A DNA stretch of 64,000 nucleotides, from IMG/VR virus record IMGVR_UViG_3300024258_000005. The stretch is one strand, 5' to 3'. Positions 1-64,000 of this stretch are shown here, piece by piece (the first letter of the stretch is position 1; each line of letters opens with the position of its first letter). Made by a program: the position numbers and the translations under genes. This DNA comes from a virus. The notes beneath the pieces are model-generated. The model did not search any database. It was not told where the DNA came from and was given only the letters and a program-made list of their open reading frames with translations.

Positions 1-1736
1 TGATTTGTCTTAACTGGGATCCGTCCTTTTAAGGCAACAAAAATATAATCTTTTGTTCTAACTGAAGCATTAAGTTCAAGCCCTGGTGAAGTAGAAACAA
101 CACCCGCTAATGGTAATTCAGGATTATACAAAGTAACTTCTGTATCTATACCAATACTAAGAACCGTACCTGGCTCATATTGTAAATCACTTTCGTATTT
201 TTCAGCTAAATCTGCATACTCTGCAGATGTCGCAACACCTTCAAATTTACCACCATCTGTTTTAAAATCAAATGCTGTAACTCTGCCTGAGAAAGTACCA
301 TTTGCACCATTCTTAAGAGAATATGTATTATTTAAATCTAAATCACCACCTAATAATAATCCACCTGCTGCAGTAATTTTACCAGTACTTGTAAAAGTAC
401 CAGCATTTTCAAAATTACCATGTACATACATATTTCTCAAAACATCTAAATCTCTTCCAAGATAAGTATCTTTACCAGTTATTTGATGAATCTCATCGTT
501 GAATGTTGCTTCGCCTGTTAAAGTCATATCACCTGCATTCGTAACAATAAATTTTACATCACCAAGCTTCTCAATAAAAATTGAATTTTCAGTTTGAATG
601 TCACCAACTACTGTTAAGTATCCACCTACTGTTAAGTATCCACCTACTGTTAAATAATTACCAACTGTAAAGTATTCACTGATAGTACCAAAACCATCAA
701 GTATATTAAGATTACCTAATCCAGTAATTTCGATATCTCCAGCTGCTGTAGCGATACCAGTAGTAACATCTAATCGGCCATCACCAGTACTAATATCACC
801 TGTACCTGTACTAATATTACCAGCTCCTGTATTAACAAAACCATTATTAGTTGAAGTAACACCATCTCTAATAAAACTTAAACCTCTAGTAATATCTAAA
901 TTACCATTTGAAGCAACTATATTACCAATGTCAGTTCTGATTTCACCATCAACTGTTGTAATATGACCTTGTCCACCAACATTAACAAAACCACCACCAG
1001 CATTACTTCTAAAACCAGTATTAACATGACAATATCCAAGTGAACTTAGAATATTACCGTTTGTTGTTAATGAATTATCTGATGAATTGGTTGAATTAAT
1101 AGTAACTTTTCCAGTAGTATCAACTTTAAAAAATGTTTGAACTTCAAATGTTCCAGGTAGATAAACTATATTAAAACGACTAGCATCACCAATAGTTAAA
1201 AGGTGAGTATTTTCATTCATATTTAAAATAGTTTGATCTTTATACCACATTGATAAAGCATCAATATATAACCAATCTCTATTTACTTGAAGATTTTCTA
1301 TATCGTAACCTGTTAAAAGCCCTTCTACATAAGTAGGCGATTTAATAGGACCGGTAAAGTATTCTAATTTTTTTAGATGTAATATTTCAGCAGTATCTTC
1401 TATGATGGCATCAGCTCTACGACTTTCTTTTCGAAGTTGACCTAAAGCAAAATAATTTTTAGATAATTCATCAACTGTTAAATCTTTAAGAGCACCAACA
1501 TTTATTTCAAGTTGAAGCATATCAGCTCTAAGTAATTCATTTGAATTATGTGTAACTTCTAATAGTTTTGTAACTATTATTTTGTAATCATTTTCTAGCT
1601 TATACGATAATTCGTCACTCTGCTCATAATAAGCAGCAACATCATTCGTAAGGCCTTGAATATTACTTTTTAATTTAGCCTCGTTAAATTTTAGGGCATT
1701 TAAAGTTGCTACTTCTTGCAGTATTGACTTTGACAT
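1..1736 (-). CDS. Tail fibre protein (3' end runs off the window; absent from the ORF track)
   Basis: Manual translation from ATG at 1736 (MSKSILQEVATLN...) stays open to position 1. It has a coiled-coil N-terminus, short Gly-rich beta repeats (GDISTG, GYLTVG x3 at about 610-663) and a C-terminal AEYADLAEKYESDLQYEPGTVLSIG...VALKGRIPVK motif typical of phage fibre C-terminal chaperone-like domains. Confidence 0.75.
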   Translation of the reverse strand, partial: MSKSILQEVATLNALKFNEAKLKSNIQGLTNDVAAYYEQSDELSYKLENDYKIIVTKLLEVTHNSNELLRADMLQLEINVGALKDLTVDELSKNYFALGQLRKESRRADAIIEDTAEILHLKKLEYFTGPIKSPTYVEGLLTGYDIENLQVNRDWLYIDALSMWYKDQTILNMNENTHLLTIGDASRFNIVYLPGTFEVQTFFKVDTTGKVTINSTNSSDNSLTTNGNILSSLGYCHVNTGFRSNAGGGFVNVGGQGHITTVDGEIRTDIGNIVASNGNLDITRGLSFIRDGVTSTNNGFVNTGAGNISTGTGDISTGDGRLDVTTGIATAAGDIEITGLGNLNILDGFGTISEYFTVGNYLTVGGYLTVGGYLTVVGDIQTENSIFIEKLGDVKFIVTNAGDMTLTGEATFNDEIHQITGKDTYLGRDLDVLRNMYVHGNFENAGTFTSTGKITAAGGLLLGGDLDLNNTYSLKNGANGTFSGRVTAFDFKTDGGKFEGVATSAEYADLAEKYESDLQYEPGTVLSIGIDTEVTLYNPELPLAGVVSTSPGLELNASVRTKDYIFVALKGRIPVKTN

Positions 1737-1748
1737 TATCCATCCTTT

Positions 1749-2210
1749 TTATATTCCATATGTTTTTGATATATTTTCTATACTTTGAAGAATTATTCTA
1801 CAAGCTCTAGCAGGCGATAAATCAACCTGTACTGTATTTTCATTTATAATTGTTATTGGCACTATCGAATTTTGCCATCCAGCTGTTTCCAATACCCAAA
1901 TATTATATTGAAAAAATTCAGTATCTAAATTATGATTAAATATATGTTGTACATTTACAGCACCTTCATACATTACATTATTATCATTTATATTATTTAT
2001 AACTCTTTCTACTTCAAGTGAATCAGTTCCAGTTCCAGTTGATAAAGTATCAACTACTGCTAATGCATCTGCTAAGTTATTAACACCTGCTAAGTTACCC
2101 ACACCAGGCGCAGTATTTATTGTATTAGATATTACACTTTTAAATCTAAGGTCTGATGCTTTTACATTTTGAACAATGCCATCTGAATTAGTTACATCTA
2201 TATATCTCAT
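1749..2210 (-). CDS. Hypothetical protein, probably virion/tail associated
   Basis: 153 aa ORF with RBS, coupled between the structural gene and the fibre gene. No family recognised. Confidence 0.55.
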   Translation of the reverse strand: MRYIDVTNSDGIVQNVKASDLRFKSVISNTINTAPGVGNLAGVNNLADALAVVDTLSTGTGTDSLEVERVINNINDNNVMYEGAVNVQHIFNHNLDTEFFQYNIWVLETAGWQNSIVPITIINENTVQVDLSPARACRIILQSIENISKTYGI

Positions 2211-2620
2211 GCAAATACCTCATTATAACCCACGTAATTAAGCGTTAATACTGAGTTATCAGTAATCCATTGACTTGGTATATTTAAAGCTGTAATATCA
2301 AAGTATAAGTGATTATCAACCATATGCTGAGAAAGTTCCTCATTGATTTCAATATCTCCAATACCATTAAAATATATATTATCTATATAAACTACTTTGT
2401 TTGGAAATGGTATACTTAGTATACCATCATCGATTGTTAATCCTGTAATAACTTTATCTTTATAATGCACGAAGTCAAATTCTGAGACAAAAGTGTGAAA
2501 TAATTCCTTAACTGATAATCCTTCTAGGCTATCAGTATTCTTAGAGATTATTGTTCCATCTCTAATACCTGAAACAATAGTTCTAACTATTGTTTCATAA
2601 TTATCTATTATTACACTCAT
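2207..2620 (-). CDS. Hypothetical protein
   Basis: 137 aa ORF, 4-nt overlap with the downstream gene, AAGGA RBS. Confidence 0.55.
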   Translation of the reverse strand: MSVIIDNYETIVRTIVSGIRDGTIISKNTDSLEGLSVKELFHTFVSEFDFVHYKDKVITGLTIDDGILSIPFPNKVVYIDNIYFNGIGDIEINEELSQHMVDNHLYFDITALNIPSQWITDNSVLTLNYVGYNEVFA

Positions 2621-2643
2621 AACAATCCTTTCTTTTATTAAAA

Positions 2644-5600
2644 TTATTGAACTATAATATCTACTTTACCTTTAACAACACTACCATCAGATTCATCTGC
2701 ACCATCTGTACCAGTACCGATTGAAATAGTACCATCAGTGATATAATAGTCAAATGTATCATTACCAGTATATCCTAAAGTAGGCTCGTAAACAATTTCA
2801 CCAGGAACAGCAGGAACTTGTCCCATAATACCTTGAGTAAAACTAATTGTACCATGGGCTGGTTGAGTAACTGACATTATTACAATTTCTTCATTACCTG
2901 TATGACCATCATTAGATAAAGGATTTAAAATATTATTAGCTGAACTAACAGAAACAACATAATTATCAGGAACTGTATAAGGACCAGTAACTTCAACAGT
3001 AATAGTTCCAAAACCAATTTTACCTTCTGTATCTGTAATAGAATATCCGAAGATATCTGGACCAGCATACTCAGTATCAGGAATATATGAAACACCACCT
3101 GTAATTGTAATTACTCCACTTGTTGCACCACCTAATGAATTAAGTAAAGTATAAGCACTCATATCAACATTACCTGGAATCATTGTAAATAGTTTATTAT
3201 TTTCAACTACAAATGGAATATTTTGAACACCATCATTTAGTACATAATTTTCTAAATCAATATCATCTAGTATAGTAGGTTCAAATAAGAATCTAGTAGA
3301 TAATATACTTGTACCATGATTTGCATTATTAACAGAATACATACTAATAGTATCACCTGTACCATGACCATCATTAACCATAACATCAATGAATTGAGCA
3401 CCTGAATTTTTAGAAACTATAAATCCATCAGGACTAGTATAAGGACCACAAGGAGAACTAATTAAGTTAGTAGCTAAGCCACCATAAGTAGTTTCAAAAT
3501 CATCACAACCATATCTATATGTACCAATTTTTTGATTAGCATAACCGCCATCATCAAAGTTTATATCACCTTCAATAATAGGAGATATATTAGGGAAATA
3601 TTCAGCACGAATTTTATTATATTCAGTTGTATAATTACTAATAAAAGTATTATTTGCTGTCACATAATTTTCAATTCTATTTACTTCACCTAATGCAGAA
3701 ACTTGTTCGATAATAGTACTTTGTTCATTATTCTGAACAGCTTCATAAAGAGTCTGAGCTTTAATTAAATCAGAATTTAATCTATTAACTAAAATAAGAC
3801 GCTTCTGTAATCTATCTGTAATATATGTATAGTTAAAGATTACACGTTGGTAATCATCCATCTGAAATATATCTAATTTATTACTATCTGCATTCATAAT
3901 ATTACCAGCAGCTAAATCTTTAGTTGTTTCAGCTAAATCAATTGCAGCTGAGTTGTCCCCTAATTCAATAGTATCAATAATATTTTGTTCAGTTTCTCTA
4001 TCAATTAAAATATCAATACCTGCATTATATAAATTCATTTCTTCTAACATAGCTTTTAATTTATTAATCTCAGTTACTTGTGTAAAATAAGATTCTTTTG
4101 CTACTAGTTGTGAATCACTTATAGTTGTAATATTATCACCAGCTATATCAACAACACTACCAACACCTGAATCATAATTAAAAATATCATTATTTATAAG
4201 TTGATAATTTTCAAAGTTATCAATATTATTATAATCATCTCCAAGCTTATATCTAGCAATTTGCAACTCTAAAGTTAAAATATCAAACTGATTAGTAGTT
4301 CCAGATACTTTAAAAGAAGCAATAAAATTACTCAATTCAGTTTCTTTTGCTTGTAAAAGAATTTCAATATCAGCAATAGATTCATTTATCATATTACGAA
4401 TATTTTTAAGATTATTAAATCCTAGGACATTAGTTTTAATATCTAATTGTTGACCAGTACTAAATGTTCCCATATCTATAAAGTCTAATCCAAGATCAGT
4501 ATCAATAATATTTTTAGAATTAAAACCTTCTGCAAAATATTTTACTAAAATATTGTACATTAGATATGTGAATTCATAAGAATACAAAGGGTTTGAATAG
4601 TTAAAGAAGAACGCATTAACCTCGGGAGCATTGTTATCACCGACACGTATAGTAGTATCTGCAACTTTATTTTGTAATTTAATATTTCTTTCCTGAAGAG
4701 TATTAATTTCTATTGTAGCATTAATAACTGATTCATTTGCTTCATATTCTCTTTGGTATTCATCATATGTTCCAAAAAGACTAATTAAATTTTGTGTACC
4801 TATTTCAGCACTATGGTCAATATTTAAAACAATTTGATTACAAGCTGTAGCATATCCAACTCTAACAGAACTTGGATAATAACGGTTTGAAATTCTACCA
4901 GAGCTATCACTTAGAACATAGTTATCAATTGTACGAATTTGATTTTGTGATTCAAATAAACTAGTAGCATCTTCTAAGAAGTAATGTGTACCAGGCACCA
5001 TTGTTAAAAGTTGATGATCAGGAGGAAGGTTGTATTTTACAGCATCTAATGTAATATAACCACCAGTATATATTAAGTGATTTCCTTCATTATATTCATT
5101 TAAATACATTCCAATAACTTGACTAAACTTTTGTCTAGAAGCAACTGATCGTTTATATGTACCGGACTCATCATCAAAGTAACACATATCACCAGAACGA
5201 AGATCTTCTTCTTCTGAGAATTGTGGATCAGATGCTTTATGCAATTGTTCTTCCGCTACGGCAATAAAGTTTGCTGATGTTAATCCCATTGAACTATAAA
5301 TTGCCCTTGACTGATTACCAAAGTATTCGAAAAGTAGTTTATAATTTTGAATATAAAGTTTAGATAAATACTGAGGATCTATACCATTTACAATAGCACC
5401 AGGGGTTGCAGGATTTGATTGAATAATTTGACGAGCTTCTGTATTTTCATCATCTATTATATCAGAACTAGTAGCAAATGTAGCTATCAGTAATCCAGGC
5501 TTACCTGAAAATACAGTAGTTGAATTATTACCATCTAAACTCTTATCATTAAAATCACAACTTACAACATTAGAATCTTCAATACGAGGAAAATGTAAAC

Positions 5601-6048
5601 TTGCATAATCGATAAATCTAATTTTTGCAATATTATCTTGGCGTTGTTCAATATAATCATATTCAATAACTATACCATATTTAGTATCAGGAATAAAATC
5701 AGTATTTGAAAATACAAAATAAGTATCTTCAAATATATCAATTAGTTGATTATCAACCATACATACACCGGCTTCAATCTTAAATATATTACTAATTACA
5801 TTTGGGTCAGTTGGATACTCACCAGGAATATCAACTTCATTCACTGTTATTCCAAAACCATTAATATATGTTACAACAGTTTCTCTAGCAGGAGTATTTC
5901 TAAATGTTGAAAATGTTCTAGCAACCATTCTTAAATAATCATTTTGTTTTCTATCGTTTGGTCCTAAACCATGCTTCTGATAAGTACCTTGTTCAGAAGT
6001 GGTAGGATTAATATTAGTTTGTATTCCATTAATTGACAAGATTGGCAT
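2644..6048 (-). CDS. Large virion structural protein with C-terminal Ig-like (Big_9/cadherin-like) repeats
   Basis: 1134 aa. The C-terminus has repeated V/P-x-x-NDG...S-V-x-x-x-x-HGT...Y-x-P-x-x-x-Y-x-G-x-D-x-F-x-Y-x-I-T-D-G-type modules typical of Big_9. There is a central coiled coil and a GDxxYFD...IG...G.I...PG..YFL...G.I...P...VGYA module seen in fibre/decoration proteins. Confidence 0.65.
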   Translation of the reverse strand: MPILSINGIQTNINPTTSEQGTYQKHGLGPNDRKQNDYLRMVARTFSTFRNTPARETVVTYINGFGITVNEVDIPGEYPTDPNVISNIFKIEAGVCMVDNQLIDIFEDTYFVFSNTDFIPDTKYGIVIEYDYIEQRQDNIAKIRFIDYASLHFPRIEDSNVVSCDFNDKSLDGNNSTTVFSGKPGLLIATFATSSDIIDDENTEARQIIQSNPATPGAIVNGIDPQYLSKLYIQNYKLLFEYFGNQSRAIYSSMGLTSANFIAVAEEQLHKASDPQFSEEEDLRSGDMCYFDDESGTYKRSVASRQKFSQVIGMYLNEYNEGNHLIYTGGYITLDAVKYNLPPDHQLLTMVPGTHYFLEDATSLFESQNQIRTIDNYVLSDSSGRISNRYYPSSVRVGYATACNQIVLNIDHSAEIGTQNLISLFGTYDEYQREYEANESVINATIEINTLQERNIKLQNKVADTTIRVGDNNAPEVNAFFFNYSNPLYSYEFTYLMYNILVKYFAEGFNSKNIIDTDLGLDFIDMGTFSTGQQLDIKTNVLGFNNLKNIRNMINESIADIEILLQAKETELSNFIASFKVSGTTNQFDILTLELQIARYKLGDDYNNIDNFENYQLINNDIFNYDSGVGSVVDIAGDNITTISDSQLVAKESYFTQVTEINKLKAMLEEMNLYNAGIDILIDRETEQNIIDTIELGDNSAAIDLAETTKDLAAGNIMNADSNKLDIFQMDDYQRVIFNYTYITDRLQKRLILVNRLNSDLIKAQTLYEAVQNNEQSTIIEQVSALGEVNRIENYVTANNTFISNYTTEYNKIRAEYFPNISPIIEGDINFDDGGYANQKIGTYRYGCDDFETTYGGLATNLISSPCGPYTSPDGFIVSKNSGAQFIDVMVNDGHGTGDTISMYSVNNANHGTSILSTRFLFEPTILDDIDLENYVLNDGVQNIPFVVENNKLFTMIPGNVDMSAYTLLNSLGGATSGVITITGGVSYIPDTEYAGPDIFGYSITDTEGKIGFGTITVEVTGPYTVPDNYVVSVSSANNILNPLSNDGHTGNEEIVIMSVTQPAHGTISFTQGIMGQVPAVPGEIVYEPTLGYTGNDTFDYYITDGTISIGTGTDGADESDGSVVKGKVDIIVQ

Positions 6049-6582
6049 TTATTGTCCTTTTATTTTATCTTTTGCTATATTTTTTTCTAAAGAAGAATTA
6101 TAAACTTCAAGTATGTCAATTAATTCTAGTTCGATTTGACCCAGAAGTTTGTAAACAACTGGAGTACTAATTGTAAATATTAATTCATTTAGTACATTTA
6201 GATATTGTGAGTAATGAGATAGATTTGCAATTAAATCCATATTCTCAGCACTTGTATCGTTCTTTATATTATCTTGAAGAATATCTATCTTTCCAGATAA
6301 ATCAATAAGCTTATCATATAAAGTGAACTGAAGAAATTTATCTTCAGTTCCTTCTAATTCATATGTAAACAGTTCTTCTTCTGTTGGCTGAACTTCTTGA
6401 CCTTCTTCTTCTTCAGGTGCATCTTCCGCCGATTCTTCAGGTGCATCTTCCGCCGATTCTTCAGGTGCATCTTCCGCTGATGCATCTAATTCATCGTCTG
6501 AATTTAGTTCTTCAGCCTCTAACAGTAACAACAAAGGAAGATTAACCTCTTCCAATATTAGTCTCTGATTATAATTTAACAT
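6049..6582 (-). CDS. Acidic protein with LILE leader (putative head/core protein)
   Basis: Starts MLNYNQRLILEE; very Glu/Asp-rich with ESAEDAPE repeats; AACAAATA motif 36 nt upstream. Confidence 0.5.
   Translation of the reverse strand: MLNYNQRLILEEVNLPLLLLLEAEELNSDDELDASAEDAPEESAEDAPEESAEDAPEEEEGQEVQPTEEELFTYELEGTEDKFLQFTLYDKLIDLSGKIDILQDNIKNDTSAENMDLIANLSHYSQYLNVLNELIFTISTPVVYKLLGQIELELIDILEVYNSSLEKNIAKDKIKGQ
6409..6480. repeat. 24-bp tandem repeat x3 (in-frame ESAEDAPE-type)
   Basis: ttcttcaggtgcatcttccgccga repeated three times, one mismatch in the last copy. Confidence 0.95.
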
Positions 6583-6617
6583 TAATCATCCTTTCTTGTT
6601 ATTTATTTTATATCTAG

Positions 6618-6625
6618 TATTTGTT
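6618..6625 (-). promoter_or_regulatory. Putative late promoter core AACAAATA
   Basis: The same motif recurs roughly 20-90 nt upstream of many structural/lysis gene starts (16005, 23021, 25694, 26488, 30207, 48988, 50594). Confidence 0.5.
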
Positions 6626-6646
6626 AGAGACCTAAGTCCCTAACGT

Positions 6647-8356
6647 TTAATAAATTTTATAGAATACTATATTACCAGAATCATATATTTTTCGGAAATC
6701 ATTATTATACATATTAACAGTTTCCGTTAATTCAGCGTTAAATATTGGTAATATTTTATGAAGCTTATGCTTTTGATACTTATTTCTTGATTCTAATAGA
6801 TTCTGATTCTCTGGTTTAAAATAGAAATAATTTGGTTGAGATATATGACTAAAGATGAATCCAATTGTCTTATATAAATGTCCAGTGCTCCATCTTCGAT
6901 TAGCATATGTTACTAAGCTTACTGGGTTTATTGTTTTTTCAAAATGTTTTAGTAGTTTAGAAGCTGCTCCTAATACTGTATGGTTAAGTTTAGAGCAAAA
7001 TCTTATTAATTCATATTCGTATTGTTTAGACATTCTAGCTTTACCAAACGTCATCAAAGATACTAATTCATCTTTATAATAAAGACCGTATCGGAATTTA
7101 GCATTACCATGTCCTTGTAAATGATTAAGGTCTTCGAATTCTCTAGCTGTTTTTGCGTCAACATCTTTTATAACTGTTTTTCTTCCAAATATTCTAGTAG
7201 TTCTTCCCATCTTAGAATTTATAACGCTTTTCCATATATCTTGTTTTGTATCCCATTCATTTTCAAAAATTTGAAATAATTGAATTTCTTTATTCTCTAC
7301 TAATTCAGTTTTATCTAAATGTCTTTTTTTATTTTCTGTTGGATTATTAAACATTGAATATTTACTAATTCCTTGAGAATGAAACATTAATCCATTATAT
7401 TCGATAGCAAAATTATTTGGAACTAATATATCTAATTCTTTATTGATTAAAGTCCTATCACCTTGAATTGTTTCATCTGAATCGATAAACTCAATTATTT
7501 CTGTTTCAGCTTCACTATTACCAGTACGTTTCGTAAATTCAATATTTAATTCTTCAAATTTTTTATAAACAATTGAAGAACTACAATTAAAATAAGCTCT
7601 AAATTTTTTACTTAATATATGCTTCTGACTATCTAAGAAATTTTTTTCTATATAATCCGCATCATTCCAAAATATAGAATTATCTATTTTAGTTTCTATT
7701 ATTTTTAGTTGAACATCTTTTGATCCAAACGGTGAGTTAGAATTAAATTTTAACATATTGTTTTGATTTCTTATCTCCTGAACCAGTTTTGATTGGTACG
7801 GATAATCGCTACTATATCTTAAATTATTAGTATTTTTTATTTTATTTGAAATTATGGTGGACATAGAAGCTACTTCATTACCAAATAATTTTAAATTTGT
7901 TTTTTTAATTTTTGTAATTATTTCTGAATTTGAAAATACACACTTTGTTCCATATTTTTCTAAATTTGTTTTAATCACTTGATCTTTTTTCTCTTGAGTG
8001 GAGTTAACAGATTCTACCCCATACTTTAATATACAAGTTTCTTTTATTTTTTGTTTAACTTGTTTACTTTTGCTCATACATTTAACACAACAATAATCCT
8101 TAAATTTATAATTTTGTTTGTTAAATTCTACTTGGTTATTGCAATTGTGATTCTTACAAATTAAATCATTATTAGATAATTCTTGTTTGATTATTTGATA
8201 TCTGATTTTTATATCATTTGTTATATAAAAATCAGTATAATTAAAAAGTATTTTTAAAGCAATTTGAATTTCTGTATCGTTTTTATATTTAGCAGATTCT
8301 AAATTATTTTTTAATCTTCCAGAATTTAATAATATTTGTATATCATTTATCATCAA
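6647..8356 (-). CDS. Hef-like homing endonuclease (PD-(D/E)XK / Vsr-like) with KYG repeats
   Basis: N-terminal CKxxxCxNxVxF...DYC and KYG repeats; ELDILVPNNFAIEYNGLMFHS nuclease motif; C-terminal NHLQG...YELIRFCSK...GAASKLL...YANRRWS domain as in T4 Hef-like free-standing endonucleases. Confidence 0.8.
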   Translation of the reverse strand: MMINDIQILLNSGRLKNNLESAKYKNDTEIQIALKILFNYTDFYITNDIKIRYQIIKQELSNNDLICKNHNCNNQVEFNKQNYKFKDYCCVKCMSKSKQVKQKIKETCILKYGVESVNSTQEKKDQVIKTNLEKYGTKCVFSNSEIITKIKKTNLKLFGNEVASMSTIISNKIKNTNNLRYSSDYPYQSKLVQEIRNQNNMLKFNSNSPFGSKDVQLKIIETKIDNSIFWNDADYIEKNFLDSQKHILSKKFRAYFNCSSSIVYKKFEELNIEFTKRTGNSEAETEIIEFIDSDETIQGDRTLINKELDILVPNNFAIEYNGLMFHSQGISKYSMFNNPTENKKRHLDKTELVENKEIQLFQIFENEWDTKQDIWKSVINSKMGRTTRIFGRKTVIKDVDAKTAREFEDLNHLQGHGNAKFRYGLYYKDELVSLMTFGKARMSKQYEYELIRFCSKLNHTVLGAASKLLKHFEKTINPVSLVTYANRRWSTGHLYKTIGFIFSHISQPNYFYFKPENQNLLESRNKYQKHKLHKILPIFNAELTETVNMYNNDFRKIYDSGNIVFYKIY

Positions 8357-8415
8357 AATTTCCTTTTTAAATATAATTTCTATACTTAAATTACTTATCT
8401 TGAAAGATAAATAAT

Positions 8416-10635
8416 TTAATATGATTGACCACCATCATCTGAATTCTGCATTAGCATATCTTTAGCTTGCTTCTTAATAAATCCATCACCTGTTTGAATT
8501 AAATCATCCCAGTTCATTTGAGGAATATAAAGCTTCAATAGCTCTTTAGGATCAATTGTAATCTCAGCAGATTTCAACATACCAATAATATTTGTAACTG
8601 AACTAACAAGTGCTTCATTTGCCTGTACTGTTAGTACTAGAGGCGGATTCAAAGAAAACGCATAGTAGTTACTTAATAGGAAATCATTTCTATCGTAATC
8701 ATTATTTTCCAGAACAATAGAGAATATGGAGTTCATCAATTGACTTAATGAATCATCAATGTTACCTTGAAATGAAGAAATAGTAGTAGCAAAACTTGTA
8801 TTAAGATTAACTAATGTTTCTCTTAAATCAACTTGATCGCCGATGTTTAAATAAACAGATGGAATACCAGTAGCTGCAATAAGTTCATTTCTTAAATCAT
8901 TCATATCATTAAGGGGTAAGCTGCGATCACCCATAGGCATAACTTCCATATCAATAAATCTTTGACCATTTACTTGAATAGTTGCTAAGTCACGGAAATC
9001 AGTAATTACCTTACTAATATTCTTAACATTACTTAATGAGTCAAAACTAATACTTTTATTAGAAATATCTTTCTTTACTTTCTCAATGATCTCAGCATGA
9101 TTCTTTTTATTACCTGCCTCAATAGTCCATTTACGAACTACAGATGCTCGTGATAATCTTGAAACAATACTTGACATTAAAGCTAGTGTGTACATCTTAA
9201 CAGGTTGAATAATTGGATCAAATATACTAGTACCATATGGTCCAAACTTATCTACAGATGTACTAAAGTTAATTAGTCTATTAGGAGAAACGAATCTAAA
9301 TTTTAGTTTAGCCCGTTCTTTAATCTTATGATAAAGAATAATCTTGATTGAACTTTCAACTGAATCGCTTAGATTTAATTCATCTAAATTATTAGCATGA
9401 GAATTACTAATTGTACTGTTAAGTTTTTTAACAACGCCTTTAGTCATCTGATCAATAATTTCACCACGAATTTCTTCTTCTGAGTTATTAGTACTCTTTG
9501 AATTATCTTGTTGTGTAAATCTTTTGAATACATCAATTTCAGAACCTTGACCATCACCTACATCTTCAACAATAAGGTAACCATAAAGTATCCCATCTTG
9601 TTCAATTATAATAACTTGATTGGGAGAAACATTTTTAAGGTAGATATCTTGAATAGATGAAAAATCTAAATCATTAATATCATCAAAATTATATTCTGAA
9701 TTTTCACGAGTAATCTCTGAATAATAACCTGTATCAGCTTCTTCTATTTGAGAGCCAATTATTTTCTTACTTAAAAGGTCTTTAAATTGTTGAGCTGGAG
9801 TTGAAACAGGAACAACTTCACCATCCTCAACACTCTCTTCAAGATATTCGCCTTCTTTTTCAACGTACTCTTCTGCGTCTGATTCAAATATACAATATCC
9901 AAAATCCGTTGACTTTGTTTTAGTTTTAACACCAGTAACATAACTTTCAGTGATAAGCTCACGATGTGATGCTATATCAGCTACAGTCTTTAAATTAAGA
10001 ATCTCAATAAAACTATTACCATACTTTAACATATCAGGAACAATTCTATTTTTCATCTTCTTCTGTAAGTCAAAGTACACAGTACTTGTCTTTAAAAAGT
10101 TTTCATAATGCTTACCACTATCTTCTTTAATCGTTTGAAGAAATGCAACATTATTTGGATTTGCATTAATATTTAAAAATTGTTTTGTTTGTACATTTTT
10201 AATAAGAATATTATCAATATATACTTTTAACATACGATATGCAATAAAGTTAATATTTGGAATTTCTTCATAAAATTGATAACGTTTTACACGTTCAGTT
10301 GGTACACTAATTTCACCTAGATTACCAAGGATATCACTATCAGCTGCACCAAGAAGTTTTTTAATATCTTCATCGACTTTTTCATCTTCTGGTCTGTCAT
10401 CTTCTTGTGCATCAGTTCTCTTTTGATATAATTGTTTTGAAAGTTCTTGTACTTCAATACTTTGCATCTTAGAGCTATAAGTATTATATGTATTTAAATT
10501 ACCTACAATATTGTTGTATAAATCGTTAAATTTATCATCCAGATCAGTTAATACTTTAACTGGTTCTAAAATACTTTGAGCAGAATTAGAAGTTGCAACT
10601 TCTTCTTCTGGTTGTTGTTCGTTTTGTCCCCACAT
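8416..10635 (-). CDS. Portal protein (T4 gp20-like)
   Basis: TSIFDPIIQPVKMYTLALMSSIVSRLSRASVVRKWTIEAGN parallels the gp20 SYLHKAIKP..QL..EDA.VIYR..RAP.RRVFYID.GN block; size and location in the head/tail region fit. Confidence 0.8.
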   Translation of the reverse strand: MWGQNEQQPEEEVATSNSAQSILEPVKVLTDLDDKFNDLYNNIVGNLNTYNTYSSKMQSIEVQELSKQLYQKRTDAQEDDRPEDEKVDEDIKKLLGAADSDILGNLGEISVPTERVKRYQFYEEIPNINFIAYRMLKVYIDNILIKNVQTKQFLNINANPNNVAFLQTIKEDSGKHYENFLKTSTVYFDLQKKMKNRIVPDMLKYGNSFIEILNLKTVADIASHRELITESYVTGVKTKTKSTDFGYCIFESDAEEYVEKEGEYLEESVEDGEVVPVSTPAQQFKDLLSKKIIGSQIEEADTGYYSEITRENSEYNFDDINDLDFSSIQDIYLKNVSPNQVIIIEQDGILYGYLIVEDVGDGQGSEIDVFKRFTQQDNSKSTNNSEEEIRGEIIDQMTKGVVKKLNSTISNSHANNLDELNLSDSVESSIKIILYHKIKERAKLKFRFVSPNRLINFSTSVDKFGPYGTSIFDPIIQPVKMYTLALMSSIVSRLSRASVVRKWTIEAGNKKNHAEIIEKVKKDISNKSISFDSLSNVKNISKVITDFRDLATIQVNGQRFIDMEVMPMGDRSLPLNDMNDLRNELIAATGIPSVYLNIGDQVDLRETLVNLNTSFATTISSFQGNIDDSLSQLMNSIFSIVLENNDYDRNDFLLSNYYAFSLNPPLVLTVQANEALVSSVTNIIGMLKSAEITIDPKELLKLYIPQMNWDDLIQTGDGFIKKQAKDMLMQNSDDGGQSY

Positions 10636-10639
10636 TTAA

Positions 10640-11143
10640 TTATCCTTGATCATATATTGTATTTAGTGTTTGTTTATTAACTGCATCTATACCAGTACCT
10701 TTTTCTCGAAACTTTATATTTGCTTCATTTAGTAATCTAAGAAAAGTTTGATGAATATATAATTCAATCCCTTTTTTCGAATAGACTTCTAATAGTCTTG
10801 ACTTTTGAACATCATTAAGAGTAGCAGAAACATCTGTATAAAAATCTTCTTTAAGTTTTTTAATATCTTTTTTATCAAGTTCTTTATCTGATACAAAGTT
10901 TGCCATTATATATGACACTAAGTAATATCTGAACTTCACCTCAAGCAATTGATCAAAAAATGCAACTAGTGTGATTGTATCATTTATTGATAGTTTCTTA
11001 CGCTTCAGATTTTTAACCTTTAAATCAGAGATTTGTTTTTGTTTATATAATTTATATATAACCACTATTAATGATGTTAGAATCATCATTCCTATAATTC
11101 CCGCATAAACTAAATTAGCATATACTGAGTACGAATATTCCAT
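10640..11143 (-). CDS. Membrane protein (single N-terminal TM helix)
   Basis: LVYAGIIGMMILTSLIVVIY hydrophobic stretch followed by a basic patch. Confidence 0.55.
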   Translation of the reverse strand: MEYSYSVYANLVYAGIIGMMILTSLIVVIYKLYKQKQISDLKVKNLKRKKLSINDTITLVAFFDQLLEVKFRYYLVSYIMANFVSDKELDKKDIKKLKEDFYTDVSATLNDVQKSRLLEVYSKKGIELYIHQTFLRLLNEANIKFREKGTGIDAVNKQTLNTIYDQG

Positions 11144-11154
11144 TTAAATTCCTT

Positions 11155-11346
11155 TTAAGTCCGAGGACTATTATCTTTTATAAATTGTTCTATCTTTAGA
11201 TCAGTAATTTTTATAAAAATTCCTTCTTCTAAGACAGGCGATGTTATTAAACTTCTTATTGATTCGTTATCTGCGACTGAAATACTGTCGCGTAAATTAT
11301 CATCTATCTTAATATCATCGTTCGAAACAATAACTGAATTATTCAT
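11155..11346 (-). CDS. Hypothetical protein
   Basis: 63 aa ORF with AGGA RBS, in the operon. Confidence 0.45.
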   Translation of the reverse strand: MNNSVIVSNDDIKIDDNLRDSISVADNESIRSLITSPVLEEGIFIKITDLKIEQFIKDNSPRT

Positions 11347-11355
11347 TTTTTATTC

Positions 11356-12468
11356 CTATAATTTTATTGTTTTGAACGCTCTATTCGCAGGAACAGTAGC
11401 TCCTTGTTTAAAACTTCGATCTAAGTGTTTTATATTAGGCGCAATAAAATTCTCAGTTTTAGTTTTATCCATAGAGGCAACAAAACCATTAATTAGAGGT
11501 TCAATTGTTAATCTTACATCAACATTTAATGGTTGATTATATTGATTAAATTGGGTTTCATTACCACCACGAGTAATTGTCATAGCGCTTATACCAGCTA
11601 ATGGTATACTCATAAGACCTTCTGCTTCAACTTCCCACAATGTAGGGTAACCAAAATTAAGACCATCATATGAAATAGGAGCAGTTGCTAAAATTAACAT
11701 TTTTAATGGTTCTAATATATACTTTTTAATAGCATCGGGGTGTCCTGAAGGACTAACTAATTTAATCATTAATTGTAAACTATTAGTATATTCAGAACGA
11801 GTCCATTCTTTTGGTAAAGCTGTTTGGATTCCAAGTGCTTTACCTGCACCTAAGTTAAGTAGGGCATTATCACCATTATTTTCACTAAGCAATTTTAAAC
11901 CATAAGTACTATCAAGTGACGCACCTTTCTTAATTTGTTGCACCTTTTGAGAAATAGGTAATCCTGATATTGAATTAGTTAATTTTTCAGCACTTGACAT
12001 TTCAAAAGTATTTCCAAATACTTCAGACATTGTTGAATCATTTGTAGCTAAAATTCTAAGTTCATCAATGTTACTTGTTAAATCAGCTGGTAGATTTTTA
12101 TCACTTGAATTTGACATATCATTGTGCCATAAAAGTTCGTGCCATAATCGTACTGCTGTTTTTGTTGAAGTACCATCGACTAATGGTACACTTTGAAGTG
12201 GAGTTAATCCACCCATTTCATATAAACCATTAGTTGTATCTGAACCAGTAGTATTTTTTAAACCTAATGATTTTAATAATGTTGCTGAAATCTGTCCAAA
12301 ATCAACTAAGTATCCAGTGGGTCTTAAATTAATTGTTGTAAGATTATTTTTTAAACGTTCTTCATAATTTATACCTCTTTCCTTTTTATTTATTTGAGTA
12401 TTATAACCAGGAACTTTACCAATAACTGTAAAATTCGTATTGTTTCTCCCTGTTTCAAATGCTGGCAT
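11356..12468 (-). CDS. Putative baseplate/tail-tube-associated protein
   Basis: Directly downstream of the tape-measure-like gene. The C-terminal LQLMIKL...GYPTLWEVE...ISAMTITRGG...LNVDVRLTIEPL pattern is reminiscent of tube-fold hub proteins (gp48/gp54-like). Resemblance only. Confidence 0.4.
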   Translation of the reverse strand: MPAFETGRNNTNFTVIGKVPGYNTQINKKERGINYEERLKNNLTTINLRPTGYLVDFGQISATLLKSLGLKNTTGSDTTNGLYEMGGLTPLQSVPLVDGTSTKTAVRLWHELLWHNDMSNSSDKNLPADLTSNIDELRILATNDSTMSEVFGNTFEMSSAEKLTNSISGLPISQKVQQIKKGASLDSTYGLKLLSENNGDNALLNLGAGKALGIQTALPKEWTRSEYTNSLQLMIKLVSPSGHPDAIKKYILEPLKMLILATAPISYDGLNFGYPTLWEVEAEGLMSIPLAGISAMTITRGGNETQFNQYNQPLNVDVRLTIEPLINGFVASMDKTKTENFIAPNIKHLDRSFKQGATVPANRAFKTIKL

Positions 12469-12486
12469 TTAAATTCCTTTTATATT

Positions 12487-15400
12487 TTATATTTTCTTAG
12501 CTGTTGTAATTGCTTCAGCAAATGCTGAATGTTTATCAATAGTATAAACATTCGTTTTACTTGCTTGTAGACCTTGAATAATACCCTGAAGGGCTGCTAA
12601 TTGCGCCATCATTATTTTTGATTGAGATTCGTTATTAATATCAAGTTTTGTCATCTTTTCTAACTCAATTGCTTCAAGTTTTAATAATTGCTCATCTTTT
12701 TTATCAATTACTCTATCTTCGCTAATGTTCGCGAAAGTACTATCAATTCTTTGTTGAGATTTTTTTATCTTCATACGATTCTTTTCATACTGAGCTTCTT
12801 TCGCTTCTTCTGATGTTAATTGATGAGAAGAATTTTCCGGATCAGTTGCTACAACTTTACTTTTCTTAAACATACTACTATGGAATTTTTGATTTAACAT
12901 ATCACCATCAGCAGCAAGCATTGCCTTCTGGTCTTTTTTAGATAATGTTTCCCAATAAGCTCTTCCACCTCTTTCCCAAGTATTATCACCTGATCCCATA
13001 GTATAATCAATTAAAGCATTTCCTGAAACATTAGTAGCAACAGTCTTTCCTGTACGCTCTTTAAGTTCTAAACGAATAGCAGTTCTCACCATTAAATTTA
13101 ACGTACCTTCTTTAAGCATATACATAAGTTCATCATTATCCATATCTTTAAAACGAGTACGAAGTTTTGCAATACTTTCATCTTTAAGTTGAGTACTAGT
13201 GTTGAAATGTATCATTGCTTCATCTAAATTATTTTTTTGTTCTTTAGATATAGCACCATCATTCTTGATACCTGATTTACCTTTTTCTTCTAGTCTTTCT
13301 TCTTCAGCATTATCAAAATAAAATTCAGCATATTTATAAGCACTATATGCAACAGCCCCTACAGCAAGAGCAGCAGCAACATAAGGAATTCTTAGAACTG
13401 CCATAATAGCAGTAGGAAATACGCTACCAATATTTTTTAAAACACCCATAAATCCAAGTTTCTTAAAATTAAGTTTACCAAATAAATCTTTAGTACGTTG
13501 CCATAGACTAGCACCGCCAGCTGGAGCTTTAGGTTTTGGAACTGTACGTTTACCAGGACCGCCACCACCGCCACCGAAATCGTAACCGATGCCACCGAAT
13601 CCGTCTAATAAACCAGACTCTTCTTGATTCTTTCTCATTCTTTTAGATATCTTTTTACGATTACCTTTAGTACAATTTCCACAAACACCATCACGAATTT
13701 CTTCTAAAAGGATAAGTTGTCTTTCTTGCATAGAGAATTTACGCTCTTGTTGTTCTTCCGACTTCTGAGAGTCCTGAGCGTCCTGAGCAGAAACATTTTC
13801 AGTTTCATCTTTATTCTTGCTACTAATAGATGATACTGATTGACCATCAGAATTTAAAAAGTTATCTAGGAAGCTATTACCACCTCTAGCTTTTTTAAGC
13901 TGTGAATCAATAAGTTTATCTTCATTTTTAGCGCTAAACATTTGTCCCCAAATACTAGGACTTGCATTTAATGTAGTCATCTGCTTCATCATTCGGTCTT
14001 TAATGTCTTCATCTTTGGCTGCATGATAATCATTACCAGCAAATGTACCGTCAAATTTATTCATACTCAATTCATCAAATTTAGAACGCTTTATTGGACC
14101 AGCCATTGATTTCAATGATTCCATTTGTGAATGGTTATACTTTAAAAGTAATTCAAATCTATCAGGATAAGCTTTACCTAAATAATTAGCCATAAGATCC
14201 TGAGGACCCAATTCAGTAGCACCAACTGCGTCTCGTAAAGCTTCTTCACTGTTAAGAGTAGTATTACTCAAATCACTGGCCATCCAATCGTACATAACTT
14301 CTTGTAATCCGCGATTCTTCTTACGTTTCTTCTTAGCACCCATTTTACCACTAGCTTGACGCTCCATGATAGTATCACCGTTTTCGTCTGTTTCATATAC
14401 TTGATTTCCATCAGCGTCTTTTTCAAGATCACCACCAAACATGTCCTTCACCCAGTTATAGCCACCGGATGCCATCTTAGCAGTACCAGATAATACATTA
14501 TACCCTGGAATATAACCAAGTTTTTCATCAATAGTTTTAAAATGTGATTCATAAAAAGAATCATCAGCCATATTATTGATTTCATTCTCTTCACGAATTC
14601 TAGCGAGAAGACCATGAGATGATGCTTGAGTAATACCGAAGCCATCAGTACGAATTTTTAAAAGTTCATGTGCTGAGAATCTACTAATTTCAGAAATAAG
14701 ACCAAGAATAGATAATTGTTTAGATTCAAATGTACTAGCTTTACTCATAATTTGAGAGGGTGTTGTATGTATAGCTTGAACTAAAGAACTTGAAACACCC
14801 ATCTTCTCAGCAAATTGTTCTTCACTTTGTAATGCATCAACACCTTTAATTTTACTATTCGCAGTGTTATACATTTCAGTAACTGATTTACCTTGCAGTG
14901 TAGCACTTAAATAAGTACCAGGATCGAAAGTACTTAAAGCGTTAGCCATACCCATTTCGATTCCACCAAAGAATCTATTAGTTAAACTTACATCTTTTGT
15001 TGAAGAGTCTGCAGAGTGTATGGTACCATCATCGCCAAATGTATCACTTAAAGTCTTTTGACCTCCGTAACCACCTTCTTTATTTTTACGAGATTCATTA
15101 TCTACAGACTCAGCTGCAATAAAAGGTAGAACTGATGTGTGACCTTCAATCATTGCTAAAATATTAGCAATAAGAGATTCACCAGGTTTCATCTGATGTT
15201 GATTTTGCAAACGTTTAATTTGCATTTGTAGCATACGCGTACTACCATAAGTAGTTTCTAGTTCATGTGGACTAGTACCCATAGTAGTCATTTGTGTACG
15301 ATTAATTTCTATTTTAGTACTTGAGTCTTTACTCATATACTTATTTAACGCACCGGCACCTTTCTGCATTGCTATCATAGAAGCAATACCCATACCCATT

Positions 15401-15960
15401 GGGCTCAATCCAGAGATAGCAGCTTGACCAGCACTTCCTAGTCCTAACATTCCAGCACCAGAAGCTAATCCTCCAGCAGCTGCAGAACCCATACCTTGCA
15501 TACCACCAAATAAACTTGAACCCATCATACCAGTACTTAATAGACTAGTGTTTAGCCCACCACCCATAGCAGCAGCACCATAAGCACCCGTTTTCATTAG
15601 TTTAGCAAAACTGCTTCCAGCTGATGCTGCACTTGCTGCAGCATCACCGAATCCTGAACCAGTTCCTGCCTTTTGATTTAAATTTCTTTGGTAAGCATTC
15701 TTTTGAGCATCTGCTGTTTGTTTAGCACCACTCATTAGCATCATAGCAGATGATACAGGTAACATAGGAGCCAACATTTCAGCCGCTTTTCCACCAACAG
15801 CACCAGCCGCTATTTTACCTACACCAGCCACCATCTTTAATTTTTTAAAAGCTCGAGAATTTAGTACTTTATTTAATCCAGTACGATCGCCAGTCTCAGC
15901 CATTTGATCAAGCATTGAGTAATACTGTTCCTGTATGGCATTTCTTTTCTTGTCAGACAA
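12487..15960 (-). CDS. Tape-measure-like protein
   Basis: 1157 aa, Ala/Gly/Met/Ser-rich helical composition with hydrophobic segments, located between terminase and baseplate-like genes; TTG start with AGGAG RBS. Confidence 0.6.
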   Translation of the reverse strand: MSDKKRNAIQEQYYSMLDQMAETGDRTGLNKVLNSRAFKKLKMVAGVGKIAAGAVGGKAAEMLAPMLPVSSAMMLMSGAKQTADAQKNAYQRNLNQKAGTGSGFGDAAASAASAGSSFAKLMKTGAYGAAAMGGGLNTSLLSTGMMGSSLFGGMQGMGSAAAGGLASGAGMLGLGSAGQAAISGLSPMGMGIASMIAMQKGAGALNKYMSKDSSTKIEINRTQMTTMGTSPHELETTYGSTRMLQMQIKRLQNQHQMKPGESLIANILAMIEGHTSVLPFIAAESVDNESRKNKEGGYGGQKTLSDTFGDDGTIHSADSSTKDVSLTNRFFGGIEMGMANALSTFDPGTYLSATLQGKSVTEMYNTANSKIKGVDALQSEEQFAEKMGVSSSLVQAIHTTPSQIMSKASTFESKQLSILGLISEISRFSAHELLKIRTDGFGITQASSHGLLARIREENEINNMADDSFYESHFKTIDEKLGYIPGYNVLSGTAKMASGGYNWVKDMFGGDLEKDADGNQVYETDENGDTIMERQASGKMGAKKKRKKNRGLQEVMYDWMASDLSNTTLNSEEALRDAVGATELGPQDLMANYLGKAYPDRFELLLKYNHSQMESLKSMAGPIKRSKFDELSMNKFDGTFAGNDYHAAKDEDIKDRMMKQMTTLNASPSIWGQMFSAKNEDKLIDSQLKKARGGNSFLDNFLNSDGQSVSSISSKNKDETENVSAQDAQDSQKSEEQQERKFSMQERQLILLEEIRDGVCGNCTKGNRKKISKRMRKNQEESGLLDGFGGIGYDFGGGGGGPGKRTVPKPKAPAGGASLWQRTKDLFGKLNFKKLGFMGVLKNIGSVFPTAIMAVLRIPYVAAALAVGAVAYSAYKYAEFYFDNAEEERLEEKGKSGIKNDGAISKEQKNNLDEAMIHFNTSTQLKDESIAKLRTRFKDMDNDELMYMLKEGTLNLMVRTAIRLELKERTGKTVATNVSGNALIDYTMGSGDNTWERGGRAYWETLSKKDQKAMLAADGDMLNQKFHSSMFKKSKVVATDPENSSHQLTSEEAKEAQYEKNRMKIKKSQQRIDSTFANISEDRVIDKKDEQLLKLEAIELEKMTKLDINNESQSKIMMAQLAALQGIIQGLQASKTNVYTIDKHSAFAEAITTAKKI

Positions 15961-16033
15961 TGCTTTCTCCTTTTGATTTAATAGTTATAGTTTCATTATA
16001 TATCTATTTGTTCTTTGAATTGAAAGACAAGAG

Positions 16034-16062
16034 TATCTAATCGGCTACATGCCGATTAGATA
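16034..16062 (-). terminator. Intrinsic terminator-like hairpin overlapping the terminase stop
   Basis: 12-bp perfect stem tatctaatcggc/gccgattagata, 5-nt loop, followed on the minus strand by CTCTTGT. Confidence 0.65.
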
Positions 16063-18015
16063 ATTACTCATATCATATTCTTTTAGATCAGGTTTCTTTT
16101 TATCACTTTTAAAATGAAAACCATCTTCGTTCTCAACCCATTCATCTGATTCTTGACCAGTACTACCGCCCGTGCCAATTGTAACACTGATAAAGTCCAT
16201 TATAGTTTCAGGAGTTAAAGCAAATGCTTGTATCTCACCATCTACTTGAAGTTCACCACTCTTAATCATTAACTTACGAACATATAAACAGAAGTTATAA
16301 GCCATAACAACATCATCATGTTGTCCACGCATTGCTTCAATACGTCCATTAGCTTTTTGTTCTAGGTTTCGTAGTTCGTCAATAAGCATATCACTATGAA
16401 ATAAATCAGGACGACCATTAACTTGATTCATCAGTTCATTAAACATCTGATCACGTTTACCATTACCCATTTTACCAGCATTTGAAGTATATAAACCAAA
16501 TGTATAATCACCAGTTGGTTCACCTTTACCATTTTTTACTTCTTCTTGATATAAATATGCTTCATAATCGAAGTCATCAACCAATGGATCATTATAAAGT
16601 AATTCCTCAACTGTTTCTTTACCAATCGAGTTTCTCTCAATAATGACTCTTAGTGTTTCTTCGTTAACATTATATAGTTTACTTAGTCCTTGGACCGCAG
16701 CTTTTACAAGAGCAGCAAATCTTTTAACAACAGAGAATTTACCTTTCCATGCACCTACTTCTTGACCTGAAACAGCATGTACTAAACTCAAAGCACTATA
16801 ATCCGAATTGATACCAGCACTCATAGCGGTATCCACACCAAGTAAATATATTTCACCTGGAATTAATTCAGAGAACATTTCAAGTTTATGACCAAAAGGC
16901 AATTGCATCTCATGACTAGATTTTTTAGGAACAAGCTTACATATAACATCATCAGAGAATATAGATGTACTTGAACCAAGAAATACTAAGTCAAGTTCCT
17001 GATTAATCTTACGTTGATTAAAGTTCAGTTCCTTACATTGCTTATTATACCAATCTTGATCTCTATGTGTATCACTCCAAAGAATTTTCATACTAATAAA
17101 TGCATTCTTTTCAGGATCATCCATAGTAACTTCATAACCATCATAAAGAACTTTATTCTCATAATCATATATATCATCAAACTTAACTGATCTTTGTAAT
17201 ATGCCGTAGAACCAGTTACCACCAGCACCATTAGGTGTTGATACCGCAATCATACAAGTAGGATAACCAAATTTCTTAGCAAATATTTTCGCTGTTGAAA
17301 TAGATGGTTGCATTGCGGAATAAACAATATCCATATGTTTAATAAAGGCTGCCTCATCCAGGATTATAATACTTCCTGAAAGTCCACGACCAAGAGTATC
17401 AGGATCAATACTACCAGAAACGAACATAGTATCAAACATACTCTTATTCTTTAAGTGAAAGAATGTAGTTCTTTCGGCTTTAGAAGCATTTGGTACTCTC
17501 ATCCAATTAGGAAGCTTACTCATCATTTCTTTTAAACGAGCAACTGCATCCTTACCACGATTACTATCTAATGTTAGGAATGCTATCTTAATACCAGGAA
17601 AGAATACCATACAATACAATGCATATAGTAATGCTAGTGTAGTCTTACCAATCTGGCGAGAACTAATAAACGCGACATTATCTTGCAATTCAAATAATTT
17701 AAAAAGTAATCTAAATTTATTTGAACTTTGCCATTGTTCTGAACTTCCCATGTGAATAAATCCACCAGTTACGGGAGTATATGCATATTTCTCTACCCAA
17801 TACAACGGAGACATTTTACATTTCATCCATTCTATCATTTGCTCATTAGCCGACATATTTTTATTGTAATGATCTTCTCCTAAATACTCAGGAACCTTTA
17901 TTACAGGTTTTTCTTTTACAATAATACCTTCCACTACCTCAACTTCTGAAGCTGGGTCTTTCCATATATCATTATCTTCTTCTAAAGACTCTTCATCGTT
18001 TAGTATTTCTGACAT
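16045..18015 (-). CDS. terL: Terminase large subunit
   Basis: Walker A SRQIGKTT, Walker B IIILDEAAF, coupling motif STPNG, nuclease LGVDTA and HDDVVMA. Confidence 0.95.
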   Translation of the reverse strand: MSEILNDEESLEEDNDIWKDPASEVEVVEGIIVKEKPVIKVPEYLGEDHYNKNMSANEQMIEWMKCKMSPLYWVEKYAYTPVTGGFIHMGSSEQWQSSNKFRLLFKLFELQDNVAFISSRQIGKTTLALLYALYCMVFFPGIKIAFLTLDSNRGKDAVARLKEMMSKLPNWMRVPNASKAERTTFFHLKNKSMFDTMFVSGSIDPDTLGRGLSGSIIILDEAAFIKHMDIVYSAMQPSISTAKIFAKKFGYPTCMIAVSTPNGAGGNWFYGILQRSVKFDDIYDYENKVLYDGYEVTMDDPEKNAFISMKILWSDTHRDQDWYNKQCKELNFNQRKINQELDLVFLGSSTSIFSDDVICKLVPKKSSHEMQLPFGHKLEMFSELIPGEIYLLGVDTAMSAGINSDYSALSLVHAVSGQEVGAWKGKFSVVKRFAALVKAAVQGLSKLYNVNEETLRVIIERNSIGKETVEELLYNDPLVDDFDYEAYLYQEEVKNGKGEPTGDYTFGLYTSNAGKMGNGKRDQMFNELMNQVNGRPDLFHSDMLIDELRNLEQKANGRIEAMRGQHDDVVMAYNFCLYVRKLMIKSGELQVDGEIQAFALTPETIMDFISVTIGTGGSTGQESDEWVENEDGFHFKSDKKKPDLKEYDMSNYLIGM

Positions 18016-18034
18016 TATTTTTCCTTTTTAAAAC

Positions 18035-18173
18035 GATCTTTCAAGATCATAAAAATAGTTACCATAGAAATAAAATAAAATATTTCTATGGTAATAATTT
18101 CTATCTTTAAAGATCGCACTTTTTTTTGAATAATGATCTTTAAAGATAGAAATTATTTCTATCTTTAAAGATC
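18035..18173. repeat. Intergenic element: (G/T)ATC-N6-GAT(C/A) palindromes plus inverted GTTACCATAGAAAT pair
   Basis: Palindromes at 18035, 18102, 18135, 18160; inverted motif pair at 18057-18071 and 18082-18095. Same architecture at 33.1 kb and 58.6 kb. Confidence 0.8.
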
Positions 18174-18180
18174 GTTTTAT

Positions 18181-18444
18181 TTATTTGGGTATAGTACTAA
18201 GTAATCGTCTAGCGGCAAATGCTTCTTCTGCATCAGATATATCACCACCAGATGCGTCTTGCATGCTTTTGATTCTTGCACTATTCAAAGCAGCTGTACC
18301 TTTAGCTTCAATATTGCCATTTGCTATTCTATTCCAGTCAGCATCAGATAATGTACCACCTGAGTGAAATGCAGCCATCCTTGCTTTATTGGCGGCCATA
18401 ATATTACTTTCTAATATTAATCCTTTATTGATTTTATAAATCAT
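18181..18444 (-). CDS. Small LILE-leader protein (putative internal head protein)
   Basis: Starts MIYKINKGLILES. Confidence 0.55.
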   Translation of the reverse strand: MIYKINKGLILESNIMAANKARMAAFHSGGTLSDADWNRIANGNIEAKGTAALNSARIKSMQDASGGDISDAEEAFAARRLLSTIPK

Positions 18445-18445
18445 T

Positions 18446-19453
18446 TTATTTTCCGCTTATGATCATATCTTTTTTGAAGTTCAGAATTAACTGTTCTAAA
18501 CGTTCTTGTTCATCAGGGGCAACTTTTTGAGCATCAAATAAACTAGATTTATAATTAGTACTAATTACATATGCAACTAATTCATCAAATTCACCATCCA
18601 TTGATTTCTTACTTCCTTCACCAACAACAGCAGCAAATGAACTCATCAATGCAGTTTCTGTAATATTAGCAATACCAGCTTTAGTTAAAACAGTAGCAAT
18701 ATTTTTAAATTCCGTTAAATCATTTAGCTTCATTTCTTTAAGAAATGCTACATCTTCTTCTGAATAAAGTTTAGTTAATTTACCTAGTATAGTCTGCGCA
18801 GATTGCTCAGTAAATACGCGCGCAAACATAAAGTCAATGACTACATCGAACTTAGTACGATCTTCGTTTTTAATCTCGTTATGAGCTTTGGATAAGATCT
18901 TAGTAATAACTTTTTTAAATACTTCATAACTAGTTTCAAATATTTTATTTTTACCATTACCTTTTAAACCGATAATAGTTAAAGTATTAATATATAAATA
19001 ATAATATACATCAACAAGAGTAAAATAATCAATTGAATCTAATAAATCATTAAATAATTTTTCTATTTGAGTATCAAGATTTTTCATTTGTAAAGCACTA
19101 GTATCAGTGATAGTAGTTTTTATACGTGAAAGTTCTTTATTTGCTTTTTCAATATCTTTAACTTTTCTAGCAACTTCTTGTAAATCACTTGCATCAACAA
19201 TGGCACTAATATCAGCAGCAAGGCCACTAAGTTTGTTACCATTTAGATATTGAATACCAAATTCGGCATTTCTTTTACGAGATATATCAGTAATACCATA
19301 ACCGATATAAAGAGACTCACTTCTAACTAAACTACTAATAGCTTTAGTTTTATGACTAGTACCTATCTTTGATAGTACTGTACTAATATTCTTTAAGAAC
19401 TTTTTTTGAACAGCATCTTGCTGCTTTAAGTTTATCTTTTTAATTGTTACCAC
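18446..19453 (-). CDS. Hypothetical protein
   Basis: 335 aa helical ORF with RBS; no family recognised. Confidence 0.55.
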   Translation of the reverse strand: MVTIKKINLKQQDAVQKKFLKNISTVLSKIGTSHKTKAISSLVRSESLYIGYGITDISRKRNAEFGIQYLNGNKLSGLAADISAIVDASDLQEVARKVKDIEKANKELSRIKTTITDTSALQMKNLDTQIEKLFNDLLDSIDYFTLVDVYYYLYINTLTIIGLKGNGKNKIFETSYEVFKKVITKILSKAHNEIKNEDRTKFDVVIDFMFARVFTEQSAQTILGKLTKLYSEEDVAFLKEMKLNDLTEFKNIATVLTKAGIANITETALMSSFAAVVGEGSKKSMDGEFDELVAYVISTNYKSSLFDAQKVAPDEQERLEQLILNFKKDMIISGK

Positions 19454-19512
19454 AATTAATCCTTTTTTAATTTTATAAAATTTACTCCGAAAGTAAAAGT
19501 AAATAGTCGGTC

Positions 19513-19827
19513 TTAAAGACCTAACAACTGTTGAACAACTTCTGACTTAAGCATTTTAATCTTATTATTAAAATGACTAGGGACGAATTGAAATAATGTG
19601 CCTATATTGTTTGCGGCTAAAATAAGTGGATAGTATTGTTCTGAACCATAATATCTTAATGCAACTCTTTCTGGACGGTATTTGTATATATCAGGGACAT
19701 CAATCTCTACTAAGTTTTCAGCTTTCTGAATATAATGGATACGATCATTTATTATATTTCCTAGAATTGTTGGTTCCAAATATTGATCATATACTTCACT
19801 ATTAAGACTGGTATATAATAAATTCAT
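19513..19827 (-). CDS. Baseplate wedge protein, gp53/LysM-like
   Basis: YRPERVALRYYGSEQYYPLILAANNI matches the RPE.lA..lYG....yw.il..N motif of T4 gp53-like proteins. Confidence 0.7.
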   Translation of the reverse strand: MNLLYTSLNSEVYDQYLEPTILGNIINDRIHYIQKAENLVEIDVPDIYKYRPERVALRYYGSEQYYPLILAANNIGTLFQFVPSHFNNKIKMLKSEVVQQLLGL

Positions 19828-19829
19828 TC

Positions 19830-20513
19830 TTATCCTTTTGTTATATTATAGTTTGGTCCATAACTTCTAGGACCATTACTATTACTTAAGTGCATACCTA
19901 ATTTATTAATAGTTGAAGATCTTAAATCTTTTGACCCTTGACCTAATACAGGTCTTGTACCATCTTCACGTTTTACTTTTGTTTCATAATGAGAAGATAA
20001 TTCTACAGGATCTTTTGTTATAGCATTACCTTTTCTGTAGTTCTCACGATGATGAGATATTTCAGAAATTTCAGAAATTTCAGAAATTTCAGAAATTTCA
20101 TTAATTCTTTCAATTTTTGCTCTATCTCCTGGTTGTCTTCCTGCTGCATGACTTGAACCAGATTGTGTAACATCATTTAAATCTTGTACACCTTTTGATT
20201 TAGAAACATCAGTTGGTAGAATTTTACCAGCATTAAGATTTTTCTTAGCGGCTTGTATACCTGTAGGATGAGAAGACATTATAAGTGCACCTTCTGTTAA
20301 AGCATCTTTATCAATTTCTTCTTTTTTTACCGGAGCACTTACCCCTGGCATATTACTAGGATCTTTTAATTTCATAGAGGTAATATCTTTATCATGTTCT
20401 ACTCTGAACTGTTTTGTTGCCCGTAATTGTCGCTCTAAATTAATTTTTAAATCATTTTTTATAAGGTTAATTAATTCAGATTCTAAAATATACTTACGAA
20501 TTTGAATTTTCAT
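19830..20513 (-). CDS. ILE-leader protein with ISE repeats (putative head protein)
   Basis: Starts MKIQIRKYILES; low complexity with an internal (ISE)n repeat. Confidence 0.5.
   Translation of the reverse strand: MKIQIRKYILESELINLIKNDLKINLERQLRATKQFRVEHDKDITSMKLKDPSNMPGVSAPVKKEEIDKDALTEGALIMSSHPTGIQAAKKNLNAGKILPTDVSKSKGVQDLNDVTQSGSSHAAGRQPGDRAKIERINEISEISEISEISEISHHRENYRKGNAITKDPVELSSHYETKVKREDGTRPVLGQGSKDLRSSTINKLGMHLSNSNGPRSYGPNYNITKG
20059..20100. repeat. 9-bp tandem repeat (atttcagaa) about 4.7 copies
   Basis: Directly visible; encodes EISEISEISEISE. Confidence 0.95.
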
Positions 20514-20516
20514 AAA

Positions 20517-20729
20517 TTATCCTATATTTTGAGGAGGAAACGCAAAAGCTTTTCTACCAAATTTCTTTTTATATTGTCTTTTAATTTCTTGACTAGTTTC
20601 TTCATTTGAACTAATTACTCTATTACGTGAAAAACCAAATACTTTTACTTTCTCAGGAATGACTTCACCATAATTATCTTCTACGTATCCTTCATCTACA
20701 TAATCATATGCCACATATAATTCTGACAT
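20517..20729 (-). CDS. Hypothetical protein
   Basis: 70 aa ORF in the operon. Confidence 0.45.
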   Translation of the reverse strand: MSELYVAYDYVDEGYVEDNYGEVIPEKVKVFGFSRNRVISSNEETSQEIKRQYKKKFGRKAFAFPPQNIG

Positions 20730-20731
20730 TT

Positions 20732-21064
20732 CTAATCCTTCTTTGTTTTAAGAGTTTTTATTATCTTATAATTTGTTTGTGCCCAAGATTTATAACGTTC
20801 ATAATTTAACTTTAAAATCTCACCATCTTCTAAAGTTAATTGATAATAAGTTACATCATTGTACTTAATATATTCAACTTTATATTTTAGAGCTATTGGT
20901 GGTTCTTGTATCTCAGGAATTGGTTTATCTAAATAAATTAATTTATCTTGGATTTGGATTTCTGGTATACATGGTTTGGGCTCTTCCCAAACAATATGAC
21001 AACCAGTAAGAGAAAGACTAAAAACCAATACTAGACATATCTTTAATATTTGTGTCATTAACAT
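20732..21064 (-). CDS. Outer-membrane lipoprotein, putative o-spanin
   Basis: Signal peptide with lipobox LTGC, Pro-rich mature region; overlaps the 3' end of a TM/coiled-coil gene in another frame (Rz/Rz1 overlapped layout). Confidence 0.7.
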   Translation of the reverse strand: MLMTQILKICLVLVFSLSLTGCHIVWEEPKPCIPEIQIQDKLIYLDKPIPEIQEPPIALKYKVEYIKYNDVTYYQLTLEDGEILKLNYERYKSWAQTNYKIIKTLKTKKD

Positions 21065-21494
21065 CTTTAGCTCCTTTCTTTACTTTCCAAATCTTACAAT
21101 CTTTTATTGTAATAAAATCTTTTGTTTCTAGTTTTGGTAATTTTCTAAGTTTATCAATTGTTATAATTAATCTTTGTATCTGAATATCTTTATCTTTTAA
21201 TAATAAACTTGTTGCTACCTTAGAAGCATTAACATCATTTTTATAATCTTGACAAATTTCAGTATTTGAATTATTTAACTTGACCGCTGAGCTTAAATTG
21301 ATTTGAGATGTAATATATTTACCATCTAATTCAACATAAGCTTCTTTTTCCGTTACTAGTGTTTCTTTTAATTTAAGAATTGAACTTCTATATGAAGCAT
21401 TTCCTATCTCATAATAAACAACTAATCCTACTAGAATAAGTCCCATTATAACGAACTTATTAGTAAGTAATTTCATTGCATATGTTACCCACAT
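21018..21494 (-). CDS. Putative i-spanin
   Basis: Start reassigned to ATG 21494 (MWVTY..., AAGGA RBS); N-terminal TM FVIMGLILVGLVVYY followed by a coiled coil; overlaps the lipoprotein gene. Confidence 0.65.
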   Translation of the reverse strand: MWVTYAMKLLTNKFVIMGLILVGLVVYYEIGNASYRSSILKLKETLVTEKEAYVELDGKYITSQINLSSAVKLNNSNTEICQDYKNDVNASKVATSLLLKDKDIQIQRLIITIDKLRKLPKLETKDFITIKDCKIWKVKKGAKDVNDTNIKDMSSIGF

Positions 21495-21568
21495 ATTATT
21501 TCCTTTTAAATTATACAACTAACTCTAAGAGCTGATGTGTAATATTGTCTTAATACCATATTCTATCC

Positions 21569-22810
21569 TTAAAATAATTCTATTGATTTTTTAGCCTTTA
21601 TGATCTCACTCTCTTTACGGATAATAATATTTGAACTATATATAATCTCACCATGTTCATTAATGAAGAAACTAGTACCACCTGGTCTTGAATAACTAAA
21701 ACCAAGCATCTTACTATATTCATCATAAATCTTTAGAGAGTTCATAACTATTAAACCTGTTAAGTGTATTGATTGGTGGAAGTGCCCAATAATAAGAGTG
21801 TCAAATGCTTTACCAACTGCAACCGCTGCTGTAAGTTTCTTTGCTCTAGCTCTTAAAATAGGAACAGCTACACCACCAATTCCATTACCACCTTTAATTG
21901 TATCACCATGTTGTAAATTAAATCTATGTCCATTTACTGAGAAAAGAATCTCATCAGACTTATCTGTAACAATAACAACATCTTCGTTATCTCTAAAGTG
22001 TTGTTGTACAAAATAATATACCATACTACCTAAACTGTTTTCGGTTCTTTGTTTAGTACGTGTATATCTACTACCATCAAGTCTATCATGGTTACCAGTT
22101 ACAGCAGGAACAAACACTTTACCAAATTCTTTATGTAATGTGTTTATACTTCTTATAATAAGATTGACACCTTCAACAACTTGTTCAGTCGCTGTTCGAT
22201 CATTAGTCTCATCCATATTGTGCATATTATTACCAGCAATTATATCACCACCTAATATTAGTACAACACCTTCATAATCATAATTCATATTATGTTTACA
22301 AATACCTACAAAATCATTAATTACTTTATCAGCATAAGAATGCGCTAATTCAGTGTTAAAGGAGTCTCCGAACCCTACATCGCCTTCTTCAACGACTTCG
22401 CCTATATGAATGTCTGAGAGGCATATAACAGGTACTATACTTTTCTCTGTTGTATTTACCCACTCAGGAATTTCATCTTCAAAACCTATTTCTCGAACAC
22501 CAGCAATAAGTTCTTTTACATCTGTACTGCTTATAATATCATGCTTAGCTTCATCAACTGCTCTTTTGAGCAATTTGTTTTCTTTTTCAAGTTTAGAAAT
22601 TTTTAGTTTGTCGCTATTAATTATTTGTTTAGAAGCAGCTTTTGGTTTTAGATTTCGTTCTGTCATAATCTTTCGTTTCCACTCTTGGATGGATCGAATA
22701 CTCACACCGTACTTTTCAGCTAGATCAGCGTTCATTCCTTTAACTCCAGCAGCAGCGACTATGTCATCTTTTTCAATAATAGTTAATGTAGGATATTTAT
22801 ATAATTTCAT
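21569..22810 (-). CDS. Calcineurin-like metallophosphoesterase with N-terminal HTH
   Basis: LSDIHIGE, GGDII, GNHD, HGD, GHFH motifs; LAEKYGVSIRSIQEWKRK HTH. Confidence 0.85.
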   Translation of the reverse strand: MKLYKYPTLTIIEKDDIVAAAGVKGMNADLAEKYGVSIRSIQEWKRKIMTERNLKPKAASKQIINSDKLKISKLEKENKLLKRAVDEAKHDIISSTDVKELIAGVREIGFEDEIPEWVNTTEKSIVPVICLSDIHIGEVVEEGDVGFGDSFNTELAHSYADKVINDFVGICKHNMNYDYEGVVLILGGDIIAGNNMHNMDETNDRTATEQVVEGVNLIIRSINTLHKEFGKVFVPAVTGNHDRLDGSRYTRTKQRTENSLGSMVYYFVQQHFRDNEDVVIVTDKSDEILFSVNGHRFNLQHGDTIKGGNGIGGVAVPILRARAKKLTAAVAVGKAFDTLIIGHFHQSIHLTGLIVMNSLKIYDEYSKMLGFSYSRPGGTSFFINEHGEIIYSSNIIIRKESEIIKAKKSIELF

Positions 22811-22811
22811 A

Positions 22812-22997
22812 TTAATCCTCGTACTTAACAGAACTATCGTCGTCTTTAGGATATTTATCTTTTAACTGATCTTTGCCTATTCCACCATAAGTTGCAATAG
22901 GAGTAGCTGATCCAGACATAGCACCTGCGGATGAAACACCACCAACCATACCATCCATTTCCTGGATAATCTTTTTCTTTTCAATCGTTATTTTCAT
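22812..22997 (-). CDS. Small protein with variant leader (IIQE)
   Basis: Starts MKITIEKKKIIQEM; Gly/Ser-rich mature part; AACAAATA motif upstream. Confidence 0.45.
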   Translation of the reverse strand: MKITIEKKKIIQEMDGMVGGVSSAGAMSGSATPIATYGGIGKDQLKDKYPKDDDSSVKYED

Positions 22998-23058
22998 TAT
23001 TATTCCTTAATCTATATGAATATTTGTTAACGAAGTTGAATATTCATGGAAATCAAGG

Positions 23059-23088
23059 ACAAGAATATATCAGGAATTAACCTGATAT
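23059..23088 (-). terminator. Hairpin + TTCTTGT terminator-like element
   Basis: atatcagg/cctgatat stem followed on the minus strand by ...TTCTTGT. Confidence 0.55.
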
Positions 23089-23163
23089 GTGTATTAAATT
23101 TTACCATAAAGTAAAACCTCTTGTATTGGGTTAAAATAATCATTTGATAAATTATCTTATGTA

Positions 23164-23694
23164 TCAATATACAGCACCTGATTGATAATCAGCAAACGTT
23201 GTGTTACCTGATAGAGTATCAATAATTTCATAAGTCATAAATAATTTAGTATATTGATCATTCTGATCTCTCATAAATAATTTAGTTTCTGCACCTTGAA
23301 TTTGGAAACAAAATTCCATATTTCCAAATCCACCAGCAGGTACAATATCACCACCCTGTCCTCTACCATTAGTAGTTTCTTCACCAGTAGGAGAAGAGTA
23401 TGTATCAAATGTTCCTGTAAATGTATTAGCAGGTATTACAAGCTGTCCATTAAATGTCCATTTATCTCCAATTGCATCATAACAATTTAAATCGTATACT
23501 ATTGTTTTTTCAACTGCCTCATCTGCTTGAAATGTGAACATTTCAAATTCATCAAAATAAAAATTTACATTTGAGGTTCTCACTGTTGCCACTGCTGATT
23601 GCCTTCCTCCTACAGGTTTATTATTTAATTCTGTAAAATTTGTATCTAATTCTGCATGAGTTAATGGTGCGCCTTTATCACTTCTTAATACCAT
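23164..23694 (-). CDS. Short fibre/appendage protein
   Basis: N-terminal LRSDKGAPLTHAELDTNFTEL is the LR..KG.PLT..E.D.NF..L anchor motif common in phage fibre proteins; shared with 48424..48963. Confidence 0.55.
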   Translation of the reverse strand: MVLRSDKGAPLTHAELDTNFTELNNKPVGGRQSAVATVRTSNVNFYFDEFEMFTFQADEAVEKTIVYDLNCYDAIGDKWTFNGQLVIPANTFTGTFDTYSSPTGEETTNGRGQGGDIVPAGGFGNMEFCFQIQGAETKLFMRDQNDQYTKLFMTYEIIDTLSGNTTFADYQSGAVY

Positions 23695-23704
23695 TTTTTA
23701 TCCT

Positions 23705-24115
23705 TTATTTACCCTGTGTTTTAACACGAAACTCGTTTCGTCTTTCTGGTTTATATCTACCATTTTTTAGATCATTTTTCATAGCCATAGATTTAGAAGT
23801 ATCTTTAATCGCTTTATCTTCTGATGAGCTAATACCTAACGGAGTGGGACTTTTCTCAATCTTATCTAATTTATTAAGCATGTCACGATTCGGCATTCTT
23901 ATCTCTTCAAGTAAAGATGCTTCAAAAAGTTCACGCATTTGAATTTGAATACTTTCCATAAGTCCATCATCAACAAGCATCTTACGAATTTGCATTGTTG
24001 ATTCATTAATCATAATTTTACCAAGAAGAGTTTCCTCTTCTGTTAATGAACTTTCCTCTAGAATCTCTAGAGAGTACTTCATACGAATGTTTTCTAATAT
24101 TAAATCTAATTTCAT
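23705..24115 (-). CDS. MKLDLILEN paralogue family member (putative internal head protein)
   Basis: First about 60 aa conserved with 27024..27404 and 30279..30911. Confidence 0.6.
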   Translation of the reverse strand: MKLDLILENIRMKYSLEILEESSLTEEETLLGKIMINESTMQIRKMLVDDGLMESIQIQMRELFEASLLEEIRMPNRDMLNKLDKIEKSPTPLGISSSEDKAIKDTSKSMAMKNDLKNGRYKPERRNEFRVKTQGK

Positions 24116-24117
24116 TT

Positions 24118-24459
24118 CTAACCCTTTGTTCCAGCAATTGATTCATACATTGAATCAGTATCATAATTATGTCTCTGTATAATAGCCACACCTTTATCAA
24201 GTACTTTATTACCAGTATATGCTAATCCAGCAGCCCCCGCCGCAGCCATACCAGGAATCAAAACTCCCTCTTCTAAAGGCTTATCAGCACTCTTCTGAGC
24301 ATTCTTTTCCATTCCAGCTAAATTCTTTAAAGTTGTTGGATGATTTGGACCAAGTCTATCATTTTGTTTAATAGTTGCTTCTGTTACTTTTTCATTCATT
24401 AACATAGTGCTGCTAGCACTAGCTTCTAAAATTAATCTTTTATCTAATTTATATATCAT
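24118..24459 (-). CDS. LILE-leader protein with Gly/Ala hydrophobic segment
   Basis: Starts MIYKLDKRLILEA; contains GVLIPGMAAAGAAGLAY. Confidence 0.6.
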   Translation of the reverse strand: MIYKLDKRLILEASASSTMLMNEKVTEATIKQNDRLGPNHPTTLKNLAGMEKNAQKSADKPLEEGVLIPGMAAAGAAGLAYTGNKVLDKGVAIIQRHNYDTDSMYESIAGTKG

Positions 24460-24469
24460 TTATTTTCCT

Positions 24470-24661
24470 TTATGTTAAAGTATAAGCAGTTGCTACTAAA
24501 GCTCCTATACCAGCAGCTGCTGGTATAATACTGCCATCTTTTTTTTCTAGTATATCGTTTTCTTTTTTCAATAATCGATGATCAACATTTATTGTCATTC
24601 CTGGATGATTCTTACGCGTAGCATCCATATATTCTAATATTAATTTTTTATTTAGTTTCAT
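24470..24661 (-). CDS. LILE-leader small protein
   Basis: Start reassigned to ATG 24661 (MKLNKKLILEY...), overlapping the upstream stop; C-terminal IIPAAAGIGALVATAY. Confidence 0.6.
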   Translation of the reverse strand: MKLNKKLILEYMDATRKNHPGMTINVDHRLLKKENDILEKKDGSIIPAAAGIGALVATAYTLT

Positions 24662-25664
24662 AAATATCCTTAATAAACACTTCAGTGTTTCCACCTGAAT
24701 TTAATACTTTAATATTCTCTTCTATTAAATATTGAGAATTATCTTTAATGATTTTTTGTTCTTCAATATATGCGTCCCGACCTGTTTCGAATTGAGTTTC
24801 TTTTAAAATTTTGATTTTTTTATAATCTGTTTTAGAATATCGTTCCTTAACTGATCTAGATGTAATTCCAATTTTATAATATTTTTTATTATCAAAAGTT
24901 ATTTCTAAATAATATAAGATTGTCGGAGCATTATAAACTGCTCCGTTGATATTATTAATATGATTAATATCTAAATCTTTAAATTTTCTAAGACTAGCAT
25001 TACTAGACACATTAAAGAATCTACAAAAATCATTTTTTAAAATCATTCTATGTTCATTTAAGAAATTATTCTCAATAAAATCTTTATCATAATATTTATC
25101 ATAATTGGTTATATCTCTCTCGTGTGCAAATCTTACACCATATTTTTTAAGGGAAGTATCCATTCTTTTTTGATACATAATATATTTATTCAATTTTAAA
25201 ACATCTCGAGAATTTTGTTTCGATGTTTCTGTACAAGCACTTAATGCTCCATACTTCAACATCATTGTGTTATCTCTAGTCTCTTTTTGTTTAATTAAAT
25301 CTATTTCACCATCTTTATATTTACGACTAACTTCATTATATGCATCTTTGTCTGTGTTCCGACACTCGTGTGAACAATAGTTTCCAAAAACCATATTATT
25401 CATTTTATAAACTTTATGATTAGAACAGTCTTTATGTTTGCATTTTAAATCAGATTCTTCGTAACCATCATTAATAATTTTAAATCTAATTTTTAAATCA
25501 TCTTTTAAATCGTATTTGTCTTGTGATGTATACCATTTAGTTTCATCATAAAGTATTTTTAAACTATCTTTTACTTCTGATAACTTATTGGTAAGTAGAC
25601 TATGTTTAAGTTTACCTACTTTATTTTTTAGTATGTTTAGATACTCTGTATCGTATTGTTTCAT
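24648..25664 (-). CDS. Homing endonuclease-like protein, GIY-YIG/T5orf172-type C-terminal domain
   Basis: Cys-rich N-terminus (CKHKDCSN...YCSHEC), KYG repeats, C-terminal LYYL...YYKIGITSRSVKERY...EEQKII...GGNTEVF. Confidence 0.75.
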   Translation of the reverse strand: MKQYDTEYLNILKNKVGKLKHSLLTNKLSEVKDSLKILYDETKWYTSQDKYDLKDDLKIRFKIINDGYEESDLKCKHKDCSNHKVYKMNNMVFGNYCSHECRNTDKDAYNEVSRKYKDGEIDLIKQKETRDNTMMLKYGALSACTETSKQNSRDVLKLNKYIMYQKRMDTSLKKYGVRFAHERDITNYDKYYDKDFIENNFLNEHRMILKNDFCRFFNVSSNASLRKFKDLDINHINNINGAVYNAPTILYYLEITFDNKKYYKIGITSRSVKERYSKTDYKKIKILKETQFETGRDAYIEEQKIIKDNSQYLIEENIKVLNSGGNTEVFIKDIYETK

Positions 25665-25725
25665 AACATTTTCCTTAATAATTATATATTAAGTATTTGT
25701 TAACTGACATAACCTTAAACTTTTC

Positions 25726-26442
25726 TTAAAGCAGCCAAATGTAAGAATCTGGAGGCGTGCGTTTTAATTCGGTAATAGTTTCTCTACGAAGCTCTTTAGC
25801 ATCGTTTATAAGTTCTTCTGCATTTAATTGAATTGATCCAAATGGTGTATTGAAGTTATTAAACTTCTTACGTATTTTACCAATAGCATTCATTATATAA
25901 CTTGTACTAAGATCTCTAAATGAATCGTACAGTGCTGGACTAATACTAGTTGGATCAGCATGCGCAACATTTAACACAACTACAAATTCTCTTGATAAAT
26001 AAGAATAACCTGCTCTTTGCATTTGTATCTTATCAGGTGGGAGGAATTTCCACGTATTATCAGCCTGAGTTATTGAAGCCATATCTAAATAATTCTGGCG
26101 GACTAAAAAGTCTGTAATATCTCCTGCAACTGATTGTGAAAACATTTGATTATAATCTACATAGTTTGCTTGTTCGATAATTGAACTAATACCAAGAATC
26201 TTATAATCAAAGTTTGTAAATTGGTAAGTAATAATAGGATCTTGGCTAATTATATTACCTTCAAACATTTTATAATATTTTACAAGAGGATCATAATTAC
26301 TGAACTCAGGCATTACGTGCATTTTTATTTTTTCCATAATTTGTTGATCTGTTAACTCTAGAGCCATTACATCAGCACCAAGTTCTGTTTTAATATAATC
26401 AATTATATTATCCCATGATTGCCATGAAGTACATGTTGCCAT
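25726..26442 (-). CDS. Neck/head-completion protein (T4 gp13-like)
   Basis: IIDYIKTELGA...ELTDQQI and IGKIRKKF....PFGSIQLNAEELINDAK...L...PP parallel gp13 LKDYILRRLGAP...ELT.DQI and G.....H.G..LPGGV..DG..LIEEA...PP. Confidence 0.75.
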   Translation of the reverse strand: MATCTSWQSWDNIIDYIKTELGADVMALELTDQQIMEKIKMHVMPEFSNYDPLVKYYKMFEGNIISQDPIITYQFTNFDYKILGISSIIEQANYVDYNQMFSQSVAGDITDFLVRQNYLDMASITQADNTWKFLPPDKIQMQRAGYSYLSREFVVVLNVAHADPTSISPALYDSFRDLSTSYIMNAIGKIRKKFNNFNTPFGSIQLNAEELINDAKELRRETITELKRTPPDSYIWLL

Positions 26443-26513
26443 ATTTAATTCCTTTTTATCTCTATCGATAAAGATAGTTTATATAGTTATTTGTTAGCTT
26501 AGTGAATTTAAGC

Positions 26514-26542
26514 ACAAGAAAATATAAGCCGAAGCTTATATT
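26514..26542 (-). terminator. Terminator hairpin with cUUCGg tetraloop followed by TTTCTTGT
   Basis: Minus strand AATATAAGC-TTCG-GCTTATATT-TTCTTGT, overlapping the stop of 26541..27014. Confidence 0.75.
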
Positions 26543-27014
26543 ATTTTCTAAATTGGTTTCGTCCACTAAATAGTTTACCTATACCATATTCGATACCAGG
26601 AGCAACTGCAGTATTTATAGCAGCACCTACTGGAGCACCAATAAGAGCACCTACTGGACCACCCGCCATGAATCCTGCTACTGTACCAACACTAGCACCA
26701 TTAATACCTTTATTAATCATATTACTAGGTGTATAAGCATCATCTACAGTTAACTTACTTTTTGGTTCTGCTGATGTTGCTCCAAGAGCTCCAGCACGTC
26801 CTAAAAGAGTTCCTGCAACAGGATGTCCAAGTTTATCACCTACTTCATAACCAGCAGTCGCTTGACCAATCTTACTTGCCAATGTACCAACAACTGGAAT
26901 TCCAGCAGTTGCATTTAAAAGTCTTTCAGATGTTTTGTTTGTGTCATCAAATATTTGTCTTTGATTACCAACAAAACTTTCAAGTATAAGACTTTTAGAC
27001 AATTCAATTTTCAT
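26541..27014 (-). CDS. LILE-leader glycine-zipper protein
   Basis: Starts MKIELSKSLILES; contains GASVGTVAGFMAGGPVGALIGAPVGAAI. Confidence 0.6.
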   Translation of the reverse strand: MKIELSKSLILESFVGNQRQIFDDTNKTSERLLNATAGIPVVGTLASKIGQATAGYEVGDKLGHPVAGTLLGRAGALGATSAEPKSKLTVDDAYTPSNMINKGINGASVGTVAGFMAGGPVGALIGAPVGAAINTAVAPGIEYGIGKLFSGRNQFRK

Positions 27015-27023
27015 TTTATATCC

Positions 27024-27404
27024 TTATTTTTCTCCGTCTTTACCAGCTTCAGAACTTGTGTTCCAACCAGCATCAACTTTTTCAAAGAATTTCTTCTTAT
27101 CTTCATCAGGCATTGCCTCTACAGAATCGTATTTACACTTCGCAAGCTCAGCTTTAAAATATTTATCATACGCTGCACCTTTAGCAGATTCCTCTAATAA
27201 AGTATTTGTCCAAGCTTCTTCTAATACATTCTGAACGTTGGTAATAGTACCTTCTTCAACAAGTATCTTACGAATAGTTGATAATGATTCATTGATTAAA
27301 ATTTTACCTTTAAGTAAATCAATTTCTGATACACTTTCACCTTCTTCTAGAAGTCCCAATGTGTATTTGTTTTTTACATTTTCTAATATTAAATCTAATT
27401 TCAT
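27024..27404 (-). CDS. MKLDLILEN paralogue family member
   Basis: Shared N-terminal about 60 aa; distinct C-terminus. Confidence 0.6.
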   Translation of the reverse strand: MKLDLILENVKNKYTLGLLEEGESVSEIDLLKGKILINESLSTIRKILVEEGTITNVQNVLEEAWTNTLLEESAKGAAYDKYFKAELAKCKYDSVEAMPDEDKKKFFEKVDAGWNTSSEAGKDGEK

Positions 27405-27418
27405 AAGATTTCCTTTAT

Positions 27419-27793
27419 TTAATTTAAAGCACCTGCTGCTAATACACCAGTACCTAATGCAGCAGCTCCGCCTAATATATCAGCAGATCTATTTTTATTG
27501 TTTAATAAATCAGTTGTAGCTCTATCAGCTACTTTATCAATTTGTGGTGAATATTTATTTGCTAAATATGCACCACCTATTGCACCTGCAACTGGTCCAG
27601 CAATTAACGCTGCACTAGGAGCGGCAACACCTGCACCAACTAATCCAGCTACGCCACCTAATCCTAATTTAGTACCAGCAAGAGTACCAACCGTAGTATT
27701 AAATCCTTTATTAAAAGGAGTGTTCATTTCTTTTGGAGTAGCATATTGAAAATTTTCAAGTATAAGACGCTTATCTAATTGTACTTTCATCAT
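27419..27793 (-). CDS. LILE-leader glycine-zipper protein
   Basis: Starts MMKVQLDKRLILEN; long GxxxG-type Gly/Ala run. Confidence 0.6.
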   Translation of the reverse strand: MMKVQLDKRLILENFQYATPKEMNTPFNKGFNTTVGTLAGTKLGLGGVAGLVGAGVAAPSAALIAGPVAGAIGGAYLANKYSPQIDKVADRATTDLLNNKNRSADILGGAAALGTGVLAAGALN

Positions 27794-27798
27794 GTTTC

Positions 27799-28329
27799 CT
27801 ATTTAATTATATTTTTAAAATTTTGAAAAACTCTAGAGGGAGAACTATCTATTTTCATCGGTTGAGAATTATTACTAAAATATGGTAGATCTTTAGCACT
27901 ACCTGGTTGATATTTTGTACCAAATAATAAAGTACTTGGATTTAAGTTTTCATTACTTGCATCATATATCTTTTGTGCTTCATGTTGAGGTAATTTACTA
28001 ACATACTCTTTTGCATCTTTTAAAGCATTTGCTTCATGATTCTTAAAAGGAGTTAATGCATTAACGACTTCTTTAGGGTGATTATCTGAATGGTTTTGTG
28101 GAAACATATACTGATGTAGTCTACGAGGCTCATGACTTGAAATATGTGTTCCACGACTATCCATATCCAATAGTTGTGCTCCTATATTTTTATTATCAAA
28201 TGTTTTTTGAGCATTTGAAATAACATCATTTTCAGCAGCAGTTCTAGCAGCAGAGTACTCAAATCCATCTAAACCATCAAGTCCTTCAAATTCTTCAAGT
28301 ATCTTATGTTTATCTAATTGTACTTTCAT
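27799..28329 (-). CDS. ILE-leader protein
   Basis: Starts MKVQLDKHKILEE. Confidence 0.6.
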   Translation of the reverse strand: MKVQLDKHKILEEFEGLDGLDGFEYSAARTAAENDVISNAQKTFDNKNIGAQLLDMDSRGTHISSHEPRRLHQYMFPQNHSDNHPKEVVNALTPFKNHEANALKDAKEYVSKLPQHEAQKIYDASNENLNPSTLLFGTKYQPGSAKDLPYFSNNSQPMKIDSSPSRVFQNFKNIIK

Positions 28330-28541
28330 TATGCTGCACCTGGATCTAAAGTTTTAACTAATTCACCACTAAGTTTATTTATACCATAAGCTGCGCCACC
28401 TAGAATTCCAACAGGAATTGCTACGTTTGCTACTTTACTTGTAGTACTTTGAGGAATACCAGCTGCTCTTTGAGCTTGTACTTGTTGCATGTGATGATAA
28501 TTCGCTTCTAGAATTAAAGCTTTGTCTAATTTTACTTTCAT
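28329..28541 (-). CDS. LILE-leader small protein with hydrophobic Gly segment
   Basis: Starts MKVKLDKALILEA; contains VAIPVGILGGAAYGI. Confidence 0.6.
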   Translation of the reverse strand: MKVKLDKALILEANYHHMQQVQAQRAAGIPQSTTSKVANVAIPVGILGGAAYGINKLSGELVKTLDPGAA

Positions 28542-28556
28542 AATATTTCCTTTTGT

Positions 28557-29201
28557 TTATATTTTTTTATATTTTTTTACTATATTTTTTAACTTGATAG
28601 CATTATTTCGTTTTGTTATAATTCTTTTAGGAACTATTTGAGGAGATGTTAATGGTGTTTTTCTTTTTATATCACCAGGTTGTACTAAAGGTTTTGATCT
28701 ATTATCCATTGCTGTTTGAGTAGGCTTATTTAAATCTCTTGGCTCCCTTATAGGCTCTTTTTTATAAAAAGCATTATTCTTTTTTTGAGGACCATGTTGC
28801 ATACCAGTATCTACACCGACAGGAGGAGGATTTTCTTTTCTCTTCTCATCAGCTACCCATTGCTTAGTTTTAGCAACACCTTTATTTAAAGCACTTATAG
28901 TATTTGTAGCACCTTTTGAAACAGCAGCTTTATTATTTAAAGCTAATGCTCCTGCACCTAAAGCTGTCCCAGCCATTAAACCTTTAGTTGCAACATTTTC
29001 CCAATCTGTCCCAGGAGCTTCTGTAACATGATTTACTGTATGAATATTTGTAACGGGTCTATTTATAGGAGTGTCATCTGATAATGCGTCTGTAGCTAAA
29101 CCACCGGCCACTAAACCACCAATACCAGCTAAATATTTTCCAGAATGTTTCTTTAAATGTTCTGAAAAATTTTCAAGTATAACATCTTTATGTAATTTCA
29201 T
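28557..29201 (-). CDS. VILE-leader protein, basic C-terminus; paralogue of 29529..30187
   Basis: Starts MKLHKDVILEN; shares RKENP.P.GVDTGM.HGPQK...QPGDIKRK.PLT.P.IVP with its neighbour. Confidence 0.65.
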   Translation of the reverse strand: MKLHKDVILENFSEHLKKHSGKYLAGIGGLVAGGLATDALSDDTPINRPVTNIHTVNHVTEAPGTDWENVATKGLMAGTALGAGALALNNKAAVSKGATNTISALNKGVAKTKQWVADEKRKENPPPVGVDTGMQHGPQKKNNAFYKKEPIREPRDLNKPTQTAMDNRSKPLVQPGDIKRKTPLTSPQIVPKRIITKRNNAIKLKNIVKKYKKI

Positions 29202-29247
29202 TTTATATCCTTTTTCTTATCAATTTGTTAATTGTTTATTTTAATGG

Positions 29248-29282
29248 ACAAGAAAATACTACAAGCCTGAGCTTGTAGTATT
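29248..29282 (-). terminator. Hairpin + TTTCTTGT terminator-like element
   Basis: 12-bp stem aatactacaagc/gcttgtagtatt, 4-nt loop. Confidence 0.7.
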
Positions 29283-29302
29283 TAGGATAAATTGTTACTG
29301 AT

Positions 29303-29482
29303 TTACAAGACCATCAACATATCTACCAGCGTCTTGAACGCCTTGTTTAATTGTTTGTCAGCATCTTCATACGCATTAATAATATCATCCGAGTAGTGAC
29401 CGGCGAGCGCTCCAATACCTGCAACTGTAAGTATTTTACTATAATTTTCCAGTATTAATTTCTTATCTGTTTGAACTATCAT
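29303..29482 (-). CDS. LILE-leader small protein (missed by the ORF track; probable 1-nt frameshift near the 3' end)
   Basis: Manual translation MIVQTDKKLILENYSKILTVAGIGALAGHYSDD... (59 aa). The alternative frame ends KQGVQDAGRYVDGLVNQ* (stop at 29295), resembling the end of 30279..30911. Confidence 0.6.
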   Translation of the reverse strand: MIVQTDKKLILENYSKILTVAGIGALAGHYSDDIINAYEDADKQLNKAFKTLVDMLMVL

Positions 29483-29528
29483 ATCATTTACATTTTTTTG
29501 TAATTAGCATTATTAGATACTACACTTT

Positions 29529-30187
29529 TTAATTTATTAATATTTTTCGCTTATTTATAACTCGTTGAGGAACAATCGCTGGGCCAGTTAAAGGTTTTTT
29601 GCGCTTTATATCACCTGGTTGACTAAGAGAATTTAATGAAACATCTTTAGCCACTGAGGTTGGTTCATTTAAATTTCTATGTAAAGGTTTAACCTTTTTG
29701 TAAAAAGTGTTATTTCGTTTTTGAGGCCCATGAGTCATTCCTGTATCAACTCCAATCGGAGTAGGGTTTTCTTTACGTTTTTCTGAAGCAACCCATTTTT
29801 TAGTTGAATCAACTCCTCTATTTATTGCAGATACTGCAGTATTTATACCACCTTGAGTTGCTTGACCCATAGAAGTATTTATTTTATCTGCAGCATTGAT
29901 AGTATTGGTTGCAACCTTTGCAGCACCAGATGACACATCTTTAATACCATTAACATTTTTAGATATCAATCCAGCTACACCAAGACCGGCTCCAGTCAAT
30001 AAACTTTTGTTTGCAATATCATTCCAATCTGTATTACTAGGAGATTCTTTAATATTATTAGTTATATGTTGAGTAGGTTCTTCTTCGCCATCAAAAGCAT
30101 TAGTCAATCCAACACCAGCTAAAATACCCGCACCAGCTAAATATTTTCCAGAAAATTTTCTAGAATTAAATTTTTATTAATTATCAT
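29529..30187 (-). pseudogene. Frameshifted paralogue of 28557..29201 (pseudogene, programmed -1 shift or sequence error)
   Basis: ATG 30187 with strong RBS gives MIINKNLILENFLENI*; the -1 frame continues SGKYLAGAGILAGVGLTNAFD..., collinear with the paralogue. Confidence 0.65.
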
Positions 30188-30243
30188 TATAATTTCCTTT
30201 ATTAAATATTTGTTAATAAAGGAAATTATAATGATAATTAATA
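30175..30243. repeat. Perfect 31-bp inverted repeat, 7-nt loop, covering an RBS and start codon
   Basis: tattaattatcattataatttcctttattaa - atatttg - ttaataaaggaaattataatgataattaata. Confidence 0.95.
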
Positions 30244-30244
30244 T

Positions 30245-30274
30245 AGGCATTGCAGATATATATCTGCAATGCCT
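30245..30274 (-). terminator. Perfect 30-bp palindrome downstream of 30279..30911
   Basis: aggcattgcagatat/atatctgcaatgcct directly after the stop codon. Confidence 0.6.
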
Positions 30275-30278
30275 TTCT

Positions 30279-30911
30279 TTATTGTTGTGTTAAACTATTT
30301 AAATAGTTTTCTGCGCCTTGAACACCTTGCTTAAGATTACCACTTATAGTGTCACCAACATGACCAAGTTTATCACTTAGCTCACTAGCACCTGATTTAA
30401 ATTTATTAGTATAGTCAGCTACTTTATCAATACTAGCATCTTGCATAGTTGTTGTATTATTAGCAACACCAGTAGCATTATTAGCAACACCAGTAGCATT
30501 ATTAGCAACACCAGCAGCATTATTAGCAACACCAGTAGTGTTATTAGCAACACCAGCAGCGTTAGCTACAATTCCTTGGTGAGCATTAGCAACCGATGCC
30601 GCATTATCAGCAATACCAGAATTTGTATGATCTACAAATTGTTTACCAGCATCATAAGCCATTTTACCACCAGCACCAACACCAGCTAAAGCACCAGCAC
30701 CAACTAAACGTTGACCCCAACCTTCTTCTAGAAGATCACGAACACCTTGCATAACTCCTTCTTCAACAAGCATTTTACGAATTTGCATTGTTGATTCATT
30801 AATCATGATTTTACCTTTAAGTAAATCTTTTTCAGACATACCCTCGGCTTCTTCAAGAAGACCTAAAGAATAACGATTACGAACATTTTCTAAGATTAAA
30901 TCTAATTTCAT
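30279..30911 (-). CDS. MKLDLILEN paralogue with ANNATGV repeats
   Basis: Shared N-terminal domain; LVGAGALAGVGAGG segment; 21-bp tandem repeats at about 30455-30566. Confidence 0.6.
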   Translation of the reverse strand: MKLDLILENVRNRYSLGLLEEAEGMSEKDLLKGKIMINESTMQIRKMLVEEGVMQGVRDLLEEGWGQRLVGAGALAGVGAGGKMAYDAGKQFVDHTNSGIADNAASVANAHQGIVANAAGVANNTTGVANNAAGVANNATGVANNATGVANNTTTMQDASIDKVADYTNKFKSGASELSDKLGHVGDTISGNLKQGVQGAENYLNSLTQQ

Positions 30912-30921
30912 CCGAATCTCC

Positions 30922-31464
30922 TTATTTCAAGTTCGCAAGGATTCTTGCAACAACTGTACTTGATTCTTCAAGTAATGCAGCTTCTTCAGCAACAACTTCA
31001 GACTCTTCGATTACTGGAGCTACTTCAGCTTCTTCAGCAACAACTTCAGACTCTTCGATTACTGGAGCTACTTCAGCTACTTCAGCAGGAACTTCTGATT
31101 CTTGCATTGGAGCCACTGCAGGAACTATTTCTTCTTCTGGCATTTCTTCATAACCTTCTTCCTCTTCAGGTTCACCATCTACAGGAATAAGTTGACCATC
31201 TTGGAATACATATTTGTTCCCAACAGCATCAAATAATTCAATTGGTGGCAATTCTTCTTCAGCATCAGGAACGTTAAGTTCATCAGGAATAAAATCTTCA
31301 GCCGCCTCTGTAATTACATCAGCACATAGATTGTGATAAAACTCTGCTTCTTCTAGAGTAACAGTACCATTTTTACTTAAGTGTCCAAGTACCATAGAAT
31401 TACCCATGTTAGTTGAAGTTTCTTCTAATACACCCGCAAGTGTTTGAGCGAAATATTCGTTCAT
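30922..31464 (-). CDS. Highly acidic putative prohead scaffold/core protein
   Basis: Very Glu-rich with multiple L/I-x-E sites and a duplicated 16-aa unit (EVAPVIEESEVVAEEA, 48-bp repeat at about 30980-31080). Confidence 0.5.
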   Translation of the reverse strand: MNEYFAQTLAGVLEETSTNMGNSMVLGHLSKNGTVTLEEAEFYHNLCADVITEAAEDFIPDELNVPDAEEELPPIELFDAVGNKYVFQDGQLIPVDGEPEEEEGYEEMPEEEIVPAVAPMQESEVPAEVAEVAPVIEESEVVAEEAEVAPVIEESEVVAEEAALLEESSTVVARILANLK

Positions 31465-31582
31465 TATATTTTCCTTTTGGCTTTCGCCTATTTAAGTTTT
31501 TTATTATTTGAGCTTTTTTTGATTTAAGATTTAAGAATTTATATCTAATCATTTGTTATCTAAGTTAAAATTTTGCCAAGAA

Positions 31583-32644
31583 TTAATTAAATAATTGTAA
31601 TTGACAGTTTGATAATTGACTAAATCTAAATGTAGTTAAACTGATATCTAAATCAAATACATAGTAAGGTACTAGTGTTCCATCAATATCTTTATCAATT
31701 ACCATTTCAGGTGTTACTAAAGGAATTTCAATAAACTCTACTCTAGCATCGTTTATAGTTGAATCATCTACCATAAAAATAGATACAGGTAATCCAAGTA
31801 TTTGATAATCAGATACAGGAACTTGTAATTGATTCAAATCTATATCGAAATCACCTTCTTCTAATATATAACTTCTTTTAAGTTTATTCTGTCTATCACT
31901 AAAAATATCATTATTCATATCAATTAAAATAGGTAAATCTTTACTACCATCAACTATATTACCAACAATTTGTATACCATTTACAATTCGATTATCAATA
32001 GTAACATTTCCTATAACATTAGGAACCTTTAATCGCACTTCGATATTAACATTGATTGAATTCTCACCATCAACATTCTTATTTTTTTGAATTGAATTTA
32101 CTCTAAATATAGGAGAGATTTCATATAATGCATATCCTTCTATTTTCTGATTAGTTGTTCTATAATACAAACCTTCTGTATCATCAACTGTATCCCAATC
32201 TTTAATAAAATCATCTACATGTATATAAGCATTGTACTTATAACTATAGAACATCATATTCTTAGGAAACGCACTTATAAGTTGGTTATGGTAATTTAAT
32301 ATATCACTAACACCAGATAAGTTAATTTTTATATCCATTTGAATAGTGACCCATTTAAAGTCAATTATTACAGAATCTTGTTTAGTATGGTTACTCGCAA
32401 CTGCCATAGTAGTATCAGCGTTATGCTGAACCGCAATATAACGAAAGAAATCTCTATTATCATCAGTTGTTATATCAGTAAGGTTTACCATACACATAGG
32501 ATATTTTTTAACATGATCTTCATATAATTTATAATTTAGATAAGCTTTATCTGCATATGAAAACTGATAATGTTGTATGTTTGGAAAGGTACTACTTATA
32601 AACTTTTTAAAAGATTTTAAGTAGTCCAGGTAATATGAATACAT
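31583..32644 (-). CDS. Putative tail terminator / tail completion protein (T4 gp15-like)
   Basis: YQFSYADKAYL...YPMCMVNLTDI...IQMDIKI...ILNYHNQLISAF loosely parallels gp15 PITYASKE..LPR.NL.L.D...F.LSI..R...D..QI.EQILP.F; located in the head-tail joining region. Confidence 0.45.
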   Translation of the reverse strand: MYSYYLDYLKSFKKFISSTFPNIQHYQFSYADKAYLNYKLYEDHVKKYPMCMVNLTDITTDDNRDFFRYIAVQHNADTTMAVASNHTKQDSVIIDFKWVTIQMDIKINLSGVSDILNYHNQLISAFPKNMMFYSYKYNAYIHVDDFIKDWDTVDDTEGLYYRTTNQKIEGYALYEISPIFRVNSIQKNKNVDGENSINVNIEVRLKVPNVIGNVTIDNRIVNGIQIVGNIVDGSKDLPILIDMNNDIFSDRQNKLKRSYILEEGDFDIDLNQLQVPVSDYQILGLPVSIFMVDDSTINDARVEFIEIPLVTPEMVIDKDIDGTLVPYYVFDLDISLTTFRFSQLSNCQLQLFN

Positions 32645-32645
32645 T

Positions 32646-33062
32646 TTATTCTCCTAAAAAGATATTTAAATCTATGTCATCTGTACTCGCATAAAATAGT
32701 GAATGATTTATATCACCCTTATAATCACGATGTAAAATTAAAATAGTAGTTGCTTCAAAGATAATTCTAGTTATGTTTAACTTATTAAAATCATCACCTA
32801 CTTCCCATGTTTGATATTTAGCTGCTTGAACTCTGTCTTTTATAATAATTTTATTATCTACTATGTTAAAAAACTTATTATTGTTATTATATATCTTTTC
32901 TAAATCTCTAATAAAATTCATTTTTAAATTATAATTTTCATTCAGATATTTATAATTTGCACTTAGTCTATAACGATTACAGTCATTAGACATTTTCAAG
33001 TACACATAAGGCACTGACCGATGCATTATCGGAACCTTGATACTTTGATACTCATTTTCCAT
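32646..33062 (-). CDS. Hypothetical protein
   Basis: 138 aa ORF with RBS. Confidence 0.5.
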   Translation of the reverse strand: MENEYQSIKVPIMHRSVPYVYLKMSNDCNRYRLSANYKYLNENYNLKMNFIRDLEKIYNNNNKFFNIVDNKIIIKDRVQAAKYQTWEVGDDFNKLNITRIIFEATTILILHRDYKGDINHSLFYASTDDIDLNIFLGE

Positions 33063-33080
33063 TTTATATTCCTACTTAAT

Positions 33081-33225
33081 GATCTTTAAAGATCGTTTTA
33101 TTTTTAGATATTTTCTATCTTTAAAGATAGAAAATTCGCGATCTAAAAGGATCAGAAAAGTTACCATAGAAATATTTTATTTTATTTCTATGGTAACTTT
33201 TTTTCTGACCCCAAAAGATAGAAAA
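33081..33225. repeat. Intergenic element: GATC-N6-GATC palindromes plus inverted GTTACCATAGAAAT pair
   Basis: GATC pairs at 33081 and 33140; motif pair at 33159-33173 and 33184-33198. Confidence 0.8.
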
Positions 33226-33238
33226 CAAATCTCTTAAA

Positions 33239-36200
33239 TTAGAGATTTGCTTCGAGACCTGCACCTTGAAAGAATATTTTAATCATATTTAAAGATGTTA
33301 AATCTTCAGATTCGATATCAATATCAAACGATTCAGGTATTTCATTGTTTCTAACAATTTCATTAATCATTTTCTTTTTAGCTTTACTAGCATCCGACTT
33401 CATAGCATGCATTTCTTTTATAAGACCATAAGGTCTTTTTGAAAGTAATGAATTCATATCGTATAGACCAATCTTAATAGCACCGGTACCTTCTTTAGTA
33501 CCACTTCGACCTTGACCAGTTATCCAGTTCTTAGAAGTATTTAAAGAACCACGAGTTGATGACATTGCTTGAGGAAAATGTTCTAGCATATTGATTGGTA
33601 AGATACCAACAGGAACTGCTCTAGTTGTAACAATACCATTATTTTCAAGAATCTTAACTTTCTCATTCAAAGGGACACCAAGTACATCAGCAGCTTTTTG
33701 GATATTAGAAATAGTTAACTTATTTTTAAATGGTGGTACAATAGCAGGGAATGCTGGATTATTTAAAGGATGACTATTATTGATAATTTTAGAGATTTCT
33801 TTTGTTGATTTTTTAAAGAACTCATTAAGTTGTTCAATTATAATATGATCTTTTGTTTCATCCAAATGACCAAACACTTCCATAACTAGTTTTTTAATAG
33901 CTAAAATTTTACCTTGTTTATTAAGTTCTAAACAAGCTTCATTAAGATAATAAATAACTTTACCTAAGTACATGGCTAGAAGTATACTAGGATTCTTACG
34001 AGAAATAATACTCAGAGGAGTACCAATAAATTCAATCTTAAGTCCAGTTTCCTCTGCAATAGGTTCCATATCTTTACCCATAACATATTGAACAGTACCT
34101 TTACCACCTGAACTAGTCAGTGTAAACTTTGAACCATTAATAACAGGATTAACCTTTTCAATATAAACTTCAATAATAGCTCCATCAATTTCTTCTTGAT
34201 TGAACTTATGACCACCAATAGTTAATGTTTCAGAATTTTCTAAATGTCCAATACAATCAATATAATCATCATTATTGTCGGTATCAGCTTTACATGCGGC
34301 AGCTTTTTTAGAAATAGTATCAGTTGTTTGTGAATGTAATGCTAAAATTGGTTTAGGTAATTTTTTAGTATTTAATTTAACAACGATTTCTTTTATTGTT
34401 CCACCAGGACTAAGATAAGTCTTAGTTAAACCGTCTTGAACTAATCCAACCATTGTAGATTCTTCATCGTCCTCAAGGTCATCATCAATAAATTCTTCTG
34501 ATGTATTATACTTTATTAAAACATCACCTGCTTTCGTAATATTACCTTGTTTTAAATTTAATTCTGATAATTTAGCACCAGTTGTAAATTTAATATTAAT
34601 CTTTTGAAGAACTTTATTAGAAAATTTATCAGTCAGTGTATCACTAACAACCCAACCATCTTCATAATTCATTCCAAGATATCCCATCTCTGCAACAACA
34701 AGGTTTTTACCAATAGCTAACTTACCTGTTTTAAGTGAATCTGTTGTAGCTAAGATTTGACCTTCTTTAACTTTCTCACCAGCGCTTACTAAAGAACTAT
34801 ATTTTGTAGCAATATAAATACCACGCTTTGTACGCGATTTAACAGGTGTTATAGCGATAGTTTCTACTGACTTATCATTGTATTGCACTTTGATAGTTTC
34901 ACTTGTAATCGCTTTAATAACGCCTTCTTTCTTAGCTTTCTTAGAAAATCTATCTGAAACTAAATGAGGAACATAACTTTCAAAACCTGTTTGAACTAAA
35001 GGAACATCCGGCTTCTCAAGTTGAATAAACTGAGCAGTTTGTTGATTACCCATTACACGACGAGTTGTATCATCATATTCAAAGAAAGGACTTAATGATT
35101 CAATAGGACTAAGGTTCTCAAATGCATTACTATCATTAGTAAATTCTCTACGAGAAATTGATCCAAATCTATCATCAATACGTGCACCATTGGTGAGTGT
35201 TTGATTTATACCAATACCACCATACTCATTAGTTGCAGTAGGAGCAATTGTACCAAAATAACTAGGATTTGTATCTCTACGATTAAGAGTAACATCTTGT
35301 TTACGAACGTTACCAATACCTACTTTAGTTACTTTTAAACTTAACATCATTTCCTCAACAGGATTCAACGTTTTAGTGTACTGAAGTATACCAGCATCTA
35401 AAAGATTCTTAATAATATAATCATTTTGCATATATATTTTTTCATTACTTAATTGCTTACGAGCTTTAAATTTAGAAAGTGCTTGATGCATTTGATTATA
35501 AGCTACACTTGTAATAGTCTCAGACATTCTTAAACGATAATTATCTAAATCATATTGACTCTTAGAAGTTCTTTGTCCTAGTAGTTCAACCATTTCATTA
35601 GTGAATACACCTGGTAGATCTGTACTTTGACCAGCATCTTCAAGAATCTTTTTTGTACTTCCATCAATAAATTTATATTCAACATCATATAAATTCTTTG
35701 CAGATGTAGCACCTTGTTTATTAACAATAACTTTCATCATTGCATTGCTAAGACCTTCAAGTGTAGGAGAAAATATTTCATTGTTTAATTTATAAGTGTT
35801 AAGACCATTTGCATAGTTCCATTGGTGCTGATTCTTAGGATATAAACACAAATATTGTCTTGCACCATCTTCTGTTGTAAAGTTCATTACAATACCAGCG
35901 TCATTGTCTTTTTTATCTTTAAATTGAAATTCTAATTTCATAATACCAAATGCAGATTTCATAGTACTTCTATTAATTAAAAGAAATACTGCTAAAGGAA
36001 CATTCTTTCCAAGGATTCTCATTTCATAGAAAGGCTTTGAACTTTTACTCTTTTTAATAATATCTTCACCCGATACTAAATTATTAATTTTATTATATAT
36101 ATTGAAAATAAATTCATTTAAATGAGCTTTGTTGATATGATTAACATCACCATCTTCAGTCTTCGAATAGATATAATCTGATCCACCACGAAGATACGCG

Positions 36201-36337
36201 TACTCTACAATCTCAGAAGTATTTCCAAGTCCCGCTTTTCTTCTTTCATAGAATTGGAGAACTTTAACTTGTTCACCATCTATTGTTTTTGAGACCTCAT
36301 TTTTGAGATCGATTATGTAATCGTTTTTTACAGCCAT
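33239..36337 (-). CDS. Multisubunit RNA polymerase beta-like subunit, central/C-terminal part
   Basis: RDTNPSYFGTIAPTATNE (RpoB RDVHPTHYGR.CP.ETPE), SPFFEYDDTTRRVMGNQQ (IPFLEHDDANRALMG.NMQ), GKNLVVAEMGYLGMNYEDG (GQN..VAFM...GYNFEDS), GSKF....GGKGTV (GDK..GRHGNKGV), GAIKIGLYDM (GGQRFGEME). Confidence 0.9.
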   Translation of the reverse strand: MAVKNDYIIDLKNEVSKTIDGEQVKVLQFYERRKAGLGNTSEIVEYAYLRGGSDYIYSKTEDGDVNHINKAHLNEFIFNIYNKINNLVSGEDIIKKSKSSKPFYEMRILGKNVPLAVFLLINRSTMKSAFGIMKLEFQFKDKKDNDAGIVMNFTTEDGARQYLCLYPKNQHQWNYANGLNTYKLNNEIFSPTLEGLSNAMMKVIVNKQGATSAKNLYDVEYKFIDGSTKKILEDAGQSTDLPGVFTNEMVELLGQRTSKSQYDLDNYRLRMSETITSVAYNQMHQALSKFKARKQLSNEKIYMQNDYIIKNLLDAGILQYTKTLNPVEEMMLSLKVTKVGIGNVRKQDVTLNRRDTNPSYFGTIAPTATNEYGGIGINQTLTNGARIDDRFGSISRREFTNDSNAFENLSPIESLSPFFEYDDTTRRVMGNQQTAQFIQLEKPDVPLVQTGFESYVPHLVSDRFSKKAKKEGVIKAITSETIKVQYNDKSVETIAITPVKSRTKRGIYIATKYSSLVSAGEKVKEGQILATTDSLKTGKLAIGKNLVVAEMGYLGMNYEDGWVVSDTLTDKFSNKVLQKINIKFTTGAKLSELNLKQGNITKAGDVLIKYNTSEEFIDDDLEDDEESTMVGLVQDGLTKTYLSPGGTIKEIVVKLNTKKLPKPILALHSQTTDTISKKAAACKADTDNNDDYIDCIGHLENSETLTIGGHKFNQEEIDGAIIEVYIEKVNPVINGSKFTLTSSGGKGTVQYVMGKDMEPIAEETGLKIEFIGTPLSIISRKNPSILLAMYLGKVIYYLNEACLELNKQGKILAIKKLVMEVFGHLDETKDHIIIEQLNEFFKKSTKEISKIINNSHPLNNPAFPAIVPPFKNKLTISNIQKAADVLGVPLNEKVKILENNGIVTTRAVPVGILPINMLEHFPQAMSSTRGSLNTSKNWITGQGRSGTKEGTGAIKIGLYDMNSLLSKRPYGLIKEMHAMKSDASKAKKKMINEIVRNNEIPESFDIDIESEDLTSLNMIKIFFQGAGLEANL

Positions 36338-37233
36338 GATAATTCCTTATTAAGTGCTTCATTTAGTATTTTATCTACTATTTTATAATCTTTGTATTTT
36401 ATTCGAAGTATTTGAATATTATTATTATAACAATATTCATTCTTTAATGTATCATTTTTTTGAACTTTTAATAATCCAAGATTTCCTCCAAATTTTGAAG
36501 ATTCTTTAAAATGCTGTTTACCATCATATTCAATACAAATATTATGTTCAGGCAAATAAAAATCAAATCTTAGGTTTCCTAAATCAATAAATTTTTTTTC
36601 TCGAATAAATTTATAATTGTATTTTTTTAAATAATTATAAATTTTTAATTCACCTTTTGATAAATTACATGTTGGACAACCTACACCGTTTAAATGATCA
36701 TTGGCACACTGCAAATAATCACCATGAATTTTACATGTTATAAAACTTTTTTTATATGTTCCACTATAAAAAAAGTTTTCATATGTATATAAATTATTAT
36801 GTTTTATTTTAGCTTTTTGTTCAAAATCTTTTAATGTATGCATTTGGGAACATTTAAAACAAGCTGAACCTGCAAGGTGAACAGAAGGTGTTTGATTAAA
36901 TTCTCCATGAATAGGACATATAATGATTCCTTTTTTATACGATTTAGTGTATAAAAATTTTGAATAATTATAGGTATTTTTATGTATAACATTTGATTTT
37001 ATTATAAAATCTTCTAATTTTGCAACTTGTTGATTAATACACTGCTTACAACAACCAGTTCTTGAATATATATGTTTATACGGAGTGGTTGTAAATTCAC
37101 CGTGAATTTTACAAATTATAATAATATTTGATGTATTATTTTTATATTCAACTTTGGAATAATCATAATTTCCTAAATGAATTTTTTTTGATAAGGTTAA
37201 AAACTTTAAACATCTAACATTAAGTTTAGCCAT
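36328..37233 (-). CDS. Homing endonuclease-like protein: repeated Zn-binding ICxIHGEF motifs + DUF559/Vsr-like nuclease
   Basis: Three I/T-CxIHGxF/Y...H...GC..C-type repeats; SKGE..I...L...LRFDFYLPEHNICIEYDGKQHF; overlaps the RNAP start by 10 nt. Confidence 0.8.
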   Translation of the reverse strand: MAKLNVRCLKFLTLSKKIHLGNYDYSKVEYKNNTSNIIIICKIHGEFTTTPYKHIYSRTGCCKQCINQQVAKLEDFIIKSNVIHKNTYNYSKFLYTKSYKKGIIICPIHGEFNQTPSVHLAGSACFKCSQMHTLKDFEQKAKIKHNNLYTYENFFYSGTYKKSFITCKIHGDYLQCANDHLNGVGCPTCNLSKGELKIYNYLKKYNYKFIREKKFIDLGNLRFDFYLPEHNICIEYDGKQHFKESSKFGGNLGLLKVQKNDTLKNEYCYNNNIQILRIKYKDYKIVDKILNEALNKELSWL

Positions 37234-37281
37234 ATTATTTCCTTTGTTCTGCTCTTAACATTTTTTCAGAACTTGTCAAGT

Positions 37282-37377
37282 TTAAAGGGATTTTGGTTTA
37301 CCAGTTTTCACTCGCTCCTCCACACCTAATCTATCTGCTTCTAGAAGAAGCTCAGTTTTATTTATTATTAATTTCAT
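37282..37377 (-). CDS. Tiny LLLE-leader ORF (missed by the track; possibly frameshifted)
   Basis: MKLIINKTELLLEADRLGVEERVKTGKPKSL*; one extra A would extend it to a stop at 37235 abutting the next ATG. Confidence 0.45.
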   Translation of the reverse strand: MKLIINKTELLLEADRLGVEERVKTGKPKSL

Positions 37378-37378
37378 A

Positions 37379-38515
37379 TTATGCCTTTATATTATTATTT
37401 TTACTATATGTTATTGTACCTGCATCATAAATTGTTCGACCATTCTCTATTATAAATTCAGGATCGTTGATACTTAAAATACTATAACCCAATTTTTTTA
37501 ACCAATTACCATTATCAATTAATAAATCAACTATAACTTCATTGTCAGTTGGTTCTAGGGGTTCATGTGTTAAATATAATAAAATTAAATGTTTTATATC
37601 ATCAATGTTATTTTCATCCATGTGAAATAATTGTATATTTTTATGTAAACATTCAATTGATTTTTCTTGTTTATGAAACATTTGATAATTTAAATCACTT
37701 TGCTTATTACTAACATTTTTTGAAAGCTCACTACAATAACTATGCCAATAATTACCATTAAATTCAATAGCAATATTTAAATCAGGAATAAAAATATCAA
37801 GTTCAGATGATATAATAGTTCTACTATTTTTTATAATATTAGAAATATCACAATCTTCTAACCAATCAATCAGTTCATATTCAACTAAACTTACACCCGT
37901 TCGTTTAACATATTTAATATCTAAGTCAACTAGTTTCCTATTGGCAGCTGTTTGTTGACAATTAAAGAACATTTTAAATTCTGATAATTTAAAATGTTCT
38001 TTCTCATCTATAAAATTTTTTATTATAAAATCTTTATCAAACCAATAATCATAATTGGTTAAATGCTGATTAAATACATGTTGATTATTGTACATCAAGT
38101 TAATCGTTTTATTATATGAATCTTTCATTTTTTTATTTAAATCAATATTTTGCAATGCGTGTTCAACACCATAATTTTTTAGTAGTGTCATTTTTCTTTT
38201 ATTTTGTACATCTTTATCCAAATTTGTACATCTTTGTGAACAGAAATCACTAAACCCTTTTTTAAGTGTTCTAAATTTTACCTGTTGTTCACACTCTATT
38301 CGTTTACATACCAAATCATTTTCTTTTATATTATTTTTAATGATATAATTTCTAACACTTAAATGATTTGAACCATAATCTGTATAAAATAAGGTGTCAA
38401 CAATCAATTGTTTAATTGATTGTTGAATAATATCGTTATTTATATATGCTTCTTTTGTTAAAAGACCTGTTAATAAATTTCCACTTTTATTTTTTAAAAT
38501 GTGAAATTTATCCAT
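37379..38515 (-). CDS. Homing endonuclease-like protein (KYG-type N-terminus + PD-(D/E)XK nuclease)
   Basis: CKRIECE..V.F...FSDFCSQRC; ELDIFIPDLNIAIEFNGNYWHS. Confidence 0.75.
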   Translation of the reverse strand: MDKFHILKNKSGNLLTGLLTKEAYINNDIIQQSIKQLIVDTLFYTDYGSNHLSVRNYIIKNNIKENDLVCKRIECEQQVKFRTLKKGFSDFCSQRCTNLDKDVQNKRKMTLLKNYGVEHALQNIDLNKKMKDSYNKTINLMYNNQHVFNQHLTNYDYWFDKDFIIKNFIDEKEHFKLSEFKMFFNCQQTAANRKLVDLDIKYVKRTGVSLVEYELIDWLEDCDISNIIKNSRTIISSELDIFIPDLNIAIEFNGNYWHSYCSELSKNVSNKQSDLNYQMFHKQEKSIECLHKNIQLFHMDENNIDDIKHLILLYLTHEPLEPTDNEVIVDLLIDNGNWLKKLGYSILSINDPEFIIENGRTIYDAGTITYSKNNNIKA

Positions 38516-38516
38516 A

Positions 38517-40076
38517 TTAAGCCTTTATAGTCATTTTTGAATATTTAAAATCGTGTAGATCTCTAAGATCATATTTAGCTGCAATTTCATCTTTATCTGA
38601 GTTAGACATATTTTCTAATTTAATAGCATTAACAGATTTTAATTGTTGTACAAATTTATCTTCTATCTCAACGAAACCATTACCAACTGTAAGTTTAGCA
38701 TTCTTTATCTTTAAAGAACTAACACTAAAGTGTGTATAGAAACGTATTAGATTTGGTGCAACTTTCTGAATAGGTTTAGGAAACAGCTGATTGATAAGAA
38801 TATAATTATTACCACCAATCTTAATATATTTACCATTAACAGGAACAGGAATTCTAAAAGATATAGTATAAGGTTTATTTGTAGTCTGTCCGTAATCTTT
38901 ATGTTGCACTTTTACTTGATATTCTTTATATCTATTTTTATTATCATCAACAATTTTTGTTTTAATTCCAAGAACTTTAATATCAACATCTGGATCATTT
39001 TCAAGCGTACCATGAATAAGATCTTCTACAAGCTCATCTATATTTTCAGTAAGCTCAGTACGTTGTTTATCATAGTTACCCACTTCATCCATACCAACAA
39101 TCTTTTGTGAATTAAATACTGTTTTATGTGGTATATTTAAAGTAACATTACCATTATATTTCTTATTAGCCTCAGAACTTAAATCACTAATTTTATCAGA
39201 TACGTCTGTTGAAAACAATTGATTTATTTTTTCATCAAATGTTCCTTGTAATGTTGTATGTTGTTTTAAAAGACTTTTAATCTCTTTTTGTTTTGATGAA
39301 GCATTTGTTTCACTCATAGCTAAAGTTTCAATAGCTTTTTTAGTAGCATCTAATTCCTCTTCAGTATCAATAGCCTTAACAACACCTTTGGATAATTTAG
39401 TCTTTACTAATTTAAGTTGACCAATAATATTTCTTAGAAATTTTAATTTATCAGTTTCTTTCTCATCTGGTACAGCTAAAGGATAATACTTATTATTAAT
39501 AAAATAAACTATACCATCTAGGCCAGTTTTAATTTTACCAGCACTTAATTTATCCATATAAATTAATAAATTAAGAAAGTCACTTGAGTCATTATCTAAT
39601 AAAGGATTACCTATAATAAGAAGAATATTTTTTCTTTCTGGTTTATAATCTAACGTAGCGCTTCCAATAAGTTTATTAAACTCATTAAATACCATTTTAT
39701 TACTTCTACTCTTCGCAGTACTTAGTAGATCATCAATAAGACCAGAAAGGTCAAATATATTAGTACGTTCATCATTAAGTTGTTTAGCTGGTACACGAGT
39801 ATATACAAAATTTGGTAACTCAGCTTTTAGATTAATAAAGTATTTTTGTGATGAAAGTTTCTTACCGAGAAAATTACTAATGATTCCAGGCACAACAATT
39901 TGTTGATAATACCCTTTAATTTGAGTACTCATAAATTTAGATAGAGCTATATCAGATTCAGATTTAGATATAGATTCAGGTACAAAAAATACGTTATTTC
40001 CTACTTTATCTTCATCCCAAAATCTTACATTTGGTAAAGCCTGTTTGTTTCGAATCAGCTTCGTAGTGTTAATCAT
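38517..40076 (-). CDS. Probable RNA polymerase beta-like subunit, N-terminal part with long N-terminal extension
   Basis: ISFRIPVPVNGKYIKIGGNNYILINQLFPKP matches the RpoB/Rpb2 G.IP.M...G.F.INGTERVIVSQL.RSP region; first about 380 aa unrecognised. Confidence 0.7.
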   Translation of the reverse strand: MINTTKLIRNKQALPNVRFWDEDKVGNNVFFVPESISKSESDIALSKFMSTQIKGYYQQIVVPGIISNFLGKKLSSQKYFINLKAELPNFVYTRVPAKQLNDERTNIFDLSGLIDDLLSTAKSRSNKMVFNEFNKLIGSATLDYKPERKNILLIIGNPLLDNDSSDFLNLLIYMDKLSAGKIKTGLDGIVYFINNKYYPLAVPDEKETDKLKFLRNIIGQLKLVKTKLSKGVVKAIDTEEELDATKKAIETLAMSETNASSKQKEIKSLLKQHTTLQGTFDEKINQLFSTDVSDKISDLSSEANKKYNGNVTLNIPHKTVFNSQKIVGMDEVGNYDKQRTELTENIDELVEDLIHGTLENDPDVDIKVLGIKTKIVDDNKNRYKEYQVKVQHKDYGQTTNKPYTISFRIPVPVNGKYIKIGGNNYILINQLFPKPIQKVAPNLIRFYTHFSVSSLKIKNAKLTVGNGFVEIEDKFVQQLKSVNAIKLENMSNSDKDEIAAKYDLRDLHDFKYSKMTIKA

Positions 40077-40150
40077 TAGAGTTCCTTTTTAAATTTCTTA
40101 ATTATTTTGTTGTTTCTATATTAATTTGTTATTGTAGTCTGAAATGAAGC

Positions 40151-40176
40151 ACAAGAAAAAGACCCTAAGGTCTTTT
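40151..40176 (-). terminator. Hairpin + TTCTTGT terminator-like element
   Basis: aaaagacc-ctaa-ggtctttt overlapping the stop of 40175..40426. Confidence 0.6.
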
Positions 40177-40426
40177 AATCTTTTCTTTTAATACCCATCT
40201 CAGCTAAGAGTTCTTCATTGTATTTAACAGCACTTAAAGCTTTACTTACAACTTGAGCATCTCTTTTCATATGATGAATTTTAAGTTCTTGTCTTGCAAC
40301 CTCATTTGCCGACTCTATTTTTAGTATGAGAACATCTTCATATTTCATACCTATAAATTGTGTAGGATTAATTCCATATAAATCTGATGTGCTAACAATA
40401 CTTTTTGTTCTTACAAAATTATCCAC
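40175..40426 (-). CDS. Hypothetical protein
   Basis: 83 aa ORF in a coupled operon. Confidence 0.5.
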   Translation of the reverse strand: MDNFVRTKSIVSTSDLYGINPTQFIGMKYEDVLILKIESANEVARQELKIHHMKRDAQVVSKALSAVKYNEELLAEMGIKRKD

Positions 40427-40676
40427 AACGATCCTCGCTTTTATCTCTCACATAATCTTCAATAGCATCATTAACAATACTATCTACTTTACCATTAAAA
40501 GATTCTAGTAAAAAATCTAAAAAACATTGAGTACTTTGATCAACATCACCTTTAAAAACCAATTGACCTTTATCAAATTCAAGTCTGCCTACTTCACCTT
40601 TAGCATCATTAAATACTAAATTATATTGAGGTTCTATCTTAACTTGTTTTTCATCTGAATGATAATGCATTACCAA
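40419..40676 (-). CDS. Hypothetical protein
   Basis: 85 aa ORF overlapping its neighbours. Confidence 0.5.
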   Translation of the reverse strand: MVMHYHSDEKQVKIEPQYNLVFNDAKGEVGRLEFDKGQLVFKGDVDQSTQCFLDFLLESFNGKVDSIVNDAIEDYVRDKSEDRCG

Positions 40677-41125
40677 TCCTTATATGGGAGTTTAATTAAG
40701 CTTGAGTTAAAATATTTAGGATCAGTAAGCTCTTTTCCTAACCACGACGGTTTATCAAAATTTTGATCAGCGTTTTTAAATTCAACTTCTGCAACAACAA
40801 GACCTTCGTTATCACCATGAAATACATCTACTTCAATTATTAAGTCATCCCATGAAACATTATAACGGGTCTTACTTATTGCACCAGGACATAACTTCAA
40901 CATTTGTATAGCATCTACCTTTGGAATATTGTATTCAAACTCATCTCGAGTAATGCTAATATTAGCACCTTTAACTGTGATATATGCAACGTTATCTTTT
41001 ATTCTGACTCTTACTACGCTTTCGTCAGTAATGCTCAAATAACCTTGTTTAATCTTATTAGGTGACTTCGCAAATTTTAGAAATTCATCACTTAGAACTT
41101 CAAACTTTCTTTCAATCTCTTTCAT
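40670..41125 (-). CDS. CYTH-domain (triphosphate tunnel metalloenzyme / CyaB-like) protein
   Basis: EIERKF, IKQGYL, VRVRI, ITVKG, RDEFEY, KTRY, IEVDVF, LVVAEVEF, PSWLGKELT motifs. Confidence 0.9.
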   Translation of the reverse strand: MKEIERKFEVLSDEFLKFAKSPNKIKQGYLSITDESVVRVRIKDNVAYITVKGANISITRDEFEYNIPKVDAIQMLKLCPGAISKTRYNVSWDDLIIEVDVFHGDNEGLVVAEVEFKNADQNFDKPSWLGKELTDPKYFNSSLIKLPYKDW

Positions 41126-41804
41126 GTAAAGCCTTTATTTCATTAGACCAATTATCAAAAGGAACTTGTTTCTCTTCAATTAATTGGATTATAGTATCAT
41201 CATCATTAGATACCTTGTAGCCAAAATAATCAGTTGGCCAATTCTCTTTAATTCTTTTAGTAAATAGGTATTTACTAATATCAAATATCTCAAGTTCAGT
41301 AAATAATTTTTTAATAATAGCTTTAGAGTCTCGATGACTTTTACCATATATACTTTTAAAATGTTTTGAACTTTGTCTCTTTATTCCTTGACGAAATAAA
41401 AGAAGCTCTGAACTCCATAATAAATCAAATACATTAGGAAATGGTTTTTGTTGTCCTATACAATATTCTTCTAAAATATTATTATTATACACATAGACAG
41501 TTGTATTAATATTTTCAACTAAATCTAGAAAATCTCTACATAATTTTTTAAAATGTTTTACATCAATTGCTATAACAACTTCAGAACTATATGTTTGATA
41601 ATCTGTATGTTGAGCTCGAAGCTTCTTAAGATTATCACCATTACTTTTAATTTCAAAACTAATGATACAAGAGTTATCCACAAGAAACAAATCGTTTCTT
41701 GTGGATAAGGTGACATGAGTGTATTCATCACGAATAAAACTATCAGGATATTTTTCTAAATATAATTTACGAAGAGCTTCTCGTATATCTTTTTCATTTG
41801 TCAT
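41112..41804 (-). CDS. sce7726-family / MmcB-like PD-(D/E)XK protein
   Basis: EKDIREAL...DEY...RNDL..V...IISFEIKS.GDNLKKL..Q...Y matches the sce7726 pattern. Confidence 0.65.
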   Translation of the reverse strand: MTNEKDIREALRKLYLEKYPDSFIRDEYTHVTLSTRNDLFLVDNSCIISFEIKSNGDNLKKLRAQHTDYQTYSSEVVIAIDVKHFKKLCRDFLDLVENINTTVYVYNNNILEEYCIGQQKPFPNVFDLLWSSELLLFRQGIKRQSSKHFKSIYGKSHRDSKAIIKKLFTELEIFDISKYLFTKRIKENWPTDYFGYKVSNDDDTIIQLIEEKQVPFDNWSNEIKALHERD

Positions 41805-41814
41805 AATAAACCTT

Positions 41815-42015
41815 TTATTTTTTTATCTCTTTAGGTGATACACTTTTATAAAATCGTATTACTCTTATACAATCTTCGCAATTAATTTTCTCTGTTGTTG
41901 GAAAACCATTTACTTCTGTTTGTGCAATAGTACACATAGTAAAGTCATCTTGTAATTCAAATATGCCATGAACTACATTTTCAACTTTTAATTTCTCTAC
42001 CATTTTTAACCCCAA
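41815..42015 (-). CDS. Small Cys/His protein
   Basis: 66 aa; VHG...TMC...INCEDC possible Zn finger. Confidence 0.5.
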   Translation of the reverse strand: MGLKMVEKLKVENVVHGIFELQDDFTMCTIAQTEVNGFPTTEKINCEDCIRVIRFYKSVSPKEIKK

Positions 42016-42164
42016 TATCTAGGGGATTTATCAGCAGCTAACTTCAGCTCTTTGCGAATCTCATTATTTAATAAGTCTAATACATCAACTATACCAGCAT
42101 TCTCTTTTAGATCCTGCACCAACTTTTTTATTCTTACTAACTCATCTACCGCTTCAACTTTCAT
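42006..42164 (-). CDS. Small hypothetical protein (missed by the track)
   Basis: Manual translation MKVEAVDELVRIKKLVQDLKENAG...PRYWG* (52 aa) with AGGA RBS. Confidence 0.5.
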   Translation of the reverse strand: MKVEAVDELVRIKKLVQDLKENAGIVDVLDLLNNEIRKELKLAADKSPRYWG

Positions 42165-42184
42165 TATAATTCCTAGGGATATTT

Positions 42185-42796
42185 CTATATTAACTTTAAA
42201 AGCTGATCTATATCTTCTCTACCATTACCAACAATATTTAAATCAGCATCTGGAAAATATTCATTAAATCTTTTTCTTAGTAAAGCATTATATAAATCAC
42301 TTGTGTAATTATATGGTGTACAATAATGTATATCACCAGCTTTAATAATACGATTTTGGTACATGTCAATATATCTAAATAACATTTCTTCAATGTCTTT
42401 TTCTATAATTTTAAAGTAATCTTTTAAACTTTTATTTTTAATAAGATTTTCTAACCTTAAATGATTATGACCATGTAATCCTATATTAACTTGCTTTAGT
42501 TTTGATAATGATATTAGATCGTCATATGAAACATAATTTGATAAATCACCATTGGAAAAGAAATTATCATGAGCAATTGAACATTCTTCATAGTTTCTAT
42601 TATCATCAGTATTAATAATACCTGTTGATACATAATATCGAATCTCTATATCAGGATATATATTACAGATTTTAAAAATAGGTTCTATTTGACCATAAAG
42701 ACCATCATCAAATGTTAAAATATAATCATCCAATTTTAGTTTAAAATAGTCATCCCTCCATTGATGTATCATTAGATACTTCTTTGAAGATTCCAT
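42185..42796 (-). CDS. Polysaccharide deacetylase (NodB-like)
   Basis: LTFDDGL, RYYVSTG, IGLHGHNH motifs. Confidence 0.75.
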   Translation of the reverse strand: MESSKKYLMIHQWRDDYFKLKLDDYILTFDDGLYGQIEPIFKICNIYPDIEIRYYVSTGIINTDDNRNYEECSIAHDNFFSNGDLSNYVSYDDLISLSKLKQVNIGLHGHNHLRLENLIKNKSLKDYFKIIEKDIEEMLFRYIDMYQNRIIKAGDIHYCTPYNYTSDLYNALLRKRFNEYFPDADLNIVGNGREDIDQLLKLI

Positions 42797-42798
42797 TT

Positions 42799-43149
42799 TT
42801 AAACGCTCGAGGATTGTCTTACTGCAACTTGAATAGTTTCTCTTACTGTATCTAAATGATCAGTAATTGTTTGTATCTCAGTGAGTACTGACTTATGTGC
42901 TGACTTTTGTGCGTCATCCAAATTAGTTGAATCTATGTAATTAATGGTTTCTTTCATTTCTTTAATACCAGGGCATACATCTTCTAATTCATCAGCTATA
43001 TCTGAAATTGCTAAAACTTGTAAATTATACTCTTCTCTAGTTACTTTGTAACCAGCAATCTCTTCTAGTTCTGCTTCGTTTAGCATTACAACTCTACCAC
43101 TTTCTAAATGAACAGTATATTCACCTGCGCCTTCGTATATTTTCGTCAT
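42799..43149 (-). CDS. Hypothetical protein
   Basis: 116 aa; AGTTAATATAGAAAT motif upstream at 43174-43188. Confidence 0.5.
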   Translation of the reverse strand: MTKIYEGAGEYTVHLESGRVVMLNEAELEEIAGYKVTREEYNLQVLAISDIADELEDVCPGIKEMKETINYIDSTNLDDAQKSAHKSVLTEIQTITDHLDTVRETIQVAVRQSSSV

Positions 43150-43182
43150 ATTTCTTCCTTTGGTTTTATTATAATTTCTATA

Positions 43183-43389
43183 TTAACTTAATTTATCTTT
43201 ATTGATAAACATAAGTTCTTTGTTAAATTCATTACGATTAATGAATCCAACACAAACATTATTAACTTTATTAAACTTTTCCCATAAGGTTTGAGTCTTA
43301 GAAAAGAATCCTATATTTCTATAACATTTTTCACATATAACATTTCCTTGATCATAACTATTACACGCGGCTAAATTATTGGCTAACAT
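43183..43389 (-). CDS. Small Cys-containing hypothetical protein
   Basis: 68 aa with AAGGAG RBS; C...CEKC...C. Confidence 0.5.
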   Translation of the reverse strand: MLANNLAACNSYDQGNVICEKCYRNIGFFSKTQTLWEKFNKVNNVCVGFINRNEFNKELMFINKDKLS

Positions 43390-43429
43390 TAGTCTCCTTT
43401 TTATAATTATTTGTTAGAGAAGTACAAAT

Positions 43430-43444
43430 AGTTACCATAGAAAT
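43430..43444 (+). promoter_or_regulatory. Putative phage promoter motif AGTTACCATAGAAAT
   Basis: Identical or near-identical copies precede plus-strand genes at 43932 and 58740 (another copy at 58322) and minus-strand genes at 42181, 43174, 49874, 49956, 58246. Confidence 0.6.
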
Positions 43445-43477
43445 AAATATATCAATAAAAATCAAAGGAGCATTAAG

Positions 43478-43756
43478 ATGCTAAATAATTTAACAAAAGA
43501 AGCCTATTTAAAAGTAATAGAGCATAACGGTAATCTAGTGTTACCACTAAGAAGAAGCAACAAAATAGTTGCAAAAATAGGAGAGTGTTCAACACTCATA
43601 ACTCGTGAATACAGTAAAAATGTTACAGGAGTAAGATACATAGACATTATATGTCTAGGTAAAAAAATAGGGACAACTTATTTAGAAAAGAAAACAGTTG
43701 GTGATGATATAAGTTATCACTTCGAATATGTAGAAGCATATTCAAGAATAGATTAA
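43478..43756 (+). CDS. Hypothetical protein
   Basis: AAGGAG RBS and promoter motif upstream; hairpin downstream. Confidence 0.6.
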   Translation: MLNNLTKEAYLKVIEHNGNLVLPLRRSNKIVAKIGECSTLITREYSKNVTGVRYIDIICLGKKIGTTYLEKKTVGDDISYHFEYVEAYSRID

Positions 43757-43778
43757 ATTCTATTCTTTGATTTCAAGG

Positions 43779-43806
43779 ACAAGAATTGTCCTACTTCCGT
43801 AGGACT
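43779..43806. terminator. Terminator-like hairpin (possibly bidirectional)
   Basis: gtcctac-ttcc-gtaggac preceded by acaagaa and followed by a T-run. Confidence 0.55.
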
Positions 43807-43978
43807 AACATTTTTTCAGCCAAAGTTCTCACAAAGCCGTACGTTTTTATTTTATGGCCTAGAACGTGTCTCAAAACTTTGCGACCAATTATTTGTTCAT
43901 GGGAAGGTTTTTAGGCTTGAGTAATTAAGTAAGTTACCATAGAAATATATATATTAAATCGAACAGAAAGGGGTCACA

Positions 43979-44203
43979 ATGACTAAAGTAAGATTAATAA
44001 CAGAAGTATCTAAAAAGATACTAGAAATAAATGATTGTGGCATAGATGCCACAATTGATGTAACAGCATCAAACGGCAAAAGAGTTGCCCAATTTGGTAA
44101 CTCAGATTTAGACTTAGATATAATCAGAACAAATATGGTTATGTCATTAATAGATGTGAAAGGTGATTTCGATTATGAAATCACACACAAGAATAGTCAG
44201 TAG
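43979..44203 (+). CDS. Hypothetical protein
   Basis: Promoter motif at 43932 and RBS; converges on the HD-GYP gene at palindrome cagtagcaattgctactg. Confidence 0.55.
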   Translation: MTKVRLITEVSKKILEINDCGIDATIDVTASNGKRVAQFGNSDLDLDIIRTNMVMSLIDVKGDFDYEITHKNSQ

Positions 44204-44222
44204 CAATTGCTACTGACTATTT

Positions 44223-45290
44223 TTATTTGATTGTTTCTTTAATTTGCTCGAACTTATATTTATTGTTAAAATATAATTCAATTAAATCAGGATCAAATGA
44301 TACTCCAGATTCTTCTTTAAAATATGTATCTATTTCTGATTCCAACCAAGCATTTTTATAAGGTCGAATTGAACTTAAAGCATCATATACATCAGCAATT
44401 GCTACCACTCGTCCTTCTATACTTATACTTTCTTCTTTAAGTTTATTTGGATAACCTGTACCATTCCATTTTTCATGATGATGATAACTAATAAGTCCAG
44501 CTGTTTTTAATACTGACAATTCTGAATGTTTAAATATGTCATGACCAAGTTTCGTATGATCTTTCATTATTTCAAATTCATCTATTGTTAATTTTCGTGG
44601 TGCATGTAAAATATTATCATCTATTCCTATTTTACCTGCATCATGCATAGGAGCAGCATACTTAATCAACTTGCTACGTTCCTCTGATAATCCATAAGCT
44701 CTTGCTAAAATATATGAATACTCAGCAACTCTTGCAACATGATGTTTTAAATCAGTATCTTTTCCTTCAATAATAGAACTCAAGTTGATAATAAGTTCTC
44801 TTTGTGATTCTTCAATTTCTTGACGAAGATCAATAAGTTCTGTTATATCTTGACGAAGAGCTAAAAATTCAAATATTTTATTATTTTTTATAATTGGAAA
44901 AATTGATAAAACACTCCATTTTGTTTCATTGAACTTAGTTTTATAACTAATATTACCTTTCCATATTTTACCAGATGATATAGTTCTCCACATATCTTTA
45001 TAAATAATAGGATCAGTATCATTATCTTTGATTATAGCATGAGTCTTACCTATAACCTCACCAAGTGTTAAATTATAAACTCTAAGAAATTCAGCATTTG
45101 CATACGTTATTACCCCTGCAATATCTGTTTTTGATATACAATAATTATGATTGAATATATCTTTATATTGAAACGCTATATCAATATCTGATGAGTCATG
45201 AGAAAATACATTACAATGTCTAGGACAGAATAGATGTCTAATATACCGAACAGGGTTAAATCTGCTGAGTGTCTCAAAACAATTTACCAT
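44223..45290 (-). CDS. PAS-domain HD-GYP cyclic dinucleotide phosphodiesterase
   Basis: PAS: ISKTDIAGVITYANAEF...GEVIGKTHAII...MWRTISSGKIWKG; HD-GYP: MHDAGKIG, HT..G, HHHEKWNGTGYP, VAIADVYDAL..RPYK. Confidence 0.9.
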   Translation of the reverse strand: MVNCFETLSRFNPVRYIRHLFCPRHCNVFSHDSSDIDIAFQYKDIFNHNYCISKTDIAGVITYANAEFLRVYNLTLGEVIGKTHAIIKDNDTDPIIYKDMWRTISSGKIWKGNISYKTKFNETKWSVLSIFPIIKNNKIFEFLALRQDITELIDLRQEIEESQRELIINLSSIIEGKDTDLKHHVARVAEYSYILARAYGLSEERSKLIKYAAPMHDAGKIGIDDNILHAPRKLTIDEFEIMKDHTKLGHDIFKHSELSVLKTAGLISYHHHEKWNGTGYPNKLKEESISIEGRVVAIADVYDALSSIRPYKNAWLESEIDTYFKEESGVSFDPDLIELYFNNKYKFEQIKETIK

Positions 45291-45301
45291 AGTTTCTCCT
45301 T

Positions 45302-45586
45302 TTATTTTAAGTAATATATACCTTCGTTTATACCACTATCTAAATAATTTGTTGAGTACCTGTCTTTGCCAAATTCACAAAATACCTCATATTCATTATT
45401 TTTATCTTTAATGTTTGTTGTGATTAATAATTTATGACAATAGTTCTTAATTTGTATTGTTGTCTGCTTATTTCTTGTTTTTAGTGATAATATATCACCA
45501 CCGTTATAACCCGTAAATGTTTTAATATTAAATATATCCAATTCGATAGCATACTTAATTAATGATTTCATATCTTTATTATACAT
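45302..45586 (-). CDS. Hypothetical protein, tandem paralogue of 45693..45980
   Basis: MY...MK.L.KYA.ELDI..I.TF.GY.GGDI.S.K shared. Confidence 0.6.
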   Translation of the reverse strand: MYNKDMKSLIKYAIELDIFNIKTFTGYNGGDILSLKTRNKQTTIQIKNYCHKLLITTNIKDKNNEYEVFCEFGKDRYSTNYLDSGINEGIYYLK

Positions 45587-45692
45587 AGCACTCTCTTTTT
45601 AATTCTTTACTTTTTGCATCAAGAATCATCTATTAAACTTTTTATTAAGGGTTTAATAGATGATTCTTATTTGATCTCGTTTTTAACTTTAC

Positions 45693-45980
45693 TTATTTAA
45701 GACTATATGATTTAAAATCATTTAAATCATCATTTAAATCTAAAGTTATATCATTTCCAAATGCGCAAAATATAGTAGCAAAATCAGAATTTTTATCTTT
45801 TTTAATATTAGTATCTATATTAATACCATGACAGTATCTTTTTAATCTTTTTAAGTGATCAATATTTGGTGACTTAAAACTAATTATATCACCACCTTTA
45901 TATCCATCGAAAGTATTAATACTTTCGATGTCTAATTCTAAGGCATACTTAACTAAAATTTTCATTTTATTAATATACAT
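45693..45980 (-). CDS. Hypothetical protein, tandem paralogue of 45302..45586
   Basis: As above; also shares YCH..I.TNIK...FC.FG.D. Confidence 0.6.
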   Translation of the reverse strand: MYINKMKILVKYALELDIESINTFDGYKGGDIISFKSPNIDHLKRLKRYCHGINIDTNIKKDKNSDFATIFCAFGNDITLDLNDDLNDFKSYSLK

Positions 45981-46184
45981 TATTTTCCTTTTATTCGTTT
46001 CTGAAACGAATATTTTAATTGCCGTTATATATGTAATTAAAGTGTTATATTCGCTTTAATTAGCTTAATTACACATATAACGGCATTTACGGGGTGCCGG
46101 AAGTTGGAGTGTTGATTGTAAACAAACAAGACTGCAATGTGGAGAAATTGTTCAAAATATATAGATTAGCAGCTAATCTATATA

Positions 46185-46676
46185 TTATTTCTTTAATGCT
46201 TGTATTTCATTTTTTAATATTTCATTTTCTATTTTTAATAATTGTCTAGAACCAATTCTGGTTGAATTTTTATTTCTACTTCCAAATGTATCAGTTTGTG
46301 CATGACAATTTCGACACAACATTCTTAAATTATTTCGCTTATTATTTAAAGCATCACCATCTATATGATCCATTTCCATTGGAACAGGTAATCCATTCCA
46401 TTCAGATAATTTACAAATTTGACAACAAGTTTCTTCTTTCCGCATATATGTTACAATATGGTTACTTGTTCTGGTTATTTTATTCTTTTTCTGAAGACCA
46501 TCTTCTTCTCCAGATAACCATTTAGTGATATAAACACTAGCTTTATAATCCATTTGACATTGATTATTACAATATCTTAAACCTGATTTTGTAATATTTG
46601 TTTTTTTATAGCGAATTTCTTTTTCACATGCTACGCAAATAGCATCAGCATAATACTTATCATTATCTTTGCCCAT
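46185..46676 (-). CDS. HNH endonuclease
   Basis: CQIC.LSEWNG.PVPMEMDHIDGDALNNKRNNLRMLCRNCHAQT. Confidence 0.9.
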   Translation of the reverse strand: MGKDNDKYYADAICVACEKEIRYKKTNITKSGLRYCNNQCQMDYKASVYITKWLSGEEDGLQKKNKITRTSNHIVTYMRKEETCCQICKLSEWNGLPVPMEMDHIDGDALNNKRNNLRMLCRNCHAQTDTFGSRNKNSTRIGSRQLLKIENEILKNEIQALKK

Positions 46677-46763
46677 TTTTCTTTATTGTAATTTCTATTA
46701 TATTCTTTATATTTCTCTTTTTGTTCTGGTGTTTTACACATTATTTTTACTTTTTATAATAAT

Positions 46764-46937
46764 CTATCTACTAGAATCAACAATACCATTACAAAAACAA
46801 TATGGACATTCTATTGGTTCACGTGGATCTCTATTTTCACGTTCTTTATCAGTTGGATTAGGATGATATCCAGTTCCTTTACAAAATTTGCAAACAGTTT
46901 CATCGTTTGCAAAATTCTCTACTTCTTCTAATAACAT
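46764..46937 (-). CDS. Small DnaJ-type zinc-finger protein (missed by the track)
   Basis: Manual translation MLLEEVENFANDETVCKFCKGTGYHP...ECPYCFCNGIVDSSR* (57 aa); CxxCxGxG and CxxCxxxG. Confidence 0.65.
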   Translation of the reverse strand: MLLEEVENFANDETVCKFCKGTGYHPNPTDKERENRDPREPIECPYCFCNGIVDSSR

Positions 46938-46939
46938 CT

Positions 46940-47332
46940 TTAATCCTTTTCAAGAAGTTCTACAAATTCAACATGATCTTTAGGGATTTTACCACGCATT
47001 TGGAAATCATATTTTCTTGCTTTTAAATCTTTTAAAAGTCTCTTAGTTTCATCAACAGTTAAATCATCAACATTAGAATCATTATCAAACTTAGTAGGTT
47101 TATCACCTACAATTTGTTTGATAGCATTATCAAACATAGCTTGTTTAGCAGGAGATACCTTATATGGAAGTTTAGTCATTCTTAACCAGTTAAGAACTCT
47201 ATTAAGATCACTAACAGTTTTATTAGCTTTATAATAATCCATTACGCCTTTGATCTTAAGAATAACATCTTTTTCGGCTTTGACATTTAATCTCACGATT
47301 TGCCAAGACGCATTGAATTTATTTACTTTCAT
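46940..47332 (-). CDS. Hypothetical protein
   Basis: 130 aa with AAGGA RBS. Confidence 0.55.
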   Translation of the reverse strand: MKVNKFNASWQIVRLNVKAEKDVILKIKGVMDYYKANKTVSDLNRVLNWLRMTKLPYKVSPAKQAMFDNAIKQIVGDKPTKFDNDSNVDDLTVDETKRLLKDLKARKYDFQMRGKIPKDHVEFVELLEKD

Positions 47333-47637
47333 ATGATTCCTTTAAAATATTTATATAAATATTAATTCCGAGTCTAGAGGAGAAATTACTTTCCCTTATT
47401 CGCTGGAGACATTATATCTTCCGTTTAGCTACAAATGATATCCTGCAGTAGATAAATCATTCGCTTATTAATATTTATATAAATATTTTGATTATAACTT
47501 ATAAACCCGTTTAAACACATACATGCAATGACTTTTTTTCCACTAGCAGTCAACATGGCATCCTTGAAATTATCTTGGATTCCTGTAGGATCGAACTACT
47601 TTCTTTTTAGACAAGTATGGGTTTAAATGTATTTATA

Positions 47638-47714
47638 TGGAGAGACTGACGAGGTTTGAACTCGCGATATCCATCGTGAAAGGATGGTGGCTTAACCAAT
47701 TCGCCTACAGTCTC
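47638..47714 (-). tRNA. tRNA-Glu(TTC), CCA encoded
   Basis: Cloverleaf GAGACTG..GGCG-AATTGGTTAA-GCC..CCATC-CTTTCAC-GATGG..GCGAG-TTCAAAC-CTCGT-CAGTCTC-T-CCA. Confidence 0.92.
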
Positions 47715-47844
47715 ATAATTTCTATATAGAGCATTTTTAATTATGCAGTCCTACCAACTATTTGAATCTAATTGGTTCGAGTAAAAGTTTATAAAAGCAA
47801 TTTTTATATATTATTAAATTTTTTATGCTGTGAACTCAATATAT

Positions 47845-48423
47845 TCATATATTCATATTTCTTTTATTTCTTGCTCGCCTACTAATAACCGATGCATCCC
47901 AACTCCGTAATTTTAAATCTTTTAATATTGAACCTTCTTCACCAACAAGACTTTCTGGAATCTCAACAAAATTTCTATTCTTTAAAAATTTTCTGAGATT
48001 CCAGATTATTGGTTGATTTAAAAGTATATCATAAGAGTCTATTAGTTCTGAAAAATCATAATTAACAGTAGCAATCATAAAACCATTTGAGTATTTAATC
48101 ATCAATGGATTATTTGTGTCAAAAGTATATATTGCTAAATCAGCATCTAATAATGAACCTAATTCAGACAAAGGTAATATAGATTCATAATCAACATCAA
48201 TATAAATTCCACCATAATCATGTAATATTTTAAGTCTTAATATATCAACAATAAATGCTTTAGAAATATTGCTAGGAATATTATCTAAATTGTATTGTTC
48301 TAAAGCTTCATTTCCCCAAAGTTTATATTTAAATTCTGGATTCATTTGTTTAAGTTCAATAGTTTTTTGATATAGTTCCTTAGGAATTTCATCACCAATC
48401 CATATCTGATGAATTAGTTGCAT
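47845..48423 (-). CDS. Glycosyltransferase, DXD / GT32 (Och1-like)
   Basis: IHQIWIG, NPEFKYKLW, DILRLKILHDYGGIYIDVD. Confidence 0.85.
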   Translation of the reverse strand: MQLIHQIWIGDEIPKELYQKTIELKQMNPEFKYKLWGNEALEQYNLDNIPSNISKAFIVDILRLKILHDYGGIYIDVDYESILPLSELGSLLDADLAIYTFDTNNPLMIKYSNGFMIATVNYDFSELIDSYDILLNQPIIWNLRKFLKNRNFVEIPESLVGEEGSILKDLKLRSWDASVISRRARNKRNMNI

Positions 48424-48963
48424 CTAGTTTGAAACATTACTATCAACATTGTGAAAATCAGCAAATAATAAATTTTGAATAGTTTTTTGAGATTTGATAA
48501 TAACTTCTGCTGGAGCAGCTACACTAAACCATGGCCCATTAAAATAACCAGCAGCATATGCCATAGCTACGATATCAAAATCAAAGCCTAAAGTGTCTCC
48601 TGTTCTAGTTACATCAATACGAATTCTAACATCAGCCTCATAAACATTGCTACTGCCTTCATAGTCAGTATATGCAAAAGTTGATGCTTGTACAAAATTT
48701 ACTGTCCAATTATCTTGGAAGTCACTTGGAATAGGAACACTTAAAGCTATAGGTGTTGTAAAATCATTAAATAGATTCGCTTCAGGATCATCAAGTTTCG
48801 GACTTAATAACATTTGAACATTCAAATATTTATTCTCTGTAAAATCGTGAGGTATGCTTATTGTAGCACCATTAAATAAATAATGGCCGCCTTCTAAATC
48901 TTTAAAATTTTGATCCCTTTCAACATGTGTTAAAGGTGTACCCTTCGTTTCGCGTAAGTTCAT
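48424..48963 (-). CDS. Short fibre/appendage protein, paralogous N-terminus to 23164..23694
   Basis: LRETKGTPLTHVERDQNFKDL anchor motif. Confidence 0.55.
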   Translation of the reverse strand: MNLRETKGTPLTHVERDQNFKDLEGGHYLFNGATISIPHDFTENKYLNVQMLLSPKLDDPEANLFNDFTTPIALSVPIPSDFQDNWTVNFVQASTFAYTDYEGSSNVYEADVRIRIDVTRTGDTLGFDFDIVAMAYAAGYFNGPWFSVAAPAEVIIKSQKTIQNLLFADFHNVDSNVSN

Positions 48964-49205
48964 TTATAATCCTTAATTTAATATGATTATTTGTTATAAG
49001 AAAGTATCCTATGCTACTCATTTAGCATAGCTGGATACTTTCTTATAACAAACATTAACCCCCATGTACCATCATAAGAGTTGCCCCCATTCAAATGTTT
49101 TAGTACCAGAAATGATTCCGATACGTCCAATTGAATTTGTAGCAACCTTACTTGATAAATCTGCCATTATTTCAGCAGATTCATTTATATCAACCAAGTG
49201 CATAA

Positions 49206-49517
49206 TTATGCACCAATAAGCTTACCTGATTTAGAAAGACTAAATGCTAGTTTCTTACGAGCTGGTTTTGCTGCATGATCTGCAATTCCACCAGTTAGTG
49301 AATTCTTAACGCCTGTACGAGCAGGTACTGCTTTTACATCATTACATTTAAATGTTCCAACTTTTCCGAATGAACACTTACCATTTGCCATAGCAGTATC
49401 AACTACTAAACTTGTATACGTATCAATTGCTTTACGCGCTGTACGATCGATTTCCGCTGCTGAACCTTCATAGCCCATACGAGTTGCAAATTCTACAATT
49501 ACTTCTTTTTCTGTCAT
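49206..49517 (-). CDS. HU/IHF-like DNA-binding protein
   Basis: GKCSFGKVGTFK...PARTG.N..TG......PARKKLAF..SK matches the HU beta-arm pattern. Confidence 0.85.
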   Translation of the reverse strand: MTEKEVIVEFATRMGYEGSAAEIDRTARKAIDTYTSLVVDTAMANGKCSFGKVGTFKCNDVKAVPARTGVKNSLTGGIADHAAKPARKKLAFSLSKSGKLIGA

Positions 49518-49543
49518 TTTTAATTCCTTAAAATTTTTTTAGT

Positions 49544-49820
49544 CTGAGTTTCCTCAAATGTTATTCTTTAAGAATAACATTTCAAAAAACATATATTCCT
49601 GGTAAGAGAGGACCAGGAATATAATACTCTATTTAAATAGAGGAAGAAATTTGATGACCAATCAAATTTCTTTTAACAAAGGAGTCTCAGTACAAAAATG
49701 TACTGTATGAGCAAAAACACATAACACAGGAGCCACAAAATACAAGGAGAAAAACATTTCATTATTTGCACTGAGCTTGTACCTAAGTACTATCAGTAGT
49801 CGCGAAAAACGACTGCTGTA
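49544..49820 (-). ncRNA. Candidate structured RNA / long 5' leader upstream of HU
   Basis: Six consecutive near-perfect hairpins, four of them enclosed by a closing stem (49544-49554 with 49680-49690); no ORF; promoter motif at 49874-49888 oriented into it. Confidence 0.45.
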
Positions 49821-50070
49821 TACTCTTCATTAAGAATATAAAGCAATTGTCTTATCTATGTTATTTACTTATAATTTCTATGATAACTATTTTTATCTTT
49901 TAAGATAAAAATAGTTATTTTTAAAATTATTTTAAATATGTTTATTATATTAATAATTTCTATGGTAACTATTTATTAGCGAGAAAGATCGTTTACACTA
50001 TTCTAATAGAGTAATTTTCATAGCTATATAACTACCAAGTAAACACCTATTATATTATACCTTTAAGTGT

Positions 50071-50532
50071 TTAAGGTAAAATTAACTCTAAATGTGGAAG
50101 ATCGTCAAATTTTTGATCAGTATAAGTATCATCACCATCCCAATCTAAACCAAATCTAACTATATGTGTTGTAAGACCTTCTTCAAGAAGCTTAACACTA
50201 ATAGCTTTAACCATACCCATCATTGTATAAAATCTGCGATTATCTTTTTCGTTATTTGAAAAAGCATTTGTGCCTTTTTTATATGGCATAATGTCTACTG
50301 CCATTGAAATACCATCAGTACTTTGATGTTTACTTAATTTATTAATACCATCAAGTTTTGAACGACCTTCTTTAAATAACTCTTGTTGTCTATCAGTAGT
50401 TCTTAGCCCTTCAAGCACACTAAAATCGTAAAATTTTATTAATTCATTTAAAATCATTTGAATATCACTATGACACGTTTCTAGTGCATCTAAACTTTTT
50501 CTTCCAAAATTATACAAGACTTCCTCCTTCAT
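50071..50532 (-). CDS. Endolysin, L-Ala-D-Glu peptidase (M15C)
   Basis: FGRKSLDALETCH, EGLRTTDRQQELF, SKH...AVDI, RFG.DWD, DLPHLEL. The true start may be TTG 50517 after AGGAGG. Confidence 0.88.
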   Translation of the reverse strand: MKEEVLYNFGRKSLDALETCHSDIQMILNELIKFYDFSVLEGLRTTDRQQELFKEGRSKLDGINKLSKHQSTDGISMAVDIMPYKKGTNAFSNNEKDNRRFYTMMGMVKAISVKLLEEGLTTHIVRFGLDWDGDDTYTDQKFDDLPHLELILP

Positions 50533-50616
50533 TAATACATATTACACCATCTATCTTTTTCATTTTATATCCTTATTTTAATATATGTAGATATATTTGT
50601 TCACATGAAACCAAAC

Positions 50617-50648
50617 ACAAGAATAGAATAGCTAAGCTATTCTATTAG
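50617..50648 (-). terminator. Hairpin + TTCTTGT terminator-like element
   Basis: aatagaatagc-taa-gctattctatt overlapping the MBL stop. Confidence 0.6.
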
Positions 50649-51428
50649 ACCTAAATTAAATTCTTGACCTCTACGAACAATACCAGCAAAGCCAGCTTCT
50701 TCCGCTAAGGTTTCATATTCCCAAATATGTTTATCATTTAAAGCATAGTGGTATAACCACATTTTAGCTTTAACTTCATCTGGTAACTCTTTAAGTTCAT
50801 GAAATTGCGTATGAACTGAACCAAGATACTCTGCAAATTCACAATCATGAAAAATTATAGTACTTGTTTCATATTGTGTAAAACTCTCAGGTAATTTACA
50901 ATCACCAGATATGAATACACTATGTTCATTGTATTCCCATGATAAACCAAAACTTGGTACATCATTTTCACCATTATTTACATGAGTAGACAATTCAGGC
51001 GAGAATTCAATTCCTTCAAAAAAGAAGATACCATTATCAGTATGAGAAGTTATATCAAAATAATTTGATAATTCCATCTTTTGACCATGAATTGCTCCAA
51101 GACCACCTTTCCAAGTACATTCCCAACCATTTTTAATGATATCATCATGTGCTATCATTCTAGGTTTGTGTTGACCAAATGGAAAACCATCAAAGTATGT
51201 TTTAAACGCTACAAATTCAACACCACCGGCATGATCAGCATGCAAATGACTAATATAAATATCAGTAATATCTTGCAATGAAACACTATTAAAAAGCAAT
51301 GCATCATTAATAGTAGTTCCACAATCATAAAGAAGATTTGATGTACCTTCTGAAATTAAAATATTACTTTGAAAATTCTCTTCATGATTTACAAAAGCAC
51401 TACCACTTCCTAAAAATTTAATTTTCAT
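50637..51428 (-). CDS. Metallo-beta-lactamase-fold hydrolase, Apyc1-like cyclic nucleotide phosphodiesterase
   Basis: Start reassigned to ATG 51428 (MKIKFLGSGSAF); DCG, SHLHADHAGG.E..AF, SGD, IFHDC, VH...EL..LP..VK.KMWLYHY. Confidence 0.8.
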   Translation of the reverse strand: MKIKFLGSGSAFVNHEENFQSNILISEGTSNLLYDCGTTINDALLFNSVSLQDITDIYISHLHADHAGGVEFVAFKTYFDGFPFGQHKPRMIAHDDIIKNGWECTWKGGLGAIHGQKMELSNYFDITSHTDNGIFFFEGIEFSPELSTHVNNGENDVPSFGLSWEYNEHSVFISGDCKLPESFTQYETSTIIFHDCEFAEYLGSVHTQFHELKELPDEVKAKMWLYHYALNDKHIWEYETLAEEAGFAGIVRRGQEFNLGLIE

Positions 51429-51429
51429 A

Positions 51430-51861
51430 TTACCAACTTGCGAATCCACCAGCAGCAGGAGCAGCAGGAGCAGTCGTTGATGCAGATTTAGTCGTTGATG
51501 ATTGAACCGGTTCAGCAGCAGGAGATACTGAAATATCAACAGCAGTTATTAAATCTTCTGTTTCCGGCGTAAGTGTTTTAAAATCAGGTTTAAGCATAAA
51601 CTCTTTATAAATATTAGTCTTAGCAAATAATTTAATTCCAAGATTTACAATACTTTCTGCATGTAATCCACTTGCTTCTGTAAGAATCTTAAATGCTTCA
51701 TTATCAAGACTTAGCGTGATTTGAGTTGCTGTTTCATTTCCCGCTGTTGTTGTCATTGCCGCTTCATTACTATATTGCTGAGGTTGCTGAGGCTGCTGAG
51801 GTTGAGGAGCCACATAAGGTGGCTGCTGAGGAGTCGAGGCTCCTAAATTATTAATATCCAT
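51430..51861 (-). CDS. Possible ribbon-helix-helix adaptor (ParR-like) with Pro/Gln-rich tails
   Basis: Core TQITLSLDNEAFKILTEASGLHAESIVNLGIKLF has an alternating beta strand + two helices; low-complexity flanks; downstream of the ParM-like gene. Confidence 0.4.
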   Translation of the reverse strand: MDINNLGASTPQQPPYVAPQPQQPQQPQQYSNEAAMTTTAGNETATQITLSLDNEAFKILTEASGLHAESIVNLGIKLFAKTNIYKEFMLKPDFKTLTPETEDLITAVDISVSPAAEPVQSSTTKSASTTAPAAPAAGGFASW

Positions 51862-52556
51862 TCTAATTCCTTATCTATTTTTTGATCATATCTAATTCTA
51901 TATAATTTTATATTATTGTCTATACAATATTGAGTTTTAATTTTATCTCGAATTTTAATTTTTTCAAATTCAAGTAAACCACCAAATTTTGAGGATGGTT
52001 TAAAATGTTGAATACCATCATATTCTATACAAATATTTAATTCTGGTAAATAAAAATCAAAAGGCAATTTTCTTTTAGTGTTTAAATTACAACAATCTTT
52101 AAATTTATACTGAATTAAATAATCTATCTTTAATTCATCTAATTTTTTTATTATTGCTAACTCACCTTTAGATGAACTACATTTTGTGCAGCCACATGAT
52201 TGTATATGATTTTTTGGTTTTTGAAGAAATTCACCATGAATAGGACATATAATAATAACATTAATTGTGCCTTTTAAATATATAGTTTTTGAATAATTGT
52301 ATTTATTATTATGAATAATATTGCTTTTAATGATAAACTCCTCAGTTGTTAATACACCACCACATTTTGGACATCCGCATTTTCTATTAATATGTACAGT
52401 TGGTTTTTGGAGAAATTCACCGTGTATTTTACAAATTATTATACTTTTTATATGTGCGGATTTGTATATAAATTTTGTATAATCATATACATAATTATGT
52501 ATATGATTTGCTTTATTTATAACATCTTCTTGTTTTAACGTATTTTTGTTAGCCAA
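51843..52556 (-). CDS. Homing endonuclease-like protein (ICxIHGEF repeats + DUF559-like nuclease)
   Basis: Paralogous to 36328..37233; SKGE...KLPFDFYLPELNICIEYDGIQHF; TTG start lies inside a 28-bp direct repeat. Confidence 0.8.
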   Translation of the reverse strand: MANKNTLKQEDVINKANHIHNYVYDYTKFIYKSAHIKSIIICKIHGEFLQKPTVHINRKCGCPKCGGVLTTEEFIIKSNIIHNNKYNYSKTIYLKGTINVIIICPIHGEFLQKPKNHIQSCGCTKCSSSKGELAIIKKLDELKIDYLIQYKFKDCCNLNTKRKLPFDFYLPELNICIEYDGIQHFKPSSKFGGLLEFEKIKIRDKIKTQYCIDNNIKLYRIRYDQKIDKELEWILII

Positions 52557-52568
52557 TTAAAGAGTACC
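52541..52568. repeat. 28-bp direct repeat, copy 1
   Basis: tatttttgttagccaattaaagagtacc, identical to 53540-53567. Confidence 0.95.
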
Positions 52569-52582
52569 ATAATTTTTAATAT

Positions 52583-53464
52583 TCATTTTAATTCCTTATC
52601 TATGATCATATCCAATTCTAATATATCTATATTAAATATTTCAGTATTTCCAAAACTTTTTTGAAATACTTTATCATCTGTTAAATATTTTTTATATTTT
52701 TTTAGTATTTTCTGTTCTTCTTCGTACGCATATTGACCGATAATAAAATGAGTTTCTTCTACAATACGAATTCTTTTTCTTTTTTCATCTCTGAATCTGT
52801 GTCTAACATCATTATTTGTTATTCCAATTTTATAATATTTTTCATCTATGCATATATAGTAAAGAATTGCATGTTTATTCTGATCAAAACCATGTTTATT
52901 CACTTTAAATTTTATATTCAAATCTCTAATTTTTTTATTAGCTGTTGTTTGATTACAATTAAAAAACTCTTTGAACGCTTGTACATTAAAAAATAAAGTA
53001 TCTTTGTCTATAAATTTATTATTGATAAATTTTTTATTATAAAATTTATCAATATTTGTAATATGATCTAAACTTTTATTATTATCAATTGCAAACTTTC
53101 TAAATTCTTTTGTATTCATATAACTTGATGTTCCATACTTTTTCATCATTGTTTTCTGACCATTTTTAATAGCTGATGGCGTAGCGCATTTTTTCCCACA
53201 GTAATTTGACCATTTATATGATGATCTATAAAATTTTTTTTGATTATTACAATTCTTTTCACAACATTTAAAATCTAACATGTTATCTTTAACACTTTTT
53301 ATTCGAGTGGATAAATCAGAAGCTTCATCTAAAACCTGTATATAATCTTTTGTTAATTCATATACATATTTTATAGCTTTTTTTACTTCTTCTGATTTAT
53401 TGTTTCTAAGTCCTTTTAACATTGTACCATTTTCATAAAATAAACATTTTATATTTTTATCCAT
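52583..53464 (-). CDS. Homing endonuclease-like protein, GIY-YIG/T5orf172-type
   Basis: Paralogous to 24648..25664; ILYYI...YYKIGITNNDVRHRF...EEQKIL...FGNTEIF. Confidence 0.75.
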   Translation of the reverse strand: MDKNIKCLFYENGTMLKGLRNNKSEEVKKAIKYVYELTKDYIQVLDEASDLSTRIKSVKDNMLDFKCCEKNCNNQKKFYRSSYKWSNYCGKKCATPSAIKNGQKTMMKKYGTSSYMNTKEFRKFAIDNNKSLDHITNIDKFYNKKFINNKFIDKDTLFFNVQAFKEFFNCNQTTANKKIRDLNIKFKVNKHGFDQNKHAILYYICIDEKYYKIGITNNDVRHRFRDEKRKRIRIVEETHFIIGQYAYEEEQKILKKYKKYLTDDKVFQKSFGNTEIFNIDILELDMIIDKELK

Positions 53465-53539
53465 ATTCTTTTTCCCTATAGCTATTTATTAATAGCCTAA
53501 AAGATTAAGTCATTATAAACTAATATTAAATTACAAAAC

Positions 53540-53567
53540 TATTTTTGTTAGCCAATTAAAGAGTACC
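53540..53567. repeat. 28-bp direct repeat, copy 2
   Basis: Contains the ParM stop codon (GYSLIG*). Confidence 0.95.
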
Positions 53568-54453
53568 CGTATACGTTACTGAATTCCTTCGGATCTGAAT
53601 TATATACAGTGTTTGGTGGCATTGGAACATCTTGAATATAATAAGCTCCTCCTCCAGCAATTAAAACTTTCTCAGCCATCATTAAAGTTTTCTTTTCTGA
53701 AACAAGTACCGAATTCATAAGTTTTTGTACAAATTTATTTTTTAAATCCGCAATTACTTTAGGGATATCTTCTTGTGGTGTTCCACCTAAAGAAAATTCT
53801 TTATCCATGAAAATTTTTAAAGCTTCTTGCTCTGAAAACGGCATACCATAAGCACTTTCCAAATAATTAGAGAAAGTTTTCATAATTGAAACAACGCCAT
53901 GTCCAGGAAACCCTTTCATTTTAGTTTGAATAGCTTCACCTCTTTCATAATAAAGAAAGTTAATTGTTCTATAACCAATATCAATAACACATAAAGATTT
54001 TGGTGGAGTTTGAGTTAATTCATTTTGAACAATATAAGCATTATATGCACCTGAACCTTGAGGTCCAACAACATTAACACCAGTAGCTACTGTTTCATTA
54101 TTAACTTTTAAGAAATTTAAACGTTCTTTAAATTCTTCGCGCTTAGACCAATCAGTTAAAGCTAGACCAGTATTTAAAGAAATATCTCCAGTAATTCCAA
54201 GCTTCTTAAAAATATGGAATACAATTAATGGAGCAAATTTAATTAGGAACTTGTAATCGGTTGTTGTGAAAGCCTCATCCGTAGCCAGTTCACCAACATA
54301 GTATTTTTCACCTTCAAAGTCATAAATAGCAGACTCACCAAATTCGATACCACAGTCATTAGCAAAGCTAATAGCAGTTGGTACTTTATAATATTGTGAA
54401 TTGAACATAATTTTACTTGAACTATATCCAATATCGATTGAAATTTTATTCAT
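53548..54453 (-). CDS. ParM/StbA-like actin-family ATPase
   Basis: Phosphate-1 IDIGYSSSK, YYVGE.A, V.PQG.GA, phosphate-2 VIDIGYRT.N, adenosine IAGGGA, P.EFSNVYGY. Confidence 0.88.
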   Translation of the reverse strand: MNKISIDIGYSSSKIMFNSQYYKVPTAISFANDCGIEFGESAIYDFEGEKYYVGELATDEAFTTTDYKFLIKFAPLIVFHIFKKLGITGDISLNTGLALTDWSKREEFKERLNFLKVNNETVATGVNVVGPQGSGAYNAYIVQNELTQTPPKSLCVIDIGYRTINFLYYERGEAIQTKMKGFPGHGVVSIMKTFSNYLESAYGMPFSEQEALKIFMDKEFSLGGTPQEDIPKVIADLKNKFVQKLMNSVLVSEKKTLMMAEKVLIAGGGAYYIQDVPMPPNTVYNSDPKEFSNVYGYSLIG

Positions 54454-55592
54454 TTATTTTTCCTTTTATATTTTAAATATCCTGAATTATATATTGGATA
54501 TTTTGTATTTTTTATTAATTCCGGTTCTAATATTTCAACCAAGTCATAATCATTCTCTAACCATAAACCATTATCATAATCTAAATCAATTATTATTTCA
54601 TCCGTTTCACTACAGTCAAATACTATTTCATCATTTAATGAATTTACAATATCTATAACTAAAGATTCGTTAAGATCTTCATAAATATGAAATAGTTGAA
54701 TACCTAATTCTTTACACATTAATGATTTTTTTTGATGTCTAAATTTATCAGAATTCTCTTGATGTCTATGCCAATACATACCGTTATATTCAATAGCTAC
54801 TTTTAATTTTTCTATATAAATATCTAATTCATATGGTTGTATTATCTTTTTTGAATTTATAATTAATTTATGGTTAATTTGTCGTCTTATATAAATTTCT
54901 TTTTCTGATACACCAATTTTTGAAGTTACTATATCAAAATATTTTAATGTTAAATAAGCGGTTGAATTTGATACATTAAAATATTTTGTAAACTTAAATA
55001 TTAAAAATTTATCATTTTTAATAAAATTATCAATAATAAATTGTTTATTTTGATTTATTACAAAACTATTAGAGTTTTCAACATAGTCTATTTTATCTTT
55101 AAATTCTTTAATTTGTAATGCATGTGAATGACCATATCTATTTTTCATAGTTAAATGCATTTTATCATTAAATTTTTTAACTTGCATAGCATTTTTTGAA
55201 TTGTATTTTTCTAACATTGTGCAAATTGATTTATCTTTAAATTCTTTAACTTTTAAAGGATTATCAAAACCATATTGTTTAATACAAGTATTTTTTCTTT
55301 TTTTAATTGTTTTTGATGAAGATGATGCGCATTTATTAGAACAATAATTATTTTTTTTATTAGACCCTTTATTAATGGATACTTTATTATTGCAATTTTC
55401 ATGTTTACAAATTTTATCTTCATGCTTAAAAGGATATAATAATAAAGCATATTTTATATTACACTGTTCTCTCGCGTAAACAGAATCTTTAAAAATTATA
55501 TCTAAGATATTTATAATTTCTGAGTCTTTGTTTAAAAAAAGATTTCTTTTTAACATAGTACCTTTTTCATTATATAATATCTTAAAATTCAT
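54450..55592 (-). CDS. Homing endonuclease-like protein (KYG repeats + PD-(D/E)XK nuclease)
   Basis: CKHENCNNKV...YCSNKC; PYELDIYIEKLKVAIEYNGMYWH; paralogous to 37379..38515. Confidence 0.75.
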   Translation of the reverse strand: MNFKILYNEKGTMLKRNLFLNKDSEIINILDIIFKDSVYAREQCNIKYALLLYPFKHEDKICKHENCNNKVSINKGSNKKNNYCSNKCASSSSKTIKKRKNTCIKQYGFDNPLKVKEFKDKSICTMLEKYNSKNAMQVKKFNDKMHLTMKNRYGHSHALQIKEFKDKIDYVENSNSFVINQNKQFIIDNFIKNDKFLIFKFTKYFNVSNSTAYLTLKYFDIVTSKIGVSEKEIYIRRQINHKLIINSKKIIQPYELDIYIEKLKVAIEYNGMYWHRHQENSDKFRHQKKSLMCKELGIQLFHIYEDLNESLVIDIVNSLNDEIVFDCSETDEIIIDLDYDNGLWLENDYDLVEILEPELIKNTKYPIYNSGYLKYKRKNK

Positions 55593-55596
55593 TTAT

Positions 55597-56094
55597 TTAT
55601 CCATTTGCTGTTTCAGCTTGTTCCATCGGAGCACCAAATCTTTGGCGTACTTCTGCAACTTTCTCTTCACTAAATGATTTAAAATCAACATAATGAATAA
55701 CTAAATTAGCACTATACTTATCAACTTCATCTTCTACTTGAGCATCTGTTAGATTTTGGGTAGCAAGATATTTACGTAAATCAAATATAGTTTTTTCAAC
55801 TAGTTTACCATAATCTTCTTCATTAAAGAATGCTACGCCATTTTCAACTGTAGTGATATAGAAATCTACACCACTTAGTATTGAATGTGTTTCTGCTCTT
55901 TGTACAATTGTAATGAATGAATCAAAAATTAGATTACCATTTAATTTATCAGCAATTGCTTTACGATCTTCCATTACTTTCATAAGAATAGCACTTTGTG
56001 CTAGTTCTTGTTCTGTTGGTTCTCTCTGATCTGCATCTACTGCATCTACTGCATCTACTGCATCTACTGCATCTACTTCGTTGTTTTCTGACAT
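55597..56094 (-). CDS. Hypothetical protein with (DAV)n N-terminal repeat
   Basis: 165 aa; 9-bp repeat tgcatctac x5 at 56032-56076. Confidence 0.55.
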   Translation of the reverse strand: MSENNEVDAVDAVDAVDAVDADQREPTEQELAQSAILMKVMEDRKAIADKLNGNLIFDSFITIVQRAETHSILSGVDFYITTVENGVAFFNEEDYGKLVEKTIFDLRKYLATQNLTDAQVEDEVDKYSANLVIHYVDFKSFSEEKVAEVRQRFGAPMEQAETANG

Positions 56095-56095
56095 T

Positions 56096-56554
56096 TTATT
56101 TCCTTTTATATTTAAGTTGAATCCGATGCTTATTTATTATAGCTCGAATTTCTTTTTCATTTAGATAATTATCAACTAATAATGTATCAACTATTTCATA
56201 TATAATACTTTTAATCTGTTCAGTATTTGATCTATCCATATCAAATCCATCTGAGATGAAACTATTACGACTAATTATATAATTCGTTACTACTCTTACT
56301 TTTTGTATCTTATAATAGGATAATGAATTACCATCCTTATCAATTAAAAGCTCTTGTAAAAGCATAATATTGTTTACTATTTTATCAATAGAGTATCTTC
56401 TAAGACCATTCATGGAACCATTTAGTTGTAAAATAATGTTAAATGTTTTTGCTTGAACTGAACTTATGTATCGATATACATGATAATGTAATTTTAATCT
56501 AAATAGAAAAATACTAATATCAGTTTTGATGTTATACAGGAGCAAGGGAAACAT
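56096..56554 (-). CDS. Hypothetical protein
   Basis: Start reassigned to ATG 56554 (MFPLLLY) after an AAGGAGG RBS inside the helicase 3' end. Confidence 0.5.
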   Translation of the reverse strand: MFPLLLYNIKTDISIFLFRLKLHYHVYRYISSVQAKTFNIILQLNGSMNGLRRYSIDKIVNNIMLLQELLIDKDGNSLSYYKIQKVRVVTNYIISRNSFISDGFDMDRSNTEQIKSIIYEIVDTLLVDNYLNEKEIRAIINKHRIQLKYKRK

Positions 56555-58232
56555 GCTTAGGTACCTCCTTCTCTTTCTTCTCAAAATCAAAACCTTCAAA
56601 ATTAAATTTAGCTGTACTGTAACTTTTCTTTAAATTATTAATTAAAGTAAAATGCATCTCAGGAAAGAATTTGAAATATAAATTTGTGAAGAAAAATTGA
56701 GAATGTATATCTTGATTTTTTTCTTTACACATTCTAGTTATTCTTCCCGTAACTTGAATAGATGGTATTGCTCCAACTAAAGGTGTACATACTAAAATAT
56801 TTGTTAACTCGCTTCTTGAATATCCTGTTGTCAGCATTTTAAAATTACTAATCACAATATCTTTAGAACTCATTATCTCACGGTCAGTCATATTATCAAC
56901 AACTGTCCATGAGGTCTTCAATTCAAGTGCTGGTAGTTCATTTTGTATTGTAACTAAATCTTTTAATATAGGTTTAGTTAAACTATACATTCGGGCATCT
57001 TCTTTAAAAGGTTTTAAAGTGGGACACTTCTTACGTTTAGGAAAGACTTTAAAATAATTATCATAAAATATTTGTACTTGATCAATAGTCAAATACTCTT
57101 TTGATATATCAAGTTTCTTATTAGTTGAACCTGTTATTACTCCAACATCATAACCTCTATCTCTTAATATTTTTTCCATTTTAAAAACCATTTTATTTGT
57201 AGCAAATAGGACCGCTGTTATATGATCTGTTTTATGCCTATATTCCACCCAATCGGCGATATGCTTTAAATAATCATCTTTACTTTCCAAAATCATATTA
57301 TGTGTTGCAAGAAATCGTATATAATCAGTTTTTGCGTAAGTTAATCTTTGTATTTCTTGAGGTGTGAAATCAACATATATATTATGCAAAGTTACAGTAG
57401 GAATCAAATTTTGGTGATCTAAATCAACTAGCACTTCTCCAACCGAATTTGTCATCAAAAAGTCGTTAATACCTTTTACGAAAGGTGTTGCACTCAACCC
57501 TATAATATTATCAGTCTTAAAAATAATTGCTGTTTTAGCATATGATTCAGCTGCTCCACTTTGATGACACTCATCATAAAAAACAAGACCAATTCGTGAA
57601 TAAAATTCTTCTAATTCTATTAAATTTATTCTTTTTAATTGCGATAGTAATGTTTGTATTTTCACAACTATAATATCATTATCTAATATGTTATTTTTTT
57701 CAATTTTAGCAATATCACTTCCTTGAATAATACCTATTTTATCTTTAGATAATCCTGTAAAATTTGAAATTTCATCTACCCATTGATCTTCTAAAATAGA
57801 ATTTGGTACAATACAAAGAGTTTTATAACCAATTATACTTGATAATTTGATACTCATAAATGTTTTTCCTACACCTGGTCGTGCTTGTAATATTCCATTT
57901 ATTTTACCTGTTTTTTTAAATATATCTAAAAAAGTATCAAATACTATTTGTTGTTCAGGTCTAGGTTCAAATTTTACATCATATGTTATTTTAGTATATT
58001 CTTGATTATTGACTTGAGCTTGTCTCTTTATAATATCATCACCTATTTGATGAATTGCTAAATCTTCGTAGTTATTTTGTATGAAGAATTTTGGTAGAAC
58101 AACTGCATGTCCTAAATCTAATACTGATAAATCTCGTTCTTCCATAGGAATAGATTTATCATACTTGTTCCAAAAAGGAGGTTGTTGTTTGATATATTCC
58201 CACTCGTGCTTATGAATTATATCCATCGACAT
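56532..58232 (-). CDS. SF2 DNA/RNA helicase (UvsW-like)
   Basis: Q-motif PRPEQ, Walker A ARPGVGKT, DECH, motif III GLSATP, TGYS, Q..GRI.R. Confidence 0.88.
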   Translation of the reverse strand: MSMDIIHKHEWEYIKQQPPFWNKYDKSIPMEERDLSVLDLGHAVVLPKFFIQNNYEDLAIHQIGDDIIKRQAQVNNQEYTKITYDVKFEPRPEQQIVFDTFLDIFKKTGKINGILQARPGVGKTFMSIKLSSIIGYKTLCIVPNSILEDQWVDEISNFTGLSKDKIGIIQGSDIAKIEKNNILDNDIIVVKIQTLLSQLKRINLIELEEFYSRIGLVFYDECHQSGAAESYAKTAIIFKTDNIIGLSATPFVKGINDFLMTNSVGEVLVDLDHQNLIPTVTLHNIYVDFTPQEIQRLTYAKTDYIRFLATHNMILESKDDYLKHIADWVEYRHKTDHITAVLFATNKMVFKMEKILRDRGYDVGVITGSTNKKLDISKEYLTIDQVQIFYDNYFKVFPKRKKCPTLKPFKEDARMYSLTKPILKDLVTIQNELPALELKTSWTVVDNMTDREIMSSKDIVISNFKMLTTGYSRSELTNILVCTPLVGAIPSIQVTGRITRMCKEKNQDIHSQFFFTNLYFKFFPEMHFTLINNLKKSYSTAKFNFEGFDFEKKEKEVPKHVSLAPV

Positions 58233-58544
58233 TCCTTTCTATATTATTTCTATGGTAATTTTTTCGATCTAATTGGATCATTTTAAGAATTCCTATGAAT
58301 TCTTCTCTGAGAAATACACATAGTTACCATAGAAATAAATATAGTAAGGAAGTAATAACATTGTCGAAATTAGATATGAGTAAAAAAGACTTCCTGGATA
58401 ATAAATACGATGAAAGATTAATTGTATTTTATTTTTTTCTGAGGACTTAAAGTAGGTATCATAGAAATAAATATGTTAATAAATGAGTCATAATATCATT
58501 ACAAGAAAGAACTTTGCAGAGTATATATTCTAAAAAATATAGCA

Positions 58545-58675
58545 ATTATCTTTTTAGATAACGATCTTTTAAGATCATTTAAAAACTTACCATAGAAATA
58601 AAAGAAAAGATTTCTATGGTAAGTTTTTCGATCCACAAAGATCGCAGTTTTTTTATGAAATGATCTTTAAAGATC
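58545..58675. repeat. Intergenic element: GATC-N6-GATC palindromes plus inverted TTACCATAGAAAT pair
   Basis: GATC pairs at 58563, 58630, 58662 (another at 58266); motif pair at 58586-58599 and 58610-58623. Confidence 0.8.
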
Positions 58676-58787
58676 ATTCTGTAGGGAAATTGTTAGATAT
58701 TTCTATATTAACTCATTTTGAACTTTGAGAAGTACAAATAGTTACCATAGAAATTAATGTATTAGAAAAACAAAGGAGGACATTAAT

Positions 58788-58883
58788 ATGTCACAAGAAG
58801 AAATTGATAGGCTAGTAAAATTAGCAGAGAACCAAGAGATGCTAATCGCATCTCATACGCAAGAAAGCAATAATCTTAAATAG
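58788..58883 (+). CDS. 31-aa peptide (missed by the track)
   Basis: MSQEEIDRLVKLAENQEMLIASHTQESNNLK*; AAGGAGG RBS and promoter motif at 58740. Confidence 0.55.
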   Translation: MSQEEIDRLVKLAENQEMLIASHTQESNNLK

Positions 58884-58913
58884 ATTATTAGCTTTTTAAT
58901 TTAAAGGAATACA

Positions 58914-59504
58914 ATGAACGAACTTAGTAAATATACAGTAAGAGAGTTTTTTAAGGAGTTTTATTTAAGTAATGATGACGCTCATCAAATTAGTCACGCT
59001 GATGATGTATGTGATTTAGCATTAACAATTAATAAGAAGCTTGGAGATTTATATAGTGAAGAGTATATAATATTAGCAAGTTATGCTCATGATATTTATT
59101 CAGATGAGTTAGGAAGAAAGAACCATCATAAATTAGCATATAGCTACATTATGAATACAAAGAGTGCTATATTTGAGACGATAAGCGACGAGGGTAAAGG
59201 TATCATCGCTTGCGCTGTATTTGAGCATAGAGCATCATATACAGGCGATTTTACTTCTAAACTAAGTGAGATCATTAGTGCTGCAGATAGAGGAGTTCCA
59301 AACTATAAAGATATTTATAATAGAGCTTTAAAATATGCTAAGGGTGATCATAACCAGACTGAACTTCATATGATTGATAAGTATGGTAGAAACGGGTATG
59401 CTAAATATCCTGATGCTTATATTAAGATATTTAAAGAAGAGCTTGAAGAGCTTTATACTATTATTGATTCTTTGAATCCAGAGACAAGAAAGGACATAGC
59501 ATAA
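58914..59504 (+). CDS. HD-domain phosphohydrolase
   Basis: H...H..V, AHDI, HH, EHRAS, ADR motifs. Confidence 0.8.
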   Translation: MNELSKYTVREFFKEFYLSNDDAHQISHADDVCDLALTINKKLGDLYSEEYIILASYAHDIYSDELGRKNHHKLAYSYIMNTKSAIFETISDEGKGIIACAVFEHRASYTGDFTSKLSEIISAADRGVPNYKDIYNRALKYAKGDHNQTELHMIDKYGRNGYAKYPDAYIKIFKEELEELYTIIDSLNPETRKDIA

Positions 59505-59533
59505 GCTATGTCCTAGTTTTATTGTTTAGATTT

Positions 59534-60028
59534 TTAAATTGCCGGTACTTTTATTTGTATATGACCACTGAATGATTTTTCAACACTGGGCAGTTGATGT
59601 TTGATAAGTAATACATTATACGAAACAGCTGTATCCACCTGGACTTCATTTGAGACGGAACTTGGTTTATTAGTATCTCCGTCAATAAAGTAATTCGTTA
59701 CTACTGTGTCATATGTTATAACATGTTCAAATTTTTCAATAATTTCATAATTAACATATATTTTACGATCCGGGCGGTATGTAGTTGTATATGTTTGTTC
59801 GTTTAAATCTGTAGTATTTGATAGAGTTAATATAGTACCATTAAATGTAAAATCGTGCATAGTTTTTTCTTCATCAATCCATATAATTAATTTACCAGTT
59901 GCTGGTACATCTTGTGCTTTAATTTCCATTAAAGTAGGATTATATGAATTGTCTACATTAGCTGTTAAGTCAAATAGTAAAAAGGAAGCATCATCTGTAG
60001 TATATAAAGTACCTTTAGTAATATTCAT
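59534..60028 (-). CDS. Hypothetical protein
   Basis: 164 aa beta-rich ORF with AAGGA RBS. Confidence 0.5.
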   Translation of the reverse strand: MNITKGTLYTTDDASFLLFDLTANVDNSYNPTLMEIKAQDVPATGKLIIWIDEEKTMHDFTFNGTILTLSNTTDLNEQTYTTTYRPDRKIYVNYEIIEKFEHVITYDTVVTNYFIDGDTNKPSSVSNEVQVDTAVSYNVLLIKHQLPSVEKSFSGHIQIKVPAI

Positions 60029-60038
60029 GATGTTATCC

Positions 60039-60773
60039 TTATTTACCTAATTCGTCAAATCTACCTGCAATAATCTTTTCAAGATCGGTTTTCTCAGGGT
60101 CATATGTTCGTGTGATATTATCACTTACAGCATCTTTTGTATAACCATAATTATAACCAACTCCTGAATTAAATCTATGTGCAGATTGTTTAGTCGAAAT
60201 AGCATTGCTTTTTGTATATTTTTGATTTGAAGTTAAACGTGTAGGAATAAATCCTTCATCTGTATATTCACCATAAAGTAAAGTTAATATAGTTTCAATA
60301 TGATGCATTTGTACATTTGTAGTACTTAATAGTTGATCATAAATTGCAACCGCATGTTTTTGTAAATCACCTCTTAGGTATTTAACTCTATTTTCAAATA
60401 GTTTATCAAGTACCATAATATCAGTAGCATTGCTCTTAGTACTAGCAAAACATATCAAATCACCTTTATTAAAATAATATGTAGTTACACTACCATCTTT
60501 TTCATAAAAATCTGGTATAACTAGATTGATATCAAATTGAAAATATAATTGAAGTTCATCTTGTCCTTGGACTTCAATATTCAAAATACCAGGAATTTTG
60601 ATAGACCCAACTAAAGTCTCAGATGATTCATCTGAGACATCAACAAGTTCTTCATCATCCAATTTTAATTCATCTGAATCGATTCTAATAATTAAATCCA
60701 TATATGCAACAATACGATGTTCTTCTATGGTTAAATATTTTTCAATCTTTTCTTTAGTCGTTAATTTTGCCAT
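60039..60773 (-). CDS. Probable RNA polymerase beta-prime C-terminal fragment
   Basis: NVQMHHIETILTLL and AISTKQSAHRFNSGVGYNYG...TDLEKIIAG parallel RpoC I..KHIEVIVRQM and LG.TKASL...SF.SAASF...GLKENVIVG. Confidence 0.5.
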   Translation of the reverse strand: MAKLTTKEKIEKYLTIEEHRIVAYMDLIIRIDSDELKLDDEELVDVSDESSETLVGSIKIPGILNIEVQGQDELQLYFQFDINLVIPDFYEKDGSVTTYYFNKGDLICFASTKSNATDIMVLDKLFENRVKYLRGDLQKHAVAIYDQLLSTTNVQMHHIETILTLLYGEYTDEGFIPTRLTSNQKYTKSNAISTKQSAHRFNSGVGYNYGYTKDAVSDNITRTYDPEKTDLEKIIAGRFDELGK

Positions 60774-60787
60774 TTATAGTCCTTTGT

Positions 60788-61042
60788 TTATTTATCTTCT
60801 TCTACTGCTGCTTGTTCTTTAGTTGGAGCCGTATTAGGATGAGACCCTTTACGTTCAAGAGCTTTTAATTCATCTGTATCATAAATAGATGACATATATT
60901 CAGTATTAGTTCCTTCGAACTTCTCTTCTTTCTTTGCAACTCTTTCCATCTCAGCTTCTGGTCCTTTACGATCTTCTTGAGCTGCCATATTAATTTCTTT
61001 AAGTTTTTTAAGAACTGGATTCTTATCTATTTCTACTTTCAT
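60788..61042 (-). CDS. Small charged protein
   Basis: 84 aa; MKVEIDK start resembles the leader family but lacks ILE. Confidence 0.5.
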   Translation of the reverse strand: MKVEIDKNPVLKKLKEINMAAQEDRKGPEAEMERVAKKEEKFEGTNTEYMSSIYDTDELKALERKGSHPNTAPTKEQAAVEEDK

Positions 61043-61200
61043 TATTTACCCTTCTGATTTGCTTTGGTTCTATCTCTAGATGTTTTTAACATTCTATGTC
61101 TAGCGATAGTTTCTTTTGAAGCCTTTTCTTTTTTACCAATTCTGGATAAATTAGACTCACTTAAATATTTTTCTTTATATACTTGTTGAAGTGTTTGCAT
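61042..61200 (-). CDS. 52-aa highly basic peptide (missed by the track)
   Basis: MQTLQQVYKEKYLSESNLSRIGKKEKASKETIARHRMLKTSRDRTKANQKGK*; TAATG coupling at both ends. Confidence 0.6.
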   Translation of the reverse strand: MQTLQQVYKEKYLSESNLSRIGKKEKASKETIARHRMLKTSRDRTKANQKGK

Positions 61201-61739
61201 TATTTCTTTTCCTTATTATCTTTATTGTCTTTATCATCTTTTAAAGAATCTTCGACCCAATCTTCATTAAGTGGACTTATTCGTTCTTGAATGATTTCAA
61301 TAGTATTACCAATAAATGGTTTAGTAAGATCTTTATTTTTTTTAAAGTCTAGATCAAAACCTTTACAGTTATACATCAATGTAACATGAGCTGTGTAATT
61401 AGGATAATCCGTAGTTGCACCTGATTTAATAGCTCTTTGGAATTGAGTTTCACACCAAGGACATTCTAAAACAACATGAAGATTCTTTCCTTCATCTGTA
61501 TCAAAATGACCAAAGCCTTTTATCTTAATAAGCTTTGATATAGTATCTTCTGCTTTTCCATCAACTTGTTTTGTTCCCTTAGATGTCTTTAGAAAAGGAA
61601 CAGGTTTTGAAGAGTATGTTAATGTACAATGATATGCATCTGTAAAGTCTTTTTTAAGACCAAAACTTTTTATTATACTATCTAATTTTTTATTACTTTC
61701 TTTCGAGAAAATAATGTCTGCGTAAGTACCTTGTGCCAT
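61200..61739 (-). CDS. 2H phosphoesterase, T4 gp57B/Acb1-like anti-CBASS nuclease
   Basis: Two HxT motifs (YHCTLTYS, AHVTLMYN); GATTDYPNY and terminal LNEDW parallel T4 57B GA..DYPDY.PHITLSYN and LD..W. Confidence 0.8.
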   Translation of the reverse strand: MAQGTYADIIFSKESNKKLDSIIKSFGLKKDFTDAYHCTLTYSSKPVPFLKTSKGTKQVDGKAEDTISKLIKIKGFGHFDTDEGKNLHVVLECPWCETQFQRAIKSGATTDYPNYTAHVTLMYNCKGFDLDFKKNKDLTKPFIGNTIEIIQERISPLNEDWVEDSLKDDKDNKDNKEKK

Positions 61740-61762
61740 TTGATTCCTTTTTAATTATTAAC

Positions 61763-62434
61763 TTACATCGATTGTTTATCAAATTCTCTATCTCTAACTC
61801 TTGCAGTTAAAATATTAGGATTTGTATGATGCATCTTATTATATACTTTCTTTTGACCATCAACATCACCGTCTAGAACAGAATCAAAATATCGCTTACC
61901 ATTTCCATGACCAGCAAGTGAACCCATTGTTAAATTAGTTTGTTGTTGTCTTGATAATTGATTAGCATCTTTATGAATTTTAGCATCATCTATCCAATCC
62001 ATATTTCTAGCGATTTTAGGCATATCTCTATTGATTCGATTTATACCAGTAGTTACAGAATCATTAGTATTTTGATATAATCCTTTCGCACTAGTAAAAC
62101 CATTATCACCAACAGTCTTTCCTGAATTTTCAATGTTTCCAAGAGTCTTCATAAATCTATGTGAATTATCTACAGATTTTTCATAAGGTAATCCAAAACG
62201 TTCAGATTGATCTCTAATGATTCTTAATGAATTTTTATTGAATTCATCATATTTTGATTTTAAAATATTAGAACCTTTTGTAGGTTCTTGATGCTGACCT
62301 AGAATCTTTTCATCTTGTAAATGATTATCTAATGATTCCCCATTATTTTCAATAGCTTCTTCATTAGATACACCATTTATTAAATCTTGTAAATAACTTT
62401 CAACTATTAAGTGTTTTTTGATTTTATAAATCAC
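61763..62434 (-). CDS. Lysozyme/lytic-transglycosylase-like protein with LIVE leader
   Basis: Starts MIYKIKKHLIVES; C-terminal IENSG...SAKGLYQ resembles the SLT/lysozyme-like catalytic region. Confidence 0.55.
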   Translation of the reverse strand: MIYKIKKHLIVESYLQDLINGVSNEEAIENNGESLDNHLQDEKILGQHQEPTKGSNILKSKYDEFNKNSLRIIRDQSERFGLPYEKSVDNSHRFMKTLGNIENSGKTVGDNGFTSAKGLYQNTNDSVTTGINRINRDMPKIARNMDWIDDAKIHKDANQLSRQQQTNLTMGSLAGHGNGKRYFDSVLDGDVDGQKKVYNKMHHTNPNILTARVRDREFDKQSM

Positions 62435-62583
62435 TATTCACTCCTGTAAATATTTTGAGATAACATAATTTTTAACATAAAAATTCTTTTATCTAATGTT
62501 CTTAAATATGATTTATCTTCTTGTGCGATATTCTTTAAATCGTTTGAAATTTCTTTTTTATCTCTATAATACCGAAATAACAT

Positions 62584-63222
62584 TTATTTACTCCAAATAA
62601 CTTTACCATTTGTATTATCTGTAGTCGGTAGAATATCATCGGGAAAAAATACATCTCTTTTGATTAATCCAAAAAGCACAGATGTTTCTTTTAATTTCCA
62701 ATTCGTTATATACTGGTAAGGCTTCATTATGTAATAAATTAATTCACTACATGAAAAAAATCTACTTACTTCATCTTCTTCTTCAAAGATAAAATCATAA
62801 TCGTACGGAACACCTATTTTTCCTTTAGCTCTTTGTAAAATATCCATAATATTTGAGTGTTTTAGTTGTGGAAACCTTATAACTGCAACTCTGTCGGCTC
62901 TCATAAAACTAACTAAATCAGTATATTGTACATCTGGTGTCATTGAGTGTATTATTTTTTCATCGATTCCACCAACATATAACGACGCATGGCTATACTT
63001 TCCTGCTATAAAATATCCATCAAGGTACTTATCATAACCTCTGAGAATAATATCTCCTGCTCGAATAATGTCTCTCACTTCATAATAAGAATCGCCTTTT
63101 AGTTTAAAAGTCGTTGGTTCAACTACTACCCAAAATGGGTATGGATGAATTTTTATATGAGCGAATATCTTTAAAAAACCTGATTGTAATTTATATCTCA
63201 GCTTGTCTAACTTTTTTAACAT
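62584..63222 (-). CDS. Permuted papain-like NlpC/P60 amidase (YiiX/YaeF-like)
   Basis: GDIIL, YSHASLYVG, IIHS, GVPYDYDF, FSCSELI (His before Cys, permuted order). Confidence 0.85.
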   Translation of the reverse strand: MLKKLDKLRYKLQSGFLKIFAHIKIHPYPFWVVVEPTTFKLKGDSYYEVRDIIRAGDIILRGYDKYLDGYFIAGKYSHASLYVGGIDEKIIHSMTPDVQYTDLVSFMRADRVAVIRFPQLKHSNIMDILQRAKGKIGVPYDYDFIFEEEDEVSRFFSCSELIYYIMKPYQYITNWKLKETSVLFGLIKRDVFFPDDILPTTDNTNGKVIWSK

Positions 63223-63231
63223 ATTTATTCC

Positions 63232-63360
63232 TTAGTGTGTGAAGTATGCTAGTGTAAAAATAGCACTTACATAAAGCAAACATTGAGCTACGCAAAAATA
63301 AAATATAATATTACTCTCGCTTAGTATCCGTGCCTTTATCTTTTTTATCATGTTTATCAT
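63232..63360 (-). CDS. Small putative membrane protein (missed by the track)
   Basis: MINMIKKIKARILSESNIIFYFCVAQCLLYVSAIFTLAYFTH*. Confidence 0.4.
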   Translation of the reverse strand: MINMIKKIKARILSESNIIFYFCVAQCLLYVSAIFTLAYFTH

Positions 63361-63500
63361 GTTTATAGTCCTTTTGTTAAGTCAACGAGGTGTATAAAGT
63401 ATATGTAAGTGTAAATACATAGATGTATACTTCTGGAAAGTTGTCACAAAATTTGATAATCTTTTTTAGAAATTTATACATCTCTACTGCATCGTATTCA

Positions 63501-64000
63501 TTAGAAGAAGATTTTTAATAGTACAATCAATAATATGATTAAGTACACATATTTTTTATTTTTCTCAAACCATACCGCAGTATTCTTTTTTGCACTTAAA
63601 TACCATCTATCCCATAAGTTGCCTATGAAATTATATGTTACATCTTCTATTTTACCGCCTACATCAATCTTCTTAAAAGGATTAATCGTATCAATAATAC
63701 TAGATGTTGTACTCTTTACTGTCCCTACCACTGTCTTTACTGTTCCTATTACTGACCCTATTACTGGTCTTACTACTTTCTCTTTAGTTTCATCAACTAC
63801 TTCATCAACTACTTCTTTAGTTTCATCAACTACTTCCTCAACTACTTCTTTAGTTTCATCAACTACTTTCTCAACTACTTCTTTAGTTTCATCAACTACT
63901 TTCTCAACTACTTCTTTAGTTTCATCAACTACTTTCTCAACTACTTCTTTAGTTTCATCAACTACTTTCTCAACTACTTCTTTAGTTTCATCAACTACTT
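63501..64000 (-). CDS. Repeat-containing protein with C-terminal membrane anchor (5' end outside the window)
   Basis: The frame of track ORF 63501..63731 stays open to the window edge: (KVVDETKEVVE)n repeats then YVYLIILLIVLLKIFF. Confidence 0.75.
   Translation of the reverse strand, partial: VVDETKEVVEKVVDETKEVVEKVVDETKEVVEKVVDETKEVVEKVVDETKEVVEEVVDETKEVVDEVVDETKEKVVRPVIGSVIGTVKTVVGTVKSTTSSIIDTINPFKKIDVGGKIEDVTYNFIGNLWDRWYLSAKKNTAVWFEKNKKYVYLIILLIVLLKIFF
63781..64000. repeat. 33-bp tandem repeat, about 6.5 copies, runs off the window
   Basis: tttcatcaactactttctcaactacttctttag-type unit repeated without spacers; in-frame 11-aa repeat. Confidence 0.95.

Follow-up and report, generated by a model that had tools for sequence, protein, structure and literature searches.

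Leader-tagged glycine-zipper proteins in a candidate internal head protein cassette of an uncultured marine T4-like giant phage

Introduction

Do small phage proteins that share a short leader and carry glycine-zipper helices act within the capsid, or in the membranes of the next host? This question is raised by a cassette at 22.8-30.9 kb of the window, by which we mean the whole 64,000-nucleotide stretch of viral DNA analyzed here. Its source is an uncultured marine T4-like giant phage, known from metagenomes alone, that encodes its own multisubunit RNA polymerase. All eight open reading frames (ORFs) that an earlier note on this DNA had named are present at the positions it gave, and both peptides quoted in it are exact. 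These ORFs, like every other window feature described below, lie on the minus strand.

Genomic context and the shared leader

The neighbors of the cassette are head, neck, and endonuclease genes. Within it lies the gene for a T4 gp13-like neck/head-completion protein (25726..26442; phrog_18911 and phrog_211), whose orthologue in the relative L008 matches PF26809 (Phage_T4_gp13). In the relative L012, tagged cargo genes are located between the protease gene and the capsid gene. The best explanation for the cassette is that it comprises internal head protein genes of a distant T4-like jumbo phage.

We find the pattern ..[LIV]ILE at residues 8-13 of 15-17 ORFs (about sixteen small proteins, otherwise unrelated). 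The leader consensus is M.K..DK.LILE with N, S, A, or E as the next residue, and no other N-termini across ~60 kb of flanking DNA show the motif. By inspection, the leaders of all eight previously named ORFs are charged, lack a hydrophobic h-region, and show no Sec-type signal. Features of double-glycine leaders and of bacteriocin-type or Sec export are likewise missing from the cargos, and neither signal peptides nor genes for export or immunity were found for the cargos or in their neighborhood.

The same LILE-N motif opens the major capsid protein, which begins with MNENLILENF in a near-identical contig (L007:14556-16175); the N-terminus of the L012 capsid protein is MAKLIDNLILENY. Adjoining the capsid gene is that of the head maturation protease (L007:13684-14478), which matches phrog_207 (E = 2.7e-22) and, below cut-off, the Pfam S80 and S77 families (E = 3.6e-4 and 7.9e-4); the record of its L012 homologue lists PF03420 and PF20034. 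Because the capsid protein shares the leader motif and the protease gene is adjacent, we read the tag as a signal for capsid targeting and cleavage of the T4 type. The motif match suggests that the capsid protein may be matured at the same site as the cargo leaders. In the relative L011, leaders such as MKTFKEKILEE look like the MKTFKEF and MKTYQEFIAE of T4.

There is also a second leader type, a carrier propeptide of ~63-72 amino acids that opens with MKLDLILEN. Carrier-type cargos have seven to nine stacked [LI]xE sites, all inside the first ~72 residues; most short-leader cargos have one such site only, located in the leader. The leaders are interchangeable, as the L008 orthologue of 26541..27014 has the long carrier, not the short leader.

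Glycine-zipper segments

The earlier note had claimed that at least eight tagged cargos contain GxxxG-type hydrophobic helices and no signal peptide. Enrichment and periodicity both bear this out, with the qualification that 30279..30911 fails our segment test. This test scores an uncharged 15-mer that contains at least six Gly/Ala and whose Kyte-Doolittle hydropathy averages at least 1.0. By this criterion, which was picked after data inspection, 8 of the 15 leader ORFs are positive versus 2 of the 74 other window ORFs (Fisher p = 3.5e-6). Among the diverged relatives L008, L011, and L012, all segment-positive proteins are leader-tagged, counting as tagged three leaders that the pattern missed, and three zipper families are kept across relatives. 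Furthermore, Gly-Gly spacings of 4 (z = 2.75, p = 0.006) and 8 (z = 3.57, p = 0.0004) exceed within-segment shuffles across 12 pooled segments, where no other spacing shows an excess. The GxxxG(xxxG) periodicity is genuine, beyond mere composition.

Hydrophobicity of the segments is too low for ordinary transmembrane helices, and they fall outside the classical integral membrane class, defined by a stretch of ~19 or more residues, KD19 ≥ 1.6, and a predicted insertion free energy below 0. Their lengths are 14-39 residues, and most span 14-21, short for a bilayer. The sole cargo at the classical hydropathy threshold is 27419..27790 (KD19 = 1.75; others 0.85-1.59), and approximate sums on the Hessa scale are positive for all segments (+3.4 to +9.8 kcal/mol). 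Most mature zipper cargos are basic (pI 8.3-10.2). Segment ends are capped by Tyr and Lys/Asn, a pattern that on sequence inspection resembles interfacial anchoring. Among reference proteins, P22 gp7 and gp16 and T7 gp14 and gp16 are segment-positive; T4 IPI-III and 12 other control proteins are negative, with one false positive.

The tagged proteins

The strongest case is 27419..27790, a 123-aa cargo with leader MKVQLDKRLILE and an uncharged zipper run of 37 residues (LGLGGVAGLVGAGVAAPSAALIAGPVAGAIGGAYLAN); a further run, of 19 residues, lies at the C-terminus. Homologue searches returned none beyond itself. A 157-aa basic cargo at 26541..27014 combines leader MKIELSKSLILE with a 39-residue zipper run. 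Another basic cargo (28557..29201; 214 aa, mature pI 10.2) has leader MKLHKDVILE, zippers YLAGIGGLVAGGLAT and GLMAGTALGAGALAL, and a basic, conserved C-terminal domain (W.V..EKR.ENP.P.GVDTGM.HGP). Its paralogue at 29529..30190 represents a ninth zipper case, with two zippers, YLAGAGILAGVGL and SLLTGAGLGVAGLIS. A -1 frame change at A_AAT_TTT_C, right behind the leader MIINKNLILENF, divides this gene in two, and the frame-changed sequence is identical in three independent contigs.

The 113-aa protein of 24118..24459 has leader MIYKLDKRLILE and a single zipper, GVLIPGMAAAGAAGLAYTGN; its positional orthologue (L008:15229-15585), although of low sequence identity, also has a zipper. At 28329..28541, a 70-aa cargo pairs leader MKVKLDKALILE with zipper VANVAIPVGILGGAAYGIN. 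The 63-aa cargo at 24470..24661, for which the internal MKLNKKLILEY at 24661 is the probable true start, has leader MKLNKKLILE and a C-terminal zipper (IIPAAAGIGALVATAYTLT), while the 59-aa cargo at 29303..29482 (leader MIVQTDKKLILE) has a zipper near its mature N-terminus, ILTVAGIGALAGHY, that at 15 residues barely passes the 15-mer test. The carrier-type cargo at 30279..30911 (MKLDLILEN...) has seven stacked [LI]xE sites within residues 8-63. Its carrier is directly followed by the zipper GWGQRLVGAGALAGVGAGGKMAY and then by GVANNxT heptad repeats; with 14 residues (LVGAGALAGVGAGG), this segment is short and does not pass the 15-mer test. Both carrier and zipper are kept in its orthologue, L008:9260-9913.

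Other tagged proteins have no zipper. These include the cassette member 27799..28329 (MKVQLDKHKILEE...) and two carrier-type cargos, 27024..27404 (MKLDLILEN..., with an acidic payload) and 23705..24115. Beyond the cassette they include 18181..18444 (MIYKINKGLILES), the very acidic 6049..6582 (MLNYNQRLILEE; net charge -35), and 61763..62434 (MIYKIKKHLIVES), a 223-aa protein with no family match. A 61-aa Gly-rich ORF at 22812..22997 has a variant leader (MKITIEKKKIIQE) and an L008 counterpart (16046-16243).

An undescribed protein family

The cargo at 26541..27014 founds an undescribed family with members from metagenomes only. We find 50 cluster representatives at E ≤ 1e-3, mostly basic, with the signature GY..G..GHP.AG..LGReGA.GA.S ... 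DVYT..N ... GA-rich ... PA..YGLGKlFG. Among 38 aligned members, the hydrophobic-hydrophobic-Glu leader is kept in at least 29 and the zipper segment in 36; mature forms have a median pI of 9.4. The AlphaFold2 model from this alignment is a compact all-helical bundle (pLDDT 85.9, pTM 0.78), and points to a conserved folded domain of ~140 residues. Structural searches with the model gave best E values of 2.3 against PDB and 0.5 against BFVD (Foldseek), and a best Z of 5.8 to generic helical bundles only (VIA-align wide).

Against Pfam glycine-zipper domains, 26541..27014 scored 15.4 bits versus a gathering threshold of 28.9, and the other cargos had no match to PF13441, PF13488, PF05433, or PF13436. 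Weak matches to such domains occur in 5 of the 38 aligned members (best E = 1.7e-5), and one of the 38 matches PF25688, the P22 gp7 family (E = 0.0067). Many family members have long hydrophilic, acidic inserts that break the Gly/Ala region, which would be awkward for a translocated hairpin. The soluble-looking bundle would suit a purely structural role just as well.

Proposed role and alternatives

We tentatively propose, with slightly less than even confidence, that the cargos are tagged, packaged, and cleaved head proteins that are ejected and whose zippers oligomerize in host envelope membranes. Packaging, cleavage, ejection, and membrane insertion are each steps that we infer. The tag, or the ~65-aa carrier that opens with it, would direct each protein to the prohead core, and the prohead serine protease would cut the leader off behind its Glu. 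Sec/YidC of the producer cell would be unable to insert weakly hydrophobic zippers, so the proteins would stay soluble and be packaged, their zipper helices probably buried in helical bundles. At infection, the cargos would exit via the tail, either before the DNA or together with it, and the zipper helices would drive oligomerization in host envelope membranes. The oligomers might line or anchor a DNA conduit or permeabilize the membrane, like P22 gp7*/gp16 and T7 gp14/gp16.

That the proteins are soluble in the capsid and insert into membranes after ejection had been suggested before. The first part is reasonable, since hydrophobicity of the helices is too low for the producer cell to insert them co-translationally, and the confident bundle model of one family agrees with it. 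The second is plausible by analogy only: the P22 and T7 ejection proteins are themselves segment-positive, and membrane insertion after ejection can therefore be envisaged. No support emerged for the suggested roles as a superinfection-exclusion barrier or in an early membrane vesicle, and neither phiKZ inner-body nor chimallivirus proteins showed homology to the cargos.

The main competing explanation is that the cargos are packaged head proteins whose zippers act in the capsid only, with no membrane role after ejection. Tight helix packing would then build a core or "inner body," or a DNA-organizing, charge-neutralizing matrix that serves a very large head. The basic mature cargos, including the 26541..27014 family, suit DNA contact, and the compact soluble-type bundle and a hydrophobicity below the membrane threshold are in keeping with this role. 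Large internal protein bodies are known in giant phages (PMC5694885; bioRxiv 10.1101/2024.03.24.586471). Conservation of three zipper families in relatives is also expected of structural components. Against this reading, T4 internal proteins do that job without such segments. The segment type also coincides with the membrane-inserting ejection proteins of P22 and T7, and the Tyr and Lys/Asn caps recall interfacial anchoring. On balance, we consider a role confined to the capsid unlikely.

We regard as improbable that the proteins are transient prohead-core or scaffold parts, cut up and expelled, with Gly/Ala stretches as protease-resistant, functionless leftovers. T4 gp22, gp67, and gp68 contain sites of this type and end up as peptides (PMC9958956), a fate that the stacked sites of carrier-type proteins would also allow, but most short-leader zipper cargos have only the leader site, so the mature chain would stay whole, and the 26541..27014 family has a predicted conserved folded domain. 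We consider it least probable that the proteins are no part of the virion and are made in the infected cell as small proteins of bacteriocin, holin, or exclusion type or with other membrane activity, their shared N-terminus being a regulatory or translational feature: their composition is like that of Gly/Ala-rich microcins and Pfam glycine-zipper families (weak sub-threshold matches), yet the motif recurs on the major capsid protein, the genes lie among head and neck genes (in L012, between protease and capsid genes), signal peptide, export gene, and immunity gene are all absent, and only 27419..27790 has classical transmembrane strength.

Extending the proposal of ejected, membrane-assembling cargos, it is possible, if doubtful, that giant phages of this uncultured marine clade carry a multi-protein glycine-zipper head "ejectosome," loaded by a T4-type tag and assembling in host membranes. 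Such an assembly could form a DNA channel in the inner membrane, act as a depolarizing pore, or seed an early membrane compartment. In that case, large phages in general, and not only short-tailed ones, would carry membrane-inserting pilot proteins in the head, and the 26541..27014 family would represent a new soluble-to-membrane helical-bundle fold. The locus bears on how myovirus and jumbo phage DNA passes the inner membrane and on the roles of head-internal proteins. It gives defined candidates: a short, putatively cleavable tag, which could double as a packaging handle, some nine small proteins with zippers, and a new, widespread family that has a confident model.

Comparison with known systems

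In T4, the CTS-tagged IPI, IPII, IPIII, and Alt are processed by the prohead protease gp21 (PMC3012670, PMC9958956). The phage studied here likewise has a short N-terminal leader ending hydrophobic-x-Glu on otherwise unrelated small proteins, a matching site on the major capsid protein, and an S77/S80-type protease. Unlike T4, it has about 16 tagged genes and a second leader type, the ~65-aa carrier. The Gly/Ala hydrophobic segment is missing from T4 internal proteins, whereas about half of the cargos here have glycine zippers. Where roles of the T4 proteins are known, they are soluble, countering host defenses such as restriction or associating with DNA, and are not membrane proteins. The Pfam families Gly-zipper_YMGG (PF13441), Gly-zipper_Omp (PF13488), and Rick_17kDa_Anti (PF05433) share the small-xxx-small helix composition; unlike the cargos, their members carry signal peptides and are envelope proteins or lipoproteins.

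After ejection, the C-terminal V-shaped helical hairpin of P22 gp7* sits in the outer membrane (bioRxiv 10.64898/2026.09.03.749273), and its sequence is a Gly zipper. The marginal hydropathy of P22 and T7 ejection proteins (maximum KD19 1.2-1.3) matches that of the cargos. Homology to any known ejection protein was not detected in sequence and profile searches, and hhalign gave P22 gp7 a probability of 11.9% across a 17-residue zipper stretch. The P22 gp7 record includes a 20-aa leader removed by cleavage; unlike the prohead protease proposed here, the enzyme that makes this cut belongs to the host. P22 gp7*/gp16 and T7 gp14/gp16 are encapsidated, as we propose for the cargos. P22 and T7 are short-tailed, require an ejected conduit, and have one to three such proteins, versus nine here.

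Turning to giant phages, PF12699, the domain of phiKZ-type inner-body proteins, gave no match at E ≤ 1 for ten cargos or at E ≤ 0.01 for 38 members of the 26541..27014 family. The segments here are glycine zippers, in contrast to the strongly hydrophobic helices of giant-phage head ejection proteins, and the propeptides of those proteins are ~80-125 aa with the motif S/A/G-x-E, versus short leaders and LILE here. SPN3US gp47, a processed head protein with a predicted transmembrane helix, provides a giant myovirus precedent (PMC5694885). A multisubunit RNA polymerase of its own is a further point of resemblance between the phage studied here and this group. In SPN3US gp47/phiKZ gp86 and the phiKZ inner-body proteins, the propeptide is removed by the prohead protease, as we propose for the cargos.

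A leader tag resembling that of T4 head proteins

An ORF scan shows that 15 minus-strand ORFs begin with a common leader, M.K..(L)DK.LILE followed by N, S, A, or E, with the glutamate at residue 8-13. Named by first coordinate, these are 6049, 18181, 23705, 24118, 24470 (true start probably 24661), 26541, 27024, 27419, 27799, 28329, 28557, 29303, 30279, 37282, and 61763. Beyond the 15, 22812 has a leader variant and 29529..30190 (-) is a frame-shifted leader gene. Three of the tagged proteins, or cargos (23705, 27024, and 30279), share a longer carrier of ~65 amino acids, which begins with the short-leader motif and holds seven to nine stacked [LI]xE sites, all inside the first ~72 residues. 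A further ~60 kb of this phage's DNA showed the motif at no other plausible N-terminus.

The head genes were reached by walking along a 181-kb contig near-identical to the window. The gene of a head maturation protease (L007:13684-14478; phrog_207, 2.7e-22; weak Pfam S80 and S77 matches) immediately precedes that of the major capsid protein, which begins MNENLILENF; the capsid protein of a diverged relative (L012) begins MAKLIDNLILENY. In T4, the gp21 prohead protease acts on the capsid protein and, in addition, cuts short N-terminal peptides off IPI, IPII, IPIII, and Alt (PMC9958956), and the capsid-targeting sequence brings unrelated proteins into the core (PMC3012670). Because leader, protease, and tagged capsid protein form the same arrangement as in T4, sequence evidence gives good support to the predicted role of the leader in targeting and cleavage. 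That the mature parts are poor in internal [LI]xE sites was statistically unconvincing and is not counted as evidence. The leaders lack a hydrophobic core and so do not appear to be signal peptides, in agreement with the earlier note, which had described the zipper cargos as free of them. Adjoining the cassette (22.8-30.9 kb), 30922..31464 (-) encodes a very acidic 180-aa protein with 40 Glu, repeated VAEEAEVAPVIEESEV, and seven [LI]xE sites; it is kept in a 65-kb relative (L008) and may serve in the scaffold or core.

The window derives from a jumbo phage that has not been cultured and whose head and neck genes are of the T4 type. The window's G+C content is ~29%, with almost every gene on the minus strand. 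Encoded products include virion proteins, homing endonucleases, an exonuclease, and a split beta subunit of a multisubunit RNA polymerase. The large terminase is distant from its counterparts in cyanophages and AR9-like Bacillus phages (~25% identity). No near DNA match to window or cassette was found among 50,697 cultured-phage records (megablast); proteins identical to the window's occur on 181 kb and 260 kb metagenomic contigs (ENA, JGI samples). A relative's orthologue of 25726..26442 contains PF26809 (Phage_T4_gp13), and this gp13-like neighbor gave no match as an IMG/VR scan query. Also encoded are an actin-like/ParM-like protein (53548..54453 (-); PF17989 at 1.6e-11, PF21522 at 1.4e-10) and a protein with PAS and HD_5 (HD-GYP-type) domains (44223..45290 (-)), possibly a cyclic-nucleotide phosphodiesterase.

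Glycine zippers are enriched among the cargos

The earlier note had proposed that at least eight cargos carry GxxxG-type zippers and that these proteins are soluble in the capsid and insert into membranes after ejection. All eight named ORFs exist, and both peptides quoted for them are exact. We defined a Gly/Ala segment as a 15-mer without Asp, Glu, Lys, or Arg, with Gly+Ala of at least 6 and a Kyte-Doolittle hydropathy averaging 1.0 or more. By this criterion, which was set after the data had been seen, segments occur in 8/15 leader ORFs versus 2/74 other window ORFs (Fisher p = 3.5e-6), which bears out the proposed enrichment. Individually, the zippers hold up less evenly: that of 29303 is weak, and 30279 fails the 15-mer test. 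Across 12 pooled segments, Gly-Gly spacings of 4 (z = 2.75) and 8 (z = 3.57), and no others, exceed within-segment shuffles; thus, the GxxxGxxxG pattern is real.

Only 27419 (1.75) passes the classical 19-residue hydropathy threshold of 1.6, the other zipper cargos reaching 0.85-1.59. Apart from 27419 (37 residues) and 26541 (39), the zipper cargos have uncharged runs of 14-21 residues, and approximate sums on the Hessa biological scale are positive for all segments (+3.4 to +9.8 kcal/mol). Judged from their sequences, the zipper cargos are not ordinary integral membrane or secreted proteins; marginal hydropathy is expected of proteins kept soluble for packaging. The only other strong segments in the window are in 12487..15960 (-), one of the two non-leader ORFs with a segment. 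This 1157-aa protein has a C-terminal transmembrane-like helix and no Pfam or PHROG match, and could be a giant ejected protein or one akin to a tape measure.

The same test was run on proteins of model phages. In T4, IPI, IPII, and IPIII were all negative (maximum KD19 0.3-0.5). P22 gp7 and gp16 were positive, and gp20 and gp14 negative. In T7, gp14, gp16, and capsid gp10A (a false positive) were positive, and gp6.7, 7.3, 8, 9, 11, 12, 13, and 15 negative. The P22 and T7 ejection proteins have maximum hydropathies of 1.2-1.4, the same marginal range as the window's cargos. P22 gp7 owes its result to a C-terminal AIGGGASGAIAGAGLAKLIGSSTPWGAAIGGGIGLLGSLF and, according to its record, loses 20 N-terminal residues by cleavage. 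The processed gp7* is a dodecamer, with a V-shaped C-terminal two-helix hairpin in the outer membrane (2026 preprint, 10.64898/2026.09.03.749273). The 26541 family showed no homology to gp7 (hhalign probability 12% over 17 zipper residues).

The zipper cargos are not detectably paralogous to one another; in hhalign comparisons they have the leader alone in common. Nine of ten cargos lacked a PHROGs match, with 28329 matching phrog_6223 weakly (E = 0.0091), and Pfam returned sub-threshold, composition-type matches only (DUF456, Gly-zipper_YMGG, RTX N-terminal domain). A homologue search with 27419 recovered only itself, its ESM Atlas scores were at most 0.82, and its own model had a pLDDT of 0.47; the 28557 family search yielded close relatives only. 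In 29529..30190, a paralogue of 28557, a -1 frame change falls inside GAA AAT TTT C, just past the leader. The site is a canonical A_AAT_TTT slippery heptamer, with four T versus the five needed for in-frame reading. Three independent contigs (window, L009, L010) have exactly this sequence, so the frame change is no read error; it marks either a fixed pseudogene or a programmed -1 slip. In 30279..30911 (-), the zipper is followed by five to six tandem copies of a seven-residue unit, GVANN(A/T)T (residues ~115-155), of which the L008 orthologue has a degenerate form.

Tags and zippers are conserved in relatives

L008, found through its 28557 homologue, keeps the window's gene order of RNA polymerase beta, cassette, and gp13-like gene. 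Orthologues of 30279, 28557, and 26541 retain zippers at 43-51% identity, and the positional counterpart of 24118 keeps its zipper at low identity. In one 26541 orthologue, the long carrier replaces the short leader; the two leader types are therefore interchangeable modules. A similar cassette is present on a more distant contig of 137 kb (L011), where it again encodes a two-zipper protein, one whose zipper directly follows the leader, and a 26541-family member. Its leaders (L011:6257-9767; MKTFKEKILEE, MTFKQKIIEE, and MSLFRDKIIFEN) resemble the T4 IPI-III leaders MKTFKEF and MKTYQEFIAE, and this closeness suggests that the tag and the T4 capsid-targeting sequence share ancestry. In L012, a 26541-family member sits between protease and capsid gene. 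All Gly/Ala-segment proteins in L008, L011, and L012 are leader-tagged; an automatic count gave 7/15 leader versus 3/49 other (p = 8e-4), the leaders of the three exceptions having been missed by the pattern.

When 1.84 billion cluster representatives were searched with a profile built from 26541 and its two L008 homologues, 50 proteins matched at E <= 1e-3, 32 of them at E <= 1e-10. Ten were looked up: all were metagenomic, and none had a function name. The family had no match in PHROGs, or in cultured phages by tblastn with member P0009, a search in which the low-complexity filter may hide some. In an alignment of 38 sequences (A5), the order is leader; polar helix; a conserved GY..G..GHP.AG..LGReGA.GA.S block; I..DVYT..N; a Gly/Ala-rich region of variable length, often broken by long hydrophilic inserts; PA..YGLGKlFG; and a basic tail. 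At least 29/38 members retain a hydrophobic-hydrophobic-Glu leader, 36/38 have a Gly/Ala segment, and the median mature pI is 9.4. One metagenomic member, P0054, ends in ...VVTLDKQLILESFN, a second leader; here two neighboring cargo genes appear fused or read through.

AlphaFold2 gave an unusable model of 26541 from a 3-sequence alignment (pLDDT 41.5) and a compact, all-helical one from the 38 sequences (pLDDT 85.9, pTM 0.78). The best fold matches were generic bundles throughout, none significant in Foldseek (best E = 2.3 in PDB, 0.5 in BFVD) or in a full VIA-align scan (best Z = 5.8). Profiles A1, A2, and A5 matched no sequence in PDB.

Possible roles of the cargos

The cargos are most likely protease-matured head-internal proteins, a reading we hold with good confidence. 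By analogy with ejection proteins, it is plausible that the zipper-bearing half would act in host membranes after ejection. Packaging and membrane action taken jointly are a tentative proposal, falling slightly short of an even chance. The main rival holds that the zippers do no more than pack helices tightly, within an internal core or a matrix associated with DNA. It fits the basic charge of the zipper cargos, the hydrophilic inserts within the Gly/Ala region, and a bundle model that looks soluble, and we regard it as rather unlikely. Degraded scaffold remnants fit less well and are improbable, and non-virion membrane peptides, which also fit less well, are marginally more so. Bacteriocin, holin, and secreted-protein identities were rejected. 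Nothing supports the early infection vesicle or the superinfection-exclusion barrier suggested previously; neither a phiKZ inner-body domain nor a protein of chimallivirus type turned up.

Packaged head proteins that act in membranes, our preferred reading, would belong to a known kind: proteins that are tagged, cut by a protease, and packaged, and that in some cases enter membranes. In the giant myovirus SPN3US, gp47 is a protease-processed head protein with a predicted transmembrane helix in its mature part, and the authors who described it speculate about an interaction with the host membrane (PMC5694885). A full-text literature search returned no paper tying glycine zippers to capsid-internal proteins. 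What is new here is the T4-type tag together with many glycine-zipper cargos in a single phage, a second, carrier-type leader interchangeable with the short one, and a cargo (26541) that founds a widespread, undescribed family with a confidently predicted fold.
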